The position numbers and the translations under genes were made by a program. Below the pieces are notes generated by a model. It ran no database searches. It was not told the DNA's origin and was given only the letters and a program-made list of their open reading frames with translations. DNA of 64,000 nt from positions 29,636,001-29,700,000 of the forward strand of contig JANJGN010000026.1 of NCBI GenBank assembly GCA_026770705.1, in the 5' to 3' direction. Positions 1 to 64,000 of the stretch are shown here, one piece after another. The DNA is from Isurus oxyrinchus. Its lineage: Eukaryota. Each line of letters starts with the position of its first letter. Position 1 is the first letter of the stretch.

Positions 1-345
1 ACATAGATTGGGTCTCAGACGGCAACATCGCGCTTTTAATAATGTCTCCCTTCCTGTTTTGAAATCCCTTCGCTTCCTCGCCTCTCCTAATCCCTCCAGC
101 TACAACTATCTGAGACCTCAGCGCACGTCTGCTCTCTTTTATATCTCTGAAATTCACTGCTCCATGAGTAGCGGTTATGCCTGGAGTTTCTGAGGCCCTC
201 ATCTCTTTAATTCCCGTCCGCAGCGGCTCCGCCTCTCATTCCTTCTTTAGGAAGTTTCTTATAACCAAAATCTTTGATCAAACTTTGGGTTAAATATCTC
301 TTCCTGATGTTCGATATTAAATGTATTTGTTCAGGCTCCTGTGAA
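1..345 (+). mobile_element. L2-type LINE 3' fragment
   Basis: Degenerate end of L2 ORF2/3'UTR (acatagattgg...tttgaaatccct...ctcctgtgaagc), homologous to 10860-11340 and 16540-17285. Confidence 0.55.
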
Positions 346-1779
346 GCATCCCCACCATACGCACGGCAGTGACTGAAGAAACAAACGCAACTCCACCTTT
401 CAAGTGAGAAATAAAGATGAGCGATAAACTTTGACCTTGCCAGTTACACCCACACACTGCGGATAATTAAAACATATTATTATTCGAAATGTGCAAAACC
501 AGCCAGCACAAAACAAAATACATAATAGATTTGCAATTTCGAATCTCCACGAACCTCTTTCAAGCGTTTCTATAATTAATTGCTGAGACTACATTAACAA
601 TCGGGACTGTCCAGTGGGAACTTGCTGTACAATAACTATTATATCCTTTCACAGGTCGAAAAGTGCATTTGTAAAATTACTGAATATACTTTTATATTGT
701 AACTCATCTAATATAATGGTTTCGCTGTAATAATTAGTTTTCTGGTGCTGTAATACAATCTGTGCACGAAAATGCATGCTACAATACTATGATATGCTAT
801 TATTCCGCACATTACTTAAAACTCTGGATTGGATCTGACTATACTAAAAGAAAATCCAGTGTTCAACAATATAACAATATGCAAAGCCATACATTATAGT
901 TCATATTACAGCCATCCAGTAAACGGCATTCCTATAAATTTGCAGCATAATCAATTGAATAACACATTGTAATGCTGCACAATTCACCATAACGCAGTGT
1001 AATCGCATTTAAGGCAGATATATATGCACACACAAACACATATATGTAGGAACCCTGTTGAAGCCCTTGACACACTGATAACACAAAGTTGAAAAAAATC
1101 ACCGATCATGGAACGGGACAGACAAACTTTCTGGAGATTTACAAAAAACGTAAATAACTTATTTGGACCCATCACTTACCAGGGACACCAATAAGAGCGA
1201 GAATGGGATAGCAAATGGCAAAGAAGAGGCCTTTTGCTGGTCTGTACATCGTCTCTCAGAAAAGCAGGGAATTCTCAATGCTATGTACTTTAGTTCTGTG
1301 ACGCATTCAAAGAGTCCCTCATTTATTTCGAATAAGAGTCTCCAGAGGGACAATTAAGTTCTAACATGCACCTTAGTTACAGTTCAGTAAACAAACAGAC
1401 TAACTCATAATTTCATGCCTCCCATTTGCAACATTGGCAAGGTGGATCGTTCCATTATACACTTAGGTCAACTGCTGGCTGCAAATTCTGCTGTTGCCCC
1501 CTCTCCACAAACCATGCGCCTACCACAAGTTGAGCCGCTGATCGAAGATACAGACCTGGGTTTCTATCTCTAGCTAAAAAATGTTTCTTCCCATGTCTGC
1601 CACATTCGCAATTATGTTGTGCTTTTAGGTGGCAGATTATTTGGCAACGTTCTAATTGAGATCGGGGAGTCAATTCGACTAAGGAGTTGCAGACATTTAA
1701 GGAGCAGGGGAAGTCTTGCTGCATTTGTATATGGACTGCTTCAGTACCTGAGGGGTCGTGAATGTTGCTTGAGGCATTG

Positions 1780-1925
1780 GAAACTGAAAAGGCAATGGGC
1801 CCTGATAATATCCTGGCAATAGTACAGAGGATTTGTGCTCCAGAACTTGCTGCGCTCCCAGCTAAGCTGTTCCAGTGCAGCGACAACACTGACATCTACA
1901 TGGCGATATGGAAAATTGCCCTGTA
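1780..1925 (+). mobile_element. Non-LTR retrotransposon RT fragment (same family as 51480-53880)
   Basis: Translates as LEALETEKAMGPDNILAIV..CAPELAALPAKLF..WKIA; near match to 52495-52650. Confidence 0.75.
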
Positions 1926-2049
1926 CGCAAAAGACATTCGGCCGTATGCCTGGGCCCTCACTTCCCTCAGTACCGTCCTCAATTACTTGCTTACATTTTC
2001 AGGTCCCAACATTTCCAGTTGAGGCTACATTGCTACTGCATGTGTAGCA

Positions 2050-2800
2050 CGTCATAATGGAAAGAGAGTAGGGTTTACTCTGGAATGAAATCAGGCATGT
2101 GGGGAGAGCGGGGAACAGGGGAATACGTTCAGGATGGATGTAGATCTATGAATAGAGAACGGGGCGGTGGCAACAGTTTTCAATTAATGCAAAACAATAC
2201 GGGATTATTGTGCTGATTGTGTGGGATTAACATCGGGTTATGGGGAATAAATGGCGAGTAGTATTAGTTTGGGATTTAGACAAGGCTGTGCAGAAAGTGG
2301 GGGGAATTTTATTTACTTTGTATTAATCAAAGGTTATTGGGAGTTATGGATTAATGCGATTTGTTTTAGATGATTATAGGTCTACAGGGAGAGAGAGTTG
2401 GCATGGCATCAGTTTGACAACGGAATATGCAAAACGGTGACTATTGAGATTAATTTGGGATTGAAACAGGTCCATGAGGAGAGAGCAGATCGGTGGGATT
2501 AATTAGGATTAATACCGGCCTCTGTGGAGAGAGCAGGGCAGTGTGGTTAACTTGAGATTGATACAGAGCCATGGGCGCAGCAAGAATGGGTGGGATTAGT
2601 TTAGAATTAACAGAGGACAGTGGGGAGAGAGCGGGGCAGTGGGGTTAGATTAGCATTGAAAGAGGATCATGGGGAAAGCAGCGCAGTCAGATCAGTCTGG
2701 GATTGATATCATAGTACCAGATTTAGCAGGATGTGAGATTACTTGGGGTTGACATAAGGAAAAGAGCTATTGGGTCACAAATCTGGGCAATGTGGAAACA
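2050..2800. repeat. Degenerate G-rich minisatellite (~40-45 bp unit)
   Basis: Recurrent ggggagagagcggggcagtgggattagtttgggattga-like units. Confidence 0.6.
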
Positions 2801-3139
2801 GGTTTATATAACATAAGCGAATGGCTTCGGTATGTGCCATTTACCTTCCATTTATTATTGGGTGAGATCACAATTTCTTTATGTAGACACTTGCATATGC
2901 TCAAGGAGGGGCACAATGTCAACACAGATGTCAATTCTCGTTGTTTGTTGCTTTTACTGGCCTAATGGAGTTTGCTACGAAATCCTGTTTGCATCGATGA
3001 ATTATGCAGTTGTAATGTCAGCAGCTAATAAGATCTGTGTGTTTATGTTAAACAAGACGATCCTTTTCAGTTTTATATGTGTTTTTTTTTAAAGACAGTG
3101 CTCTCACAAACAAATAACAACCTATTCCTCATCTCAGAA

Positions 3140-4140
3140 TAACAGCAACTTGCATTTAGCTAACGTATCTAGCACAATAATATCTCCAAAGGCGCTTCTC
3201 AGGAGCGAAGATAAATTTGGCACCAAACCATATCAGGAGGTATCAAGAAAGATGACCAAAAATTTAATCAGTGAATTCTAAACAACGTCGAAAAGGAAGA
3301 GAAGAGAGGTCGAAAGATGGAGAGGTTTAGAAAGGGATTATCAGAGTTTAGAGCCTAGGCAGCTGATAACCCCACCGCACAACCTAGAGTGATTAATGAA
3401 GGGATGTGTCAGAGGCTGCAATTGGTCAATTGCAGTTATCAGCAACCTGTGATCTGAGGAGTTATCATAGGTAAATATTGGCGAGGCCTCGTAAGGAATG
3501 GGAAACAAAGACAGGAATTATAAATTTGAGTTCTTAATTTAGAATAACAAAAACAGAGGTGGTGGATCAACAAGATTGAATTGCGTTTTCGGATATGATT
3601 AGCAGAGTTTTGGATGAAGTCAAATTTTCGGAGGGTGGGAGCTGGGAGTGCAACCAAGAAAGAATTTTAATAATCATGTCTAGCAGCAACAACAGCCTCG
3701 ATGAGGCTTTCATCAACTGGTGAGCTCAGGCAGCAGCAGAGTTGAGAAATATGCAGAATATGAATGTCTACCTTCTTGGGTTTGGCGTGGATATGTGATT
3801 GGGAGCTGATATCAAGGCTTATCTGACGCCAAGGTTGTGAACGACCTGGTTCAGCCTCAGAAGGTAGGCAAGGGGAGGATGGTGTTGGTGCTTAATAAAT
3901 GGAGTTTGTGTTGAGGACCGAAGACAATGGGTTGGGTTTTCCCAATATCAAGCTGGAGGTACTCCCGCCTTTCCAATACTGGGGGTCACAAAATGATATC
4001 CGGCAGTTTAGAGACAGTGGAGAGGCCGCGAGAGATAGTGGTGAGTCAAAAAACAAAAATACCAGCATGAACCTGATGTTGCTTTCCCAGGTGATGTCGC
4101 TGAGGGGCATAATGTACATGAGAAATCGCAGATAGCCAGG
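3140..4140 (-). mobile_element. Decayed L2-type LINE fragment
   Basis: Reverse complement of the L2 3' end (caacttgcatttagc...ggcgct...agatgaccaaaa...ggagaggttta) followed by degraded RT-like sequence. Confidence 0.5.
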
Positions 4141-5169
4141 CTTACAAATACATGTTTAGTATTGTCAATAATGAAAAAAAAAACAACCAAAGGTTTAGTG
4201 CAATAACCTGACTTTATTCACTCAGAATCCTAAACGTGGACATTTCCTGTCCCTATCGATCAATCATCCAAGAAACAGTTATAAAAGCAGGCAGGGCGAG
4301 GAGATGCCCCATTTGAAACGATAGAATATTTCCTCACTGGCCAAACTCGCAGAAAGTCACTCGCCATTCTGTCTCAGGTGATAGCTTATTTTAACCCCTG
4401 CACACACAGGCCCAGTATCTGTAAGGCCCATGATATGACTTTTCTAAGCATGCCCCTAACATAAAGTAGCATTGCAATTGTTAACTTAATCATGACTGAA
4501 TGATAAAGGAAGGGAGAAATGACAAGGTAGCCATGAGATGATGCCCACAAGCCATGAACAGAGCCCCCTAATAGACTAAACCCTGCTAATTACGTGCTAA
4601 TAATAACATAAGAAAATTGTGTGAGACAAGATCCGAATGATAAACTTTAAATTGGAGACTATTATTTTATATGCTCTTGGTATATTTCTCCCCTGGCTCG
4701 ACAATCCCGTTCTACATCGAGACTACAATTGGCTCACTGTGTGAAACTCCAGCCGACCTGTATTGGCAAGAGAACAAATTAAAAACGATATTGCATGCAT
4801 CAGGCACTCAATGGCTATTCGTGTCCCACAGTACCAGAATCCCATTGAGATAGACTTACAAACCCTGTTTGATGTTTTATTTAGGATGGCACACTCTCAG
4901 TATGTTACTAGGATTGTAAACCACCTGGCAGGCTGGATTTATAGACCTCACCTCGCTTTCAACTTCGTTCCATTTGTCCTTTCTCACTCAATGTTATGGT
5001 ACATCAGCGGCATACGTTAGCTTATGTAATACGGTACAATCACTGACAATTATATTTGCTACTAATTGACACCAATAATTTCGGCTTTGAATAATTTTTC
5101 CTACTAATCAACATTTAAAGAGTAGGGCTACAAGAGTAATTAATTAACAAATTGAATAAAAGAGGATAG

Positions 5170-8100
5170 CAATGGCAGGGCTGTAGAGAGGGCTTTAAAC
5201 TAAATAAAGTTGGGGGAGGGTGTGCGGAGCGTTCTGGAGAGGAGATAAATGGGCTGAAAAAGCAAAGTGGTATGGCGGCATTGCAGGGCAGCTACTTAGG
5301 AAATGATACCCAGAGTGTGATTGGTAGGTACAGAGTGTACAAATATTTTTTAAAAAGCAGCAAATAGAGTCTAAGAGGGAAAAATGGTTTAAAAAAGGCA
5401 CAATCAATGGTTCTTACTTAAACACATCTAGTATTTTGAACAAAATAAATGAATTAACGGCGCAAATAAATGTTAATGGGCATTATCTTATAGTCATTAC
5501 AGAGACATGGTTACAAGGAGATCAACACTGGGAACGAAACGTTTAGGGGAATGTGGCTTTTCGAATGGACAGGCAGGTGGAAAAGGTAGTGGGCAGTTTT
5601 GTTAGTACAAGATGGAATAAGTACGATAGCAAGGAATGATCTTGATCGGAAAATGTGGAATCCATATGGGTGGATGTAAGAAATAAAGACATTGGTAGGA
5701 GTAGTCCATAGGGCCCCTAATAGTAACTATGCTGTTGGACAGAGAATGAGTCAGGGAATAATGAGGGCATGTAAAAAAGGCAGTGTATTAATCATGAGTG
5801 ACTTGAATCTCCATGTCGTTTGGGAAAATCAAATTAGCAGAGGTAGCCACGAGGAATAATTCATCGAGTGTATTCGGGACAGTTTCCTGGAATAATATTC
5901 TTAGGATCCAACCAGGGATCAGACTATGTTGCATCAGGTAATGTGTCATGAGGCAGGTTTAATAAATGATCTCAGAGTAAAAGATCCCCGAGGAAACAGT
6001 GAACATAACATGGTGGAATTTGGCATTCAGTTTGAGAATGAGAAACTTAGTTCGGAAACACTTGTGCTAATCATAAATAAGGGTAATTACAAAGATATTG
6101 GGGCTGAGTTGGCTGTAGTAGACTGGGAAAGGAGTTTAGCAGGAAAGATGGTTGATGAACAATGGCAGACGTTTAAAGATTTAATATATGACTCACAACA
6201 ACGATATATCACAGTGAGGAAGAAGGATTGTAGCAAGGTGATAAACCAACCAGGGTTAACCAAGAAAGTTAAAGACTATACCAAAGTGAAAGAAAAACAT
6301 GCAATGAGGCGAATATTATGGTAAGCCAGAGGATTGGCAAAGTTGTAAAAAGCAACATAAAATTACTAAAAAAAAAATAGAGAGGGAGAAAATAAATTTT
6401 GAGGGCAAACTAGCAAGTAGTATAAAAACGGACAGTAAGAACATCTTTAAATATATAAAAAGGCCAAAGTCAATATAGGCCCCTTAAAGAATGAGGCTCG
6501 GAAAATATTAATGGGGAACCAAGAAATGGCAGAGGAGTTGAATAAATGCTTTGCGTCAGCTTCACGTTAGGAATCACTAATAGCATACCAGAAATATTAA
6601 ATAATCATGAGGAAATATGGGGAGGAAATAAATACACTAAATGTCACTGGAAAGAAAGTGCTGGGGAAAATAATCGGGCTAAAGCCTGATGGACTGAATC
6701 ACAGGATATTAAAGGAAACAACTGCAGAGGTAATGGATGCACTGGTATTAATCTCCCAAGAGCCCTTAGATTCTGGAAAACCCCAAGAGGATTGGAAAAT
6801 TGAAAATGTAACACCCTTCAAAAAGGGAGCGAGACAAATAAAAGGTAACTATCGGCCAGTTAGCTTAACATCTGTCATTGGGAAAATGTTGGAGTCTCTT
6901 ATAAAGAATGTAATAGCAGAGCATTTAGAAATACATAATCTAATCCAGCAGAATAAGCATGGTTTCATGAAGGGGAAATCATGTCTGACATGTTTAGTAG
7001 AATTCTTTGAGGTGGTAACAAGCAAGATAGATAAAGGGAAACCTGTAGATGTAATATGTTTGGATTTCCAAAAGGCGTTCGATAAGGTAGCACACATAAG
7101 GCTGCTTAATAAGGTAAGAGCCCATGGTGTTCATGGTACTGTATTAGCATGGATAGAGGACAGGCTAACTAATTGAAGACAGAGAGTTGGGATACAGGAC
7201 CCATTTTCAGGATGGCAAACTGTAACTAGTGGAGAGCCACAGGGATCAGTCCTGGTGCCACAATTATTTACAATATATATTAATGACTTGGATGAGGGAA
7301 GTGGATATACTATTGCCAAGTTTGCACATGGCACAAAAATAGTTCGGAAGGCAAGAGGTGAGGATGACACAAAGAGTCTACAGAGGGATATAAGCAGATT
7401 AAGTGAATGGGCAAAAAGGTGGCAGATGGAATATAATGTGGGAAAATGTGAGGCTATGCACTTTGGCAGGGAGAATAGCGGAATTGATTATTATTTAAAT
7501 GGGGAAAGACTGAAGAAAGCTGCAGTGCAGAGGGACTCGGGTGTCCTCCTGCATGAGTTCCAAAAAGCGAGCAGTGTTCAGCAGGTAACAGGGAAGGCAA
7601 ATGGAATGTCGGCCTTTATTTCAAAGGGAATGGAATATAAAAATGGTGAAGTCTTGCTAAAACTGTACATGGCACTACTTAGATCACACTTAGAAAGCAG
7701 TGAACAATTTTGGTCTCCTTTTTTAAGGAAAGATATACTGACATTTGAGGCAGTCCAGAGAAGGTTCACTGGGTTGAGCCAGGGGATGGAGAGATTTTCT
7801 TATGAGGAGGGGTTGAGTAGTTTGGATCTGTACTCACTGGCGTTTAGAAGAATGAGAGGCGACCTTATTGAAACATGTAACATCTTTTGCAGGGGCTTGA
7901 CAGGGTAGTTGCCGAGAGGGTATTCCCCTTGTGAGAGAGACTAGGGCCAGAGGGCATCAACTCAGAGTAAGGGGATGCCTACTTAAAACAAAGATGAGGA
8001 GAAACATCTTCTCTCAGAGGGCAGTGAATCTGTGGGATTCTTTGCCACAGAGGACTGTAGAGGCTGGGCCGTTAAGTAAATTCAAGGCTGAGATAGAAAG

Positions 8101-8250
8101 ATTTTTAATCAGTAAGGGAATCAAGGGCTTTGGGAAAAGGCAGGAAAGTGGAGTTCAGGGTTATCAGATCATCCACGATATTGTTGAATGGCGGAACAGA
8201 CGCGATGGGCCGAATGGCCTACTTCTGTTCCTATGCTTTATGGTGTTATT
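5170..8250 (+). mobile_element. Near full-length CR1-type LINE ORF2 (APE endonuclease + reverse transcriptase), frameshifted
   Basis: ORFs 5926-8284 carry GNSEHNMVEF, GNYRPVSLTS, LDFQKAFDKV, LFTIYINDL, KFAHGTK (FADDTK) and CR1 C-terminal RGH...FSQR..NLW motifs. Confidence 0.92.
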
Positions 8251-8984
8251 AATCTTGCATTTGTTATTTCAAAGCAGTAATTGAACAACATGAAGCTTTG
8301 TATACTCAACAACATTTACAATGCTGGAAAGTTGTTGTGAGGCTGATGAGCTTATGGCAGTTACAAGTTCTTTAAAGTCCTGGATTTTAGTTTTGCCAGA
8401 TTGTCCTCGGCTGCTGTTATCGTAAGAAAGCAGGGTGACGTCACAGAAATTCCACAATTATTATTCTCCCAATAATGAGCCTGGAACGCCAAATGCTGGG
8501 TGGCAATTTGCTCTGTGCTCTCTGTGGGTGCAGATAGTTAGCTAGCTAAACGGAGATATTCAGAGAATGACTTAAATATTAGTAGGTAACGAGGTAAATC
8601 GATGCATCAACAGATACAAAGAAAGAAAGGTAGCAAGTAATTGGTAGTGGGTGGAGTTACATAGAGAGTTAATAAAAACGCTAGTGGGTCTACAGGGAGA
8701 CAGAGAGAACAATATACAAACAGGTCGATAACTAAAACGAGAATAACAATATGAGCATTTAGGAATGATAGTTACACGTAAAAATACTACTAACAGAAAA
8801 TACTTGTCAATGACTGCATAGCGCTCAAGATGAAGATGCTTTAATTTGTACAGCATCCCCTCAGTTGAAAATTCTGGTCCAAATTAAAGTTAGTCAGGAT
8901 GTAACAACTGTTGAATAATGTGGAAAAATATAAAGATATATTATCCAATGTCAGTTCAGACTTACTATGAGATTCAGTTCTCTT

Positions 8985-9932
8985 ACACGATTGGGAAATT
9001 TGCAGATGACACAAAAATTGGCCGAGTAGTGGATAATGTAGAGGATAGCCAAAATCTCCAAAGACAATGTAGATGGGTTGGTGGAGTGGGCGGTAAAGTG
9101 GCAGATGGATTTTTACATAAAGAAGTGTGAGGTCATACATTTATGGAGGTCAAACAGTTACAAGGATTACACAATAAATGGGAATATAATAAGAGGGGTA
9201 GATGAAGTGAGAGATCTTGGCATGCAAGTGCACAGGTCCCTGAAGGCAGCAGTTCAAGTAGACAAAGCTGTAAAGAAAGCATATGGAATGCTCTCCTTCA
9301 TTGGCAGAGGTATAGTACATAAACGTAAGGATATAATGTTGGAATTGTATAAAACACTGGTGAGGCCTCAACTGGAGTATTGTGTGCAGTTCTGATCACC
9401 ACATTACAGGAAGGACGTAATCGCTCTGGAGAGAGTGCAGAGGAGGCTTACAAGAATGATGCCAGGATTAGAAAAGAGTAGCTACAAGGAGAGATTGGAT
9501 AGGTTGGCGTTATTTTCTTTAGAAGAAAGAAGGCTGAAAGCTGACTTGATTGAGGTATACATAATGATGAGGGGAATAGATGGAGTGGACAGGATAAAAT
9601 TGTTTCCCTTGGTGGAGAATTCTAGAACCAGGGGACATAGATTCAAGATAAGTGGCAGAAGCTGTAGGGGGGACATGAGGAAGAACGTTCTTATGCAGAG
9701 GCTAGTGGATGTCTGGAATTCGCTGACCAACTTGGTGGTAGTGGCAGAAACTCTAAATTCTTTGAAAAAGTACCTGGATCTGCACCTAAAGTGCTGTAAG
9801 CTGCAGGGCTATGGGCCGGGTGCAGGAAGGTGGGAGTAGAAAGGGCACCAGGGTGTCCGCAGGCTGGCATGGACAAGATGGGCCGTATGGTCTCCTTTTG
9901 ACCCATAACTTTTCTATGGTTCTATGGTTCTA
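8985..9932 (+). mobile_element. 5'-truncated CR1 LINE
   Basis: KFADDTKIG, LYKTLVRPQLEYCVQF, LFSLEERRL; ends in a (ctatggtt)n tail. Confidence 0.9.
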
Positions 9933-10169
9933 CACGCAGATCCCATTCCATGTGGTGAGGTTTGGTGAAATGCGGATTTTAAGCTGCAGATACCCAATAG
10001 ATTCTTCTGGTGGCCGAATCGGGAATTGCTGAAATTATCGAGGAAGCGAAATGCGACAAAAAGGTGGATGTGATCAGAGTTTTTGTAAAAGTATTCAAAA
10101 TTCTGTTAACCAATTTCTTTGCGAGGGAGATACTTGTCTAAATTGTTTCTGCTAAGTCATCTCCCAAAC

Positions 10170-10392
10170 AGAGATTTCTGTGCATTGACTGGTGTTTCTC
10201 AGTTCCCACTCCCCCAAGGAGATACTGTACACTGACTGGTGTCTCTCAGTTCCAGTTCCCCTGGGTGATATCTGTACAATGACTGGTGTCTCTCATGCCC
10301 CTCTCTGTCAGCGAGATATCTTTACACTGACTGGTGTCTGTCCGTATATCTCACTCAGTGAGATATATGAACACTGAGTGGCATCTCTCATG
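10170..10392. repeat. ~40-bp degenerate minisatellite (gagatatctgtacactgactggtgtctctcagt)
   Basis: About 5 units; the same unit forms arrays at 29140-29680 and 36320-36560. Confidence 0.65.
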
Positions 10393-10399
10393 GTGAAAT

Positions 10400-11340
10400 T
10401 CTGTTAAAACTCAACCTAGCATTGCTAGACAGATTAGGGTTCACCAAAACATTAATAGAACCTCATTCATCCCCGGAGCCCATGCTCCGTTTTAACTTTA
10501 TGCTTTCCTAATCCCCCCGTTCCTGCACTCTGTTTACCCTTACACAGTTTCTGTTCGCCAATTCCTATTGTCTGCTCAACATCTCCTGTCTCTATGCATC
10601 CATCTTCGATTTCGACTTACCCATCCCTACTCTCTCTCACTGTTCGTGAAGTTTGCCCCAGTCACTGTCCATGCTCCTTCAAAAGCTGGAAATTACCCAA
10701 CTCTTTTCCATCCACCCCCACTTGGCAGTATTTTCATTGCGATTTGGAGTCATTCTACCATTACCCATGAACGATGCTGACGTCTGGGAATGTCGACATG
10801 GACTTACAGATGAACCTGTTTCACCAGCAGCAATTGTGTTAACTCGCAGCAAATCCAGTACTTCTACCACCCCTTTGTTCTCTGACGTACATTGGTTCAA
10901 GGTCAAACAACTTCTTGATTTTAAAATTCTCAGCGTTACTTTTAAATCCCTCCAAGTCCCTGTCACTTTCTATCTCTGCAATCACTTCCAAACCCGCAAG
11001 CCTTCGAGTTATCAGCTCTCCACTAATTCTGGCCTCTTGTGCATCTACAAGTATAAATTGCTCCAACATATGTCACCGTGATATTATTTCCCTAGGCTCA
11101 GTGCCCTTGAATATCCTTCCTGCACTTCTCCATCTCCTTACCCCACTTTCCTCCTTAAGGCCGTCCTTAAAACCGACCTCTTTGACCAAGCGTTTGGCCA
11201 GCTGATCCTGTATTTCTGTAACACGTCTTGATGTCATATTTAGTTCTATCATGCTCCCGTGAAGCACCTTGGACCTTTTCATTACGTTAATTGCGCTATA
11301 TAAACATATGTTGTCCAGGCTATTGTTTTTGCTGTTGTTG
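10400..11340 (+). mobile_element. L2-type LINE 3' portion
   Basis: TTPLFSDVHWFKVKQLLDFKILSVTFKSL..YL motif; L2-like 3' end tacgttaattgcgctatataa...gttg. Confidence 0.65.
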
Positions 11341-11529
11341 TGCATAGTCAAGTGTGCAAGTACAAGAGGAAAAGGAGAGTTTTCATGGAGCCCCCGTCTT
11401 CAAAGAGAAACTGTTGGGATCAATGACCTTTTGTAGTGCCTCGGATGCGATTGGTGCATGTCTTCTATATGTCATGGACTCCTCGAGTTCCTGGCAACTC
11501 CCACAATGAATAGCATTCCTGATGTGAAT

Positions 11530-12908
11530 TGTAAGGAAGATACAATAATTCTCACAGCGTTATTGGAATTTATTGTAAAATAGAGTAATTGTGGGATGTG
11601 TCTGTGTGTCTATATGTAGTTTTTGTGTGTGATAGGGACACTTAATTGAATTGTAAGAAGAGATATTAGCTTTGAAATGTTAATTAGGTGAACATGGCGA
11701 AACCCGACTGATTCCTGGGATGGCGGGACTGACATAAGAAAAGAGATTGAGTCCATTAGGATCATACTCGCTGGGGTTTCAAAGATTGAGGAGTGGGGGG
11801 GGGGTGGTCTCATAGAAACCCATAAATATCTAACAGGACTAGACAGGGTAGATGCAGGAAGGATGTTCCCGGTGCTGGGGGAGTCCAGAACCAGGGGTCA
11901 CAGTCTGAGGATATAGGGTAGACCATTTAGGACTGAGATGAGGAGAAATTTCTGAACCCACAGAGTAGTGAGCTTGTGGACTTCATTACCACGGAAAGTA
12001 GTTGAGACCAAAACATTGTATGCTTTCAAGAAGGAGTTAGATATAGCTCTTGGGGCGAAAGGGATCAAAGGGTGTGGGGAGAAAGCGGGAGCAGGCTATT
12101 GAGTTGGATGATCAGCCATGATCATAGTGAATGGCGGAGCAGGCTCGAAGGGCCGAATATCCTACTCCTGCTCTTAGTTTTTATGTTTCTATGTTTAGAA
12201 TCATAGGTATCAAGGGAATATTTGCATTTTAAAAAAAAAACCAGACTAGATTGTTTTCAAAAGAGGGCATGAAATGTGTCACCTCGCCAGGTGTAGCTTA
12301 GAAACAGTGTATTTGCATATTCCCAAAGATTACTGGTAAAACATAGAGCTATGAGAGATTTTTTTATTTTCAGAAAAATGAAGTCCAAAAACCTAGTGAA
12401 ACAATGGGAGATTTCATTCAAAGGGGAAAATATGCATAAAGGAGCAAAGGCTGTGTGTAGGTTAGGCATTTTGAGGTCTAACAAAGGTGAGAAGCCTTCA
12501 GCATCTATGCCTCAAACTACGGTCTCCAGTGGACTGAAGCTAAGAGAACTCACTTTGAATTCGACTTGTTCAGGGTATCATGTTTCTTTGCCTGGGTCTT
12601 TTAAAATCTATGCATCTTATTGTTGCCTTAACGGAAGTGTAACTGGGAGTTAGATTAATTAGGGTGGTTAGAAGTTATCATAGTAGTAATTTGCAGATCT
12701 ATGTATGTATTTAAGATTATTCCTCCTTTTAATAAGTGTTTAATCTAGTTTTGTAAAAAAGCTATAAGACTTGGGGGCCTTATTACTCCTGAATTCAAGG
12801 CATTCATCTCGAAATTTATGCAAACTGCAAAACAAGTTGTGGCAATTGTTTCAAAGTCTCCTTTGGGATTTGAACAACTCTTCATTTAACATCGGTAGTG
12901 TCATAACA
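11530..12908 (+). mobile_element. Possible solo LTR interrupted by a CR1 fragment
   Basis: Non-coding block with TGTAAG...ATAACA-like ends flanking the CR1 piece; target-site duplication imperfect (gaat/gcat). Confidence 0.3.
11695..12196 (+). mobile_element. CR1 LINE 3' end
   Basis: Typical CR1 C-terminus and 3'UTR (gaatggcggagcaggctcgaagggccgaat), ttatgtttctatgttt tail. Confidence 0.85.
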
Positions 12909-13619
12909 GCATCCAAATAAAATTTCAGTGTTGACTTGTGTATAATCCAGCCCAGACACAGGGCCGTTCAAGTTTAACTGATAGGCATTGGTTTGAGCCA
13001 TTGGTCAGATATTGACATTTGACCATCGAGGGCCAGGGGTCAAATGCATCACAAACAGGTGGGATAAATGTTTACACCCTCTTCTGGTGCAGCAGCCCCG
13101 TCCTGGGTTGTATCAGTTGTCAGTGCAGGCTGAAATTTCCATACTCTGATACATTTCCATAGTATAAACACAAACTGCAAACAAGTGTTGACCGTCCATG
13201 GCAACCAACCCGCGATATTCAAAGCAATCATTCACTGCTAAGCATTTTTTCTTATCTTTGATGTTTGTGATCTGCAAAGTAATATCAAGCTCTTTCCAGC
13301 TATCTGTCAATTTAGCCATCTTGCCTGTGATCGACAAGTATTGATCAATCTTTGTTCTCTACTTATCTTTGCATCAACATTTTCCTCCATATTTTGTTTC
13401 TATTTATTTTGTGTCAGCTATCTATCTCAAAGCTAAATAACTTACTGTCGCTCTGTCTATCTTATTATGTATATATATATATTCATCCGCATCTCGCTAT
13501 TTAATTAAATATTTTCACGTTATCCATTTTATATCAATCAATCTATCTATCTATTAATATTTACCTATGCATCACGCTTCAAGCTGCCTATCTATGCACA
13601 AGCTGTGGTGGAAGTGCTG

Positions 13620-13712
13620 ATGGAGAGTGATACATAGTTAGACAGAGAGAAGGAGAGGGAGAGGGAAGGAAAGGGAGAGAGATGGAGAGAGGGAGAGAGA
13701 GAGTGAGTGAGG

Positions 13713-13759
<47 letters not shown>

Positions 13760-13785
13760 GGACAGAGTGACAGTGAGAGAGTTGA
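13620..13785. repeat. (GA)n-rich microsatellite
   Basis: Directly visible. Confidence 0.9.
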
Positions 13786-13949
13786 TATATAGGAGGACAA
13801 GAAATGGAAATTTCAATGAAGAGCCTGTCAGGTGCTTAGAGTCCATAATAATATGACCAGTGTCAGGGAGGAGGTAGGGCAAGAGGGTTGCACATCACGT
13901 TGTACTGATACCTGATCTACTGATACCTGATCAGGATCAGAGCAAACGA

Positions 13950-14170
13950 CTGCAATAGTGTAATGAGTGACTCGGGGGCGAGTGGAAGAGGGCAAGAGGA
14001 TTGAATCTCAGGTTGTACTGACCCTTTGTTTACTGCAGGACCAGGCCAAGAGTCCCTAATAATGTAATGAGTGAGACGGGGGAGGGGGGCGGGTTGGTGG
14101 GGGGAGGGGGGGGGGGGGGTGGGCAGAAGGCACGAGAATTGAATCTCAGGTTGTACTGATGCCTTGTCAA
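13950..14170. repeat. Short tandem duplication within a SINE-like repeat
   Basis: gtaatgagtga...gattgaatctcaggttgtactga occurs twice (about 13960-14020 and 14064-14159). Confidence 0.5.
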
Positions 14171-14854
14171 GTGCTGGGTGGAACTGGGGTCCTGCATTTG
14201 TATTAACGCAGGAGGGATCTTTGCCAATGGACATCTCATTGAGAATTGGCAATTGATCTACTGCAGAATGAATTAGTCCCGATCTCTCTCTTTCCCTGTA
14301 GTACAGTAAATGTGTTATTTGCAAGTAAAAGTTCCAATTTGAAAGTTACTCTCCAATTTGCTTCCAACTCTCCCAGATAGAGCTTTCTACATTATAATAA
14401 GTCAATGCCTCAGAATTGCCTCTTCATCTGAAATATTTTGCTTTTTTGCTCAGGTTCATATTCAGCATCCTTTGGTTGTTGAGCCACCACCGCTGCTAAA
14501 AATAAAATGTTTATAATTGCTCTATCAATCCCCTGTGTAATTTTAAAGACCCCTATAACCTATCGATGTGGCAAGCTTGACTCAGTGGTAAATCTCGGAC
14601 CTCTGATGACAGAGGGCGGGCTATTCATGCCCTGCGCAATGGATTTGAGCATGTGATCTAAGGTACTGCTGGACTTTCTGAGATGCTGCATTGAAAGGTT
14701 GGGGGAGTTGATGTGCCAGAGGAGTCAAGGACAGAATATATTTGGCTAAAGCTAATAAATGATAAATTTACCATTAAGTTGCTTGTTGAATGCTATAGGC
14801 CGCCCGGTATTTGGAAAGATAAAGAGAAACAAATTTGCAAGTAAATTGCAGAGA

Positions 14855-16537
14855 AAGTGGGAGAATAATAGAGGATGAAGGTATCAAAGTCTGGGAGAGG
14901 GACTGCGAAGTTCTTAAGCAACTTGATATAGGGAGTGGCAAGGTATTGGAGGCGTTGGCAGGCTTAAATGTGGACAAATCTCCAGGTCCGGATGATTTGT
15001 GTCCCAGACTGTGGAGGGCCGCAAGGGAGGCGATCGCAGGGACTCTGACCCAAATTTTTAATTCCTCTCTGGACACGGGGGAGTTGCCAGAGGACAGGAG
15101 AACAGCTAATGTGGTTCCAATATTTAAGAAGGGTTCTAGAATTAAGCTAGGGAATGACAGGCCAGTGAGGCTCACGTCAGTAGTAAGGAAACTATTGGAT
15201 AAAATTCTGAAGGAGGGAATCTATCTCCACTTGGAGTGGCAAGGGTTGATCAGGGATAGTTAGCATGGCTTTGTCAGAGGGAGGTCATGCCTAAGAAATT
15301 TGATTGAATTTTTTGAGGGGGTGACCAGCTGTGTCGATCAGGGTCGTGCAGTTGATGTAGTTTATATGGATTTCAGCAAAGCCTTTGACAAGTTCCTACA
15401 TAAGAGGCTTATAAAGAAGGCAAATGCACTTGGGATACAGGGTAATTTGATAAGGTGGATTCAAAATTTATTTAGTTAGGAGACAGAGGGTGATGACAGA
15501 AGGATGCTTTCATGACTGGAAGCTAGTGTCCAGTGTCATACCACGGAGGTCTGTGCTGGGTCCCCTATTATCTGTCATTTATTTAAACGACATAGATGAC
15601 TAAATGGGAGGTAGGATTAGTAAGTTTGCGGATGACACAAAGATTGGCCGGGTGGTTAACAGTGAGGTTGAGTGTCTTGGGTTATAGGAACATATAGGCG
15701 GGATGATCAAATGGGCATTTAAGTGGCAGATGGAATTTAACCCTGAAAAGTGTGAGGTGAAACACTTCGGAAGGAGCAATTTGACAAGGTAGCATTCAAT
15801 GAACGGCATGACACTAGGAAGTTCTGAGGAACAAAGGGACCTTGCCGTGTGTGTCGATAAGTCTCTGAAGGCAGAGGGGGATGTTAGAGGGGTAGTGAAA
15901 AAGGCATATGGGAATCTTGCCTTTAACAATCCAGGCATAGATTACAAAAGTAGGGAGGTCATGTTGGAGTTGTATAGAACCTTGTTGAGGCCACAGCTGG
16001 AGCACTGTGTGCCGTTCTGGTCGCCACATTATAGGAAAGATGTGATTGCACTGGAGGGGGTGCAGAGCTGATTCACCAGGGTGTTGCCTGGGGTGAAACA
16101 TTTAAGTTATGAAGAGAGGTTGGATCGACTTGTTTTCATTGGAGCAGAGAAGACTGAGGGGCGACCTGATCGAGGTGTACAAGAGTATAAGGGTCATGGA
16201 GAGGGCGGATAGGGAGCAGCTGTTCCCGTTAGTTGAAGGGTCAGTCACGAGTGTACATAAGTTCAAGGTGAGGGGCAAGAGGTTTAGCGGGGATGTGAGG
16301 AAAAGCCTTTTTACCCAGAGGGTGGTGACAGTCTGGAATGCATTGCTTGGGAGGGTGGTGGAGGCGGGTTGCCTCACATCCTTTAAAAAGTGCCTGGATG
16401 AGCACTTGGCACGTCATTACATTCAAGGTTATGGCCCAAGTGCTGGTAAATGGGATTAGGGCGGTAGGTCACGTGTTTCTCACGTGTCGGTGCGGACTCA
16501 ATGGGCTGAAGGGTATCTTCTGCACTGTGTGATTCTG
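14855..16537 (+). mobile_element. 5'-truncated CR1 LINE with stops and frameshifts
   Basis: KSPGPD, ANVVPIFKKG, RPVRLTS, DFSKAFD, KFADDTK, LYRTLLRPQLEHCV, FTQRVV..WNAL. Confidence 0.92.
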
Positions 16538-16539
16538 TG

Positions 16540-17285
16540 AGTTTACAATTGCCGAATATAGCCTGTTTCTGCCTCCACTTCACCAACAGTATGTATCACC
16601 ATCAGGGATTTTTCCAACAAAATTCCCCCGCCATCAGTAAGACTGTCTTCTTCCACAGCCATAGCAATATCCGTCTCATCCACAGTCTCAGCTCATCTGC
16701 TGATGGAAAGCCATCTATGCCTTTGCTATTTATAGATTTGACTACTGCAACGTGTCTCTGGCCGGTTTCCCACGTTCTGCCATCCATAAACTTAGCCTTC
16801 TCTAATACTCTGCCTGCTGCCCAAGCCGTAAGTTGCACCAAGTCTCATTCATTCATCGTCTCTTGTGCTTGCTAATCTACATTGACTCTCGGTTGAGCAG
16901 CACCTTATTCTGAGAATTCTCATCCTTATTTTTAAATTTCTATATGACGTCGCCTCCCTCTGTCTGTAACTCCCTCCAGTCCTAATGCACTTGCATATAT
17001 CTGCACTCTTGCAAGCCTAACAATTTGTACATTCCCCATTTTAATGACACCACCATCGGCGACTGTGACTTCAACTGTCAAGGCAATGAACTATACAATT
17101 CTCTTCCCCTCTACCTCTCTATATCTCCTTCATAGGCTTCTTGAAACCTATCCCTTTGACTAAAGGATTTACCTTCTGCAATGATATTTTATTATTTACC
17201 CCGCTATTAAATTTAGTGAGAACACTCACGTGAAATGTGTTGGATATATTGATACACTCAAGGTGCTGTATAAATGCTCAGTTTT
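16540..17285 (+). mobile_element. L2-type LINE 3' fragment
   Basis: Degenerate LHWL..ILILIFK segment and caaggtgctgtataaatgc end. Confidence 0.6.
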
Positions 17286-17879
17286 GAGAGACAATAAATT
17301 AGATCTAGTTGGTGTTGGTTCATACATTTTAACTTCTCTTTGACAAAAACAAAAAGACAGGGATAATCTGTTTCACATTAGATACAGGTTTTATTGGCTA
17401 TGGATCCTATAATTACAACTACAACATTCATCGATCAAAGAACACTTCACAGTAAACTCCAACAGCCCATGAAGCAAATAGACAATGAAAATTAGCATCT
17501 ATGTTGACAAACCAGTCATGTTTCCCCTGAAGAAGCTACTAATTCTGAATCATTCAAGTTGGACACATGCAAGTGCCTATATAGAGAAACTGAGACATCA
17601 ACCAACAGCGAATAGAAAATAAGCGGCACAAATTCCAATCTAATCCTTATGCCCTATACTTATTTCCCATATGCCTGCATTAATTGCAAACAAATCTCAC
17701 TGGTCACTCTGTTCTCATTGGCGATTATTAATTCCACTCTTACTCTACGACTTATTCTGCCCCTCCAGCACTGCATTAATTAGAACGAAGCACATCGAAT
17801 ATTCCATCCTCATGGCCATGTATTAATAACAAAGCAATCTCACAGGTCACGCTCTGCCACGGCCCTGTAGTTCTCTCAC

Positions 17880-18495
17880 TATGAATCGCAGATGGGATAA
17901 CCACCACCTGGAAGTCCCCCACCAAGCCACTCACCATCCTGACTTGGAACTATTTGGCCATTCCTTCATTGTCGCTGGGCCCAATTCCCGCATTTATTTC
18001 CCATCCCTAATTGCACTTCAGAAGGAGGTGGTGAGCTGCCTTCTTGACCAGCTGCAGCCCATGTGGTGTAGGTACACCCACATTGTTATTAGGGAGGGAG
18101 TTCCACGAATTTGACCCAGCAACAGCGAAGGAACGGCGATAAGTTTCCAACTCAGGATGGTGAATGACTTGGAGGGGATGTTCTAGGTGGTGATGCTCCC
18201 ATATATCTGCTGCCTTTGTGTTTCTAGATGGTAGTGGTCGTGGATTTGGAAGGTGTTGTCTAAGGAGCCTTAGAGAATTCCTGGAGTGCATCTTGTAGAT
18301 GCTGCACACTGCTGCTACTGTGGTGGTGGAGGGAGTCAATGTTTGTGGTTGTGGTGTCAATCAAGCGGGCTGCTTTGTCCTGGACGGTGTCAAGCTTCTT
18401 GAGTGTTTTGGAAACTGCACTTATCCAGGCAAGTGGGGAGTATTACATCACACTCCTGATTTGTGCCGTGCAGATGGTGGACAGGCTTTGGGGAG
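17880..18495 (-). mobile_element. Non-LTR retrotransposon 3' fragment with a short inverted piece
   Basis: Reverse complement of the 53500-53880 family (TVAAVCSIYKMH); 17885-17985 is the same tail in + orientation. Confidence 0.75.
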
Positions 18496-19229
18496 CTTTT
18501 CAAAAACAAATTTGGATTTTGAAATTTAACGTTTTGTCCCGCTCTCTCGACATAGCCCAGCATCAATTTTAAAGTAGACCCACACTATACCAACTCCCTG
18601 TAGCCCGATGTTAACCCAAAACAACTCTCAGGGCTCCCTCCCTACCCTATCAGCAATGGTCAATCCCAAAATTAGTCCAAATAAACCTAATAATTTGTTT
18701 CCCTGTTCTTGTTTCTCCGGCCAGTTGCTACATGCCCAATCTGGCAGATATGTCATTCTGGACTCGGCAAGCTCAGTCAGTAGCGCTGCTGCCATCAGTC
18801 TTGATCAGGGACATTGAAGACCACCACCCGACTATTTCCAATGTCATTGTGTCCCTCAGCGCTTCTACAACGTGGTGCTGAATACAGGGGGACATCGATT
18901 CACCAGTCGATAAAAGGATGTTTTGTGATAACCAATAAAAGGCTTCCTTAACCTCCCGGCTATATATCAGTGTGCCGCAATCTCTGGGCAATTTAGCTTG
19001 TTAGTGGGATAAGACATACCCAGAAATGATGGTGGAGGAGTCTGTAAGTACGTTATTGAGTATGACTATGTTAGAATGTTGCTTGTCTTTTTGGTAGGGC
19101 AGCTGTCCCAATTTTGTCACGAGCCCCCAGAGGGTACAGAGAAAGACATAGCACGGTCGAATGGGCAGAGTTTGCTTTTGTTGTTTCTGGTGTTTAGGTC
19201 GATATCCGGTTTTATTCCTTTTGAACTTT

Positions 19230-19560
19230 CTGCAGTGGTTTGGTACAAATGAGTGGCCTGTTGACGAATTTCTAAGGGCAGCTGAAAGTCACCCACATTG
19301 CTCTGGGGTTGGAATCACATGTAGCTCAGACAAATTAAGGACGGCAAATTCCCTTCCCTAAGGAATATTAGTGAACTAGATGATTTTGTTTGAATCACAA
19401 TCCGACAGGTTTCATGGCCACCATTAATGAGGTTTGCTTTTGAGCCCAGGTTTAATAATTATTTGAATTTAAATGCCTCCAGTCGCTGTGGACGGATTTG
19501 AACTCAAGTCCCAAGAGCATTAATCTGAGTGAGTGGACTAGCAGTCCAATAATATTGACT
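19230..19560 (-). mobile_element. tRNA-derived SINE
   Basis: ggatttgaactcaagtcccaagagcatta...ggactagcagtcca tRNA-like head (reverse); similar copies at 40730-41050 and 41660-41860. Confidence 0.55.
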
Positions 19561-19597
19561 CAGGTCAATATGGGCTCTGCGGTCCCTGCGCCATGTG

Positions 19598-20590
19598 TTA
19601 CTGGCGTACTCTGCAGCAACCCGCCTTCCATTGAAAAGTTTGGGACCTGAAAATGTAGAGCAGAGGATTAAGGACAGTGTTCAGGAAACTGATGGCCCAG
19701 GTATACGGACGAACATTACAAATGTACCAACTCACGGTTTCCTTTGTGGGATCCAGCAGGCTCTTCAGAATAAAAGACATTTCAGTGACGTGATATGGGG
19801 CAACACAGATAAGCAGAAGAGCCAAAATTGTCCAAATGGTTCTCAGCACTTTCTTCTTCATCATTTCCATAGATTCCTTCCCAGTTCCCACTTCACTCAG
19901 TTTCTTTGCACTCAGGGCATAGCAGGTCAAAAGGATTAGGATTGGGATGAAAAACACCACAATTTCTTGGCACAGCATAAGCACCAGGTTCTGCTCCCAG
20001 GCTGAAACCTGAGCACTGCATGTAAATGAACTGCCCAACGGGCCTCTTGCAAGGAAAAAGACCACCAAGCTCAGGGTGAGCATCATCAGCCAAGCTGCTA
20101 TTGACAGAACAACGTAATATCTGGGCTTTCTCCAGGCATGAAACTTGATGGGGTGAACAACAGCGATGTACTGGTCAATAGCAATGCAGGTCATGAAGAA
20201 AGGGCTGCCGTAAAGGCTGATTATGTTGGTGCTAATGACGAAATAATCAACTAGTTGTACTGAAATAAATGAATGTATAATTTTCAGAATGGTAATTGCA
20301 GAAGCCAGGATTATAAAGATGTTCATGATGATTAAGTCCAGAAGGAGGACATCAGAGGGCGATGAGATTTTCTTTCCTTTGATATGCCATAGTGCAACTG
20401 AGTTCGCAGTGATACCTAATAGGAAGCATGGGCCGAGAAAAATGGGAATGACAAGCAAGTGCATCATGAAAGTGACTTCTTCAGCGTTGCCCATCGAGGC
20501 TCCAAGGCTAGCATTTCCATTCTGAATGGTTGAGTTGATTTCCAACCAAGTTCGGGTGACTGTTACATTCCAGGTCACAAAAAGAGCCAT
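19598..20590 (-). CDS. Intact single-exon class A (rhodopsin-like) orphan GPCR, P2Y/LPAR-like, 330 aa
   Basis: Seven hydrophobic segments; GxxxN (GITAN), LYGSxxFMTCIAIDQYIAVVHP, TM4 W, FFIP, CxAPYH, NTVLNPLLY; N-glycosylation sequons in the N-terminus; C-terminal CC. Confidence 0.92.
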   Translation of the reverse strand: MALFVTWNVTVTRTWLEINSTIQNGNASLGASMGNAEEVTFMMHLLVIPIFLGPCFLLGITANSVALWHIKGKKISSPSDVLLLDLIIMNIFIILASAITILKIIHSFISVQLVDYFVISTNIISLYGSPFFMTCIAIDQYIAVVHPIKFHAWRKPRYYVVLSIAAWLMMLTLSLVVFFLARGPLGSSFTCSAQVSAWEQNLVLMLCQEIVVFFIPILILLTCYALSAKKLSEVGTGKESMEMMKKKVLRTIWTILALLLICVAPYHVTEMSFILKSLLDPTKETVSWYICNVRPYTWAISFLNTVLNPLLYIFRSQTFQWKAGCCRVRQ

Positions 20591-20984
20591 TGGTGTTCTG
20601 ACAAAAATGTAGAACAGCCAATCAAAAAATGTGGAGTAACTTCCAGAGGATATTGCCCAATCACGGTTGAGATTGCAGTCTCAGCTCATTGGTTTTTGAA
20701 GGAATAAACTGGATCTCAATGTCATTAATCCTCTCTCAGTGGTTTAGTTCGCATGAAGATCCCATCTGAAAACAGTGGAAACCAATTCTGCCAAGCGATT
20801 CCTGTGGCAACTGGTTACAGGATCCCAAAGATGGTGAAGGACTCAGAAGCCTGAAAATGGACAGATATGCAGAAAGCTGTTGAATTGTGAAATTTCCTGT
20901 ATTGCGAATATGAGAAAGTTGGATAAATCTATCAATGTCTTTCAGTGAACCTCTCTCAGGGATATATCTGCCTATTATCTATCC

Positions 20985-21425
20985 ACTTGGGTTTAAAAGA
21001 ATGAGTAGTGAACTCATTGAAATATATAACATTTTAAGGGGACTTGACAGGGTTGATGCCTGGAGGGTGTTTCCTCTTGTGGGAGAGACTAAAACGAGGG
21101 GACATGGTTTAAAAAAACTAAGCGATTTACCTTTTAAGACAGAGATGAGGACATTACCTTTCTCCCAGAGGTTCGTTCGTCTGTGGAATTCTCTTCTTGA
21201 GAAAGGAGTCGATGCTGCGTCTTTAAATTGATTCAAGACTGAGTTAGATAGATTTCTGATGCACAAGGTAGTCAAGAGCTATGGGCGGAAGACAGGAAGT
21301 TGGAGCTGACAGCAAGGTGGAGCTGACAGCACAACCAGATCTGCCAGGACCATATTGACTGGCGGAGCAGGCTCAAAGGGCCATATCGCTAGCTCCTGCT
21401 CCTAAGTCATATGTTCCTATGTTCC
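20985..21425 (+). mobile_element. CR1 LINE 3' end
   Basis: ELIEIYNILRGLDRVD..TRGH..FSQR..RLWNSL; atgttcctatgttcc tail. Confidence 0.85.
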
Positions 21426-21759
21426 CATTAACTGTACAATCGATGGCCACACCCTCAAACAGATGTTGTGTAGTGAAAGGTGCATCTCAGGGAGATATCT
21501 GTGCGTTGAAACGGGTCTTTCGTTGCTGCAACACTGACAATTACACACATATATATATACATTAGCTATGAATTATCTGCCTTTTTATTCCTTTCGTATT
21601 CCTTCTTTTCTTCACACTCACCTCGTTACTGTCACTCTTCTAGTCTCCTCAGAATCATAGTAGCTGAGAATCTAAATGTTTAACAACTGCTCATGGAGAT
21701 GAGCATCGCTGTGGAAAAATCACAAATTTAATCCAAAAGCTCAATCTAGTGTAGAATCT

Positions 21760-22300
21760 GTCACTGTCTTGTGTATGTCTATATCTAACATGCATTTTCC
21801 TTGCTCCGTCTTTCCCTTTCTTCTCCTATCTTTCTTCCCTCGCTCGCCGTGTGTTGAGCTCTCTATCTCACTTTCTGTTTCCCTGTCTCTAAAATTGCTC
21901 TGCTCACCTCAATTCTATTCTATCTTCTTTTTCATTCAATTTTTCGCTTTATCTCTTTCTTGGGCTTTGCGTCTGCCTCTCTTCTCCCCTCTCTGCACTT
22001 CATTCTCTGCGTCTTGCTCACTAAAAATTGTTTGTTAATTTATCACTTGTTGTCCCTACCTACTCTCTAACTTTCTGTGTCTTTCTCTCTGTTTCTGTCC
22101 CTCTCTCCTTCTCCCTGTCTCTCACAGTCTCTCAGTCTCTCTCTCTCTGTCTTTCTCTCTATGCCGCTCTCTCTCTCTGTATATATATATTTAATACGCA
22201 TATTTTTTTTCTGTCTACACTCTGTTCACTTTTTTCACTCTTTTTGTCATGAATTTATTTCCCGCTCACTATCTGTGTGTGATGTTTGCACCTCCCTCTG
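21760..22300. repeat. CT-rich low-complexity tract
   Basis: Directly visible. Confidence 0.75.
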
Positions 22301-22789
22301 ATTAGTGGCCATGTGATGATGCTTCATTTTCAGTCTGTTTACCTTTCTCTGTCAATAGGAGTTTCCATTTTACACCATTAACCATTCTGCCCGACATGAT
22401 GTCAAATTCTTCAATTTTGCTAAATATTAACCGAGAGATCAGAACGCACCAAGGCACAACTGGTAACATCAACAATCCCGTGCACTTTCAGCTTCCTTTC
22501 CCACAATCTATCCACCTACTGGTCCTCTCTAATCACACATTTCCGTTCGCTGCGCCACATTCTGGACTCCCAGCCATTTTAGCCAAGCCATGCTCCCTGC
22601 TTATCAATGTCTGCTCTCCGCTCACCCATGTCTGAATTCCTCGCACCGATCCCCACTTTAGTCCACAGGTCTGCATCCTGCTTATCCACTCCCGCTTATT
22701 CATCTCCACTTTCCGTTTTCCCACACAAGCGCTCTGCTCAGGAATCCCTCACTCATCCTGGTCTTGAACCACCCATCCCCTTTCTCTAT

Positions 22790-23340
22790 CATTGGCAGTG
22801 ACCAAGCCAGCATGGACCCTGCCTTTTAACCTGCTGAAAGTGCCACTCACCTCCCGCTTCTTCTTAATCGTTGAGTGTTGGAAAGAAGTGTTTCTCCCCC
22901 CTTGCACATCGACTGCTGGAGTCGGGGAATGTCCAAGTGGTATACAAATTAACCTGTTATTGCAGTGGACAATCGGTTTGAATGCAAGCGGGAAGCGAGA
23001 GGCTTCAGGCCATCCTTCAGTCAACTTGCAAAAGGTGCAAGCAGTTGTTGGGATTCGTTGTCTGTTACAGCTCCTGATCTGCAGTTGGTGCAATTACTCT
23101 ACTCGTACATGACATGAGAATCTCAGGCTCCTCCCCCACTCCCACATTGAAATGATTGCTGATCTCCATCTCAATGTAAATCTATTATTGTGGAGCTGGT
23201 GGCTTATTGTCAACTCACCCCTGGGATTAGAGTTTTAACCCGGCTGTAGACAGAGAGGATGGAGTTCTCCTCTCTCTCCTGCGTGACTGCTTTGGATAGA
23301 GAAACAGGCAACGACTTTACACCCTCTTTGCCCTGGGGTC
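22790..23340 (-). other. Paralogous conserved block upstream of GPCR; probable 5' exon ending in a GT donor (GAG|GTGAGT at 22850)
   Basis: Aligns by eye with 36830-37420, including the donor; the GPCR ATG is preceded by an acceptor (ttttgtcAG aacacca ATG). Confidence 0.5.
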
Positions 23341-23949
23341 AGCTGAGATTCCCATCACCTTGACTCCTGCCGTTTTCTCTATTGCAGGCCCTGTAGCACA
23401 TATGCTGTCATTATGCAATAAAATTCCCAATACTGGCGGGCCACCTAATCCTATTACATTGTTCGAGACCCTGATGTCCAGTCTCACCGTTCAACATATC
23501 AGGTGTTACTCCACACTGGGGTTTCCAAACCCTCAGGGTGACACTCAGAATTTTGAATGTTCTCCACAATGACTGCAAACAGAACTGTTTGACTATTGAG
23601 TGGGTGCGTTGGAACAGTTGTATATGACTTGGCTAGTATTTCAGAAACCCAGAATGGCGCGCTGGGGACTCAGGTTCATATCCCACCACAATCGATAATA
23701 GAATGAAACGTCTGATAATGACCATGTGCTATGCCAGTTGCCTGTTTCATTAATGTCCGCTCCACAGGGCAATCTGCTGCCCTTACCAGGGCTAGCTTGC
23801 ATATGATTTCAAATTCATGGCAATGTGGTTGGCTCTTAAATGCCCTTGGGCAATTCGTGATGGGTATTAAATTGTGGTTCCTGCATCCCATGAGTAAAAA
23901 AGCTCAAAGTGACTGGGTGACCTTGATTACTTTTCTAATTAGCATACCG

Positions 23950-24560
23950 TTTTTAAAAATTTGTTCACGGAATCTGGATGCCACTGACAAGGCCAGCATT
24001 CATTGCCCATCCCAAACTGCCCTTGAGAAGGTATTGTTGAGTTGCCTTCTTTAACTGCTTCGGTCCCTGTGATGTAGGCCCTGTGATGTATTACTGTTGG
24101 GAAGGGGGTTTTGATCCAGTGACAGTGAAGTGGCGGTACATCTTCAAGCCAGGACGGTGTGCGGCTTGAAGTGAAACTTGCACGTGCTTCCATTGTCCAC
24201 CTGGATGGCAGGTTTGGAAAGTGCTGTAGCCAGAGCCTTGTGATCTGTTGCAATTCATCTTATAGATGGTACACACAGTTGCCACTGTGCTTTGATGGTG
24301 GAGAATGTGATTCTTTAAAAATGTGGTAGATGGGGTGCCAATCAAGCAGACTGCCTTATCAAGGTGGTGTGAAATTCTTGAGTGTTGTTGGAGCTGCAAT
24401 CATCCAGGCAAGTGGGGGGAACTCCATCACACTCCAGACTTGTGCTTTGTAGATGGTGGCCAGGCTTTGTGGAGTCAGGGGGTGAGTTAGTCACTGCTGA
24501 AATCCCAGCCTCTGACCTACTCTTGTAGTTACAGTATTTATGAGGCTGGTGCACTCCAGC
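23950..24560 (-). mobile_element. Non-LTR retrotransposon 3' fragment (51480-53880 family)
   Basis: LDKAVCLIGTPSTT...TVATVCTIYKM. Confidence 0.75.
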
Positions 24561-25059
24561 TCCTGATAAATTTGTCCTTCGCCTGTTTATCTCTTCCCCC
24601 TGCTTATTAAACAAATTGTTTTAGATAGAATTACGAACTTCAAAATAGACAGAGTGTACAGCTACCCGAAGGCCCTCCATATCTATAGCTCAGTGCACTC
24701 GGGGCGTTAACTGGTAGAATTCTACTCTAATTATACACCTATCGGTTTTAACGCTGCAAAAGGAAAGCTGCTTGGTAGAATTATTAGGAGTTTGACCTAG
24801 GATTGCTTGGATATAAATCTTTTTTTTACTGGATGCAGGCGTCCATCATTAGCCATCCCTAATTGTCCTTGTCAGCCTCAGCCATGTGCTGTGAGATTAG
24901 AGATGCAAGTAGTCCAAGTTTCTTCTCCTAAATATTTAATAATGGGCATTAGATTTGTAATCTGATTTCAAATTCCAACACTGGATGCGAACAGCGGTTC
25001 CTAGGATACTAACCCAGTGACAGCACCACTACACCCTCGCCTTCCTCTCCCTGTTAGTG

Positions 25060-26055
25060 AAAATGTTAGACAGACTGAGCTTCTTTGGAGTTTCGAAGAG
25101 TGGGGGGTGATTTAATTCAATATAAGTATGAAGTATAAAAGCAAAAAACTCCGGATGTTGGAAATCCAAAACAAAAACAAAAGTACCCGGGAAAACTCAA
25201 CAGGTCTGACAGCATCTGTGGAGAGGAACACAGTTAACATTTCGAGTCCAAATGACTCTTCATCGGAACTAAGGAAAAATAGAAAAGAGGTGAAATATCA
25301 GTTGGTTTAAGGGGGCTGTGACAGGTAGAGCTGAAATGAGGGGCAGTGATATGTGGAGATTGCCCAAAGATGTCATAGACAAAAGGACAAAGAGGTGTAG
25401 ACGGTGGTGATATTAGCTAAGGAATGTGATAATTGTGACATTAAGGGTAGAAAGCAGGACGAGCAAGGTATAGATAGCCCTAGTGAGGGTGGGGTGGGGG
25501 GAAGGGATCGAAATAGGCTAAAAGGTAGAGATAAAACAATGGATGGAAATACATTTAAACATAATGGAAATAGGTGGGAAAAGAAAAATATAAATAAATT
25601 ATTGGAAAAAGGGGGTTGGAAAAGGGGGTGGAGATGGAGGACAGAGATCATGACCTAAAGTTGGTGAAGTGTATAAGATTCTGAATGGCACTGACGAGGT
25701 GTTTGTGGAAAGTATGTTCCCTCTGGAGGGTGAGTCCAGAACTAGGGGGCACTGATTTAAAATTAGGGGTTGCCCCTTTAGGGCAGAGATGAGGAGATTT
25801 TTTTCTCTCAGAGACTTATGTGACTTGGGAATTCTCTGCCTCCGAAGGTGATAGAAGTGGAGTTATTGATTTTTTTAAGGCAGGTGTACTTAGATTCTTG
25901 TTAGGCAAGGGAATCAAAGGTTATTAGGGATAAATGGGAATGTGGAATTCTAAACACAAACAGATCAGCCATGGTCTTATTGAATGGTGGAGCGGGCTCG
26001 AGGGGCAGAATGGCCTACTTCTGCTCCTAATTTGCATGTTCGTTTGTATGTTCGT
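25060..26055 (+). mobile_element. CR1 LINE 3' end interrupted by a Penelope-like insertion
   Basis: CR1 sequence at 25060-25130 resumes at ~25665 and ends in a gtatgttc-like tail. Confidence 0.75.
25135..25662 (-). mobile_element. Penelope-like element 3' end/pseudo-LTR with hammerhead motif
   Basis: Homologous to 61964-62500; minus strand 25232-25270 reads AGTT CCGATGA A GAGTC attt g GACTC GAAA T GTT AACT. Confidence 0.75.
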
Positions 26056-27735
26056 ACATTAGGGACTTATGGTTATAAAGCGTGGCTTTATAGGAAAGAT
26101 TATGTCTGAGGCATCGATATATATACCCCACGTTTTTTAAAACAGGTCCAAAGATGCCGTGTAAGGAATGAATCATAGATATTATCTGCTCAGACTTCCA
26201 AAGAACACCTGATGAAATACCACAAGAGATTTCTATTAAAGCCTTTGATGTTAGGGGGTGACATACTCAATTTGATTAGGTCAGCTGACAGGATATAGGT
26301 AAAATAAGTTTGGGATAGATTTGGATCTGTTTATCAAGCCCAGACCCAGACAAAAAGCACTAATTCTCCTCTTTCTGATGGGGTACGTTCAGACCATGTA
26401 ACTACAGAGGATCTAGATTTCCATACTTAAAGGTGACACTGAGCAATTTCCACGTTGTCAGCACGAACTGCAAATAGAGATCGATGTCTATTCAAAGTTA
26501 CTCTTGTTATGCTTATTTCACATTCATTTGCACTTCCGTTAATCTGTCTTTTTAACCTTGGACTATCCATCAGTCTGGGTAACTATTGATCTGCTGGTTT
26601 ATCTATCTATTTGTGTACAGATCATGAGATTTGATGGTGCATTAAGTAGCGTCCATACTTCTGGGCAATAAGCTTCCAGTTCCACTCCAGGACATGTTGC
26701 CCACGGAAGATGCATTCGTGACATGGCAAAGCAGATTGATTATCACCCTGTAAATCCTTCCTTACACCTGATGGCAGGTGGTAAATGCAGGTGATTATTT
26801 GTTTATATACGGACACTTCACTGTACCGCCTTTTTCATGTAAGTGTTTTAAGCCACTCTACTACCTACGTCTGTAGTTTATTTTTATCATCAGCAAGGCT
26901 TGATTTATAAAGAAACGCTATTGTTTTGGCGTAATGACCCGACCTTTATTCAGGCAAAATGCTAATCGTTGTCTTTCTTATCGACAGATAGTCATGGATA
27001 CAATTCTACATTGAGATATGGTGACAGGACGTCCATTTGAAGCTACAGCATTTCCTTGAATCTTGAAACCTTTACTGTCTCGTCGTTCTCTCTCTCTTTC
27101 TCTTTCTCCCATTCAATTCTTCAAACCCGTCAAGAATCCAGCCGATTCGTTGGAATGTCCGTGACCTTTGCTAACATGTTACCAGACAGTAGGGGGCGCT
27201 GCAATTGTTCGTTCAATCCTGATTGAATCGAGACATGGCCGGGCAGCCAGAGGATGATTTCTGGACCCAACAGTTGGAACCCCTAATTAGCAAAATCTTT
27301 ATAAAGACCTATCAATGTAAGACGTGAGAGCAAAGTATTAAATTGAAAGGAAAGCTTAATGCATTTTCCCAAGCCACCCTGCTCCCAGCAGCTGAAGTCC
27401 TTGGTAATATACAAAAGCTGTTATCACCCTTGCCTCGGGCAGGCAGAAATATAGACCTGTCTGTAGATAAATGGAATGATAACACGTGCATGAACATAGC
27501 AGATATGGGTTGCAAAATGGGTTCGGGATGAATGAGCTGCACACAAGATGGAGCTGCTTTTGTTGTACGGTGTTTCTTTGGTTAAAACATTTAGCTTAAT
27601 TAAGGTTACTTAGGATCTCAACGTATTCCATTCATTCTGTTCAAACATTACTGTGGAAAAGCACAAAGAGGGACTTTAAACTAAGGCTGAAAGCCGATCA
27701 ATATGGGGGTGCGCTGGGGTGTATGTTTCCAAGCA

Positions 27736-28804
27736 TTACACAATGCAGCAGCACGATCTTCAGTTAAAGTTCTGGGACCTGAAACTGCACAGCAAGGCAG
27801 AGAAGGAAATGAGAACTCAGATGTAAAATGGAACTTTGCACCAGTAAAATGCTATGACTGGATATGATGGATCTAGCAGATCCTGAGCACCAAAATATAT
27901 TTCAGGGATGTGATAACGGGCAAAGCCGAAAAGGAGAAGAGCCAACATTCCAGCATCTACAGAATTACCTGGAAAAACTCAGCAGGTCTGGCAGCATCGG
28001 CAGAGAAGAAAAGAGTTGACGTTTCGAGCCATTTTTCCAGCATCCGCAGTTTTTTGTTTTTATTCCAGCATCTATCTTCAAAATTTTCTTTTCATCAACT
28101 CCATGGGTTGCTTCCCAGTTCCCACTCCTGTCAGTTTCTGTGATGTCAGGACATAGAAGATGAACAGGATCCGGGCTGGAATAGCAAACGACATAATTCC
28201 AGAAATCAGCATGAAGATTTCCCGTTGCCTCCATGCTATGGACATTTCCTTGCATGAAACTATTATATAATATCTTTATCAGTCTGAAAATAGTAATTAA
28301 ACTCAGAGCTAAGACTTCCAGCCAAGTTTCAATAGACAGTATAACATAGTATCGATGCTTTCTCCAGGCCTGAGACCTGGTGGGGTGGGCAACAGCTATG
28401 TATTAGTCAACAACAATGCAGGCCATGAAAGGTGCATACAAGAGAAGGATAAAACTATTATATAACTGCATTGTGATATAATCTAGGGTAATAGCAATAA
28501 TGTCAACTGTGGAAGCAACAATAATCAACAAGTTGGTGATGGTTAAGTCCAGCACAAGCACATCAGATGTTGACGAGAGTTTCTCTAATCTTATGATGTG
28601 CCACTAAGCAATTGCATTCCTACTAATACCCAATACAAGTAATAAGCTAAAGAGGCAGAGGAAGGTGATCGTTTTAACGTGATCCAAAGCATGGAAAGTG
28701 CTATCAGTTGAGGTCACAAGACTTGTATTTCCACTCTGATTGGATGGGTTAATCTGAGGCGAGGGTGTGAGGACTGTTACATTCCAGCTCACAAATTTAT
28801 CAAT
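27736..28804 (-). pseudogene. GPCR paralog (copy 2), multiple stops and frameshifts, Penelope insertion
   Basis: FVSWNVTV...LGISRNAIA*WH..SDVLVLDLTITN..FMACIVVD*YIAVAHP..AWRK.RYYV..RYHIPE..FRSQNFN*RSCCCIV*; ATG position reads ATT. Confidence 0.9.
27960..28061. mobile_element. 102-bp Penelope-like inverted fragment with 13-bp TSD
   Basis: Flanked by attccagcatcta at 27947-27959 and 28062-28074. Confidence 0.8.
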
Positions 28805-29139
28805 TTGATGTAACATAGAATATGGAGAGCAGTGGAGAAAATAATGAACGTATATCGTACAATAACAGTTGAGACTACGTGGTCAGATTATTGGCTGTTA
28901 AGTTCCCACTTTTATCTCCAATACGTCAATGCTATTTCATTCGTAAAGTTTGGCTAATGTACTTCTCGGAAAACTATGGATACCATCTGATATGAGAGAT
29001 CCCTCTGGCGACAACATGCGGGAATCAGAATCCTGTAAATTTACAGATGGGAATAAAGTTATTGAAGTTCTCAAAATAATGTCATCCTGTATACTGGAAA
29101 GCGAGCTATCTGGACACTGAATAATGTTTCTCACTCTCC

Positions 29140-29680
29140 CTCAGAAATATGCCTGTCCGCTGCTTGGTATCTCTAATGACTCTCCCTGTGCATGGACAGT
29201 TATTTCCCTGCCTCTCTGTTTGAGCGAGATATTTGCAAACTGCCCACACTGACCCCCAGTCTCTTTCCCTAGGGAAGATATTTGAACCCTGTCTGAGATT
29301 CCCTAGCCTTTACCTTTTATCTAAATGAAAACTGATTAATGACTCCGACTCCCAACTGCTCATGGAAATATCTTCACGCTGGCTCATGTCTTCCAGTCCC
29401 TCACCTCAGAAAGATATTGGTACACTGATTTGTATCTTTCCGTGCCTCCATCTCAATGAAATATTTGTACACTAACCAATTCTTCTGAGTCTGCCTCCTC
29501 TGGGGAGGTATCTGCACGCTGACTGACATTGTTTAAGTTTTTCTCTCACAGGAAGATAGTTGCCCACTGACTGGTGCCACCCTTTGCGCTTTGAGTCAGC
29601 AAAATATCTAAAGATTGCATGGTGTCCCTAAGCCCCTCTCTTGGAGGTACATCTGCACACTAACTGTTTGCTCTCAGTCC
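29140..29680. repeat. ~40-bp degenerate minisatellite upstream of GPCR copy 2
   Basis: About 12 units of gagatatytgcacactgactggtg-like sequence. Confidence 0.65.
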
Positions 29681-29754
29681 CTTTTCGAAGGCGGGGGTAG
29701 GAGGAGGGGTAGGGGAGGGGAGGTGGTGGGTGCGTGTGAGGAGGAAGTAGCAGA

Positions 29755-30270
29755 GAAGATGGAGTAGCGTTATTGCCACTGGACTAGTAATTCAGCGACC
29801 CAGAGTAATGCTCTGCACACTGGGGCTCGAAACAATGTGGGTGACCCTGTAATGGCCTAGCAAGTCACTTAGTTGTATCAAGCCGCTAGAAAGCATATAA
29901 GAAGTGAAACCGGACGGGCAACCCGCCATCAACTTAGGCACCGGAAACTACAACAGCAAACTCAACCCTGTCGACGTTGCAAAATCCATCTTACTGACAT
30001 CTGGAGGGTTTGTGCCAAAATTGGTAGAGCTGCCTCACAGACATGTAAGCAATAGCCTGAAATAGTCATCCTCACGGAATCATACATGAGAGATAATGCC
30101 CCAGGCACCAGCATCACCATCCCTGGGTATGTCCTGCCCCAACGGCACGGACAGATCCAACAGAGGTGGCGGCGCTGTGGTACACAATCGGGAGGGAGTT
30201 ACTCTGGGAGCCCTCAACATTGACTCCGGGCCCCACGAAGTCTTATTGCATCTGGTCAAACATGGACATC
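29755..30270 (+). mobile_element. SINE-like head plus endonuclease start of a non-LTR element
   Basis: tRNA-like head, then PEIVILTES..ITIPGYVL..DR..RGGG (APE motifs). Confidence 0.6.
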
Positions 30271-31084
30271 TACACCTGATAACCTTTGATTCCTTTGCCT
30301 AACAAGAATCTACCTAGTAGATCGGATGTCAGTACACACTGAGATTTCCATATCCTCAATGCGATATTCAACATTTTCCATATTGTTGACATGAACTGCA
30401 AACGACCATTGAAGGACCAGGGCAACGTATTCATCAATATTTAAAGTAATTCATTCACTGCTGAGGTTTTTCTTACGTCTATTATTTGCCATCTCCAAAG
30501 TAAATAACTCTCTCCCTCTCGTGTCGCAGGTTTATGCCTGTTTCCTTATGCAGCAAAATCTGTCTCAGCTCCTTTATGTCTCTATCTTTGTAGCTAACGA
30601 TTAGACCCCCGATTTAGATTGATGCAGGACTAAGAAGAAAAAGCCGAGCGGAAAATTTACCGAACAGCCCAGCTTTCTTTCGCTACATGTAATTGTACCG
30701 GACATTTTTTTTAAAAAGGAAGGCGCCGCTGATTTGTGTAATGAATTATTCATTTATTTACTCAAATGCTGAACTTTGTATACCGATTGTCAATGAAATA
30801 ATTAGAAACACAGGTGAGCAAACATACCGTTCGAAATTGTACAACATTTCCTTGAGGATAGAACTCGTCCTTGGTCACCTCCCATCCCGTCTTCTGGTAA
30901 TAAGTAACATTATTAATTAAACACTCAAGTCCGTATTTGGAAAACACCTGTATTACCTCTCCTAACATGACGCCAGATTGGAGGAACCATTGCAGTTGTT
31001 ATTTAGTTCTGAAGCCTCCAACCATTCAAGGTTGAACGCACCCTTTGTGTCTAGAGGGAGCCTTGTTGCACATCCCTCATGGGA

Positions 31085-31390
31085 ACATAGGAACAGAGGA
31101 CTTACGAGCAGAAATAGGCAATTCAGCACTAGGATTTTGCTCCGCCATTCGATAAAATCATGGCAGATCTTGTTATTGTCTCAACTCAGCATTCTGGTCT
31201 GGAAGCTATATTTGCCTCTCAAAACAAATATCCAATTTAGCCTTGAATAAAGTCAATGGCCCAGACACAACCGTTTTCTCAGAAAGAGAATGTCACAAGC
31301 GAATGGCCATCTGAGAGAAGACAAAAGGTCTCCTCACCTCTCTCTTAAACAGGAGGCTGCTTCTTTTGAAACAATGTCCCCCTAGCTCTA
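31085..31390 (-). mobile_element. CR1 LINE 3' end
   Basis: gaacataggaac tail (reverse) and CR1 3'UTR. Confidence 0.6.
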
Positions 31391-33414
31391 GCTCTAGTTC
31401 TCATAATCTGGTAAGGGATTCAAAAATAGTTTGCTTCATATTCAATCCTGCTCTGAACTCCACGTTCCAGCATCCATTTTCCCACATCTTTGCCTCCAGT
31501 TCATCACTAATTTAATGTCAGATTGTCTTAGTTCAATGAAGCGAATTCTCCACTCTGAATCAGGAGGTTATATCCTCACTCAAGATTGAACCCGTCATTT
31601 AGGCCGCATTCACCGCTAGCGCTGGAAGGGCACTGCCCAGTCGGCGGTGCTGCCTTCCTGGACGAGAGATTAAACATTCTTCCACAATTCGTGCCAACTC
31701 CAGCCAATTCAATTTTCTCTCCTAATGGAAAGTGCCTGTGTAAACGGATCGGATTGCAATTACATCCTCTTGCCTCCGCAGAGCCCTATCACTTCCATTT
31801 TACTTTTGTGTCTCAGCAGCAGGGGATTTCCGGGGTTGGATTCAACTCAACGTCTCTGCTTTGCACAATGTCCCAAATCTTGCTATTCCTGTTTAATAAG
31901 GATATCAGCTCATTTTGAAAGGTGGATGGAATGGATGATGTTGAAGTGGGCCTCAATTACATCCACACTTCAGCGGTTCAAGAAGCCAGCTCACCAGCAG
32001 CTTCTTAAGCGTAACTAGGGATGGGCAATAGACGCTGGCCCAGCCAGCAAAGCCCACATCCCGTGAATGAATAAAAAATCCCACTGGTCTAACTCTCCCT
32101 GAGCATTCCAGCCCCATTGCAGCTGTAGAGAATCTCCAATTACAGAAACATCCTGACCTCTCTGCTCCCCAAATTGCTCCAACTCTTGCTCGTTAGCTAT
32201 AAATACAAACTTGAAAACAAAGCCTTATGCTGAAGCGATCACAGATTGTATGCCCTTAACTTGGGATTGGATTGTTTCTGCGCGCCCTGCCTCGAAGTTC
32301 CCGGCCCTCAGACCCCACCCCAGATGATATCCACGTTCGGTCTTGGTTCCTTATGTGAAACGCCAGTGGAGGCGAAGAGCAACTCCCTAAAGCAAGCCAC
32401 TCGCAGCAGTAAAATTTGTTTTTTATATTCTATTCATGGTCCATTCAGTGAAGCTCGCATAAGGCTAGAAAGCCTCCTGGAAGTCCCGGCTGATAGACGC
32501 TGCTGCATTTTGTCCTCAGTCCAAACTTTCCCCGTTGCCCTACATTACATAACACCGCAGCTACTGCTTATCCGGGATGCAATACTTTAAAACCTTCATA
32601 AATTACATTTATTCTGACGCTCCACCCTTTGCTATTGAATTTTCATCAATTTTCCTATTGGACATCAAACTGAAATTTGGAAGAGGCATATCTGAAACAG
32701 CAACAATGACGTGCATTTATATAGGCCCTTTAATGGAATTATACAACCCACAGCCCTTCGCAGGGTCATTTTCAAACAAAATTACAAAGCGAAAGACTTA
32801 GGGAGATGGTAGGTCAGAGCAGCAAAAACTTGCTCAAAGGGGTAGGTTTTAAGAAGTGTCTCAAAGGAGAATAGGTATTGGTCAGCTGTGATTAGATACA
32901 AATGGCAGCACTCGGCTGAATATGCATCGAGCAGCTGGTTGGGATGTCAATGCCGCGAATCCAAACCTCTTCTAGAGCTGAGATCTGGATAGATTATTGT
33001 AGTGAAAGTGCTTGATCAGCCTCCTGCGTTTGCTACCGTTCTCTTCACTTAGCCATCGTGTTTGTCATGTTATTTATGAAACTACATTTGAAACCCTTAT
33101 GTATCCTTCCGCAAACCCACAATCGTTGGCCTTGAGGGAGCTGCAGAGTCTATTTACATTATTGCTAGTGTTCTGTGATTATAGATACTGAAAGAGACAA
33201 AGTTGCAGTTGAAGGGACAGATAACCACATTGAATGATTCATAGATGCAGTGATAGACACAGTGAATGAGACAGGTGAACTGACACATGTAGGCACAGGG
33301 CGAAAGTCCAATTATGAGGCCAATAGGGACGTGAAAAGGGCAGAGATAAATATAGATGCAAATATATATATTTCACGTGGAGATAGTTAGATTTGGACGT
33401 TTAGGGAGAGATGT

Positions 33415-34435
33415 GTTGGCATCCTGCCATCCACAAGAGATGATGATGAGCACGCAGCACACAATCCATTTAAGTGGGGTCTATTACCTTGGTGCACCTT
33501 CATGAGGGTTGCGAGGGCCAGCCCTTGAGAGGCAGGTTCAGCCACAATTCAGCACATAAAGCCGTGAAGTGACGTTGCAGCTTGTTGTTCTTAACATGAG
33601 CGCCTGTTGCCAGGCTGCAGTAGCCATTGGTCACGGGGGTAGTGCACGTCAGCCCATAAAAGGTGTCGCCATTTTCCCATTTCTCCAGCTACTGACATCC
33701 AATACCGACCGTGGGTGTTCAGGCCCTTCACGTCAGGCCTGACAGCTTCCTTGAAGCAGAGCCCTGCCGCCCAGGTCGTGATAAGTCACCATACGGAAGA
33801 TACCTAGGTTTTTGGCAATCTTCCATTCTGTGGATATGCCTGATCTACCGAAGCTGCCACTGTTTGATTGGTGCCAGCACACTTGGGAGTTATGCCTTTG
33901 AGAGAGCTGTCAAATCCGTGGTACTGTCCTGTTGGACTCTGCCCAGAATGCACCACAGGCAACAAAGATGGAAAGTATTGAGCTTCTTTGACTGGTAGCC
34001 ATAATTCACCAATATTTTACCGCTATGAAACAAGGTAATGAGAGCATGGGCCTTATAAGCAATCGGCTTGATCTAAAGGGGCAAGTTTGAGTTACACCAC
34101 GCACGTTTCGTGGGTTGGGCAAAGATAGTGGTTGCAATCGCATGCATACATTGGGCTTTGCATCAAGGGAATGATACCGTGGACCCCAGGTAGCAGAAGT
34201 TGCTAATCACTTCAAGTGGGATATTCTTTACTGTGATCAGTCGTGGAGATGTCCACTGAAACCTTGTCCCAAGACCATAGTTTACTTGACACTTATATTC
34301 AGGGCGAACCAGTGACAGACATGGGAAAGACAACCTATGAGCATCGTCAGTGCAGAGTCCTGATTGGGACTTTTGCATTTGCTTTCAATCCTGAACGATT
34401 GCAGAGCTTGCTGTCTGACCTAGTCTGCAGGTAGA
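33415..34435 (-). mobile_element. Decayed RTE-clade LINE fragment
   Basis: LEVISNFCYLGSTV, then RVW.NSKL..K..AY..LNTFHL..L..ILG on the minus strand. Confidence 0.7.
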
Positions 34436-35016
34436 CTACTCCCACAATGAGAGATAGAGATAGATATAGAGAAAGAAAGGTAGGAACACATAGAGATATA
34501 GTGGCATAGAGCGACATGCAGGTAGATAGTGAAATATAGATAGAGAGATAGATAGATATTTGGAGAGGCAGAGGTACGTAGACAATAATGGAACGATTAT
34601 GAGATACGTTGATAGATGGACACTTAATGATGCATAGCTAGAAAGATGAAACATGCATGATAGTTAGATGGAAATACACATTGAAGGATACTGAGAGTGA
34701 TAGGCAGATAGAAAGAAATATACACAGACAGAGGAGTAAATAAATGGACAGATGGCGAATACATGAGTAAACAACATTTACAAAAGCCAAAAAATACATC
34801 GAGATAGACACAAGTTTAAGATTGGAGAGATTGCACTAAAATTTATTCTTCTTAAAATGGTGTAAAATTTCTTCCATTTGCCCAAACAAGATAGCTTTCT
34901 TTTGCATTTCTTTCAGCTCATTCTCTCTGAGTACAATTTTACGAAGGAGAAAATGACGTTTTATTTTTAATTCAGACTCTGTGGGTATCAGGATAATGGT
35001 CACTCTTTCCAGCACG

Positions 35017-35989
35017 TTACACAGCGCAGCAATGTGATCTCCATTGAAAGGTTGGGACCTGAAAATGTACAGCACGGGATTAAGGAAAGCAGATAGGGAA
35101 GTGAGGGCCCAAGTGTATGTCTTAACATGGCACATGTAAAAAATTGAGACTTGATACCATGGATCTATCAGGCCACGACTCACAAAATACAATTCGGAGA
35201 TGTGATACGGGGAAAAGCAGAAAATGAGGAGAGCCAGGATTCCTGAAATTGTTTTTAGCACTTTCTTCTTCATCAGCTCCATGGATTCCTTCTCAACCCC
35301 CACTTCGTTCAGTTTCTTTGCTATCAAAGCATAGCAGATCAACAGGACTGGAACTGGGATAACAAATAATATAATTTCAGAAAATAGCATGAAGAGTTTC
35401 CAAGATGCATTCGTTAAAGTCTTGTCCTTGCATGAAATGCTTTCATCTACGGTGGTTCTTGTCATGAGAAAGGCCACCAGGCTCAGTGTTAAGACTACCA
35501 GCCATGTTGCAATGGACAGAACGACGTAGTATCGGAGCCTTCTCCAGGCCTGGGACCTGATGGGATGAGCAACTGCAATGTACTGGTCAACAGCAATGCA
35601 CGTCATGAATGGCGGGTTGCCATAAATGTTGACAAAAGCCATGAGCAGGTGGGCTTCAAGGAGTGAATTTGTGAACTTCCATCCTGGGATCAAGTGAATA
35701 AGAGAAAATATAGATGACAGGATAACCAAGGCGTTAGTGATGGTTAAGTCAAGTAGGAGGACGTCAGTTGCTGATGTGACTTTCTTCGGCCTTCTGATTG
35801 CCGCAGTGACATTGCGTTCCCAGCAATACCCAACACAACCGTGAAGCTAAGGAGACAAGGAAGGACGATCCTTTCAATCTTTTCCATTGCTTCGGAGATC
35901 CCATGACTTGCATTTCCAGTCTGATTGGTTGCATTGGCCTCTGTCCGGGGTGGAACGACTGTTGCATTCGAGCTCATGAACGTAGCCAT
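35017..35989 (-). pseudogene. GPCR paralog (copy 3), intact except for two 1-bp deletions (~35799 and ~35044)
   Basis: ORFs 35744-35989 and 34836-35729 join with one frameshift; FMTCIAVDQYIAVAHP, CFSPYH, FLNPVLY; ancestral end WRSHCCAV* is out of frame. Confidence 0.88.
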
Positions 35990-36319
35990 TTCGTGTTTGG
36001 ATCAAATTGTAAAGAACAGCCGGCGAGTAATATGAGAGAAGTGAGATGATAGATTGCTGAATAACAGTTGGGAATGCATTCAAAATGATTCGCTGTTGAA
36101 GGGCTCAGTTCAGTCTGCCCAACATCTTAGTTCTATCTCGCTGGTTCAGACTGGGTGAGGCTCTCCTCTGAAACCTGTGGATTATCAATGGATGTGAGAG
36201 ATTTCTATGGTGCTGCGATGCAGAATTGCAAAGGTGAAGTTGAAAATTGAATCCTGTAAAAAAGACAAATATGAAGACATTTATCAATGCACTGAAAATA
36301 TTATACTAGAAGTTATAAA

Positions 36320-36560
36320 GTGAGATATCTGTACAAAGACTAATGTCTCAGTCCCATCTGCCTCGGGCACATACCTGCACACTGGCTGGCGTTTCCCTGG
36401 TAATGTCTCTTTCCGAGGTATTAGTGCATTCCCCGGTGTCTCTCACATAGTATCCCTGAGAGATATACATGCACAGTCGTATTTATCGGTCTCTTCTGGC
36501 GGATATTCATTTAGAATGACTGGCGGCCTTCAGTCTTCCTCCCCCAGTAATCTACTTACA
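36320..36560. repeat. ~40-bp minisatellite upstream of GPCR copy 3
   Basis: Same unit as 29140-29680. Confidence 0.55.
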
Positions 36561-36829
36561 CATCCCCGATATCTACTTAAACATCCCTGACATTCCAACC
36601 CCCACCCGTGCGTTTTACACTCTCTGATCCCCATTCCCCATTCTCCCAACCCTGCTGTCTAATCCCCCATCCTTTCTCTCTAATGTCCTATTTCACACCT
36701 CGTCTCCTATCACCACTGACGAATTTCTGATTCCCACTCGTTACGCTCCCATTCTTTTTCCCACCATTTCAGATCTCTAAGGACCCAACCCCGTTCTTCA
36801 TCCTTGACCACTGCAATATCTGCGCCTAA

Positions 36830-37420
36830 TCCATCCCTGTCTATTCAACTGCTGAAGGTGCCGCTCACTTTCTACTCTTTCCCAATTTTTATCTTCTGGA
36901 CTGAAGGAATTGTTTTCTTACCTGTAAACTGATCCAGTATCAGCGAATGTTGACGTGGTCTTAAAACGTCATATATTATTATTGTTGAGAGTCCGTTTTA
37001 GTAGCAGTGCAAGATAAAAGTGAAAGATTTTCAGACAGACCTTCACCCAGTTTCCAACAGGCACAAGCAACTGAGAGGATTGGCGGCATTTTATACTTCC
37101 TAGACAGCAGTTGATGTACTACCTCCACTCGTCTAGGTCAAAGGAAACTCAGGCTCCTCCAGCTATGATTGTTGGGTTGGACTCTTTATGCGTGCCTCAT
37201 TGTAATTCCAGGATTGGTGAGAACCGTGGTATATTCTCCACTCATTTCTGGGATTTGGGGTTAAATTAAGACCCAGACAGAAAGGATGCAGATCTCTCTC
37301 ATCTTGGGAACGGATTTGAGCACCGGATCAGCCAATGACATTGCAACTCTGGGAATCCAGGGTTAACTACAGCCCCAGTCAGTCGGGATGGATGTTTCTA
37401 CTCTCTCCTCGGGGACTGGT
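36830..37420 (-). other. Second copy of the conserved GPCR-upstream block
   Basis: ctgctgaaggtgccgctcac...ctcaggctcctcc...ctctctcct matches 22830-23290. Confidence 0.5.
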
Positions 37421-37672
37421 TCTGGCAGTACGACATGGAAGGTTTTCTTCCAGCCCTGGAGCACTCTCAGAAAAGAAGACGAAATGTTATCTCCACAATA
37501 GTCGTTTAATATGATGAAACAATTATATATGTTATGCATCAGTGTGCAGTGAATTCTCCATCCTCAGACCACCAAGCCCCCAGTATATTATTACAAACGT
37601 TGTGACCAAGACCATAACCAGAATGGATCAGGGGGGGATGCACACTGCGATTTTGGCTACAGACCCCCATCC

Positions 37673-37980
37673 NNNNNNNNNNNNNNNNNNNNNNNNNNNN
37701 NNNNNNNNNNNNNNNNNNNNNNNNNNNNNNNNNNNNNNNNNNNNNNNNNNNNNNNNNNNNNNNNNNNNNNNNNNNNNNNNNNNNNNNNNNNNNNNNNNNN
37801 NNNNNNNNNNNNNNNNNNNNNNNNNNNNNNNNNNNNNNNNNNNNNNNNNNNNNNNNNNNNNNNNNNNNNNNNNNNNNNNNNNNNNNNNNNNNNNNNNNNN
37901 NNNNNNNNNNNNNNNNNNNNNNNNNNNNNNNNNNNNNNNNNNNNNNNNNNNNNNNNNNNNNNNNNNNNNNNNNNNNNNNN
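37673..37980. other. Assembly gap (N run)
   Basis: Ns. Confidence 1.
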
Positions 37981-38489
37981 CTATTAAATGCTTAAGGAAG
38001 ATTTGATGTGTCGTATTTCTAACTCCATTGGTCATCGCTGCTTAGAATCATAGAATTTAACAGCCTTGCTTGCTTGTTCCTCATTCACTGTCTCGGGAAT
38101 CCTAAATTCTTTTGCTCCTTTAACTTGAAATGCATATTTAATTCATATTTCCTTTCCTTACTCCTCTAGTTTATATTTACCAAGTCACCCCTATGGTCCC
38201 TGGTCACTATGGTTTCATCGAATGAGACAAACAGAAACGACATTTGTTGATTGATTTGAAGTCTGATGCTACAATTATATCTGATATCCACATTGACGTT
38301 CATGTCTCCTGGTGGCGTTTTAATGTAACTGCGTGTTTGCCGATTTTGTCAAACTCTGCATTCATTCCCTGAATTATTTGTTTTCACCTCCATGCAATTT
38401 TACGAGGCGAGGAAATTCACTTCGAGGAGAGATTGTCTCGCCAGGGAGACAGAGGTCGCGCCAAACAGACCGAGACTCTGAGAACATCG

Positions 38490-38630
38490 GAGCGAGATAA
38501 AGAACCAATCAAAGAAAGCACTTGTCTGCAGCTCTCATTGATTGGAGCGCAATTGTAATCAGTTCTAACAGGCCAGCCAACCTTGTCCCTGGGAAACGCT
38601 CCTCCGTTTCCCAATAAGAGAAATCTGATT
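38490..38630 (+). promoter_or_regulatory. V-gene promoter (CCAAT/ATTGG boxes), family A
   Basis: Homologous to 49960-50100 (+) and 46690-46810 (-); each lies ~100 bp upstream of a family-A leader. Confidence 0.55.
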
Positions 38631-38720
38631 CTAATCTGGGTTACACTTTAATATCAGACGAGGAGTATTAACATGTTTAGAACATTCTGTTATTTTCTGA
38701 CAAACTCTAAACCGAACACT

Positions 38721-39126
38721 ATAGGTTCCCCATGTTCCTAAGTGATAATAATGGTCTTGCTGCCTGGTGAATCTATGTTCAAATAGTCAGTGTATCTCCA
38801 GGAGGTGTATTAAGTTCCTGACTTTTGAAAATGTATGCACTTGTGTCACAGGAATGAGTGGCGAGAATTCAGTGTCTCAGGGTCGGCCTGAATCAGCGGT
38901 TCAGGAAAGACAGAACATTATTCTGGACTGTCGTTGCTCGACACCCTGCCCTGTCCCTACTCCAGTATCCTGAAGAAGTTCCGCGAAATTTACTGAAGCT
39001 TGAGAAATGAAAAAAAGTCTCCAGGTTTACCAGATAGATTATTTGCTGAGGAAACAAAACTCTCTACTCAAATATCGCTTGGGATCTTCTCTCAAACACC
39101 GCCGTGTATTTCTGTGCCATTAAACT
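38721..39126 (+). pseudogene. TCR alpha/delta-type V pseudogene V1 (leader 38721-38766, V exon 38852-39126)
   Basis: 46-bp leader (ATA start, internal TAA) with GT donor; GMSGENSVSQG..IILDC..QYPEEVPRNLL..PGLPDRLFA..TAVYFCAIK with frameshifts. Confidence 0.88.
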
Positions 39127-39166
39127 CACACTGATGCAGAGAGATAGCGGATCCCGAACAGAAGCC
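39127..39166 (+). other. Recombination signal sequence (CACACTG, 23/24-bp spacer, ACAGAAGCC)
   Basis: Directly follows the YFCAIK codons. Confidence 0.75.
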
Positions 39167-39241
39167 CAATGGGTGTTCCTGTTAATTCCCAACAGAGGGC
39201 GCTCTAACACCGTTTAACAGAAACAACAATCCCACCTCGAT

Positions 39242-39441
39242 AACAAAAACAGAATTACCTGGAAAAACTCAGCAGGTCTGGCAGCATCGGCGGAGAAGAA
39301 AAGAGTTGACGTTTCTCGAGTCCTCATGACCCTTCGACAGAACTCTTTTCTTCTCCGCCGATGCTGCCAGACCTGCTGAGTTTTTCCAGGTAATTCTGTT
39401 TTTGTTTTGGATTTCCAGCATCCGCAGTTTTTTCTGTTTTT
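39242..39441. mobile_element. Penelope-like fold-back insertion with 13-bp TSD and hammerhead motif in the loop
   Basis: TSD atcccacctcgat at 39229-39241 and 39442-39454; inverted arms ~39242-39307 and ~39341-39406. Confidence 0.85.
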
Positions 39442-39959
39442 ATCCCACCTCGATTGCGAGTCACAGGGACCTTCCAAAAAAATCATAACAAATCACAAAC
39501 CTCAACATTAAGAGGTGAAAAACACTTGTGAAATTGTATTAGTTAATTTCAAGTCGAATTTGGACTATTGCCGACCGTCATAAACCGATTTGATCACTTT
39601 AATTTATTTTTTGCCTTTTAATGCAGTTTCAGTGACTGTCTGTAATAGTGAGTTCCCCTTTCCCCATCTCGCCTGTCAGGTTCTTGGAGCCTTTGGTCGC
39701 GGCCTGTTCTCAGGATTTATTTGTTCAGAGTGTGTTGCTGGGCCAGACACATTTTGTTCACAACGAGCAGAGTTCACCAGATCGTTAACACAAACCTCAG
39801 GTATAGGGTCCCCATCCAGCTTCAGAACGTTTCCTTAATGCTGGGATGTTTTCTGTTACCATTATTAATCTCGAGTTTACTGGTGATGATTAACAGACCA
39901 GAGTTTCACTCTCTCCACTCCCGTCTCTAAAGGTGCAGCCATTCCTCTATCAGGACATT

Positions 39960-40190
39960 GACTGTAGTCCAGCTCAGGGTGTTTCCATTCAATGTCAGAC
40001 AGCTCACCACCAACGGATCTCACAGAACCAGAGAGACAAGGAAGTCAGGTGAGAACATTCCTAGACATGACAGCAAATTATTGAGGGTGGGGATTAGAAA
40101 AGGTGTCTTCAGATCTGACTCTGTGATGGCCTTTTGGTCGGATCCGATTCTGCCATTTGTTTTCTTGGCCGCTCCTGGGAACATTTGGTG
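39960..40190 (+). promoter_or_regulatory. Orphan V promoter plus leader-like sequence, inverted paralog of the V2 promoter
   Basis: cagctcagggtgtttc...ggaagtcaggtgagaaca...gagggtgggg.ttagaa..ggtgtcttca matches the reverse complement of 41185-41345; followed by MAFWSDPILPFVFLAAPGNI|GT. Confidence 0.55.
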
Positions 40191-40329
40191 ACAGTTTGAT
40201 CGGAGGTGAATGTGTTTTCCTCTCGAAGTGTGTCTGAGGGGTTGACAGCGCCACTGTAGATTGTGGCTGCATCTGTCCACCATTCTACACAAACCCCAAG
40301 TCAGGAGCTCCAAGCCACAGACCTAAGGC

Positions 40330-40368
40330 AGTTTTTGTACAGGGGCCAGACCGTTTTCCATCACTGTG
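40330..40368 (-). other. Canonical 23-RSS (CACAGTG-23-ACAAAAACT)
   Basis: Heptamer 40362-40368, nonamer 40330-40338. Confidence 0.95.
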
Positions 40369-41151
40369 AGTTTGAGAGCGCAGCAATATATGGTAGTGTC
40401 AGTCAGCTGCATACCCGAGATGGTTAAACTGGTGAATTTATTCGAGGTCTGGAGCTCGACTGAGAAATGGCTTGTAGCGAAATTTGCTTTATCTTCACTA
40501 CCACTCCAATGTTTCCACAGTATAAACTCAGGCTGTGTACCTGGGTGTTGCCAGTGCCAGTATAAATGACAGCTCCTCCGTGTAGTTTCATGAGTACAGC
40601 TTAAAGTCACCGATTCTCCTTCTGCCATAACATATGGGGACAACGGCTAAGTGACAGAGTCTCCATGACCTGCATCTGAACAATATGTTCACGTTTTTGT
40701 TAAATATTCAGGAGATAGGGGTTGTAGGCTTAGGTGGCTGAATCAGCATTTATTGCCTATCCCAGTTGCCCTTGGTGGTGATAATTGAGGGTTTGCTAGG
40801 TCATTTCAGAGGGCATTTTTTGAAAGAGGCAGCAACATTTCTGTGGGCCTGGAGCCACACGGAGACAAGGCCAGATAAGGACGGCAGATTTTCTTCTCCA
40901 AAGGAGAGAACCAGATGGGATTTTACAACAATCGATTCATCATAATTTTTATCCCAGGTTTCTAATGAAATCAAATGTCATAATCTACCATGACGGGATC
41001 CAAACCTGGAACCCCAGAGCATTAACCTGAGTTTCTGGATTACATTGCGTCCCTTCATGGTTTAAAACTGAGAGAAAATATGAAACGTGTGTGGTCCACA
41101 ATTACCTGTCAGAAATTCCCCACACACAACCCAGATGTTGAGTAAACTCAT
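40369..41151 (-). pseudogene. TCR alpha/delta-type V gene V2 with one nonsense codon (leader 41106-41151, V exon 40369-40675)
   Basis: MSLLNIWVVCGEFLT|DAGHGDSVT*PLSPYVMAEGESVTLSC..LYWHWQHPGTQPEFIL..FTSLTISGMQLTDTTIYCCALK; TAG at 40647-40649; canonical GT/AG. Confidence 0.93.
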
Positions 41152-42019
41152 TGTCGCTCTCCGCTCTGTGAAAGGGCAGTTGGATATTTGAAGACACCCG
41201 TTCTAAACCCCACCCTCTATAACTGTTGTCGTATCTCAGGCTGTTCTCACCTCACTTCCTTCTCTCCCCGATGATACTGTGACAACAGTACATGGTGAGC
41301 TGGCTGCCAGTGATCAGAAACACCCTGAGCTGGGATTCAGTCAGTGGCTTCATAGGGCGATTGTTTCAGTTTTGTAGAAAAGATGGTAGCCTGGATATTG
41401 AAACTGTCAAACACAGGATTGTTCATGGGTTTGGCTTTTTCAGGGTAAATCTGTTCTCAATAAACATTTTCGTCTCACTATCAGGACATGAGCAACAGTG
41501 AGATTTTCCTCGTGAACCACTTAATGAGTAATTTGACTATGATTATATATCTTGTCGGACTGATTTATGGACTTATCATATTAAAGCGATTTATGTTGTT
41601 ACCGCCAAAACAATTGAACAGACTTAAAGGATAAACTCTTCTGATAATGTAAATGAGGAGGCGATGGCACACTGGTATTGTCGGTGGACTAGTAATCCAG
41701 AGATCCAGGGTAATGCCCTGGGGACCCCGGTTTGCCACGGCAGATGGTGGAATTTGAATTCAATAAAAATCTGGAATTAAAAGTCTTATTGTCGCCTGTT
41801 GTAAAAATCCATCTGGTGCACTAATGTCCTTTAGCGAAGGAAATCTGCTGCCCTTATCTGGCCTGGCCTCTCTGACAGCGCCTATCAGGCCACTCGGTTG
41901 TATGAAAACATTACAAAATCTCAAAAAGGAATGGGCGGACTGCCCTGAATCGACTAAGACATCAGACAAAGCAACGGCAAACTCAACCCTGTCGACCCTG
42001 CAAATTCCTCCTTACTAAG

Positions 42020-42500
42020 TGTTTAGACTTACAGACGTTTGCCACGCTGAAGAATGCCACTCGGCCCATCGTGTCCGTGCCGGTCAACAAAGATCTGACC
42101 ACACTAATCCCATTTCCCAGCGATTGGCCTATAGCCCTGGTGGCTATGGCAACACACGTGAATATCTAAATACTTCTCAAATGTTACCAAAATTTTACAC
42201 CCGTTCAGGCAGTGAGTTCCAGACTCCTACCGCCCCCTGTCTGGAACAGAAATCTCCTGACCTCATCTCAGCCTTCTACCTCTTACCTTTAATCTATGCA
42301 TCCCCTGGTTATTGACCCCTCTATTAATGGAAAACGCTCCTTCTTATCTATCCTATCCATGCCCCTGATAATCTTATACACCTCTGTCAATTCGCCTTTC
42401 AACCTTCGCTACTCCAAAGAAAACAACCCCAGCCCGTCCAATCTTTCCTCATAGCTCAGACGCTCCAGCCCAAGCAGCTACTGGTAAATCTCCTCTACAG
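42020..42500 (-). mobile_element. CR1 LINE 3' fragment abutting the end of V3
   Basis: Reverse CR1 C-terminus (aatctttcctcatagct, cccctggttattgaccc). Confidence 0.75.
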
Positions 42501-42504
42501 CAGT

Positions 42505-42805
42505 GCAGGGACTCATGGTACAGCATGGTACCGGGGTCGGAGACCAAGGCTTTACTAATCGTTGACTCAGTGATCTCATTAGTTTTAGCAAACCTAAGAG
42601 AGAATCAGTCTGCAAAGTAGAACTTTCAATTTGTTATCCATCCATGGAGAGGGTGGACAGCGGAGGGTGCCTGGAATGTTGACTACTCCACAACACATAA
42701 GAGTCAGAATAACTTGGATGAAGGTGCAGTTCAGGGTGATAATACTTTCCTCTTCAGCCGTCATTTCAGCAGCCGACTATTCTACTGTGTGTTGATGGCC
42801 CAATT
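42505..42805 (-). pseudogene. Degraded TCR V pseudogene V3
   Basis: Acceptor, then ELGHQHTVE*SAAEMTAEEESIITLNCTF...FAD*FSLRFAKTNEITESTISKALVSD. Confidence 0.75.
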
Positions 42806-43389
42806 CTGACATAAATGTTGGGAATAGTCTCATCATCAGCAACATCATTATCAGTGCATTGTTTTATTCATTTACGGGATTTGGGCTTCTCTGGCTGAGC
42901 TAGCATTTATTGCCCATCCCTAACTGTCATTGAGAAGGTGGTGATGAGCTGCCTTCTTGAACGCTACAATCCGTGTGGTGCAGGTAAACAAACACAAGGA
43001 ATCGCAGGATTTAAAATGAAGTTGGCATCAGCTCCCGTGTGTCTGTTCGTCTGCATTTAATTATATTACAATAGTAATAATATTAACAGGAATAATGCGA
43101 CACAAATATGCAAGAACATCGTTCAATAAGTTGAGAACCTGGTGATTTTTCCAATTAGTGCCCATTTACCTCAGATCGCCACCAGATGGGGCTCCTACAT
43201 CGTGCTTGTTTGTTTGCTGCCACAGGAAGGGCACAATAACATGACGGTTAAGATCTTGATCTAGTAATCCAGGAGGCCATGTAGTTCTCGGAAGTCAACC
43301 TTTCCATCTCATGTGTTGCATAATGTTAATTTTCTTTCCCTCCTGGAATTCCTGCTTCTTATTAGGGCACTGCTTTTCTCACAGTAACA

Positions 43390-44110
43390 ATGTTTCTCTC
43401 ACTATCAATACCTTTGTTTAGCTTGCTGTCTGTTCGTTTGTCTCTCATCGTCTCTCCGTCTATAATGTCTTCATATTCCTACAACTTTTCCCTTCCCCGT
43501 ATCTTCATCCATTTCCCTTCCTATCTACATCTCTCCCTCATTCTCTCACTCTCTCCCACTGTTTACCTCCCAGTCTCTCCTTCACTTCGATCATTCCCAC
43601 CCTTTCTAGTTATTTCCCTCTGTTATCTCCATCTGTTTCTCTCCCTCTCTCTGTCTCTGCCTCTATATTTATCACAGTCTCTCCCTCCGAATCACCCACT
43701 GTATTTTCATTTTTGTTCTCTTCATTTCGTGCTTTAATGTGCCCATACTGCTACATCTGTTTTTCCTTCTGTATTTCCATCTAAATCCTACCGTCTCTCT
43801 CTCTATCTGTGTGTGTGAGTGTGTGTGTCTGTGTGTGTGTGTGTGTCCCACTCTCTCTTTCTCTCTCATTTCTACCCTTTATCCCTCTCTCATTTCTCTC
43901 GCTGCTTCTCTCTCTGTTAATCTCCATGTTTCTCCTTCATTTTCTGGCATTGCCTTCCCTCCTGTTTATCCTCGCCCTGTATCTCCATCTGTGTTTTGCT
44001 CACTGTCTTTCACTCAGACTTTCTCTCTATATTTCCATCCGTGTTTCTACCTTTGTCACTCTCTGATTTTTTTCTGTCTGCCTGTCGATATGATTCTCCC
44101 CGCAGACTCT
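43390..44110. repeat. CT/TG low-complexity tract
   Basis: Directly visible. Confidence 0.75.
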
Positions 44111-44499
44111 CCCCCATAGACAGTTTTGAGAAAAACAACAAGTATTTAGATGAATGGTGGTGCTCTAGTCCATCTTAAATTCTCAATGCATTGAAAATGT
44201 CCAAGTGTGCCTTATACATTCTATTCCCTGGAGATTAATTAGCATTAAATTACGTTTACTGTTATAGAAGGCGAGGTTAGTCAATTATGTGCAGCCACTG
44301 CAGGCACTACAATTCATGTGTATCCGGCCCTGGGCACAACAACAGGCCTCAAATGCTCGTACATTAAAGGCATTCGTTTCCAAAACCAATTGCGGTCATT
44401 CATTATTTTTGAGCTCTAATTAAACGCAGGGGAAATTGCAGCGTTAAAACAACCGAGGCACTCAGTCTGCATCAGACACAATTGATGTATACGCTTGTA

Positions 44500-44630
44500 C
44501 GAAAGCAAAATACTATGGGTGCTGGAGATTTGGAATGAAAGTAGAACATGCTGGAAAGGTCTGGCAACATCTGTGGAGAGAGAAGCAGATTGAACGTTTC
44601 GGGTCCAATATTAGTCTCCTTCTGAATTCC
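44500..44630 (-). mobile_element. Older Penelope-like pseudo-LTR fragment
   Basis: tgctgga...tgctggaaaggtctggcaacatctgtggagagag...aacgtttc. Confidence 0.55.
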
Positions 44631-44895
44631 GGTCTTGCCCACCAGTACTTCCTGAGCAAAAAGAGACAGTTGTGGCTTTTATTGAAAAGGATAGATGAGA
44701 AATCTGGTTCCAGATGGCATATCAGCGTTGGATTGAACCCTTGCCCTCCGTGACGATATGAAAGATATTTACCATGAAATTAATGTTCTTGACTGCAAAT
44801 CCCAATAATTCCCAATTAAACTAATCCTCCAGTAATATTCCTGATCCACCGAGCGCAGAAACCAAGAAACACAATGAATGAAGTTACAGCTTCAT
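44630..44895 (-). pseudogene. Leader (44850-44895) plus highly degraded V remnant V4
   Basis: Exact 46-bp MKL*LHSLCFLVSAL|GT exon; downstream IVTEGK....*Y is only weakly V-like. Confidence 0.4.
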
Positions 44896-45769
44896 CTTTT
44901 TGATCTTTAGCGAGGACTGACAATCTCCACACCCAACGCTACTCTCCTCAGTACGGTTGACTTCTTTATGAATTACAGGTCCACAGACACCATCCGTTCA
45001 GCAGGGAAAGTGTTTACAGGGTCGGCTGAAGTCTGTTACTGTTTTACTGCTATTGTTTTCTCATGTTGCTAACCTTCAGCTCTTGTCTGTTGGCCAGGTC
45101 TGTGCCGGAAACAGTGTTTAGTTCAGTCAGGCGGAGATCAATGCACCATACTGCAGAGGAGGAGTCCATTCGGCCCATTGTGCTTGCGCCAGCTCTTCAC
45201 ATGCCCAATGCAATTAATCCCTCATCTCCGCTCTTTCCCCAAACCCAAGACAATTCTTCATTCACGTGTTTGTAACATTATTCAATTAATTCAAATTAAA
45301 AAGGAAGTAACGGAAAGTAGTCAGGAATAGAGGTTACCATTTCAAATGAAAAGTCTGTTTCATTTTAAACATTATGATGAATGATTAAGATATTAAGAAT
45401 GTAAATATGTTGTAAATATATTTCACTGAGCAGAGTTTGTCTGATTCATCTACTGCTTGCCTCTCCCACTCTGCTCAACCCTTTCAGTCAATCCCCATTT
45501 CATTCATGTAATAGGTGGAATTCATGTAATTGACAGTGTCGCTTTACTCAAAGCTTTCAGAGCACCCTGGTCCTCTATAACCGCCTTTCTATTAGCCATG
45601 GATTGCCCTAATGACCAGTGAGAAGCTCTTTTCACGTGAGCTTCCGGCATTGATACCAGCGCAATATGAACACTTTCCATTCACTCTACCCATCTCGCAG
45701 ACTCAAACAGTTGAAGAGATCACATTGTGTTTAATTCTTGTCCTTCTCCCTGTTCCATTCACTGCTGCC

Positions 45770-45940
45770 CGCTCTGATGTCACGAATTGGAGAGTAAAGG
45801 AGCTCTCAGCTGATTGGCCGAATAACAGATTAAAGGACCCGATTGGATGCCACCTGCTGATTCTGTCAGGAATGAACCAATAGGCAGAGACGCCGGATGT
45901 TGCGCAATATTAACCAAACTCTTCACGAAAACAATTTCAG
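45770..45940 (+). promoter_or_regulatory. Orphan V promoter (family B; CRE-like tgatgtca plus several CCAAT/ATTGG boxes)
   Basis: Aligns with 50920-51100, which precedes leader V9; no leader follows here. Confidence 0.6.
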
Positions 45941-46366
45941 GTACACGCCCTCTGCTCTGAAAACATCCCCAGCAGAAGGGGTGGAGATAATGAGTGTGGG
46001 AGCCTGCTCCCGGTGCTGACGGTACAGTTGTATGAAATAGAAACCAGCAGTGGTCGCATAACTGAAATTAATGTTCACCGAGTCTCCTTCAAACTGTTGC
46101 ACTCTCTCCGGCTCCTGCGAAACAGAGTCCGCAGCATGAATACCTGCAGAAATTTAGAAATACAGAACTTTAACTTTTTATGAGAATTTTTTTTATCACC
46201 GATTGTTATTGAGTTAAAAGAATATATGCAAATACAGGTAAAAGGTAGTTAAAGTGAAGATTACTGTCTCAGTGTCACCATCAGGATGAAAATTGTGTAA
46301 CTTGTGAATCTTACCAGTTAAGAGAGATGCAGCTGCGAGGAATAATTAAAAAGTAACACCCATCAT
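45940..46366 (-). pseudogene. 3'-truncated TCR V pseudogene V5 (leader 46315-46366, V exon ~45940-46143)
   Basis: MMGVTF*LFLAAASLLT|GIHAADSVSQEPERVQQFEGDSVNINFSYATTAGFYFIQLYRQHREQAPTLII; conserved C and W lost. Confidence 0.85.
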
Positions 46367-46454
46367 GTTCACTGAGCTGATGGTAGATTCGAACACAATG
46401 TGTTTCACCAGAATTGCTTTGTTGTTGAGTATTAACCGGACCTCGCAGTCGATT

Positions 46455-46607
46455 GGTTCACCCCTGAAAGAGTTAACAGTTGAATGTGTATAGAATGTGT
46501 CAAAATCTGTGCTTAAATATAACCCATGAAACACACACTGAAGATTTTAGCTCAGACTCACCGGGTAGCATGACCTTTATTATCAGTAAAGTACACAAGG
46601 AACACGT
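46455..46607 (-). pseudogene. Family-A leader (46562-46607) and intron; V exon deleted
   Basis: 46-bp (ACG)CSLCTLLIIKVMLP|GTGAGT exon homologous to the V1 and V8 leaders; family-A promoter at 46690-46810. Confidence 0.7.
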
Positions 46608-47257
46608 GGTTCCTGATTCGATAGTAAACAGCACGCCATTTAAAATATGTTGACGCTTGGAGTCTTACACTAAAGGCACTTTTCTCCTTTTGGGGAACTG
46701 AGGGGCGTTTCTCAGCCCTGCGATTGGCTGCTCTCTCAGATATTAAGTCAGCTCTAGACCAATCACTGTTGGTTCAGCGTAATATACAGCTGACACTGAC
46801 CAATCACCTTCCACCTCTGGCTCTTTGTCTGTCTTTCTCGTTCCCTTGCTCTGTCTCACATAATCAATCACTCTGTCTCTTTCTCGCTTTAACTCGCTTT
46901 CCTTATAATTCAACGTCTCTATCTTTAGATAGATAGATCTTTCTCTCTCATTAAGGCATTGTACTGGTCATCTTGTACTGGTAAAGTGCCAATTTTAGTC
47001 ATTCACTATTTTTACCCCAGAAACTCTGAAATGTGCCGTGCCTTAGGCCGCCTTTGAAACTAGATGTTTGAATTTGATCCTGGAGTTAAAATGATCGTTA
47101 AATGTCACATTTCCCAACAATGACAAACATTGACCTTAACGAGAGGAATCAACTCGGATTAGACTGCATTGTTGCATTCATTCTCTGCGCAGGTTCTCTG
47201 GGGTTGAACTTCTTGCGTTTTCTTGATATTTGAACCCTTGATTGTCGACCTGCGCCC

Positions 47258-47296
47258 AGTTTCTGGATGAGACCCACGAGACACTCAGTCCCTGTG
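47258..47296 (-). other. 23-RSS (CACAGGG-23-CCAGAAACT)
   Basis: Exact 23-bp spacer after the V6 coding end. Confidence 0.8.
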
Positions 47297-47885
47297 GGCC
47301 CCAGCGCGTAATAATGCACGGAGGTGTCTGTCAACTTCAGCTCTTTCATGGACAAGTGAAAAGTGCTTCGCGGCGGGTTGAGGTTCCTGTTTGAGTGTTT
47401 AAAACGAGAGCCGTATCGTTATACCCGTAACTATCGGCTCTGACCAGATACTGAGGAGTTTGCTGTGGATCCTGGCGATATCAGAACAGGTTATGCTGTG
47501 TAGCTCAACCCGATACAGAGTAACTTGCAGGTTATTGCAGCATCTTCGCCCTCTCCTGCTTCGCAACATTGTTCTGGCTGGGACCCTGAGTCTCCATTTC
47601 TCGTCTCTGAAAATAAACAGCGGATACACAGCGGATTAGAAGGAGCATTAGAAAGAGAATTATCATGCGGAGATGGGAAATTGCACAAGGATCGCGAAAT
47701 AGTGTAGCAAGGTTCCAGTGCCACTGGCCTGTGATCAGGAAAATAATCACAGTCAGAGCAAGTGGGAATGAGGAATAAAAGCTGGCCCAGCCAGCGAAGC
47801 CCACACCCCGTAAATGAATAAAAAAATACAGTTCCACCCCCATGGTTCCAGTCTGATCTCCAGAAACAGAAGCAGCGATCACCGT
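47297..47885 (-). pseudogene. TCR V pseudogene V6 (V exon 47297-47606, degenerate leader ~47838-47885)
   Basis: GDSGSQPE..GEGEDAAITC..NLF*YRQDPQQTPQYLV..STFHLSMKELKLTDTSVHYYALG with frameshifts. Confidence 0.87.
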
Positions 47886-48956
47886 CTGTACCGGACCTGG
47901 AATGGGAGAAATTGACAGAGCCAGTGGGATGATATGCGATTGGCTGGGATTTCTTCACTCTGCCAATTTTCATATCTTCAAGCAGCTACTTCCTGTTGAA
48001 GGGCACCGTGATCTTTAGCAGGTGACCAGAGAGCGCCCTCCCGTGGACAGCACAACGGCTTTAAAAAAAAAGATATCGGCCCACGTGCACAGTCACACAA
48101 ACATCGAGAACTATAAAAACACAGGAATATACACACAGGGGCATACATGAACATACAGACGTATGAACACACAGACATATTTACACAGGTTTACACACAT
48201 GGATACACACGAACATCTAGGCATATGTCCAAGCGCAGTCACAACATTAACAGTGAGCCAACATAAAGCCAGTTATGTTTTTGAGGTTTTTGATGGAAAT
48301 TCGGCTGAGCTGGTTACGACGAAAATCAGAATTATTGATCAGAGCGCGCCTCCTCTGTTCACAATAAACCTGGTACAGCACACAGAATCAAACGTGCCGA
48401 TTCAGTGAAATAGGCGGGCAGACAGGTAAACACATTTACTGACACAAAAACAAATCCACTCCAATGTAGACACAGATGTGGATTAACACAAACATAGAAA
48501 CAGGCAGATAAACACAGTCATAGACACCAAACAGATCTAATTCATCATGGGCCCACATATTGAAAATCACCAACACAGACAGACAAATCAACAGGGTGAT
48601 TGACACAAAACAGATAATGCAGACTTGGAAACAGAGACAGAGAAATACAAATATAAAAACACATCCAACTTGTGCGTTTACCTACTGTGGTTATCTGTTT
48701 GTGCATGCGTTTCTGTACCTGAGGGTTTATGGCAATGTGATTGTGCGGCTCCGCAAGGGTTGTGTTGTCCAGCGGAGGGCGCTCTCTGATCACGTGATCG
48801 CGACCATGTTCCCCTGCGACATGAAGTGGTTGTTCAGAGAGATACAAATGGGGAAGAAATTCTCGCCGACCTGCTGTGATCTCGGCGCTGTTTCAGTTTT
48901 TTTTTACCCCAATGATCAAAATATCTGATTCTAGAGTTCAGACTTGAGCCAAGGAG

Positions 48957-49185
48957 ATGAAACTTTGCCTGGCTTTGGTTATTGTCTCGATCACTAGTCA
49001 GTGATATTGGGCATTTCCTATAATTTTCTCCCATCTTTGTATAATTTCCCAATTCCATCTCTGGGAGATTCGTCTCTTTCTGTCACTTCACTTAATCTGC
49101 TGTGTGTCCGTTGTTTATTTTCAGAGATGAGTGTTGGAGATTCATTGCCCGAGAAAGAGCAAGAAATCGGATCAGAAGATTCCCC
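48957..49185 (+). pseudogene. V7: leader plus 5' stub of V exon, inverted paralog of V6
   Basis: MKLCLALVIVSITSQ*; intron end ctgctgtgtgtccgttgtttattttcag|agatgagtgttggagattca matches the V6 acceptor region. Confidence 0.7.
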
Positions 49186-50167
49186 AGGGATTAACGCAGA
49201 AAATGAATGAGGAAATACATCCTGATCCGATCGTGATCCGCCAGCTTGAAATCACTGCTCTCAGTCTTTGAGAAATTGAAATTTCTCAATCATTTTAATT
49301 TTGGCCAAATTCAGAAATTTCCACTTCCATGCTCAGACTTATGGACTTCTGAATGAATACCCGAGCCAACTGTTGTCGTAAGCGTTCTGTAGACTCTTCA
49401 GGTCATATTTTTAATTGTTATTTCACCAGTGCAGCTATGTTCACTTCATCATGCTTCTGGGCTCTTTTGGCTGTGACTAGTAATGGAGCTCGTTGACTGT
49501 GGCAGTGATGTCAGGGGATGAATTGCGTTTCATTATTTTTCGCTGAAATTGTAAGGGAGAGCGGTGAGCGCTAGAGGGGCGGATATAAAGAGAAGGAGGA
49601 AGAAATAGGCAGTGTGACACCGGGATAAAAAGGAGATCACTGGAATGCATAGGTGTAGAGAGAGATGGAAACAGAAAGACAACGAGTTAAGCAAAGTGAG
49701 TGAGATCAGGACAGAGAGATAAAGAGAGAGGACCAGGAGCGAGAAAGCAGTAGGAACAGGGTGAAAGATGCAAACAGAAAGGCAAAGAGAGGCAGACGCC
49801 GGACTAAACAGATAGATTAACGCCGAAGCACCAAGGGAAAGAGAGGAAGAGAGAGAGAGAGAGAGAGGCCGAGAGACAGATAGACAGAAAGGGAGACACA
49901 GAAGACCGACAGACAGTATCACTCACACAGACAGACAAGGAAAATGTTGGACAGGAGACTTCAGTCATTGGCACACAGCCAGCGCTGGTTGGCATACATC
50001 TGCTGTCAGTTCTGACGGGCCAGACAATCGTGTCAAAGAGAAACGCCCAGAATTCCCACTACAAGCGAAAGCTCCCCCTTCGCTGAATTTGCTCCTTAAT
50101 ATCGGACCAGAAATGTCAACATAGATAAACATTCTGTTCATTTCCATCATAGCTTAAACAAGACACC

Positions 50168-50549
50168 ATATGTTCGCCATGTTCCTCACTGGTAGCAATG
50201 TGGTACCTGTTGATTCTATGTTTAGGTGATCAGTTTTTGAAACGTCCTTTTTTTGCCACAATGAGTGGTTAAGATTCAGAATCTCAGGGTCCGCCTTCAC
50301 AATTAACACTTCACGAAGAACAGACCCTGATACGAAACTGCAGTTACTCTACGTCCCATGGCATTCACTATCTCCACTGGGATGTCCAGTATCCCGGAGC
50401 TCCGAGATATTTACTGGGGAAATACAGGCCGGGGCAAGAGGCTAAGCCTCCAGATCTCCCAGAGCGGTTTTCTGCTGATTTGGAAAAATACAAGAAAACT
50501 ATTCCCTTGACTGTCTCTGCGTCTGCCGTGCGTCACATGGACTGAGTGC
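50168..50549 (+). pseudogene. TCR V pseudogene V8 (family A)
   Basis: SG*DSESQGPP..LIRNCSYSTSHGIHYLHWDVQYPGAPRYLL..DLPERFSADLEK..IPLTVS; leader ATA start, splice sites and second Cys lost. Confidence 0.87.
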
Positions 50550-50588
50550 CACACTGTTACAGAGGCACAGTTAGGCCGTAAAAAAACG
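50550..50588 (+). other. 23-RSS (CACACTG-23-AAAAAAACG)
   Basis: Exact 23-bp spacer. Confidence 0.8.
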
Positions 50589-50919
50589 ACTTCTTTCACA
50601 GATCACTGTTGGCATCTGGATTGTTAACTGTTAATAGTACTGAAACCAAAGTAAAGATTAATTTAGCCTAGTGGCATATTTATGAGTTGCAGATCCTACC
50701 TAATTTTATGCACTATTCCTCTCAATATCAGCTGTGGATGATTCCCATGGTCAGTGGGCAGGTTTTTGAATGTGGCTCGCTGGCATTGGTACAAGGACAG
50801 CATTAGCTCTTTCCCCTCACTGTCACCACCTCACACACTGACCCTATTAAAGAGCCAAAATTGGGTTCAGTCCTCGTCTCGGATCGCATCATGGGGAGAA
50901 CAATTACATTGATTCGTTG

Positions 50920-51140
50920 CATCCTCTCTGACGTTATGAATTGGAGAGCAAAGGATCTGTGAGTTGATTGGATGAATTGGAGAACAAAAAACGGTGGAGC
51001 TTATTGGACTTCACTTGTTGCCTCTCTCAGGAATGAACCAATCGCTGGAGAGACCGGATCTGCATGAGCCCGTTCCCAACTCGAGACTGAAACAATTACA
51101 GATTCAGTCCGTTCTGTTTAAACCCACCATCAGCTCGTTG
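50920..51140 (+). promoter_or_regulatory. V promoter family B (TGACGT half-CRE, multiple ATTGG/CCAAT)
   Basis: Immediately upstream of leader V9; paralog at 45770-45940. Confidence 0.6.
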
Positions 51141-51144
51141 CAAA

Positions 51145-51478
51145 TATATTGGTTTTACTTTTTATCAATTTCTCACAGCTGTAGCTCTCTTATCTGGTAA
51201 GTCCACAAGTTACACAACCTTCCTCTTGCATACATCTTGACGTTAATTTCACTGTTCTCTCTTTCAAGTTGCATCATGTTCCATCACCTGATTTTATTAG
51301 ATAGAATAAAATGATAATGCAATCTTAACGTTCTACATGTCTAAATTCCCGCAGATGTTGGTGGTACAAACTCAATCTCACAGGAGCCGGTTACAGCGCT
51401 GCAGTTGAAGGAGATTCAGTGATCATTACTTACAGCTATTCGACCACTGATGGCTCATATTCTATGCAGCTATGACCC
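51145..51478 (+). pseudogene. TCR V pseudogene V9 (leader 51145-51196, V exon from 51355), truncated by a LINE
   Basis: GFTFYQFLTAVALLS|GTAAGT; DVGGTNSISQEPVTALQ/EGDSVIITYSYSTTDGSYSMQL; paralog of V5. Confidence 0.82.
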
Positions 51479-51479
51479 C

Positions 51480-53880
51480 GGGTCCGGACTCCAGACCCCA
51501 TGAAGTCTCAAGGCATCAGTCCAATCATGGTAAAGGAAACTTCCTGCTGATTACAACGTACGGCCCTCCCTCAGCTGATGAATCAGTGCTGCTCCATGTT
51601 GAACACCACTTCGAGGAAGCAATGAGAATGGCAAGGGCGCAGAATGTACTCTGGGTGGGGACTTCAATGTCTCATCACCAAGAATGGCTCGGCAACACCA
51701 CTACTGACCGAGCTGGTTGATTCCTAAAGGACATAGCTGCTAGACTGGGTCTGCAGCAGGCGGTGAGGGAAACAACAAGGGGGGAGGGGGAGGGGGGAGA
51801 TACTTGACCCCATCCTCACCAACATGCGTGCTGCAGATGCATCTGTCTATGACAGTATTGGTAGATATCCTCCATTGTGTTTTGTGGCACTACCGCCTTG
51901 CTAAATGGCATAGATTGCAAACAGATCTAACAACTCAAGTCTGGGCAACCATGAGGCACTGGAGACAATCAGCAGCCGCAGAATTCTACTCGAACACAAT
52001 CTGTAAACTCGTGGCCCGGCATATCCCCTACTCTACCATTAACGAGAAGCCAAGGGAGCAACCCCGGTTGAATGAAGAGTGCAGGATGGCATGTCAGAAG
52101 CAGCAACAGGAATACCTAAAAATGAGGTGTTAACCTGGTGAAGCTATAACACAGGATTACTGGCGTGCAAAATAGCATAAGCATCAAGTGATAGACGGAG
52201 CCTAGCATTCCCACAACCAACGGGTCCAGTCGAAGATCTGCAGACCTGTCACATCCGTTAGTGAATGGTGGTGGAAAATTAAACAACTCACTGGAGGGGT
52301 AGGTCCACAAATATCCCAACCCCCAATGATGAAGGAGCCCAGTACAGCAGTGCAAAAGATAAGACTGAAGCATTCGCAATAATCTTCAGCCAGAAGTGCT
52401 GAGTGGATGATCCATCTCGACCTCCTCCGGAGGTCCCCAGCTTCATAGATGCCAGTTTTCACCCAATTCGATTCACTCCACGTGATATCAAGAAATGGCT
52501 GAAGGCACTGGTTGCTGCAAAGGCGATGGGTCCCGACAATATTCTAGCAATAGCACTGAAGACTTGGGCTCCAGAACTTGCCACGCCCCTAGCCAGGTTG
52601 TTCCAGTACAGCTACAACACCAGCATTTACCTGGATATATGGAAAATTGCCCAAGTACGTCCTGTACACAAAAAGAAGGGCAAGCTCAACCCGGCCAATT
52701 ACTGCTCCATCAGTCTGCTCTCGAACATCAGTAAAATGATGGAAGGAGCCATCAACAGTGATATCAAGCGGTAGTTGCTTGGCGATAACCTACTCACTGC
52801 GCTCATTTTGGGTTCCATCAAGGTCACTCAGTCCGTGACAGAATTACAGCCTTGGTTCAAACTTGGATGAAGAGATGGACTCGAGAGGTTAGGTGAAAGT
52901 GACTGCCTCTGACATCCAGGCCGAATTTGGCCGTATGGCATCAAGAAGCCCTAACAAAACTGGAATAATGGGAATCAGGGGGAAAACTCTCCGCTGGTTG
53001 GAGTCATACCTAGCACAAAGCAAGATGATTGTGGTTGTTGGAGGTCAATCATCTCAGCCCCAGGACATCAGTTCCTCAGAGTAGTGTCCTGGGCCCAACC
53101 ATCTTCAGCTGCTTCATCAATGACCTTCCTTCCATCTTAACGTCAGATGTACAGATGCTTTCTGATCACTGCTCAAAGTTCAGCACCATCCGCGACTCAT
53201 CAGATACTGAATCTGTCCGTTTCCAAATACAGCAAGGGCTGAACAATATCCAGGCTCGGGCTGAGAAGTGGCAAGTCACATTCACGCCACACAAGTGCCA
53301 GACAATGACCAACTCCAACAAAATAGAATCTAACTATCGTTCCTTGACATTCATTGGCATTACTAACACTGAATCCCCCACTATCAATAACCTGGGGGTT
53401 ACCATTGACCAGAAACTGAGCTGGGCTAACCATATAAATATTGCAGCTACAAGAGCAGGTCAGAGGCGAGGAGTCCCGCGACGAGTATCTCACCTCCCGA
53501 CTCCTCAAGGCCCGTCCACCATCTACAAGGCACAAGTCAGGAGTGCGCTGGAATACACTCCACTTGCCTGGACGAGTGCAGCTCCAACAACACTCAAAAA
53601 GCTTGACACTATCCAAGGCTTCGCAGCCCGTTTGATTGACAACTCGCCCACAATCATTCACTCCCTCGACTACGGATGCACATTTGCAGCAGTGTGTAAC
53701 ATTTTCAAGATGCATTAGAGGAATTCATCAAGCCTCCATAGGCAACAACTTCGAAACCCATGACCAATATCAGCTAGATGGGCAAGGTCAGCCGATAGAT
53801 GGGAGCACCACCACTTAGAAGTTCCCCTCCGAGCCACGCACCATCCTGACCGGGAAATATATCGCCGTTCTTTCTCTGTC
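51480..53880 (+). mobile_element. Non-LTR retrotransposon (CR1/L2 group) ORF2, endonuclease + RT, disrupted
   Basis: GDFN.HH, KAMGPDNI, NPANY..ISLL, VPQSSVLGPTIFSCFINDLP, WQVTFTPHKC, IYKAQVRS.LEY. Confidence 0.9.
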
Positions 53881-54109
53881 CTTTCCCTTTTATCTCTTCA
53901 ATAGGCTCCACCCAGTTACTTAAACATTATTTCTCCTGAACAAATCCATGCTGGCTTTCCTTAATTAACCGCATTTGTCCATGTAACTATAATTTTGCCT
54001 GCATTATTGTTTCTGAAATTTTCCCCACTACCGAAGTTAAACTAACTGGTCTGTAGTTGCTGGAATAGTGTCAAAGAGTATTGCGTTCTATCCCAAGCAC
54101 AACACTTCA

Positions 54110-54560
54110 TGAAGAACTAAAGCCTTTAGAGAGGAGTCAGAAACGTCTCTTGGAAACTGTTGCAGGGAGGAGCAACTTTATTTACATGGTTAGATTGTAG
54201 AATTTGGCACGAACCTCCTTGAAGAAGGGAAGATTGAAAAGAAGTTTGATAGCGGTCTTCAAGATCGGTGGGGTGGTTGGTGGGCTTCACAGACTAGGCA
54301 GGGGAAAATTGTTCCCATTGGCGGAAGGATCGAGAACAAGAGGACACCGGTTTAAGGTAATTGGGAGAGGAAACAATCCGGCGAGGGGAAAACCCTTTTC
54401 ACACTGTGGGTGATTTGGATCTAGAATTAACTGCATGAGAATGTGATGGAGGCAGGATCACTTAATGCTTTCAAAAAGGAAATAGAGTATTATCTGAAAA
54501 GACAAAATATTGCTGCGCTACGAGGAAAAGGGCGACGCTAGGTGATCAGCACAGCACGTA
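54110..54560 (+). mobile_element. Decayed CR1 3' end
   Basis: LFPLAEGSRTRGHRFKVIG. Confidence 0.75.
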
Positions 54561-54689
54561 CAGGAATTATGTAGTTCTGTGGTTAATATCTAAAACAGTC
54601 ACTGAATTCGGCATTGACAGCAATAGCAGAGTGTGTCCAGTAGGTGGCAGTGAAACAGTGATTGCTGACATTACCTGAAGTGCGCATTG

Positions 54690-55400
54690 TCTCAATCAGT
54701 TTTGCACTGTACCTTGTCTCTGTTCATGCTGAACAAGGTCCGGTGTCTATTTATATTACACCAATTCATGTCCCTGATCATTAGACAGCAGGCTGCGTCT
54801 CAGTTGTTTCCGTAAAAGGCTCAATCTCAATTGTTAACATACTGGACCAAGACCATATTACACAAGGTATTCTCTCAGTTATGATTGTATTGAACCATGT
54901 CTTGGCTAATATGGCAATAGTCCATGTTTCAATTGTTACTGCATTAGCATTTCTCCCTGCTTATACTAAACCAGAACATGTTTCTGTTTGCATTTCAGGA
55001 AGCCCTGTCTGAGTTATTAATACAGGAATCCCTGCCGAATTTATAATAAACTAGAGGATGTCTCAGCTAATGCTGCATCAATCTATGTCTCTGTTTATAT
55101 CACACGATACCCTGTGTCTGTTACTGTTGTGGTATAACATGTCTTTTTCACTGCTGTACATGTCCACATCTCTGTTTATATTAACCCAAGATCTTTGTTG
55201 GTAATTACTGCACGAGGCTCTGTCTCAGTTTATATCACACAGTTTCCTAAATCAGTTAAAGCTACACTGGGCCCTGTATCTGTTAAAATAACACTGGCCC
55301 CTGTTTCTGTTATGACTGCACTAGCCCATATCTCTGCTTATATTATACTACACCCAGTCTCTGTTATTACTGTATTAGTCTATGCCCCTGTTAGATGGAC
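54690..55400 (+). repeat. 27-bp degenerate tandem array
   Basis: ctagcccatgtctctgttattactgca-like units, e.g. 55267-55380. Confidence 0.7.
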
Positions 55401-56334
55401 AGATAATATTATAAACAAAGATGTTGTGCTCGTAATTAGTCTGTGGCTTTGGCCTAAAACGGGAGGTATCGAAGTGACTGTTTGTTCTGTGCAGCGCCTG
55501 ATATTCAGTTTCAGTGCATCAACGGAATTACATTTCAGATATCGCCTGTTCTGTTTGTTTGTATAGAAACAACTCATTTTCACGCTTTCACCGTCATTCC
55601 ACAAATATATAAGATTTATCTTCACCAGAATGTTTCAGCGTTTATTTTCTCTTCTTCAAACTGTAACTGCTTATCTTTTAATACCGAAAGTTTTTATTGA
55701 TCATTTTCTGTTATGCATTCTTGTTTAGAAATTCGTGTCATATTGGTCATTCAGTTGCTGAGGCGGGCATGTCTGTCAGAAAAATCGTTTAATCTCCCTC
55801 TTCTTTCTGTCTGAGAAAGCGGATAATTCACTGAACCACTTTGTTCTCTCTCTCTCTCAATGCTCTTTTCCTCTTCCTCTTTCTCTCTCCCTGTCTGTGA
55901 GACATTCCCCTTTTTATTTTAAATTTATTTTCCAACAAATCTCTTTAGTAAAACCATTTTTTTTAACAATTCTCCTTCATTTCTCTCAATGATAACCTTC
56001 AGCCCATCCCGCCTTCAGTGAATGTGTTAAAACACAAACAGTTCATGTATTTTAATTGTAGATAGTTTAATACTGTAATAATTTGTTGGTAATCATTCTG
56101 TTATGTGCTCTTGTTGACAAAGTGGTGTCGATATGAGAACAAAACGCTTATAATTCTCCGGCTTATTATTCCTATTGATGGAAAGGATTGAAGCACCTGC
56201 TGCTCTCCAGAGAACTTTCATTATCTCTGTATCTACAGTTTTTAACTGTTATCTTCAACAAATTCCAACCCAACCACGTTAATATTTTTTAGACTGATTT
56301 GCCAGCCCCTAGCCTGCATTTTCTATGTAATCTT

Positions 56335-57150
56335 ATCAAAAATGAGACAGAGCCTGCTGTAGCAATAACACGGACTGGACCTGTTATAATAAAACCGAAA
56401 TATGGACTAGTGTTGTAATGTTAGAGACAAGCTCTGCTGTAATACAACTAGAGACATCAGTTAGCGTAACAATAGGAGAGACATTACTGGTGCAATACAA
56501 ACAGATATGGGCTAGTTCAGTAATAACAGAGACGGGATCTCGTATAATATAAAGCTAAATGTGGACTACCACAGTAACAACAGTAACAGAAACCGATGTT
56601 TTAGAAAAAGAGATATGGGCACATTCAGTAATTAAAGACACAGGAACTAGCCTAATACAGACAGAGACATGGGCTAATGCAGGATGACACGAACGGGTCC
56701 TGGGAGTAAAATAAGCAGAGATATGGGCTAGTCCAGGAATAAGAGAGACGGGATTGATAGAATATTTGAATAAGCAAGTCTTTGTATAATCATAATTGAA
56801 AAAATACTTTGTGCAATATTAAATGAAAGACGTCATAGTGGAACACTAACTGGGACAGGGATAACTTATCAATACTAGAAACAGGGTTCGATCGAAAAGT
56901 GACAGGGACAAGGTTTTCAGTAGTAATAATACAGGTTTGCACTAGAATTTGAATAACGGGAAGGCTCCTAGTGCAACCATTACAGATGCAGCGACTTAGA
57001 CAATGAGAATCGACGCATGGAATATATTAATAACAGCAGAGTTAAGTAAAACAGATATATTGTTAGATGCTAGAATAACAGATCCAGTCTGCAGTATATT
57101 ACTGAAAGCATCACTGGGTCCACTCTGATCACACAGTCAGGATCTAGTGC
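56335..57150 (-). repeat. 27-bp degenerate tandem array, opposite orientation
   Basis: taataacagagacatgggctagtgcag-like units. Confidence 0.65.
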
Positions 57151-57901
57151 ACCCACGTCCAAATTGGGTGTGATATAAATGAGTGTGTTTGTGTGCGTGT
57201 TTATGTGTGTGTGTTTGTATGCATGTGTGTGTGTATTTGCGTGTGTTTGCCTGTGTGTCAGTGCCTATTGATATGAGGGTAAATATTTTGTCTAATGCCT
57301 GATAACAGAGTCAAGCCCCATTGCAATATGAATAGGATGGAGTTAGCGTAATGACACTGACACGGTCAATTGTAGTTGCAGCAAATGCTGCAATTGCTCT
57401 GCAGGAAAGGCAGAATCTGAGGAGACAAACAGAATTAATGGTTTACATCGATGACCGTACATGGACTTGAAACTCACTCTGTTTCTCTGGAAAGCTGCTC
57501 CACACCAGAGTGGAACATTTGTTAACAGTCCTGTTTCTGAGCTGTAAGACCTTGGTTCAAACACCACTCCAGGATTTGTTGGCCACGGAAGGAGAGTTCG
57601 TGCGACTCCAAGCAGATTTTTAATACGCCTCCAGAATTCTCCTCCCTCTCCACATCTTTCTCCAAGAGCACGAAGGCACAAAAACAAACGTTCTGAAAGC
57701 CTGTGGAGCTTTTCCAGTATCTTCTGTTTTTATTTTAGATTTCTAGCATCTGCAGCATCTTTATACTAATGTAATTCGACCTCGGAGCAGATCGAGTGAG
57801 CATTGACAATTCTGTGGCACTCTCACCCCTCTCAGAAGGCTGAATGTTCAAGCCCCAGTCCAGGGACTCGACAGCATGTGTAGATTAAGGCTCATGGTGA
57901 T

Positions 57902-58380
57902 AGTTTATATGCATGCCTTTCTGTCAATTTATCCATTATTTTCTTACATCTCCATCCAGCGAAGGACGGCTTTCTGGGACATAATTGTTACTTTGACGAT
58001 CCTGCCCTCTCCAAAAATACAAACAACCTCTCCCTCCTTGGGTTAATGAAGGGATTATCACTGCCGGGCCGGGGTCAGACTGCACTTTGGTATAATGATA
58101 ATCACAGAGGCTGGCTCTGTCCATCACTAACAGAGGCTGCTGGTAATCTTGCATAAAAGGATGCAGGAGCCTAATAAACATCTGATTGTAATCTGTAGGG
58201 AAAGTGTAAGGAAGCTATGGTGTTCAGGGCCTTAGCGCAGGGTGCTGTGTTATGGCGAGTGACACAGGGATTTATGTGGTAAAAACGGAGTGGAAACATT
58301 ATGACAGAGGCTCGTGTGACTGACTGCACCTGACCAAGAGCTGTCATACCCAAGAGGAGGACAATTATGGCGGACTCCAC
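57902..58380 (-). pseudogene. Strongly degraded V pseudogene V10 (leader 58335-58380, V exon 57941-58192, degenerate 23-RSS)
   Basis: 46-bp (GTG)ESAIIVLLLGMTAL|GT; LQSDVY*APASFYAR...RERLFVFLERAGSS; AATAATG-23-ATATAAACT. Confidence 0.55.
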
Positions 58381-59271
58381 AGATTTCTGATATCTGAGAG
58401 GACAATGCTGCATCTGTCAGAGGAACAGAAAATAATCTGCTCCTTCCCATTCTTACCAACAGTTCTACATTTACACAGACAGGCAAGGGCCGGACCCGGC
58501 AGTTTGTAGAAACCAATGTTTAAATCTTCAGCGTAAGGCACATGATGACTGAAAAGATTAAACAGCAAAACCTCACCAGAGGAAAAATCAGAGCCACAAA
58601 TGTTAAGGATAATCGTGCTTTCTACTAAACAAGTTCTATCCCGTGTTATTTTATTCAATGTAGTGGTTTGTAAATAGTAATGAACTTCTGAAGGATTCCT
58701 GGTAATTATCGATACACACACTCAAGTACTGTCAAAAGACAGGATTAGCACGGACGAAAGTTGTACAATTATTGCATTTTATTCGGGTTCAATGAGGGAC
58801 AGAGATAGATACAGAAAAGGCTCTGGGACAATGCAATTGATGAACGATCCTGTTGGTCCCTTCCATACATTCCAACAAATTTTAACCTGTTCGAAGTTAA
58901 ATCTAATTCATTTTACAAAGTTACTATTAAATCAGATTCCCTCACCCTTTCAAGCTGTGCATTCCAGTTCATAACAACTCGCCGTGTAAAAAAAATAAAC
59001 AATTATCCTCATGTCTTCCTCTTCAAAAAAGTAAATCTGTCTCTCCTGGTTACCGACCCTCCTTCCAGTTGAAATATTCTCTCTCTATTTACCCTATCAA
59101 AATTTCCACAATTTTGAGCACTCTTACTTGAAGACACACAGAGGGGAGGAGAGAGATATGCAGAGAGATAAGCAGATAAAACTGAGCAAACGAGACTTAA
59201 AATGAAAAAGGGAGACGGAGTATTGCAGAGAAACAGAGGAAACAAGTTCCGAGTGAGAGTGTGTGCAGGGA

Positions 59272-59303
<32 letters not shown>

Positions 59304-59399
59304 TAGTGTGTGCGTGTGTGGCGGATGAGGGAGGGGTGGGGGTGGTTGTGTGGAGTGTGAAGGGGTTGTGGAGGGTGTGGGGGACGGGGTGGTGGAGAA

Positions 59400-59725
59400 T
59401 GACAACGAAAAATGAAGGACAGCAAGATCTCATTTCCCGGCTTCAGGGACCCGGGGGAGCTGAGTGACTGATCCACAGTTATGTCCTGCAATGGAAGTTC
59501 TAAGCAGATCACAACAGGCTCATTTGTAAATGTCACCACAATGTGGTCTGTGTGACTCTGTCCTGACTCTGTGGCTAGATATAGGCCGCCTTGACAGATG
59601 TTCTCACCAGATTGTGGCCCCTGGATTTATTTTCTGCTCAGAAGTGAGATGTGCGGTTTGGAACCGGCAGCAGAGAAACAGGAAGTTGTGTTACCTGAGA
59701 ATGAAACAGCAGGTGTCAGTTTCAT
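59400..59725 (-). pseudogene. V remnant V11 (short leader 59695-59725, V exon stub from 59485)
   Basis: MKLTPAVSFS|GHNCGSVTQLPRVPEAGK*; canonical GT/AG. Confidence 0.5.
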
Positions 59726-60466
59726 GTTATCACCGTGAACAGTCTTCCTGCCTGTGAGGGTGAACTCACTCTCAAAGCGTCAAGAACAACCACACAGATT
59801 GGTGCTGGTCTCAGCATTGCATTCACGTCCATTCCCAATTTAAAGAATTAAATAAATGAGGTTATTTTGGTTATAACATATTAACTGAAGGCGAGATGGA
59901 CTGAAGGTTATTACCGGGAGAAAAGAGGGGAAATTGAAACAGTAATATCGCCCACAGGGGGTGATTCTAAAAGACCAAGTTTTAAGAGGCGTTTGTGCTG
60001 TGTGGGACAAAGAGAAGGGAGAGGTTAAGTGAGTGAGCTGGTGTCTTTATGAATCTGAATTTTCATCTGATGAGGTTTTGGCGCTTAATTTTTTCAGTGA
60101 TAATGTGCCTCAAGCAAAAGATTTAAACATTCGTTCCTCGGAGCTGCCAGATCCGGCCCTTGTGAGTCTGTGTAAGTGAGTGAAGTGAAGCCTGAGAGAC
60201 AGAAGAGAGGTTAACTGATTTTGGTGTATTCTGAGACAGAGGAAGAGAGGAAGAAGTTCAGTGAGTCATTTGAAAGATGTATTTGCCTTGACAACGGAAT
60301 AGCCAGCTTCGCATTACTTCCCAGAGCACGCAAGACAATGCGCTACCGATAAATATTTACGGCAGCATAGGCATCATTTGGATATATTCTCAATAAACTA
60401 TCGTGACGTGCTGATAAATACTTATAATGGCTTTTGCAAGCAATTAAGCATATGTTCCAGGCGCAC

Positions 60467-60631
60467 NNNNNNNNNNNNNNNNNNNNNNNNNNNNNNNNNN
60501 NNNNNNNNNNNNNNNNNNNNNNNNNNNNNNNNNNNNNNNNNNNNNNNNNNNNNNNNNNNNNNNNNNNNNNNNNNNNNNNNNNNNNNNNNNNNNNNNNNNN
60601 NNNNNNNNNNNNNNNNNNNNNNNNNNNNNNN
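60467..60631. other. Assembly gap (N run) adjoining a (CA)n tract
   Basis: Ns; CA repeat 60632-60718. Confidence 1.
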
Positions 60632-61963
60632 CGCACACACACTTAGAAACACAGTGACACACACATACACAGACACACACTGACACACACACACACACAC
60701 ACACACCGTTCACACACAGGAGCATTAGTTATTAGAAGCCTGCGGCCGCCTTTTCGTCTGAGGATGCGATTTCAGACCTCGTCTCTCACAATCAGTGGCC
60801 ACGCCAAAAGCAAACAGAAATTCCTATTGGAAAAGTGAAAAAAAAAACTGGAAATTAAAGAAAACTGTGAGCAATTGCCACTGATCAGCTCAAGTATGGT
60901 GAGTCATCCCGGACACATTTCAGCTTGTGACTAAGTTGTGCAATGTGCAGTGCAATGTGGTTCACCTTTATTTCTGTTCCTCAATCTCATTAAGAAAATG
61001 TTACAAGATTCACCCCAATCTTTCAACACAAACATTACACACATTACACCAGAGCAATTAGAAATTGCACCCAACGCCTAATAGTTATTAACAAGACTAA
61101 ACGTATTCTACCAACCCCTTTTTACCTGCGGTATATTATAACATTTTAAAAATTAACATCCGCCTATCCACCTCTCTCTCTCTCTCTCTAGCTCTATCTA
61201 GTTAGCAGAGACCTTTCATAATGCAGTAATAACAGACTCGGTCTAGTTCATTAATAAATGGGATAGGACATTTATAATATAAGGTGAGACAGAGGAGAGC
61301 ACAGTAATGAATGTAGCAGCCGAATACAGTAATATCACAGAATCAAAGCATCACAGAACTTTAACGGCACAGAAGGAGGCCATTCGGCCCATCTTGTCTG
61401 CATCGGCCCTCCAAATGAGCACTCTGACCTTGCGCAATTGCTCTGAATTTTCCCCGTACCCTTGCACTTTGTTTCTATTCAAATAATCATTTAATTCCCT
61501 CTTGAATGCCTCGATTGAACCTGCCTCCCTCACACTTCCAGGCAGTGTCTTCCAGACCCGAACCACTCGTTGGGTGATTTTCTTTTCACGTCACATTTGC
61601 TTCTTTTGCAAATCACTTTAAATCTGTGACCTCTAGTTCTTGATCCTTTTACGAGTGGGAAAATCTTCTTCCTCTCTACTCTGTCCAGCCCACTCATGAT
61701 TTTGAAAACTTCAATCAAATCTCCTCTCAGCCTTCTCCTCTCCATGGAAAACAGCCCCAACTTCTCCAATCTAACCTCATAGCTGAAGTTTTTCATCCAT
61801 GGGAACATTCTTGTAAACCTCTTCAGCACTCTCTCCAATATCTTCACATCCTTCCTATAAGATGGTACTCAGGACGGTATACAATATTCTAGCTGAGGTC
61901 TAACGAAGGCCTTTTATAAATTCAGCATAACCTGATCTTGTACTCTATGCCCCTATTAATAGA

Positions 61964-62694
61964 TAAAAACAAAAAAACTGCAGATGCTGGAAATCCAAAA
62001 CAAAAACAGTTACCTGGAAAAACTCAGCAGTTCCGGCAGCATCAGCGGAGAAGAAAAGAGTTGACGTTTCGAGTCCTCATGACCCTTCAACAGAACTTGA
62101 GTTCGAGTCCAAGAAAGAGTTGAAATATAAGCTGGTTTAAGGTGTGTGTGTGGGGGGCGGAGAGATAGAGAGAGAGAGAGAGAGAGAGGTTGGGGTTGGG
62201 GGTTGGGGGATGTGGTTGTGTGGACAAACAAGCAGTGATAGAAGCAGATCATCAAAAGATGTCAACGACAATGGTACAATAGAACACATAGGTGTTAAAG
62301 TTAAAGTTGGTGATATTATCTAAACGAATGTGCTAATTAAGAATGGATGGTAGGGCACTCAAGGTATAGCTCTAGTGGGGTTTTTTTATATAATGGAAAT
62401 AGGTGGGAAAAGGAAAATCTTTATAATTTATTGGAAAAAAAAGGAAGGGGGAAACAGAAAGGGGGTGGGGATGGGGGAGGGAGCTCACGACCTAAAGTTG
62501 TTGAATTCAATATTCAGTCCAGAAGGCTGTAAGGTGCCTAGTCAGAAGATGAGGTGTTGTTCCTCCAGTTTGCGTTGGGCTTCACTGGAACAATGCAGCA
62601 AGCCAAGGACAGACATGTGGGCAAGAGAGCAGGGTGGAGTGTTAAAATGGCAAGCGACAGGGAGGTTTGGGTCATTCTTGTGGACAGACCGTCT
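61964..62694 (-). mobile_element. Penelope-like element 3' end (GIY-YIG endonuclease C-terminus + pseudo-LTR), 11-bp TSD
   Basis: HFNTPPCSLAHMSVLGLLHCSSEAQRKLEEQHLIF*LGTLQPSGLNIEF; TSD ctattaataga at 61953-61963 and 62695-62705. Confidence 0.85.
62059..62097 (-). ncRNA. Minimal type I hammerhead-ribozyme-like motif (variant core)
   Basis: AGUU-CUGUUGA-A-GGGUC augag GACUC-GAAA-C-GUC-AACU: stem I, stem II and a palindromic stem III. Confidence 0.65.
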
Positions 62695-63335
62695 CTATTA
62701 ATAGAGTCCAGGATAGTAGATGCTGTATTAACTGCTCTCTCCACCTGTCCTGCCACTTTCAATGATCTGTGCACAAATATACCCAAGTCTTTCTGCTCCT
62801 GCACTCCTTTCAAAATTGCACCCCTTATTTTATATTATCTATCGATGTTCTTTCAACCAAAATGCATCAACTCACACTTCACATTAAACTTCATCTGTCA
62901 CCTATCTGCCCACTCCAACAACTTGTCTGTGTCCTTTTGAAGTTCCACGCCATTCTCCTTGCAGTTTACAACACTCCCAAGCTTCGTATCATCCTCAAAC
63001 TTTCGAATTGTCCCTTGCACACCAAGATCTAAATCATTAATATATATCAGGAAAAGCAAGGCTCCCAATAGCGACCCCTGGGGAACTCCACTACAAATGT
63101 TCCTCCAGCCCGAAAGACATTCATTGACCATTACTCCCTGCTTCCTTTTTTTCAGCCAATGTTATGCCCACGTTGCCTCTGTCTCTTTTATTCCATGAGC
63201 AATAACGTTTCTCACAAGTTGGTTGTCAGGTGAATCCTAATAAAATACAAACAGAGACTTTGTGCAATGTGAAATTGTCACTTGCAGTATATATAGAGGC
63301 ACGGATATGTGCATTAATAAATGAAGCATCATATA

Positions 63336-63500
63336 AGACCCCCCTACCCCCACACCTTAAACCAGCTTATATTTCACCCCTCTCCTATTTTTACTTAGTT
63401 CTGTTGAAGGGTCATGAGGACTCGAAATGTCAACTTTGTTCTTTTCTGCCGATGCTGCCAGACCTGCTGAGTTTTTCCAGGTATTTCTGTTTTTGTTTTA
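63336..63500 (+). mobile_element. Penelope-like pseudo-LTR fragment with hammerhead motif at 63397-63435
   Basis: agttctgttgaagggtcatgaggactcgaaatgtcaact. Confidence 0.8.
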
Positions 63501-63975
63501 GTGCTAATTGGTACTAGGTCTAATATTATAAACAGCAGCAGGGTCAGGTGTAGTGATAACTGGGAAAGGACCAATTGCAACACAAATAGAGATATGGAGG
63601 ACTGCTGTAATAAATAAGGTAGGGCCCATTGTACTATTAACAATGACGGTCTCTAGTGCAACAGTAACTTAAGCAAAGTGTAGCCTAGCATTTACAGTTA
63701 CAAATGAGGGTGTGAAATACATTGAACCAGGGATGTATAGGAATTATTAAAACAGGGCCTTTATTGACATAAACTGAGGTAGTGCAGTGATTACTGAAAC
63801 AGGGCATGGTTTATTATCAACTGAGAAGGTCCTAGTACAATGATAACTGATACAGGGCTTTGATTGATATAAACTGAGACAGGGCCCAGTGAAGTGATTA
63901 CTTTTACAGAGCCGAGATTAATATCAACTGCGCAGGGACCAATGCAATGATTACTGATACAGGGTCTAGATTTAT
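63500..63975 (-). repeat. Third 27-bp array with an alternating (54-bp) higher-order pattern
   Basis: agtgcagtgattactgaaacagggc units alternate with ..ttatatcaactgagacagggcc units. Confidence 0.65.
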
Positions 63976-64000
63976 GTAAAAGCAGAAAATGCTGGAAAAA

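What the first reader, a model, noticed from the sequence alone, without database searches (positions are those of the whole stretch)
19598..35989. Tandem orphan GPCR family with DQY instead of DRY, abutting a TCR V array
Seen: three paralogs on the same strand about 8 kb apart. The intact copy has IDQY, copy 3 has VDQY, and copy 2 has VD*Y (TAA, one change from CAA), so loss of Arg3.50 is ancestral to the family rather than decay. Established: R3.50 is among the most conserved class A residues and supports G-protein coupling; C5aR2, which lacks it, is G-protein-uncoupled. Inference: this may be an undescribed lineage-restricted atypical (scavenging or arrestin-biased) receptor family of the P2Y/LPAR-like group, possibly immune-related given its position.
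Basis: partly seen in the sequence, partly recalled or inferred. Interest (0 to 1): 0.8.

Follow-up and report, generated by a model that had tools for sequence, protein, structure and literature searches.

The report
Shark-only receptor family lacking the DRY arginine
This shark DNA holds one healthy and two broken copies of a cell-surface receptor gene family found only in sharks and rays, in which an arginine that nearly all such receptors need for signalling has been replaced by glutamine since before sharks and rays split.

Summary
Three same-strand class A GPCR paralogs lie 7-8 kb apart. Copy 1 (19598-20590) is intact with IDQY. Copy 3 has VDQY but two one-base deletions. Copy 2 is badly decayed, with TAA at the Q codon.

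The family is real, small and restricted to sharks and rays. I found 14 annotated proteins from 11 species, and 13 of 14 carry DQY. An exhaustive search of 1.84 billion representatives leaves a gap from 296 to 186 bits below the family. The six closest outgroup proteins all have R3.50.

The family has other shared departures: no C3.25, no ECL1 Trp, N2.50 in most sharks, and a 16-20-residue tail poor in Ser/Thr. Its cytoplasmic face is the best conserved part.

I read it as an undescribed orphan clade with weak delta-group (P2Y/LPAR6/GPR17-like) affinity, probably impaired in G-protein activation. The short tail argues against a classical arrestin scavenger. An immune role inferred from position is unsupported.

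The scan's other GPCR notes on this genome concern a different, GPR139-like family.

The parts
19598..20590 (-). Copy 1 (A-type): intact single-exon 330-aa class A GPCR gene, stop codon included. It deviates at 3 of 72 strongly conserved family columns, which is within the range of other intact members.
20171..20173 (-). CAG codon for Gln at position 3.50 (IDQY) in copy 1
27739..28795 (-). Copy 2 (B-type) pseudogene. The start codon is lost, there are several in-frame stops including TAA at the 3.50 codon (28403-28405), one frameshift, and a repeat insertion inside TM6. It deviates at 13 of 61 conserved columns.
35017..35989 (-). Copy 3 (C-type), a recently disabled gene. It has VDQY (CAG at 35583-35585), one-base deletions near 35800 (TM1/ICL1) and near 35050 (11 codons before the ancestral stop at 35017-35019), and Arg in place of invariant Trp68.
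1915..2033 (+). Relic of a fourth family member: a TM7/helix 8 fragment with a frameshift, in opposite orientation
40371..40646 (-). Antigen-receptor V exon (Pfam V-set E 6.7e-12, ends YCCALK), 4.4 kb from copy 3 on the same strand
40330..40368 (-). Recombination signal directly after the V exon: CACAGTG, 23-base spacer, ACAAAAACT
50291..50521 (+). Weak V-like relic (V-set E 0.0003, below Pfam's cut-off)

Best explanation
Shown: the window carries a tandem A-B-C cluster of an elasmobranch-restricted clade of single-exon class A GPCRs. Only the A-type gene (copy 1) is intact. The three subfamilies and the Gln at 3.50 predate the split of sharks and rays. The clade sits on a very long stem, and its best but weak affinity is to delta-group P2Y/LPAR6/GPR17-like receptors.

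Inferred mechanism: the variable outer half binds a still unknown ligand. The outer half is probably held together by a substitute disulfide between the retained ECL2 Cys and a new Cys at the top of TM7, because C3.25 is gone. The activation switches P5.50, Y5.58, C6.47, P6.50 and NPxxY are kept, and ICL2, ICL3 and the inner helix halves are the most constrained parts. The receptor therefore still changes shape and meets a conserved cytosolic partner.

With Gln instead of Arg3.50, and Asn2.50 in most sharks, classical G-protein activation is probably weak or lost. The 16-20-residue palmitoylatable tail has almost no Ser/Thr, so a classical GRK/arrestin scavenger cycle is also unlikely.

My confidence in the identity and evolutionary statements is about 0.9. 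My confidence in the signalling mechanism is about 0.4. The single figure given for this explanation, 0.5, weighs the two.
For: Family limits. 12 shark and skate proteins scored E 2.4e-186 to 1.6e-70, and the next hit was at 1.8e-14 (13 hits among 4299 candidates). An exhaustive HMM search of 1.84e9 representatives gave 4 family clusters at 296-516 bits, then 186 bits, then 148 bits. Members from Narcine and Mustelus were added later.

Trees. The family is monophyletic at 100/100 with a stem of 1.5. Copy 1 falls in A, copy 2 with P0007 (B), copy 3 in C, and the rays join B+C at 93/96.

Motifs. DQY is in 13 of 14 proteins. R3.50, C3.25, D2.50 and D7.49 are in 6 of 6 outgroup proteins. C3.25 is absent in 17 of 17 family rows. 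The ECL2 Cys is kept in all rows, and the YxC at the top of TM7 is present in most.

Conservation. Mean pairwise identity is 0.67 for the inner halves and 0.67 for the loops plus helix 8, against 0.375 and 0.36 for the outer parts. ICL3 reaches 0.82 and ICL2 0.70.

Tail. 16-20 residues follow NPxxY in the nine members with an intact end (copy 1, P0001-3, P0007, P0009, P0010, P0012, P0014), with 1-3 Ser/Thr, against 27-56 residues with 5-11 Ser/Thr in the outgroup. Exceptions are in the Against line.

Precedents. US28 R129Q, the 'DQY' mutant, is G-protein-uncoupled (PMC5153698). DRY mutants typically lose G-protein activation (PMC7949164).

Structure. The AF2 model has seven helices plus helix 8, mean pLDDT 71.8.
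Against: No function was tested. No RNA evidence was found: two small runs that are only guessed to be RNA have zero depth over the whole CDS.

Against a recent paralog seen in another sample's DNA, omega is about 0.81 on 129 codons (4.5 synonymous and 12.5 non-synonymous changes). That is not distinguishable from neutrality.

Two of the three copies here are dead. The white-shark ortholog P0002 deviates at 6 of 69 conserved columns, including a near-invariant Trp.

One member, Mustelus P0187, has DRY.

The tail contrast is not uniform. P0006 (Chiloscyllium) has 30 residues with 5 Ser/Thr after NPxxY. P0187 (31 residues) and P0011 (37 residues) have longer ends in models whose C-terminal part looks unreliable. 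P0004, P0005 and P0008 gave no NPxxY match, so their tails were not measured.

Receptors without any DRY motif (taste T2R, V1R; recalled) do couple to G proteins, so Gln3.50 alone does not prove uncoupling.

The delta-group placement is unresolved in the larger tree, and the proposed disulfide was not checked on coordinates.
Confidence: 0.5

Rival explanations
1. One reading: an atypical scavenging or arrestin-biased receptor, like the ACKRs or C5aR2. It would bind and internalise a ligand without G-protein signalling.
For: Arg3.50 has been lost family-wide. The engineered DQY mutant of US28 is G-protein-uncoupled. DRY divergence is thought to partly explain the arrestin bias of ACKRs (PMC7949164 passage). 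Ser240 in ICL3 is invariant and could be phosphorylated.
Against: In the nine members with an intact end, the tail after NPxxY is only 16-20 residues with 1-3 Ser/Thr, mostly inside helix 8. The usual GRK phospho-code for arrestin is therefore missing in those members. There is no specific sequence affinity to chemokine or C5a receptors. No assay was done.
Confidence: 0.18
2. A conventional G-protein-coupled receptor that tolerates Gln3.50. It could be a metabolite, lipid or nucleotide receptor, or a small chemosensory family.
For: Y5.58, NPxxY, P5.50 and P6.50 are conserved, and the Pro-Ile pair in ICL2 is near-invariant. The cytoplasmic face is the most conserved part. The genes are single-exon, about 320-330 aa, with a short tail, a tandem cluster with pseudogenes and a variable outer half, all of which resemble chemoreceptor genes. 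In mammals, olfactory receptor genes occupy a similar position among TRAV genes.
Against: Non-conservative changes of R3.50 generally impair coupling (and recalled literature). There are only 1-4 annotated genes per species, which is few for an odorant family. Pfam gives no olfactory (7tm_4) match at E up to 0.01. There are no expression data.
Confidence: 0.27
3. An immune receptor functionally tied to the neighbouring antigen-receptor V region, for example expressed in T-lineage cells when the locus opens.
For: An intact V segment with a 23-spacer RSS lies 4.4 kb away on the same strand. Unchecked scan notes place V signals 17 kb before the window and a NAR-TCR cluster 265 kb beyond it.
Against: Position alone is weak evidence. 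Olfactory receptor genes are interspersed with TRAV genes in human, mouse and sheep (PMC4574546). The V segment's TCR identity was not established: the best PDB hits are Ig light chains at 65 bits against TCR alpha at 47 bits. No thymus or spleen data were available.
Confidence: 0.06
4. In this species the family is on its way out. Copy 1 would be an open but no longer constrained or expressed gene.
For: Two of three copies plus a relic are dead. Omega is about 0.81 against the recent paralog. P0002 carries changes at conserved sites. No RNA was seen.
Against: Copy 1 keeps 69 of 72 strongly conserved columns, like the other intact members at 0-7 deviations. The omega estimate rests on 17 changes. 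The differences from the paralog are biased to the outer half, 27 of 174 against 12 of 156 residues, Fisher p = 0.04. That pattern is expected under constraint on the inner face.
Confidence: 0.12

Closest known systems
Delta-group P2Y-like receptors (P2Y1/2/4, GPR17, LPAR6, CysLTR2, GPR183) and an unnamed vertebrate 'LPAR6-like' group (P0015 catshark, P0018 turtle, P0016 newt, P0030 sturgeon)
   Same: These are the best sequence matches: P0015 at 186 bits, P2Y4 at 121, GPR183 at 119 and GPR17 at 112. They share C-F-x-P-x-H in TM6, H-P after the DRY position, a single exon, and a helix 8 with F-x-W-R-x-x-C-C like P0015.
   Different: The shark family has Q3.50 instead of R, no C3.25, no ECL1 Trp, and no N-terminal Cys for the second P2Y disulfide. 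It has NPxxY rather than DPxxY and a tail one third as long. It stands on a stem of 1.5-2 changes per site, and its attachment point is unresolved.
Atypical receptors with an altered DRY motif (ACKR1-4 and C5aR2; CMKLR2/GPR1 with DHY is recalled)
   Same: There is a natural change in the DRY motif, and loss of G-protein activation is expected (PMC7949164 passages).
   Different: There is no specific homology to them. The change here is to Gln. The tail is too short and too poor in Ser/Thr for their arrestin and scavenging cycle.
US28 R129Q ('US28-DQY'), an engineered mutant of a viral chemokine receptor
   Same: It carries the same D-Q-Y triplet at the end of TM3, and it is reported as G-protein-uncoupled (PMC5153698).
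   Different: It is an artificial single change in an unrelated, constitutively active receptor. The shark family has had Gln for its whole history and may have compensated for it.
Olfactory receptor genes interspersed with TRAV genes in mammals (OR10G2, OR4E2; Olfr1507-1509)
   Same: These are single-exon class A GPCR genes lying among antigen-receptor V segments (PMC4574546).
   Different: There is no olfactory-receptor sequence signature in the shark family. Homology of the arrangement was not tested.

Membership tests
Class A (rhodopsin-like) GPCR | Pfam 7tm_1 match above the curated cut-off, and a seven-helix fold | tested here: met
   7tm_1 at E 1.8e-29, 103.4 bits against a cut-off of 30.5. 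AF2 gives seven helices plus helix 8. Foldseek hits are all class A GPCRs at about 22% identity.
Class A (rhodopsin-like) GPCR | Conserved microswitches N1.50, P5.50, Y5.58, P6.50 and NPxxY | tested here: met
   All are present in copy 1 and in nearly all family rows.
Class A (rhodopsin-like) GPCR | E/DRY arginine at 3.50 | tested here: not met
   Gln in copy 1, in copy 3 and in 13 of 14 annotated members.
Class A (rhodopsin-like) GPCR | TM3 (C3.25) to ECL2 disulfide | tested here: not met
   C3.25 is absent in 17 of 17 family rows and present in 6 of 6 outgroup rows. The ECL2 Cys is kept.
Class A (rhodopsin-like) GPCR | Asp at 2.50 (sodium site) | tested here: not met
   Asn in copy 1 and most sharks. 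Asp in the three ray proteins and in Heptranchias.
Delta-group P2Y-like receptors | Closest sequence relatives, and grouping in a tree | tested here: inconclusive
   The best outside hits are P2Y/LPAR6/GPR17-like. Scores are flat, and the 70-row tree leaves the position open. In the 26-row tree the family joins the LPAR6-like group at only 91/90.
Delta-group P2Y-like receptors | Sequence hallmarks seen in all six P2Y-like outgroup rows used here (their generality beyond these rows is recalled): C-F-x-P-x-H in TM6, DPxxY in TM7, and an N-terminus to ECL3 disulfide | tested here: inconclusive
   The TM6 motif with H6.52 is present. TM7 has NPxxY rather than DPxxY. There is no N-terminal Cys.
Atypical (scavenger or arrestin-biased) receptors | No G-protein activation; arrestin recruitment or ligand internalisation | not testable with these tools
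   This needs cell assays. The only indirect evidence is an altered DRY and a short Ser/Thr-poor tail in most members.
Vertebrate olfactory receptors | Pfam 7tm_4 signature | tested here: not met
   Only 7tm_1 and Srsx were listed at E up to 0.01.
TCR alpha/delta V segment (the neighbour) | V-set exon with a 23-spacer RSS, and specific similarity to TCR V rather than Ig V | tested here: inconclusive
   The V-set match and the 23-spacer RSS are met, and there is no J segment in the window. The best PDB hits are Ig light chains at 65 bits, then TCR alpha at 47 bits. The protein search was blank.

The most novel reading that the evidence does not exclude
Elasmobranchs may carry a receptor clade that has worked since before sharks and rays split (hundreds of millions of years by recalled dates) without Arg3.50 or the TM3-ECL2 disulfide, and in most sharks without Asp2.50, while keeping its cytoplasmic face under the strongest constraint. 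That would be a natural case of arginine-independent transducer coupling: either G-protein activation through Gln3.50 or a partner that is neither G protein nor tail-bound arrestin.
Probability: 0.3. Interest if true: 0.75.

Novelty: new variant of a known kind. Interest (0 to 1): 0.52.

Why it matters
Arg3.50 is the residue that contacts the G protein in class A receptors, and natural families that lack it are few and informative. Here the loss is fixed across a whole old clade, together with loss of the canonical disulfide. The inner face nevertheless stays the most conserved part.

That makes a clean comparative system of Q-bearing family, R-bearing sister and Q-to-R or R-to-Q swaps. It could be used to ask what the arginine is really needed for.

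The finding also adds an unnamed receptor family to cartilaginous fishes, which are reported to be poor in GPCRs (PMC8455134, passage read). It shows that the automatic names of these genes (opioid-like, somatostatin-like and so on) are misleading.

It also offers a shark parallel to the GPCR genes embedded in mammalian TRA loci.

Tried and rejected
Orthology to the receptors named by NCBI (opioid, somatostatin, CXCR1, GPR183, LPAR6, P2Y2): rejected. Family members score 296-516 bits against the profile, and any named receptor scores at most 121-186 bits.

The Mustelus DRY protein as a sign that DRY is typical: rejected. It is nested inside the C clade beside DQY proteins, and its model lacks TM7.

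Olfactory receptor identity: rejected.

Fold search gave only generic class A hits.

The 70-row tree did not resolve the sister group.

Naming the V segment failed. The protein search was blank and PDB hits mix Ig light and TCR alpha chains.

A search for J segments found none.

P0020, a teleost GPCR with EQY, gave no PDB hit at 1e-25.

Literature. 'DQY motif' in GPCR papers means an opioid pocket triad (listing and abstracts only). 'R3.50Q' returned 0 papers. Searches found no description of this family. Neither did passages of PMC12227049, PMC11979771 and PMC8455134. The expression tables of PMC11979771 and the gene-family lists of PMC8455134 could hold data on these genes that I could not see.

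Expression. No run on record as RNA holds the gene. Two small runs guessed to be RNA gave zero depth on the CDS.

Full report
**What is there**

The - strand holds three related receptor genes, starting at 20590, 28795 and 35989.

- Copy 1 (19598-20590) is an open 330-codon frame. It matches Pfam 7tm_1 at E 1.8e-29. Its TM3 end reads ATT GAC CAG TAC, that is IDQY.
- Copy 3 has VDQY, also with CAG. It carries one-base deletions near 35800 and near 35050. The second moves the reading frame 11 codons before the ancestral stop. It also has Arg where every other member has Trp68.
- Copy 2 has no start codon. It has stops at several places including TAA at the 3.50 codon, a frameshift, and an insertion in TM6. 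That insertion shares a stretch with repeats elsewhere in the window.
- A TM7 relic lies on the other strand at 1915-2033.

The corrections are that copy 3 is broken and that the sister codon is CAG rather than CAA.

**The family**

A word-indexed search found 12 shark and skate proteins at E 2.4e-186 to 1.6e-70, then a turtle P2Y2-like protein at 1.8e-14. That is 13 hits among 4299 candidates.

A profile search read all 1.84 billion cluster representatives. Four family clusters scored 296-516 bits. The next protein, the catshark 'LPAR6-like' P0015, scored 186 bits, and the rest scored 148 bits or less.

An electric-ray member (P0014) and a Mustelus member (P0187) bring the total to 14 annotated proteins from 11 species. 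The best matches are white-shark proteins at 95% and 88% identity, so the window is from a related shark.

No chimaera, bony-fish or tetrapod member appeared. The source names disagree with one another: mu- and kappa-opioid-like, LPAR6-like, CXCR1-like, GPR183-like, SSTR4/5-like and P2Y2-like.

**Phylogeny**

In a 26-row tree the family is one clade (100/100) on a stem of 1.5 changes per column. It contains:
- an A group: copy 1 with white shark, catshark, bamboo shark, horn shark and cow shark;
- a B pair: copy 2 with catshark P0007, 100/99;
- a C group: copy 3 with catshark, Mustelus and horn shark, 99/97;
- a ray clade that joins B and C at 93/96.

The A/B/C split and the tandem cluster are therefore older than living sharks, and probably older than the shark-ray split. 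Two catshark members of different types share one contig, as listed.

A 70-row tree with 60 of the next-best representatives again gives the clade full support. It leaves the attachment point open between P2Y-like and somatostatin/chemerin-like groups.

Other evidence on affinity:
- PDB profile scores are flat: P2Y4 121, GPR183 119, GPR17 112, kappa-opioid 112 and SSTR2 110 bits.
- ESM Atlas neighbours are GPR35-, P2Y13-, GPR55- and LPAR6-like clusters.
- Foldseek gives generic class A hits at about 22% identity.

I file it as a deeply divergent orphan clade with weak delta-group affinity.

**Derived characters**

- DQY is in 13 of 14 annotated proteins and in two window copies.
- The exception, Mustelus P0187, has DRY. 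It is nested beside DQY proteins in the C group, and its model ends without TM7.
- All six nearest outgroup proteins have R3.50, C3.25, D2.50 and D7.49.
- In the family, C3.25 is missing in 17 of 17 rows and the ECL1 Trp is gone.
- The ECL2 Cys is kept, and a new Cys sits at the top of TM7 in most members.
- Position 2.50 is Asn in most sharks but Asp in the rays and the cow shark.
- In the nine members with an intact end, the tail after NPxxY is 16-20 residues with 1-3 Ser/Thr, ending just after a Cys-Cys pair. The outgroup has 27-56 residues with 5-11 Ser/Thr.
- The tail contrast has exceptions. P0006 has 30 residues with 5 Ser/Thr. P0187 and P0011 have longer ends in models that look unreliable there. 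P0004, P0005 and P0008 gave no NPxxY match and were not measured.

Among the 146 next-best representatives, my pattern found a DRY-type motif in 86. The only Gln in the middle position was in one fused teleost model, P0020.

**Constraint**

Across 13 aligned members, mean pairwise identity is 0.67 for the inner halves of the helices and 0.67 for the inner loops plus helix 8. It is 0.375 and 0.36 for the outer parts. ICL3 (0.82) and ICL2 (0.70) are the most conserved segments.

Copy 1 departs from 3 of 72 strongly conserved columns. Other intact members depart from 0-7, and copy 2 from 13 of 61.

Against this, DNA contigs of another sample (organism A, coded) contain an ortholog-like form and a paralog-like form. 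Over the 390 bases where the listing is complete, the paralog-like form translates to the residues of white-shark P0001. On those 129 codons, omega is about 0.81 from 4.5 synonymous and 12.5 non-synonymous changes. That is too few to separate from 1.

The 39 protein differences from P0001 are biased to the outer half: 27 of 174 residues against 12 of 156, p = 0.04.

**Expression**

No run on record as RNA holds the gene. Two runs of about 150 million letters, only guessed to be RNA, have zero depth in all bins over the CDS and touch only flanking repeats. This says little either way.

**Mechanism**

An engineered R129Q 'DQY' US28 is described as G-protein-uncoupled (PMC5153698, passages). DRY mutants typically lose G-protein activation while keeping arrestin signalling (PMC7949164, passages). 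That favours impaired G-protein activation here.

The retained switches and the strongly conserved inner face argue that the receptor still engages a partner. The short tail, almost free of Ser/Thr in most members, argues against the usual arrestin scavenger cycle. These steps are inference. The alternatives are listed as rivals.

**Neighbourhood**

One V-set exon (E 6.7e-12) ending YCCALK is followed by CACAGTG, a 23-base spacer and ACAAAAACT at 40330-40646 on the same strand. A weaker V-like relic lies at 50291-50521.

No J-like segment is in the window, which fits a translocon-type V region. Its TCR identity is not proven, however. Unchecked scan notes place more V signals and a NAR-TCR cluster nearby.

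Mammalian TRA loci hold olfactory receptor genes among their 5' V genes (PMC4574546). Position therefore gives no support for an immune role.

**Novelty**

I found no paper on this family (supplements closed). The proteins exist only as automatic predictions.

Noticed in passing
window 27930-28080 (-), compare 39214-39486 and 63395-63643: The insertion that splits TM6 of copy 2 translates in one frame to a stretch (…STLFFSADAARPAEFFQVIL…) that is also found in an ORF at 39214-39486. A related stretch is at 63395-63643. It is therefore a dispersed repeat that landed in the pseudogene.
   Followed up: partly
window 5926-8284, 9435-9839, 14835-15263, 16109-16459, 52403-53718 (+) and 61351-63131 (-): ORFs that look like fragments of reverse-transcriptase (LINE-type) elements fill most of the sequence outside the receptor genes. 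This is judged by eye from the translations only.
   Followed up: no
organism A runs X1, X2 laid on window 18598-21590: The other sample's DNA holds two forms of the gene. One has 1.3-3% differences at depth about 21. The other has 4-9% differences at depth about 55, and its translation equals white-shark P0001. That second paralog is not in this window.
   Followed up: partly
P0011 (Heterodontus) against window 34960-35075: The horn-shark model contains …GDHAAALFNMLKSVTIILILTE…, the same shifted-frame reading as the read-through end of copy 3. That annotated 'protein' probably also comes from a frameshifted or mis-modelled C-type gene.
   Followed up: no
P0002 (Carcharodon): The white-shark ortholog of copy 1 is annotated from Met34 only. 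It deviates at 6 of 69 conserved columns, including Cys for a near-invariant Trp in ICL2, so it may be decaying there.
   Followed up: partly
P0020 (Prochilodus magdalenae, 929 aa): A fused three-domain teleost GPCR model carries E-Q-Y at the DRY position in all three domains. This is a possible independent loss of Arg3.50 in a fish lineage.
   Followed up: partly
window 55542-55607 (-): A short V-like fragment (22 residues, tblastn E 0.39). It may be chance.
   Followed up: no
window residues 1-37 of copy 1 (20480-20590): The N-terminus is conserved across the family (MATFVSWNxT…NST…NxS) and carries three or four N-glycosylation sequons within about 30 residues.
   Followed up: partly
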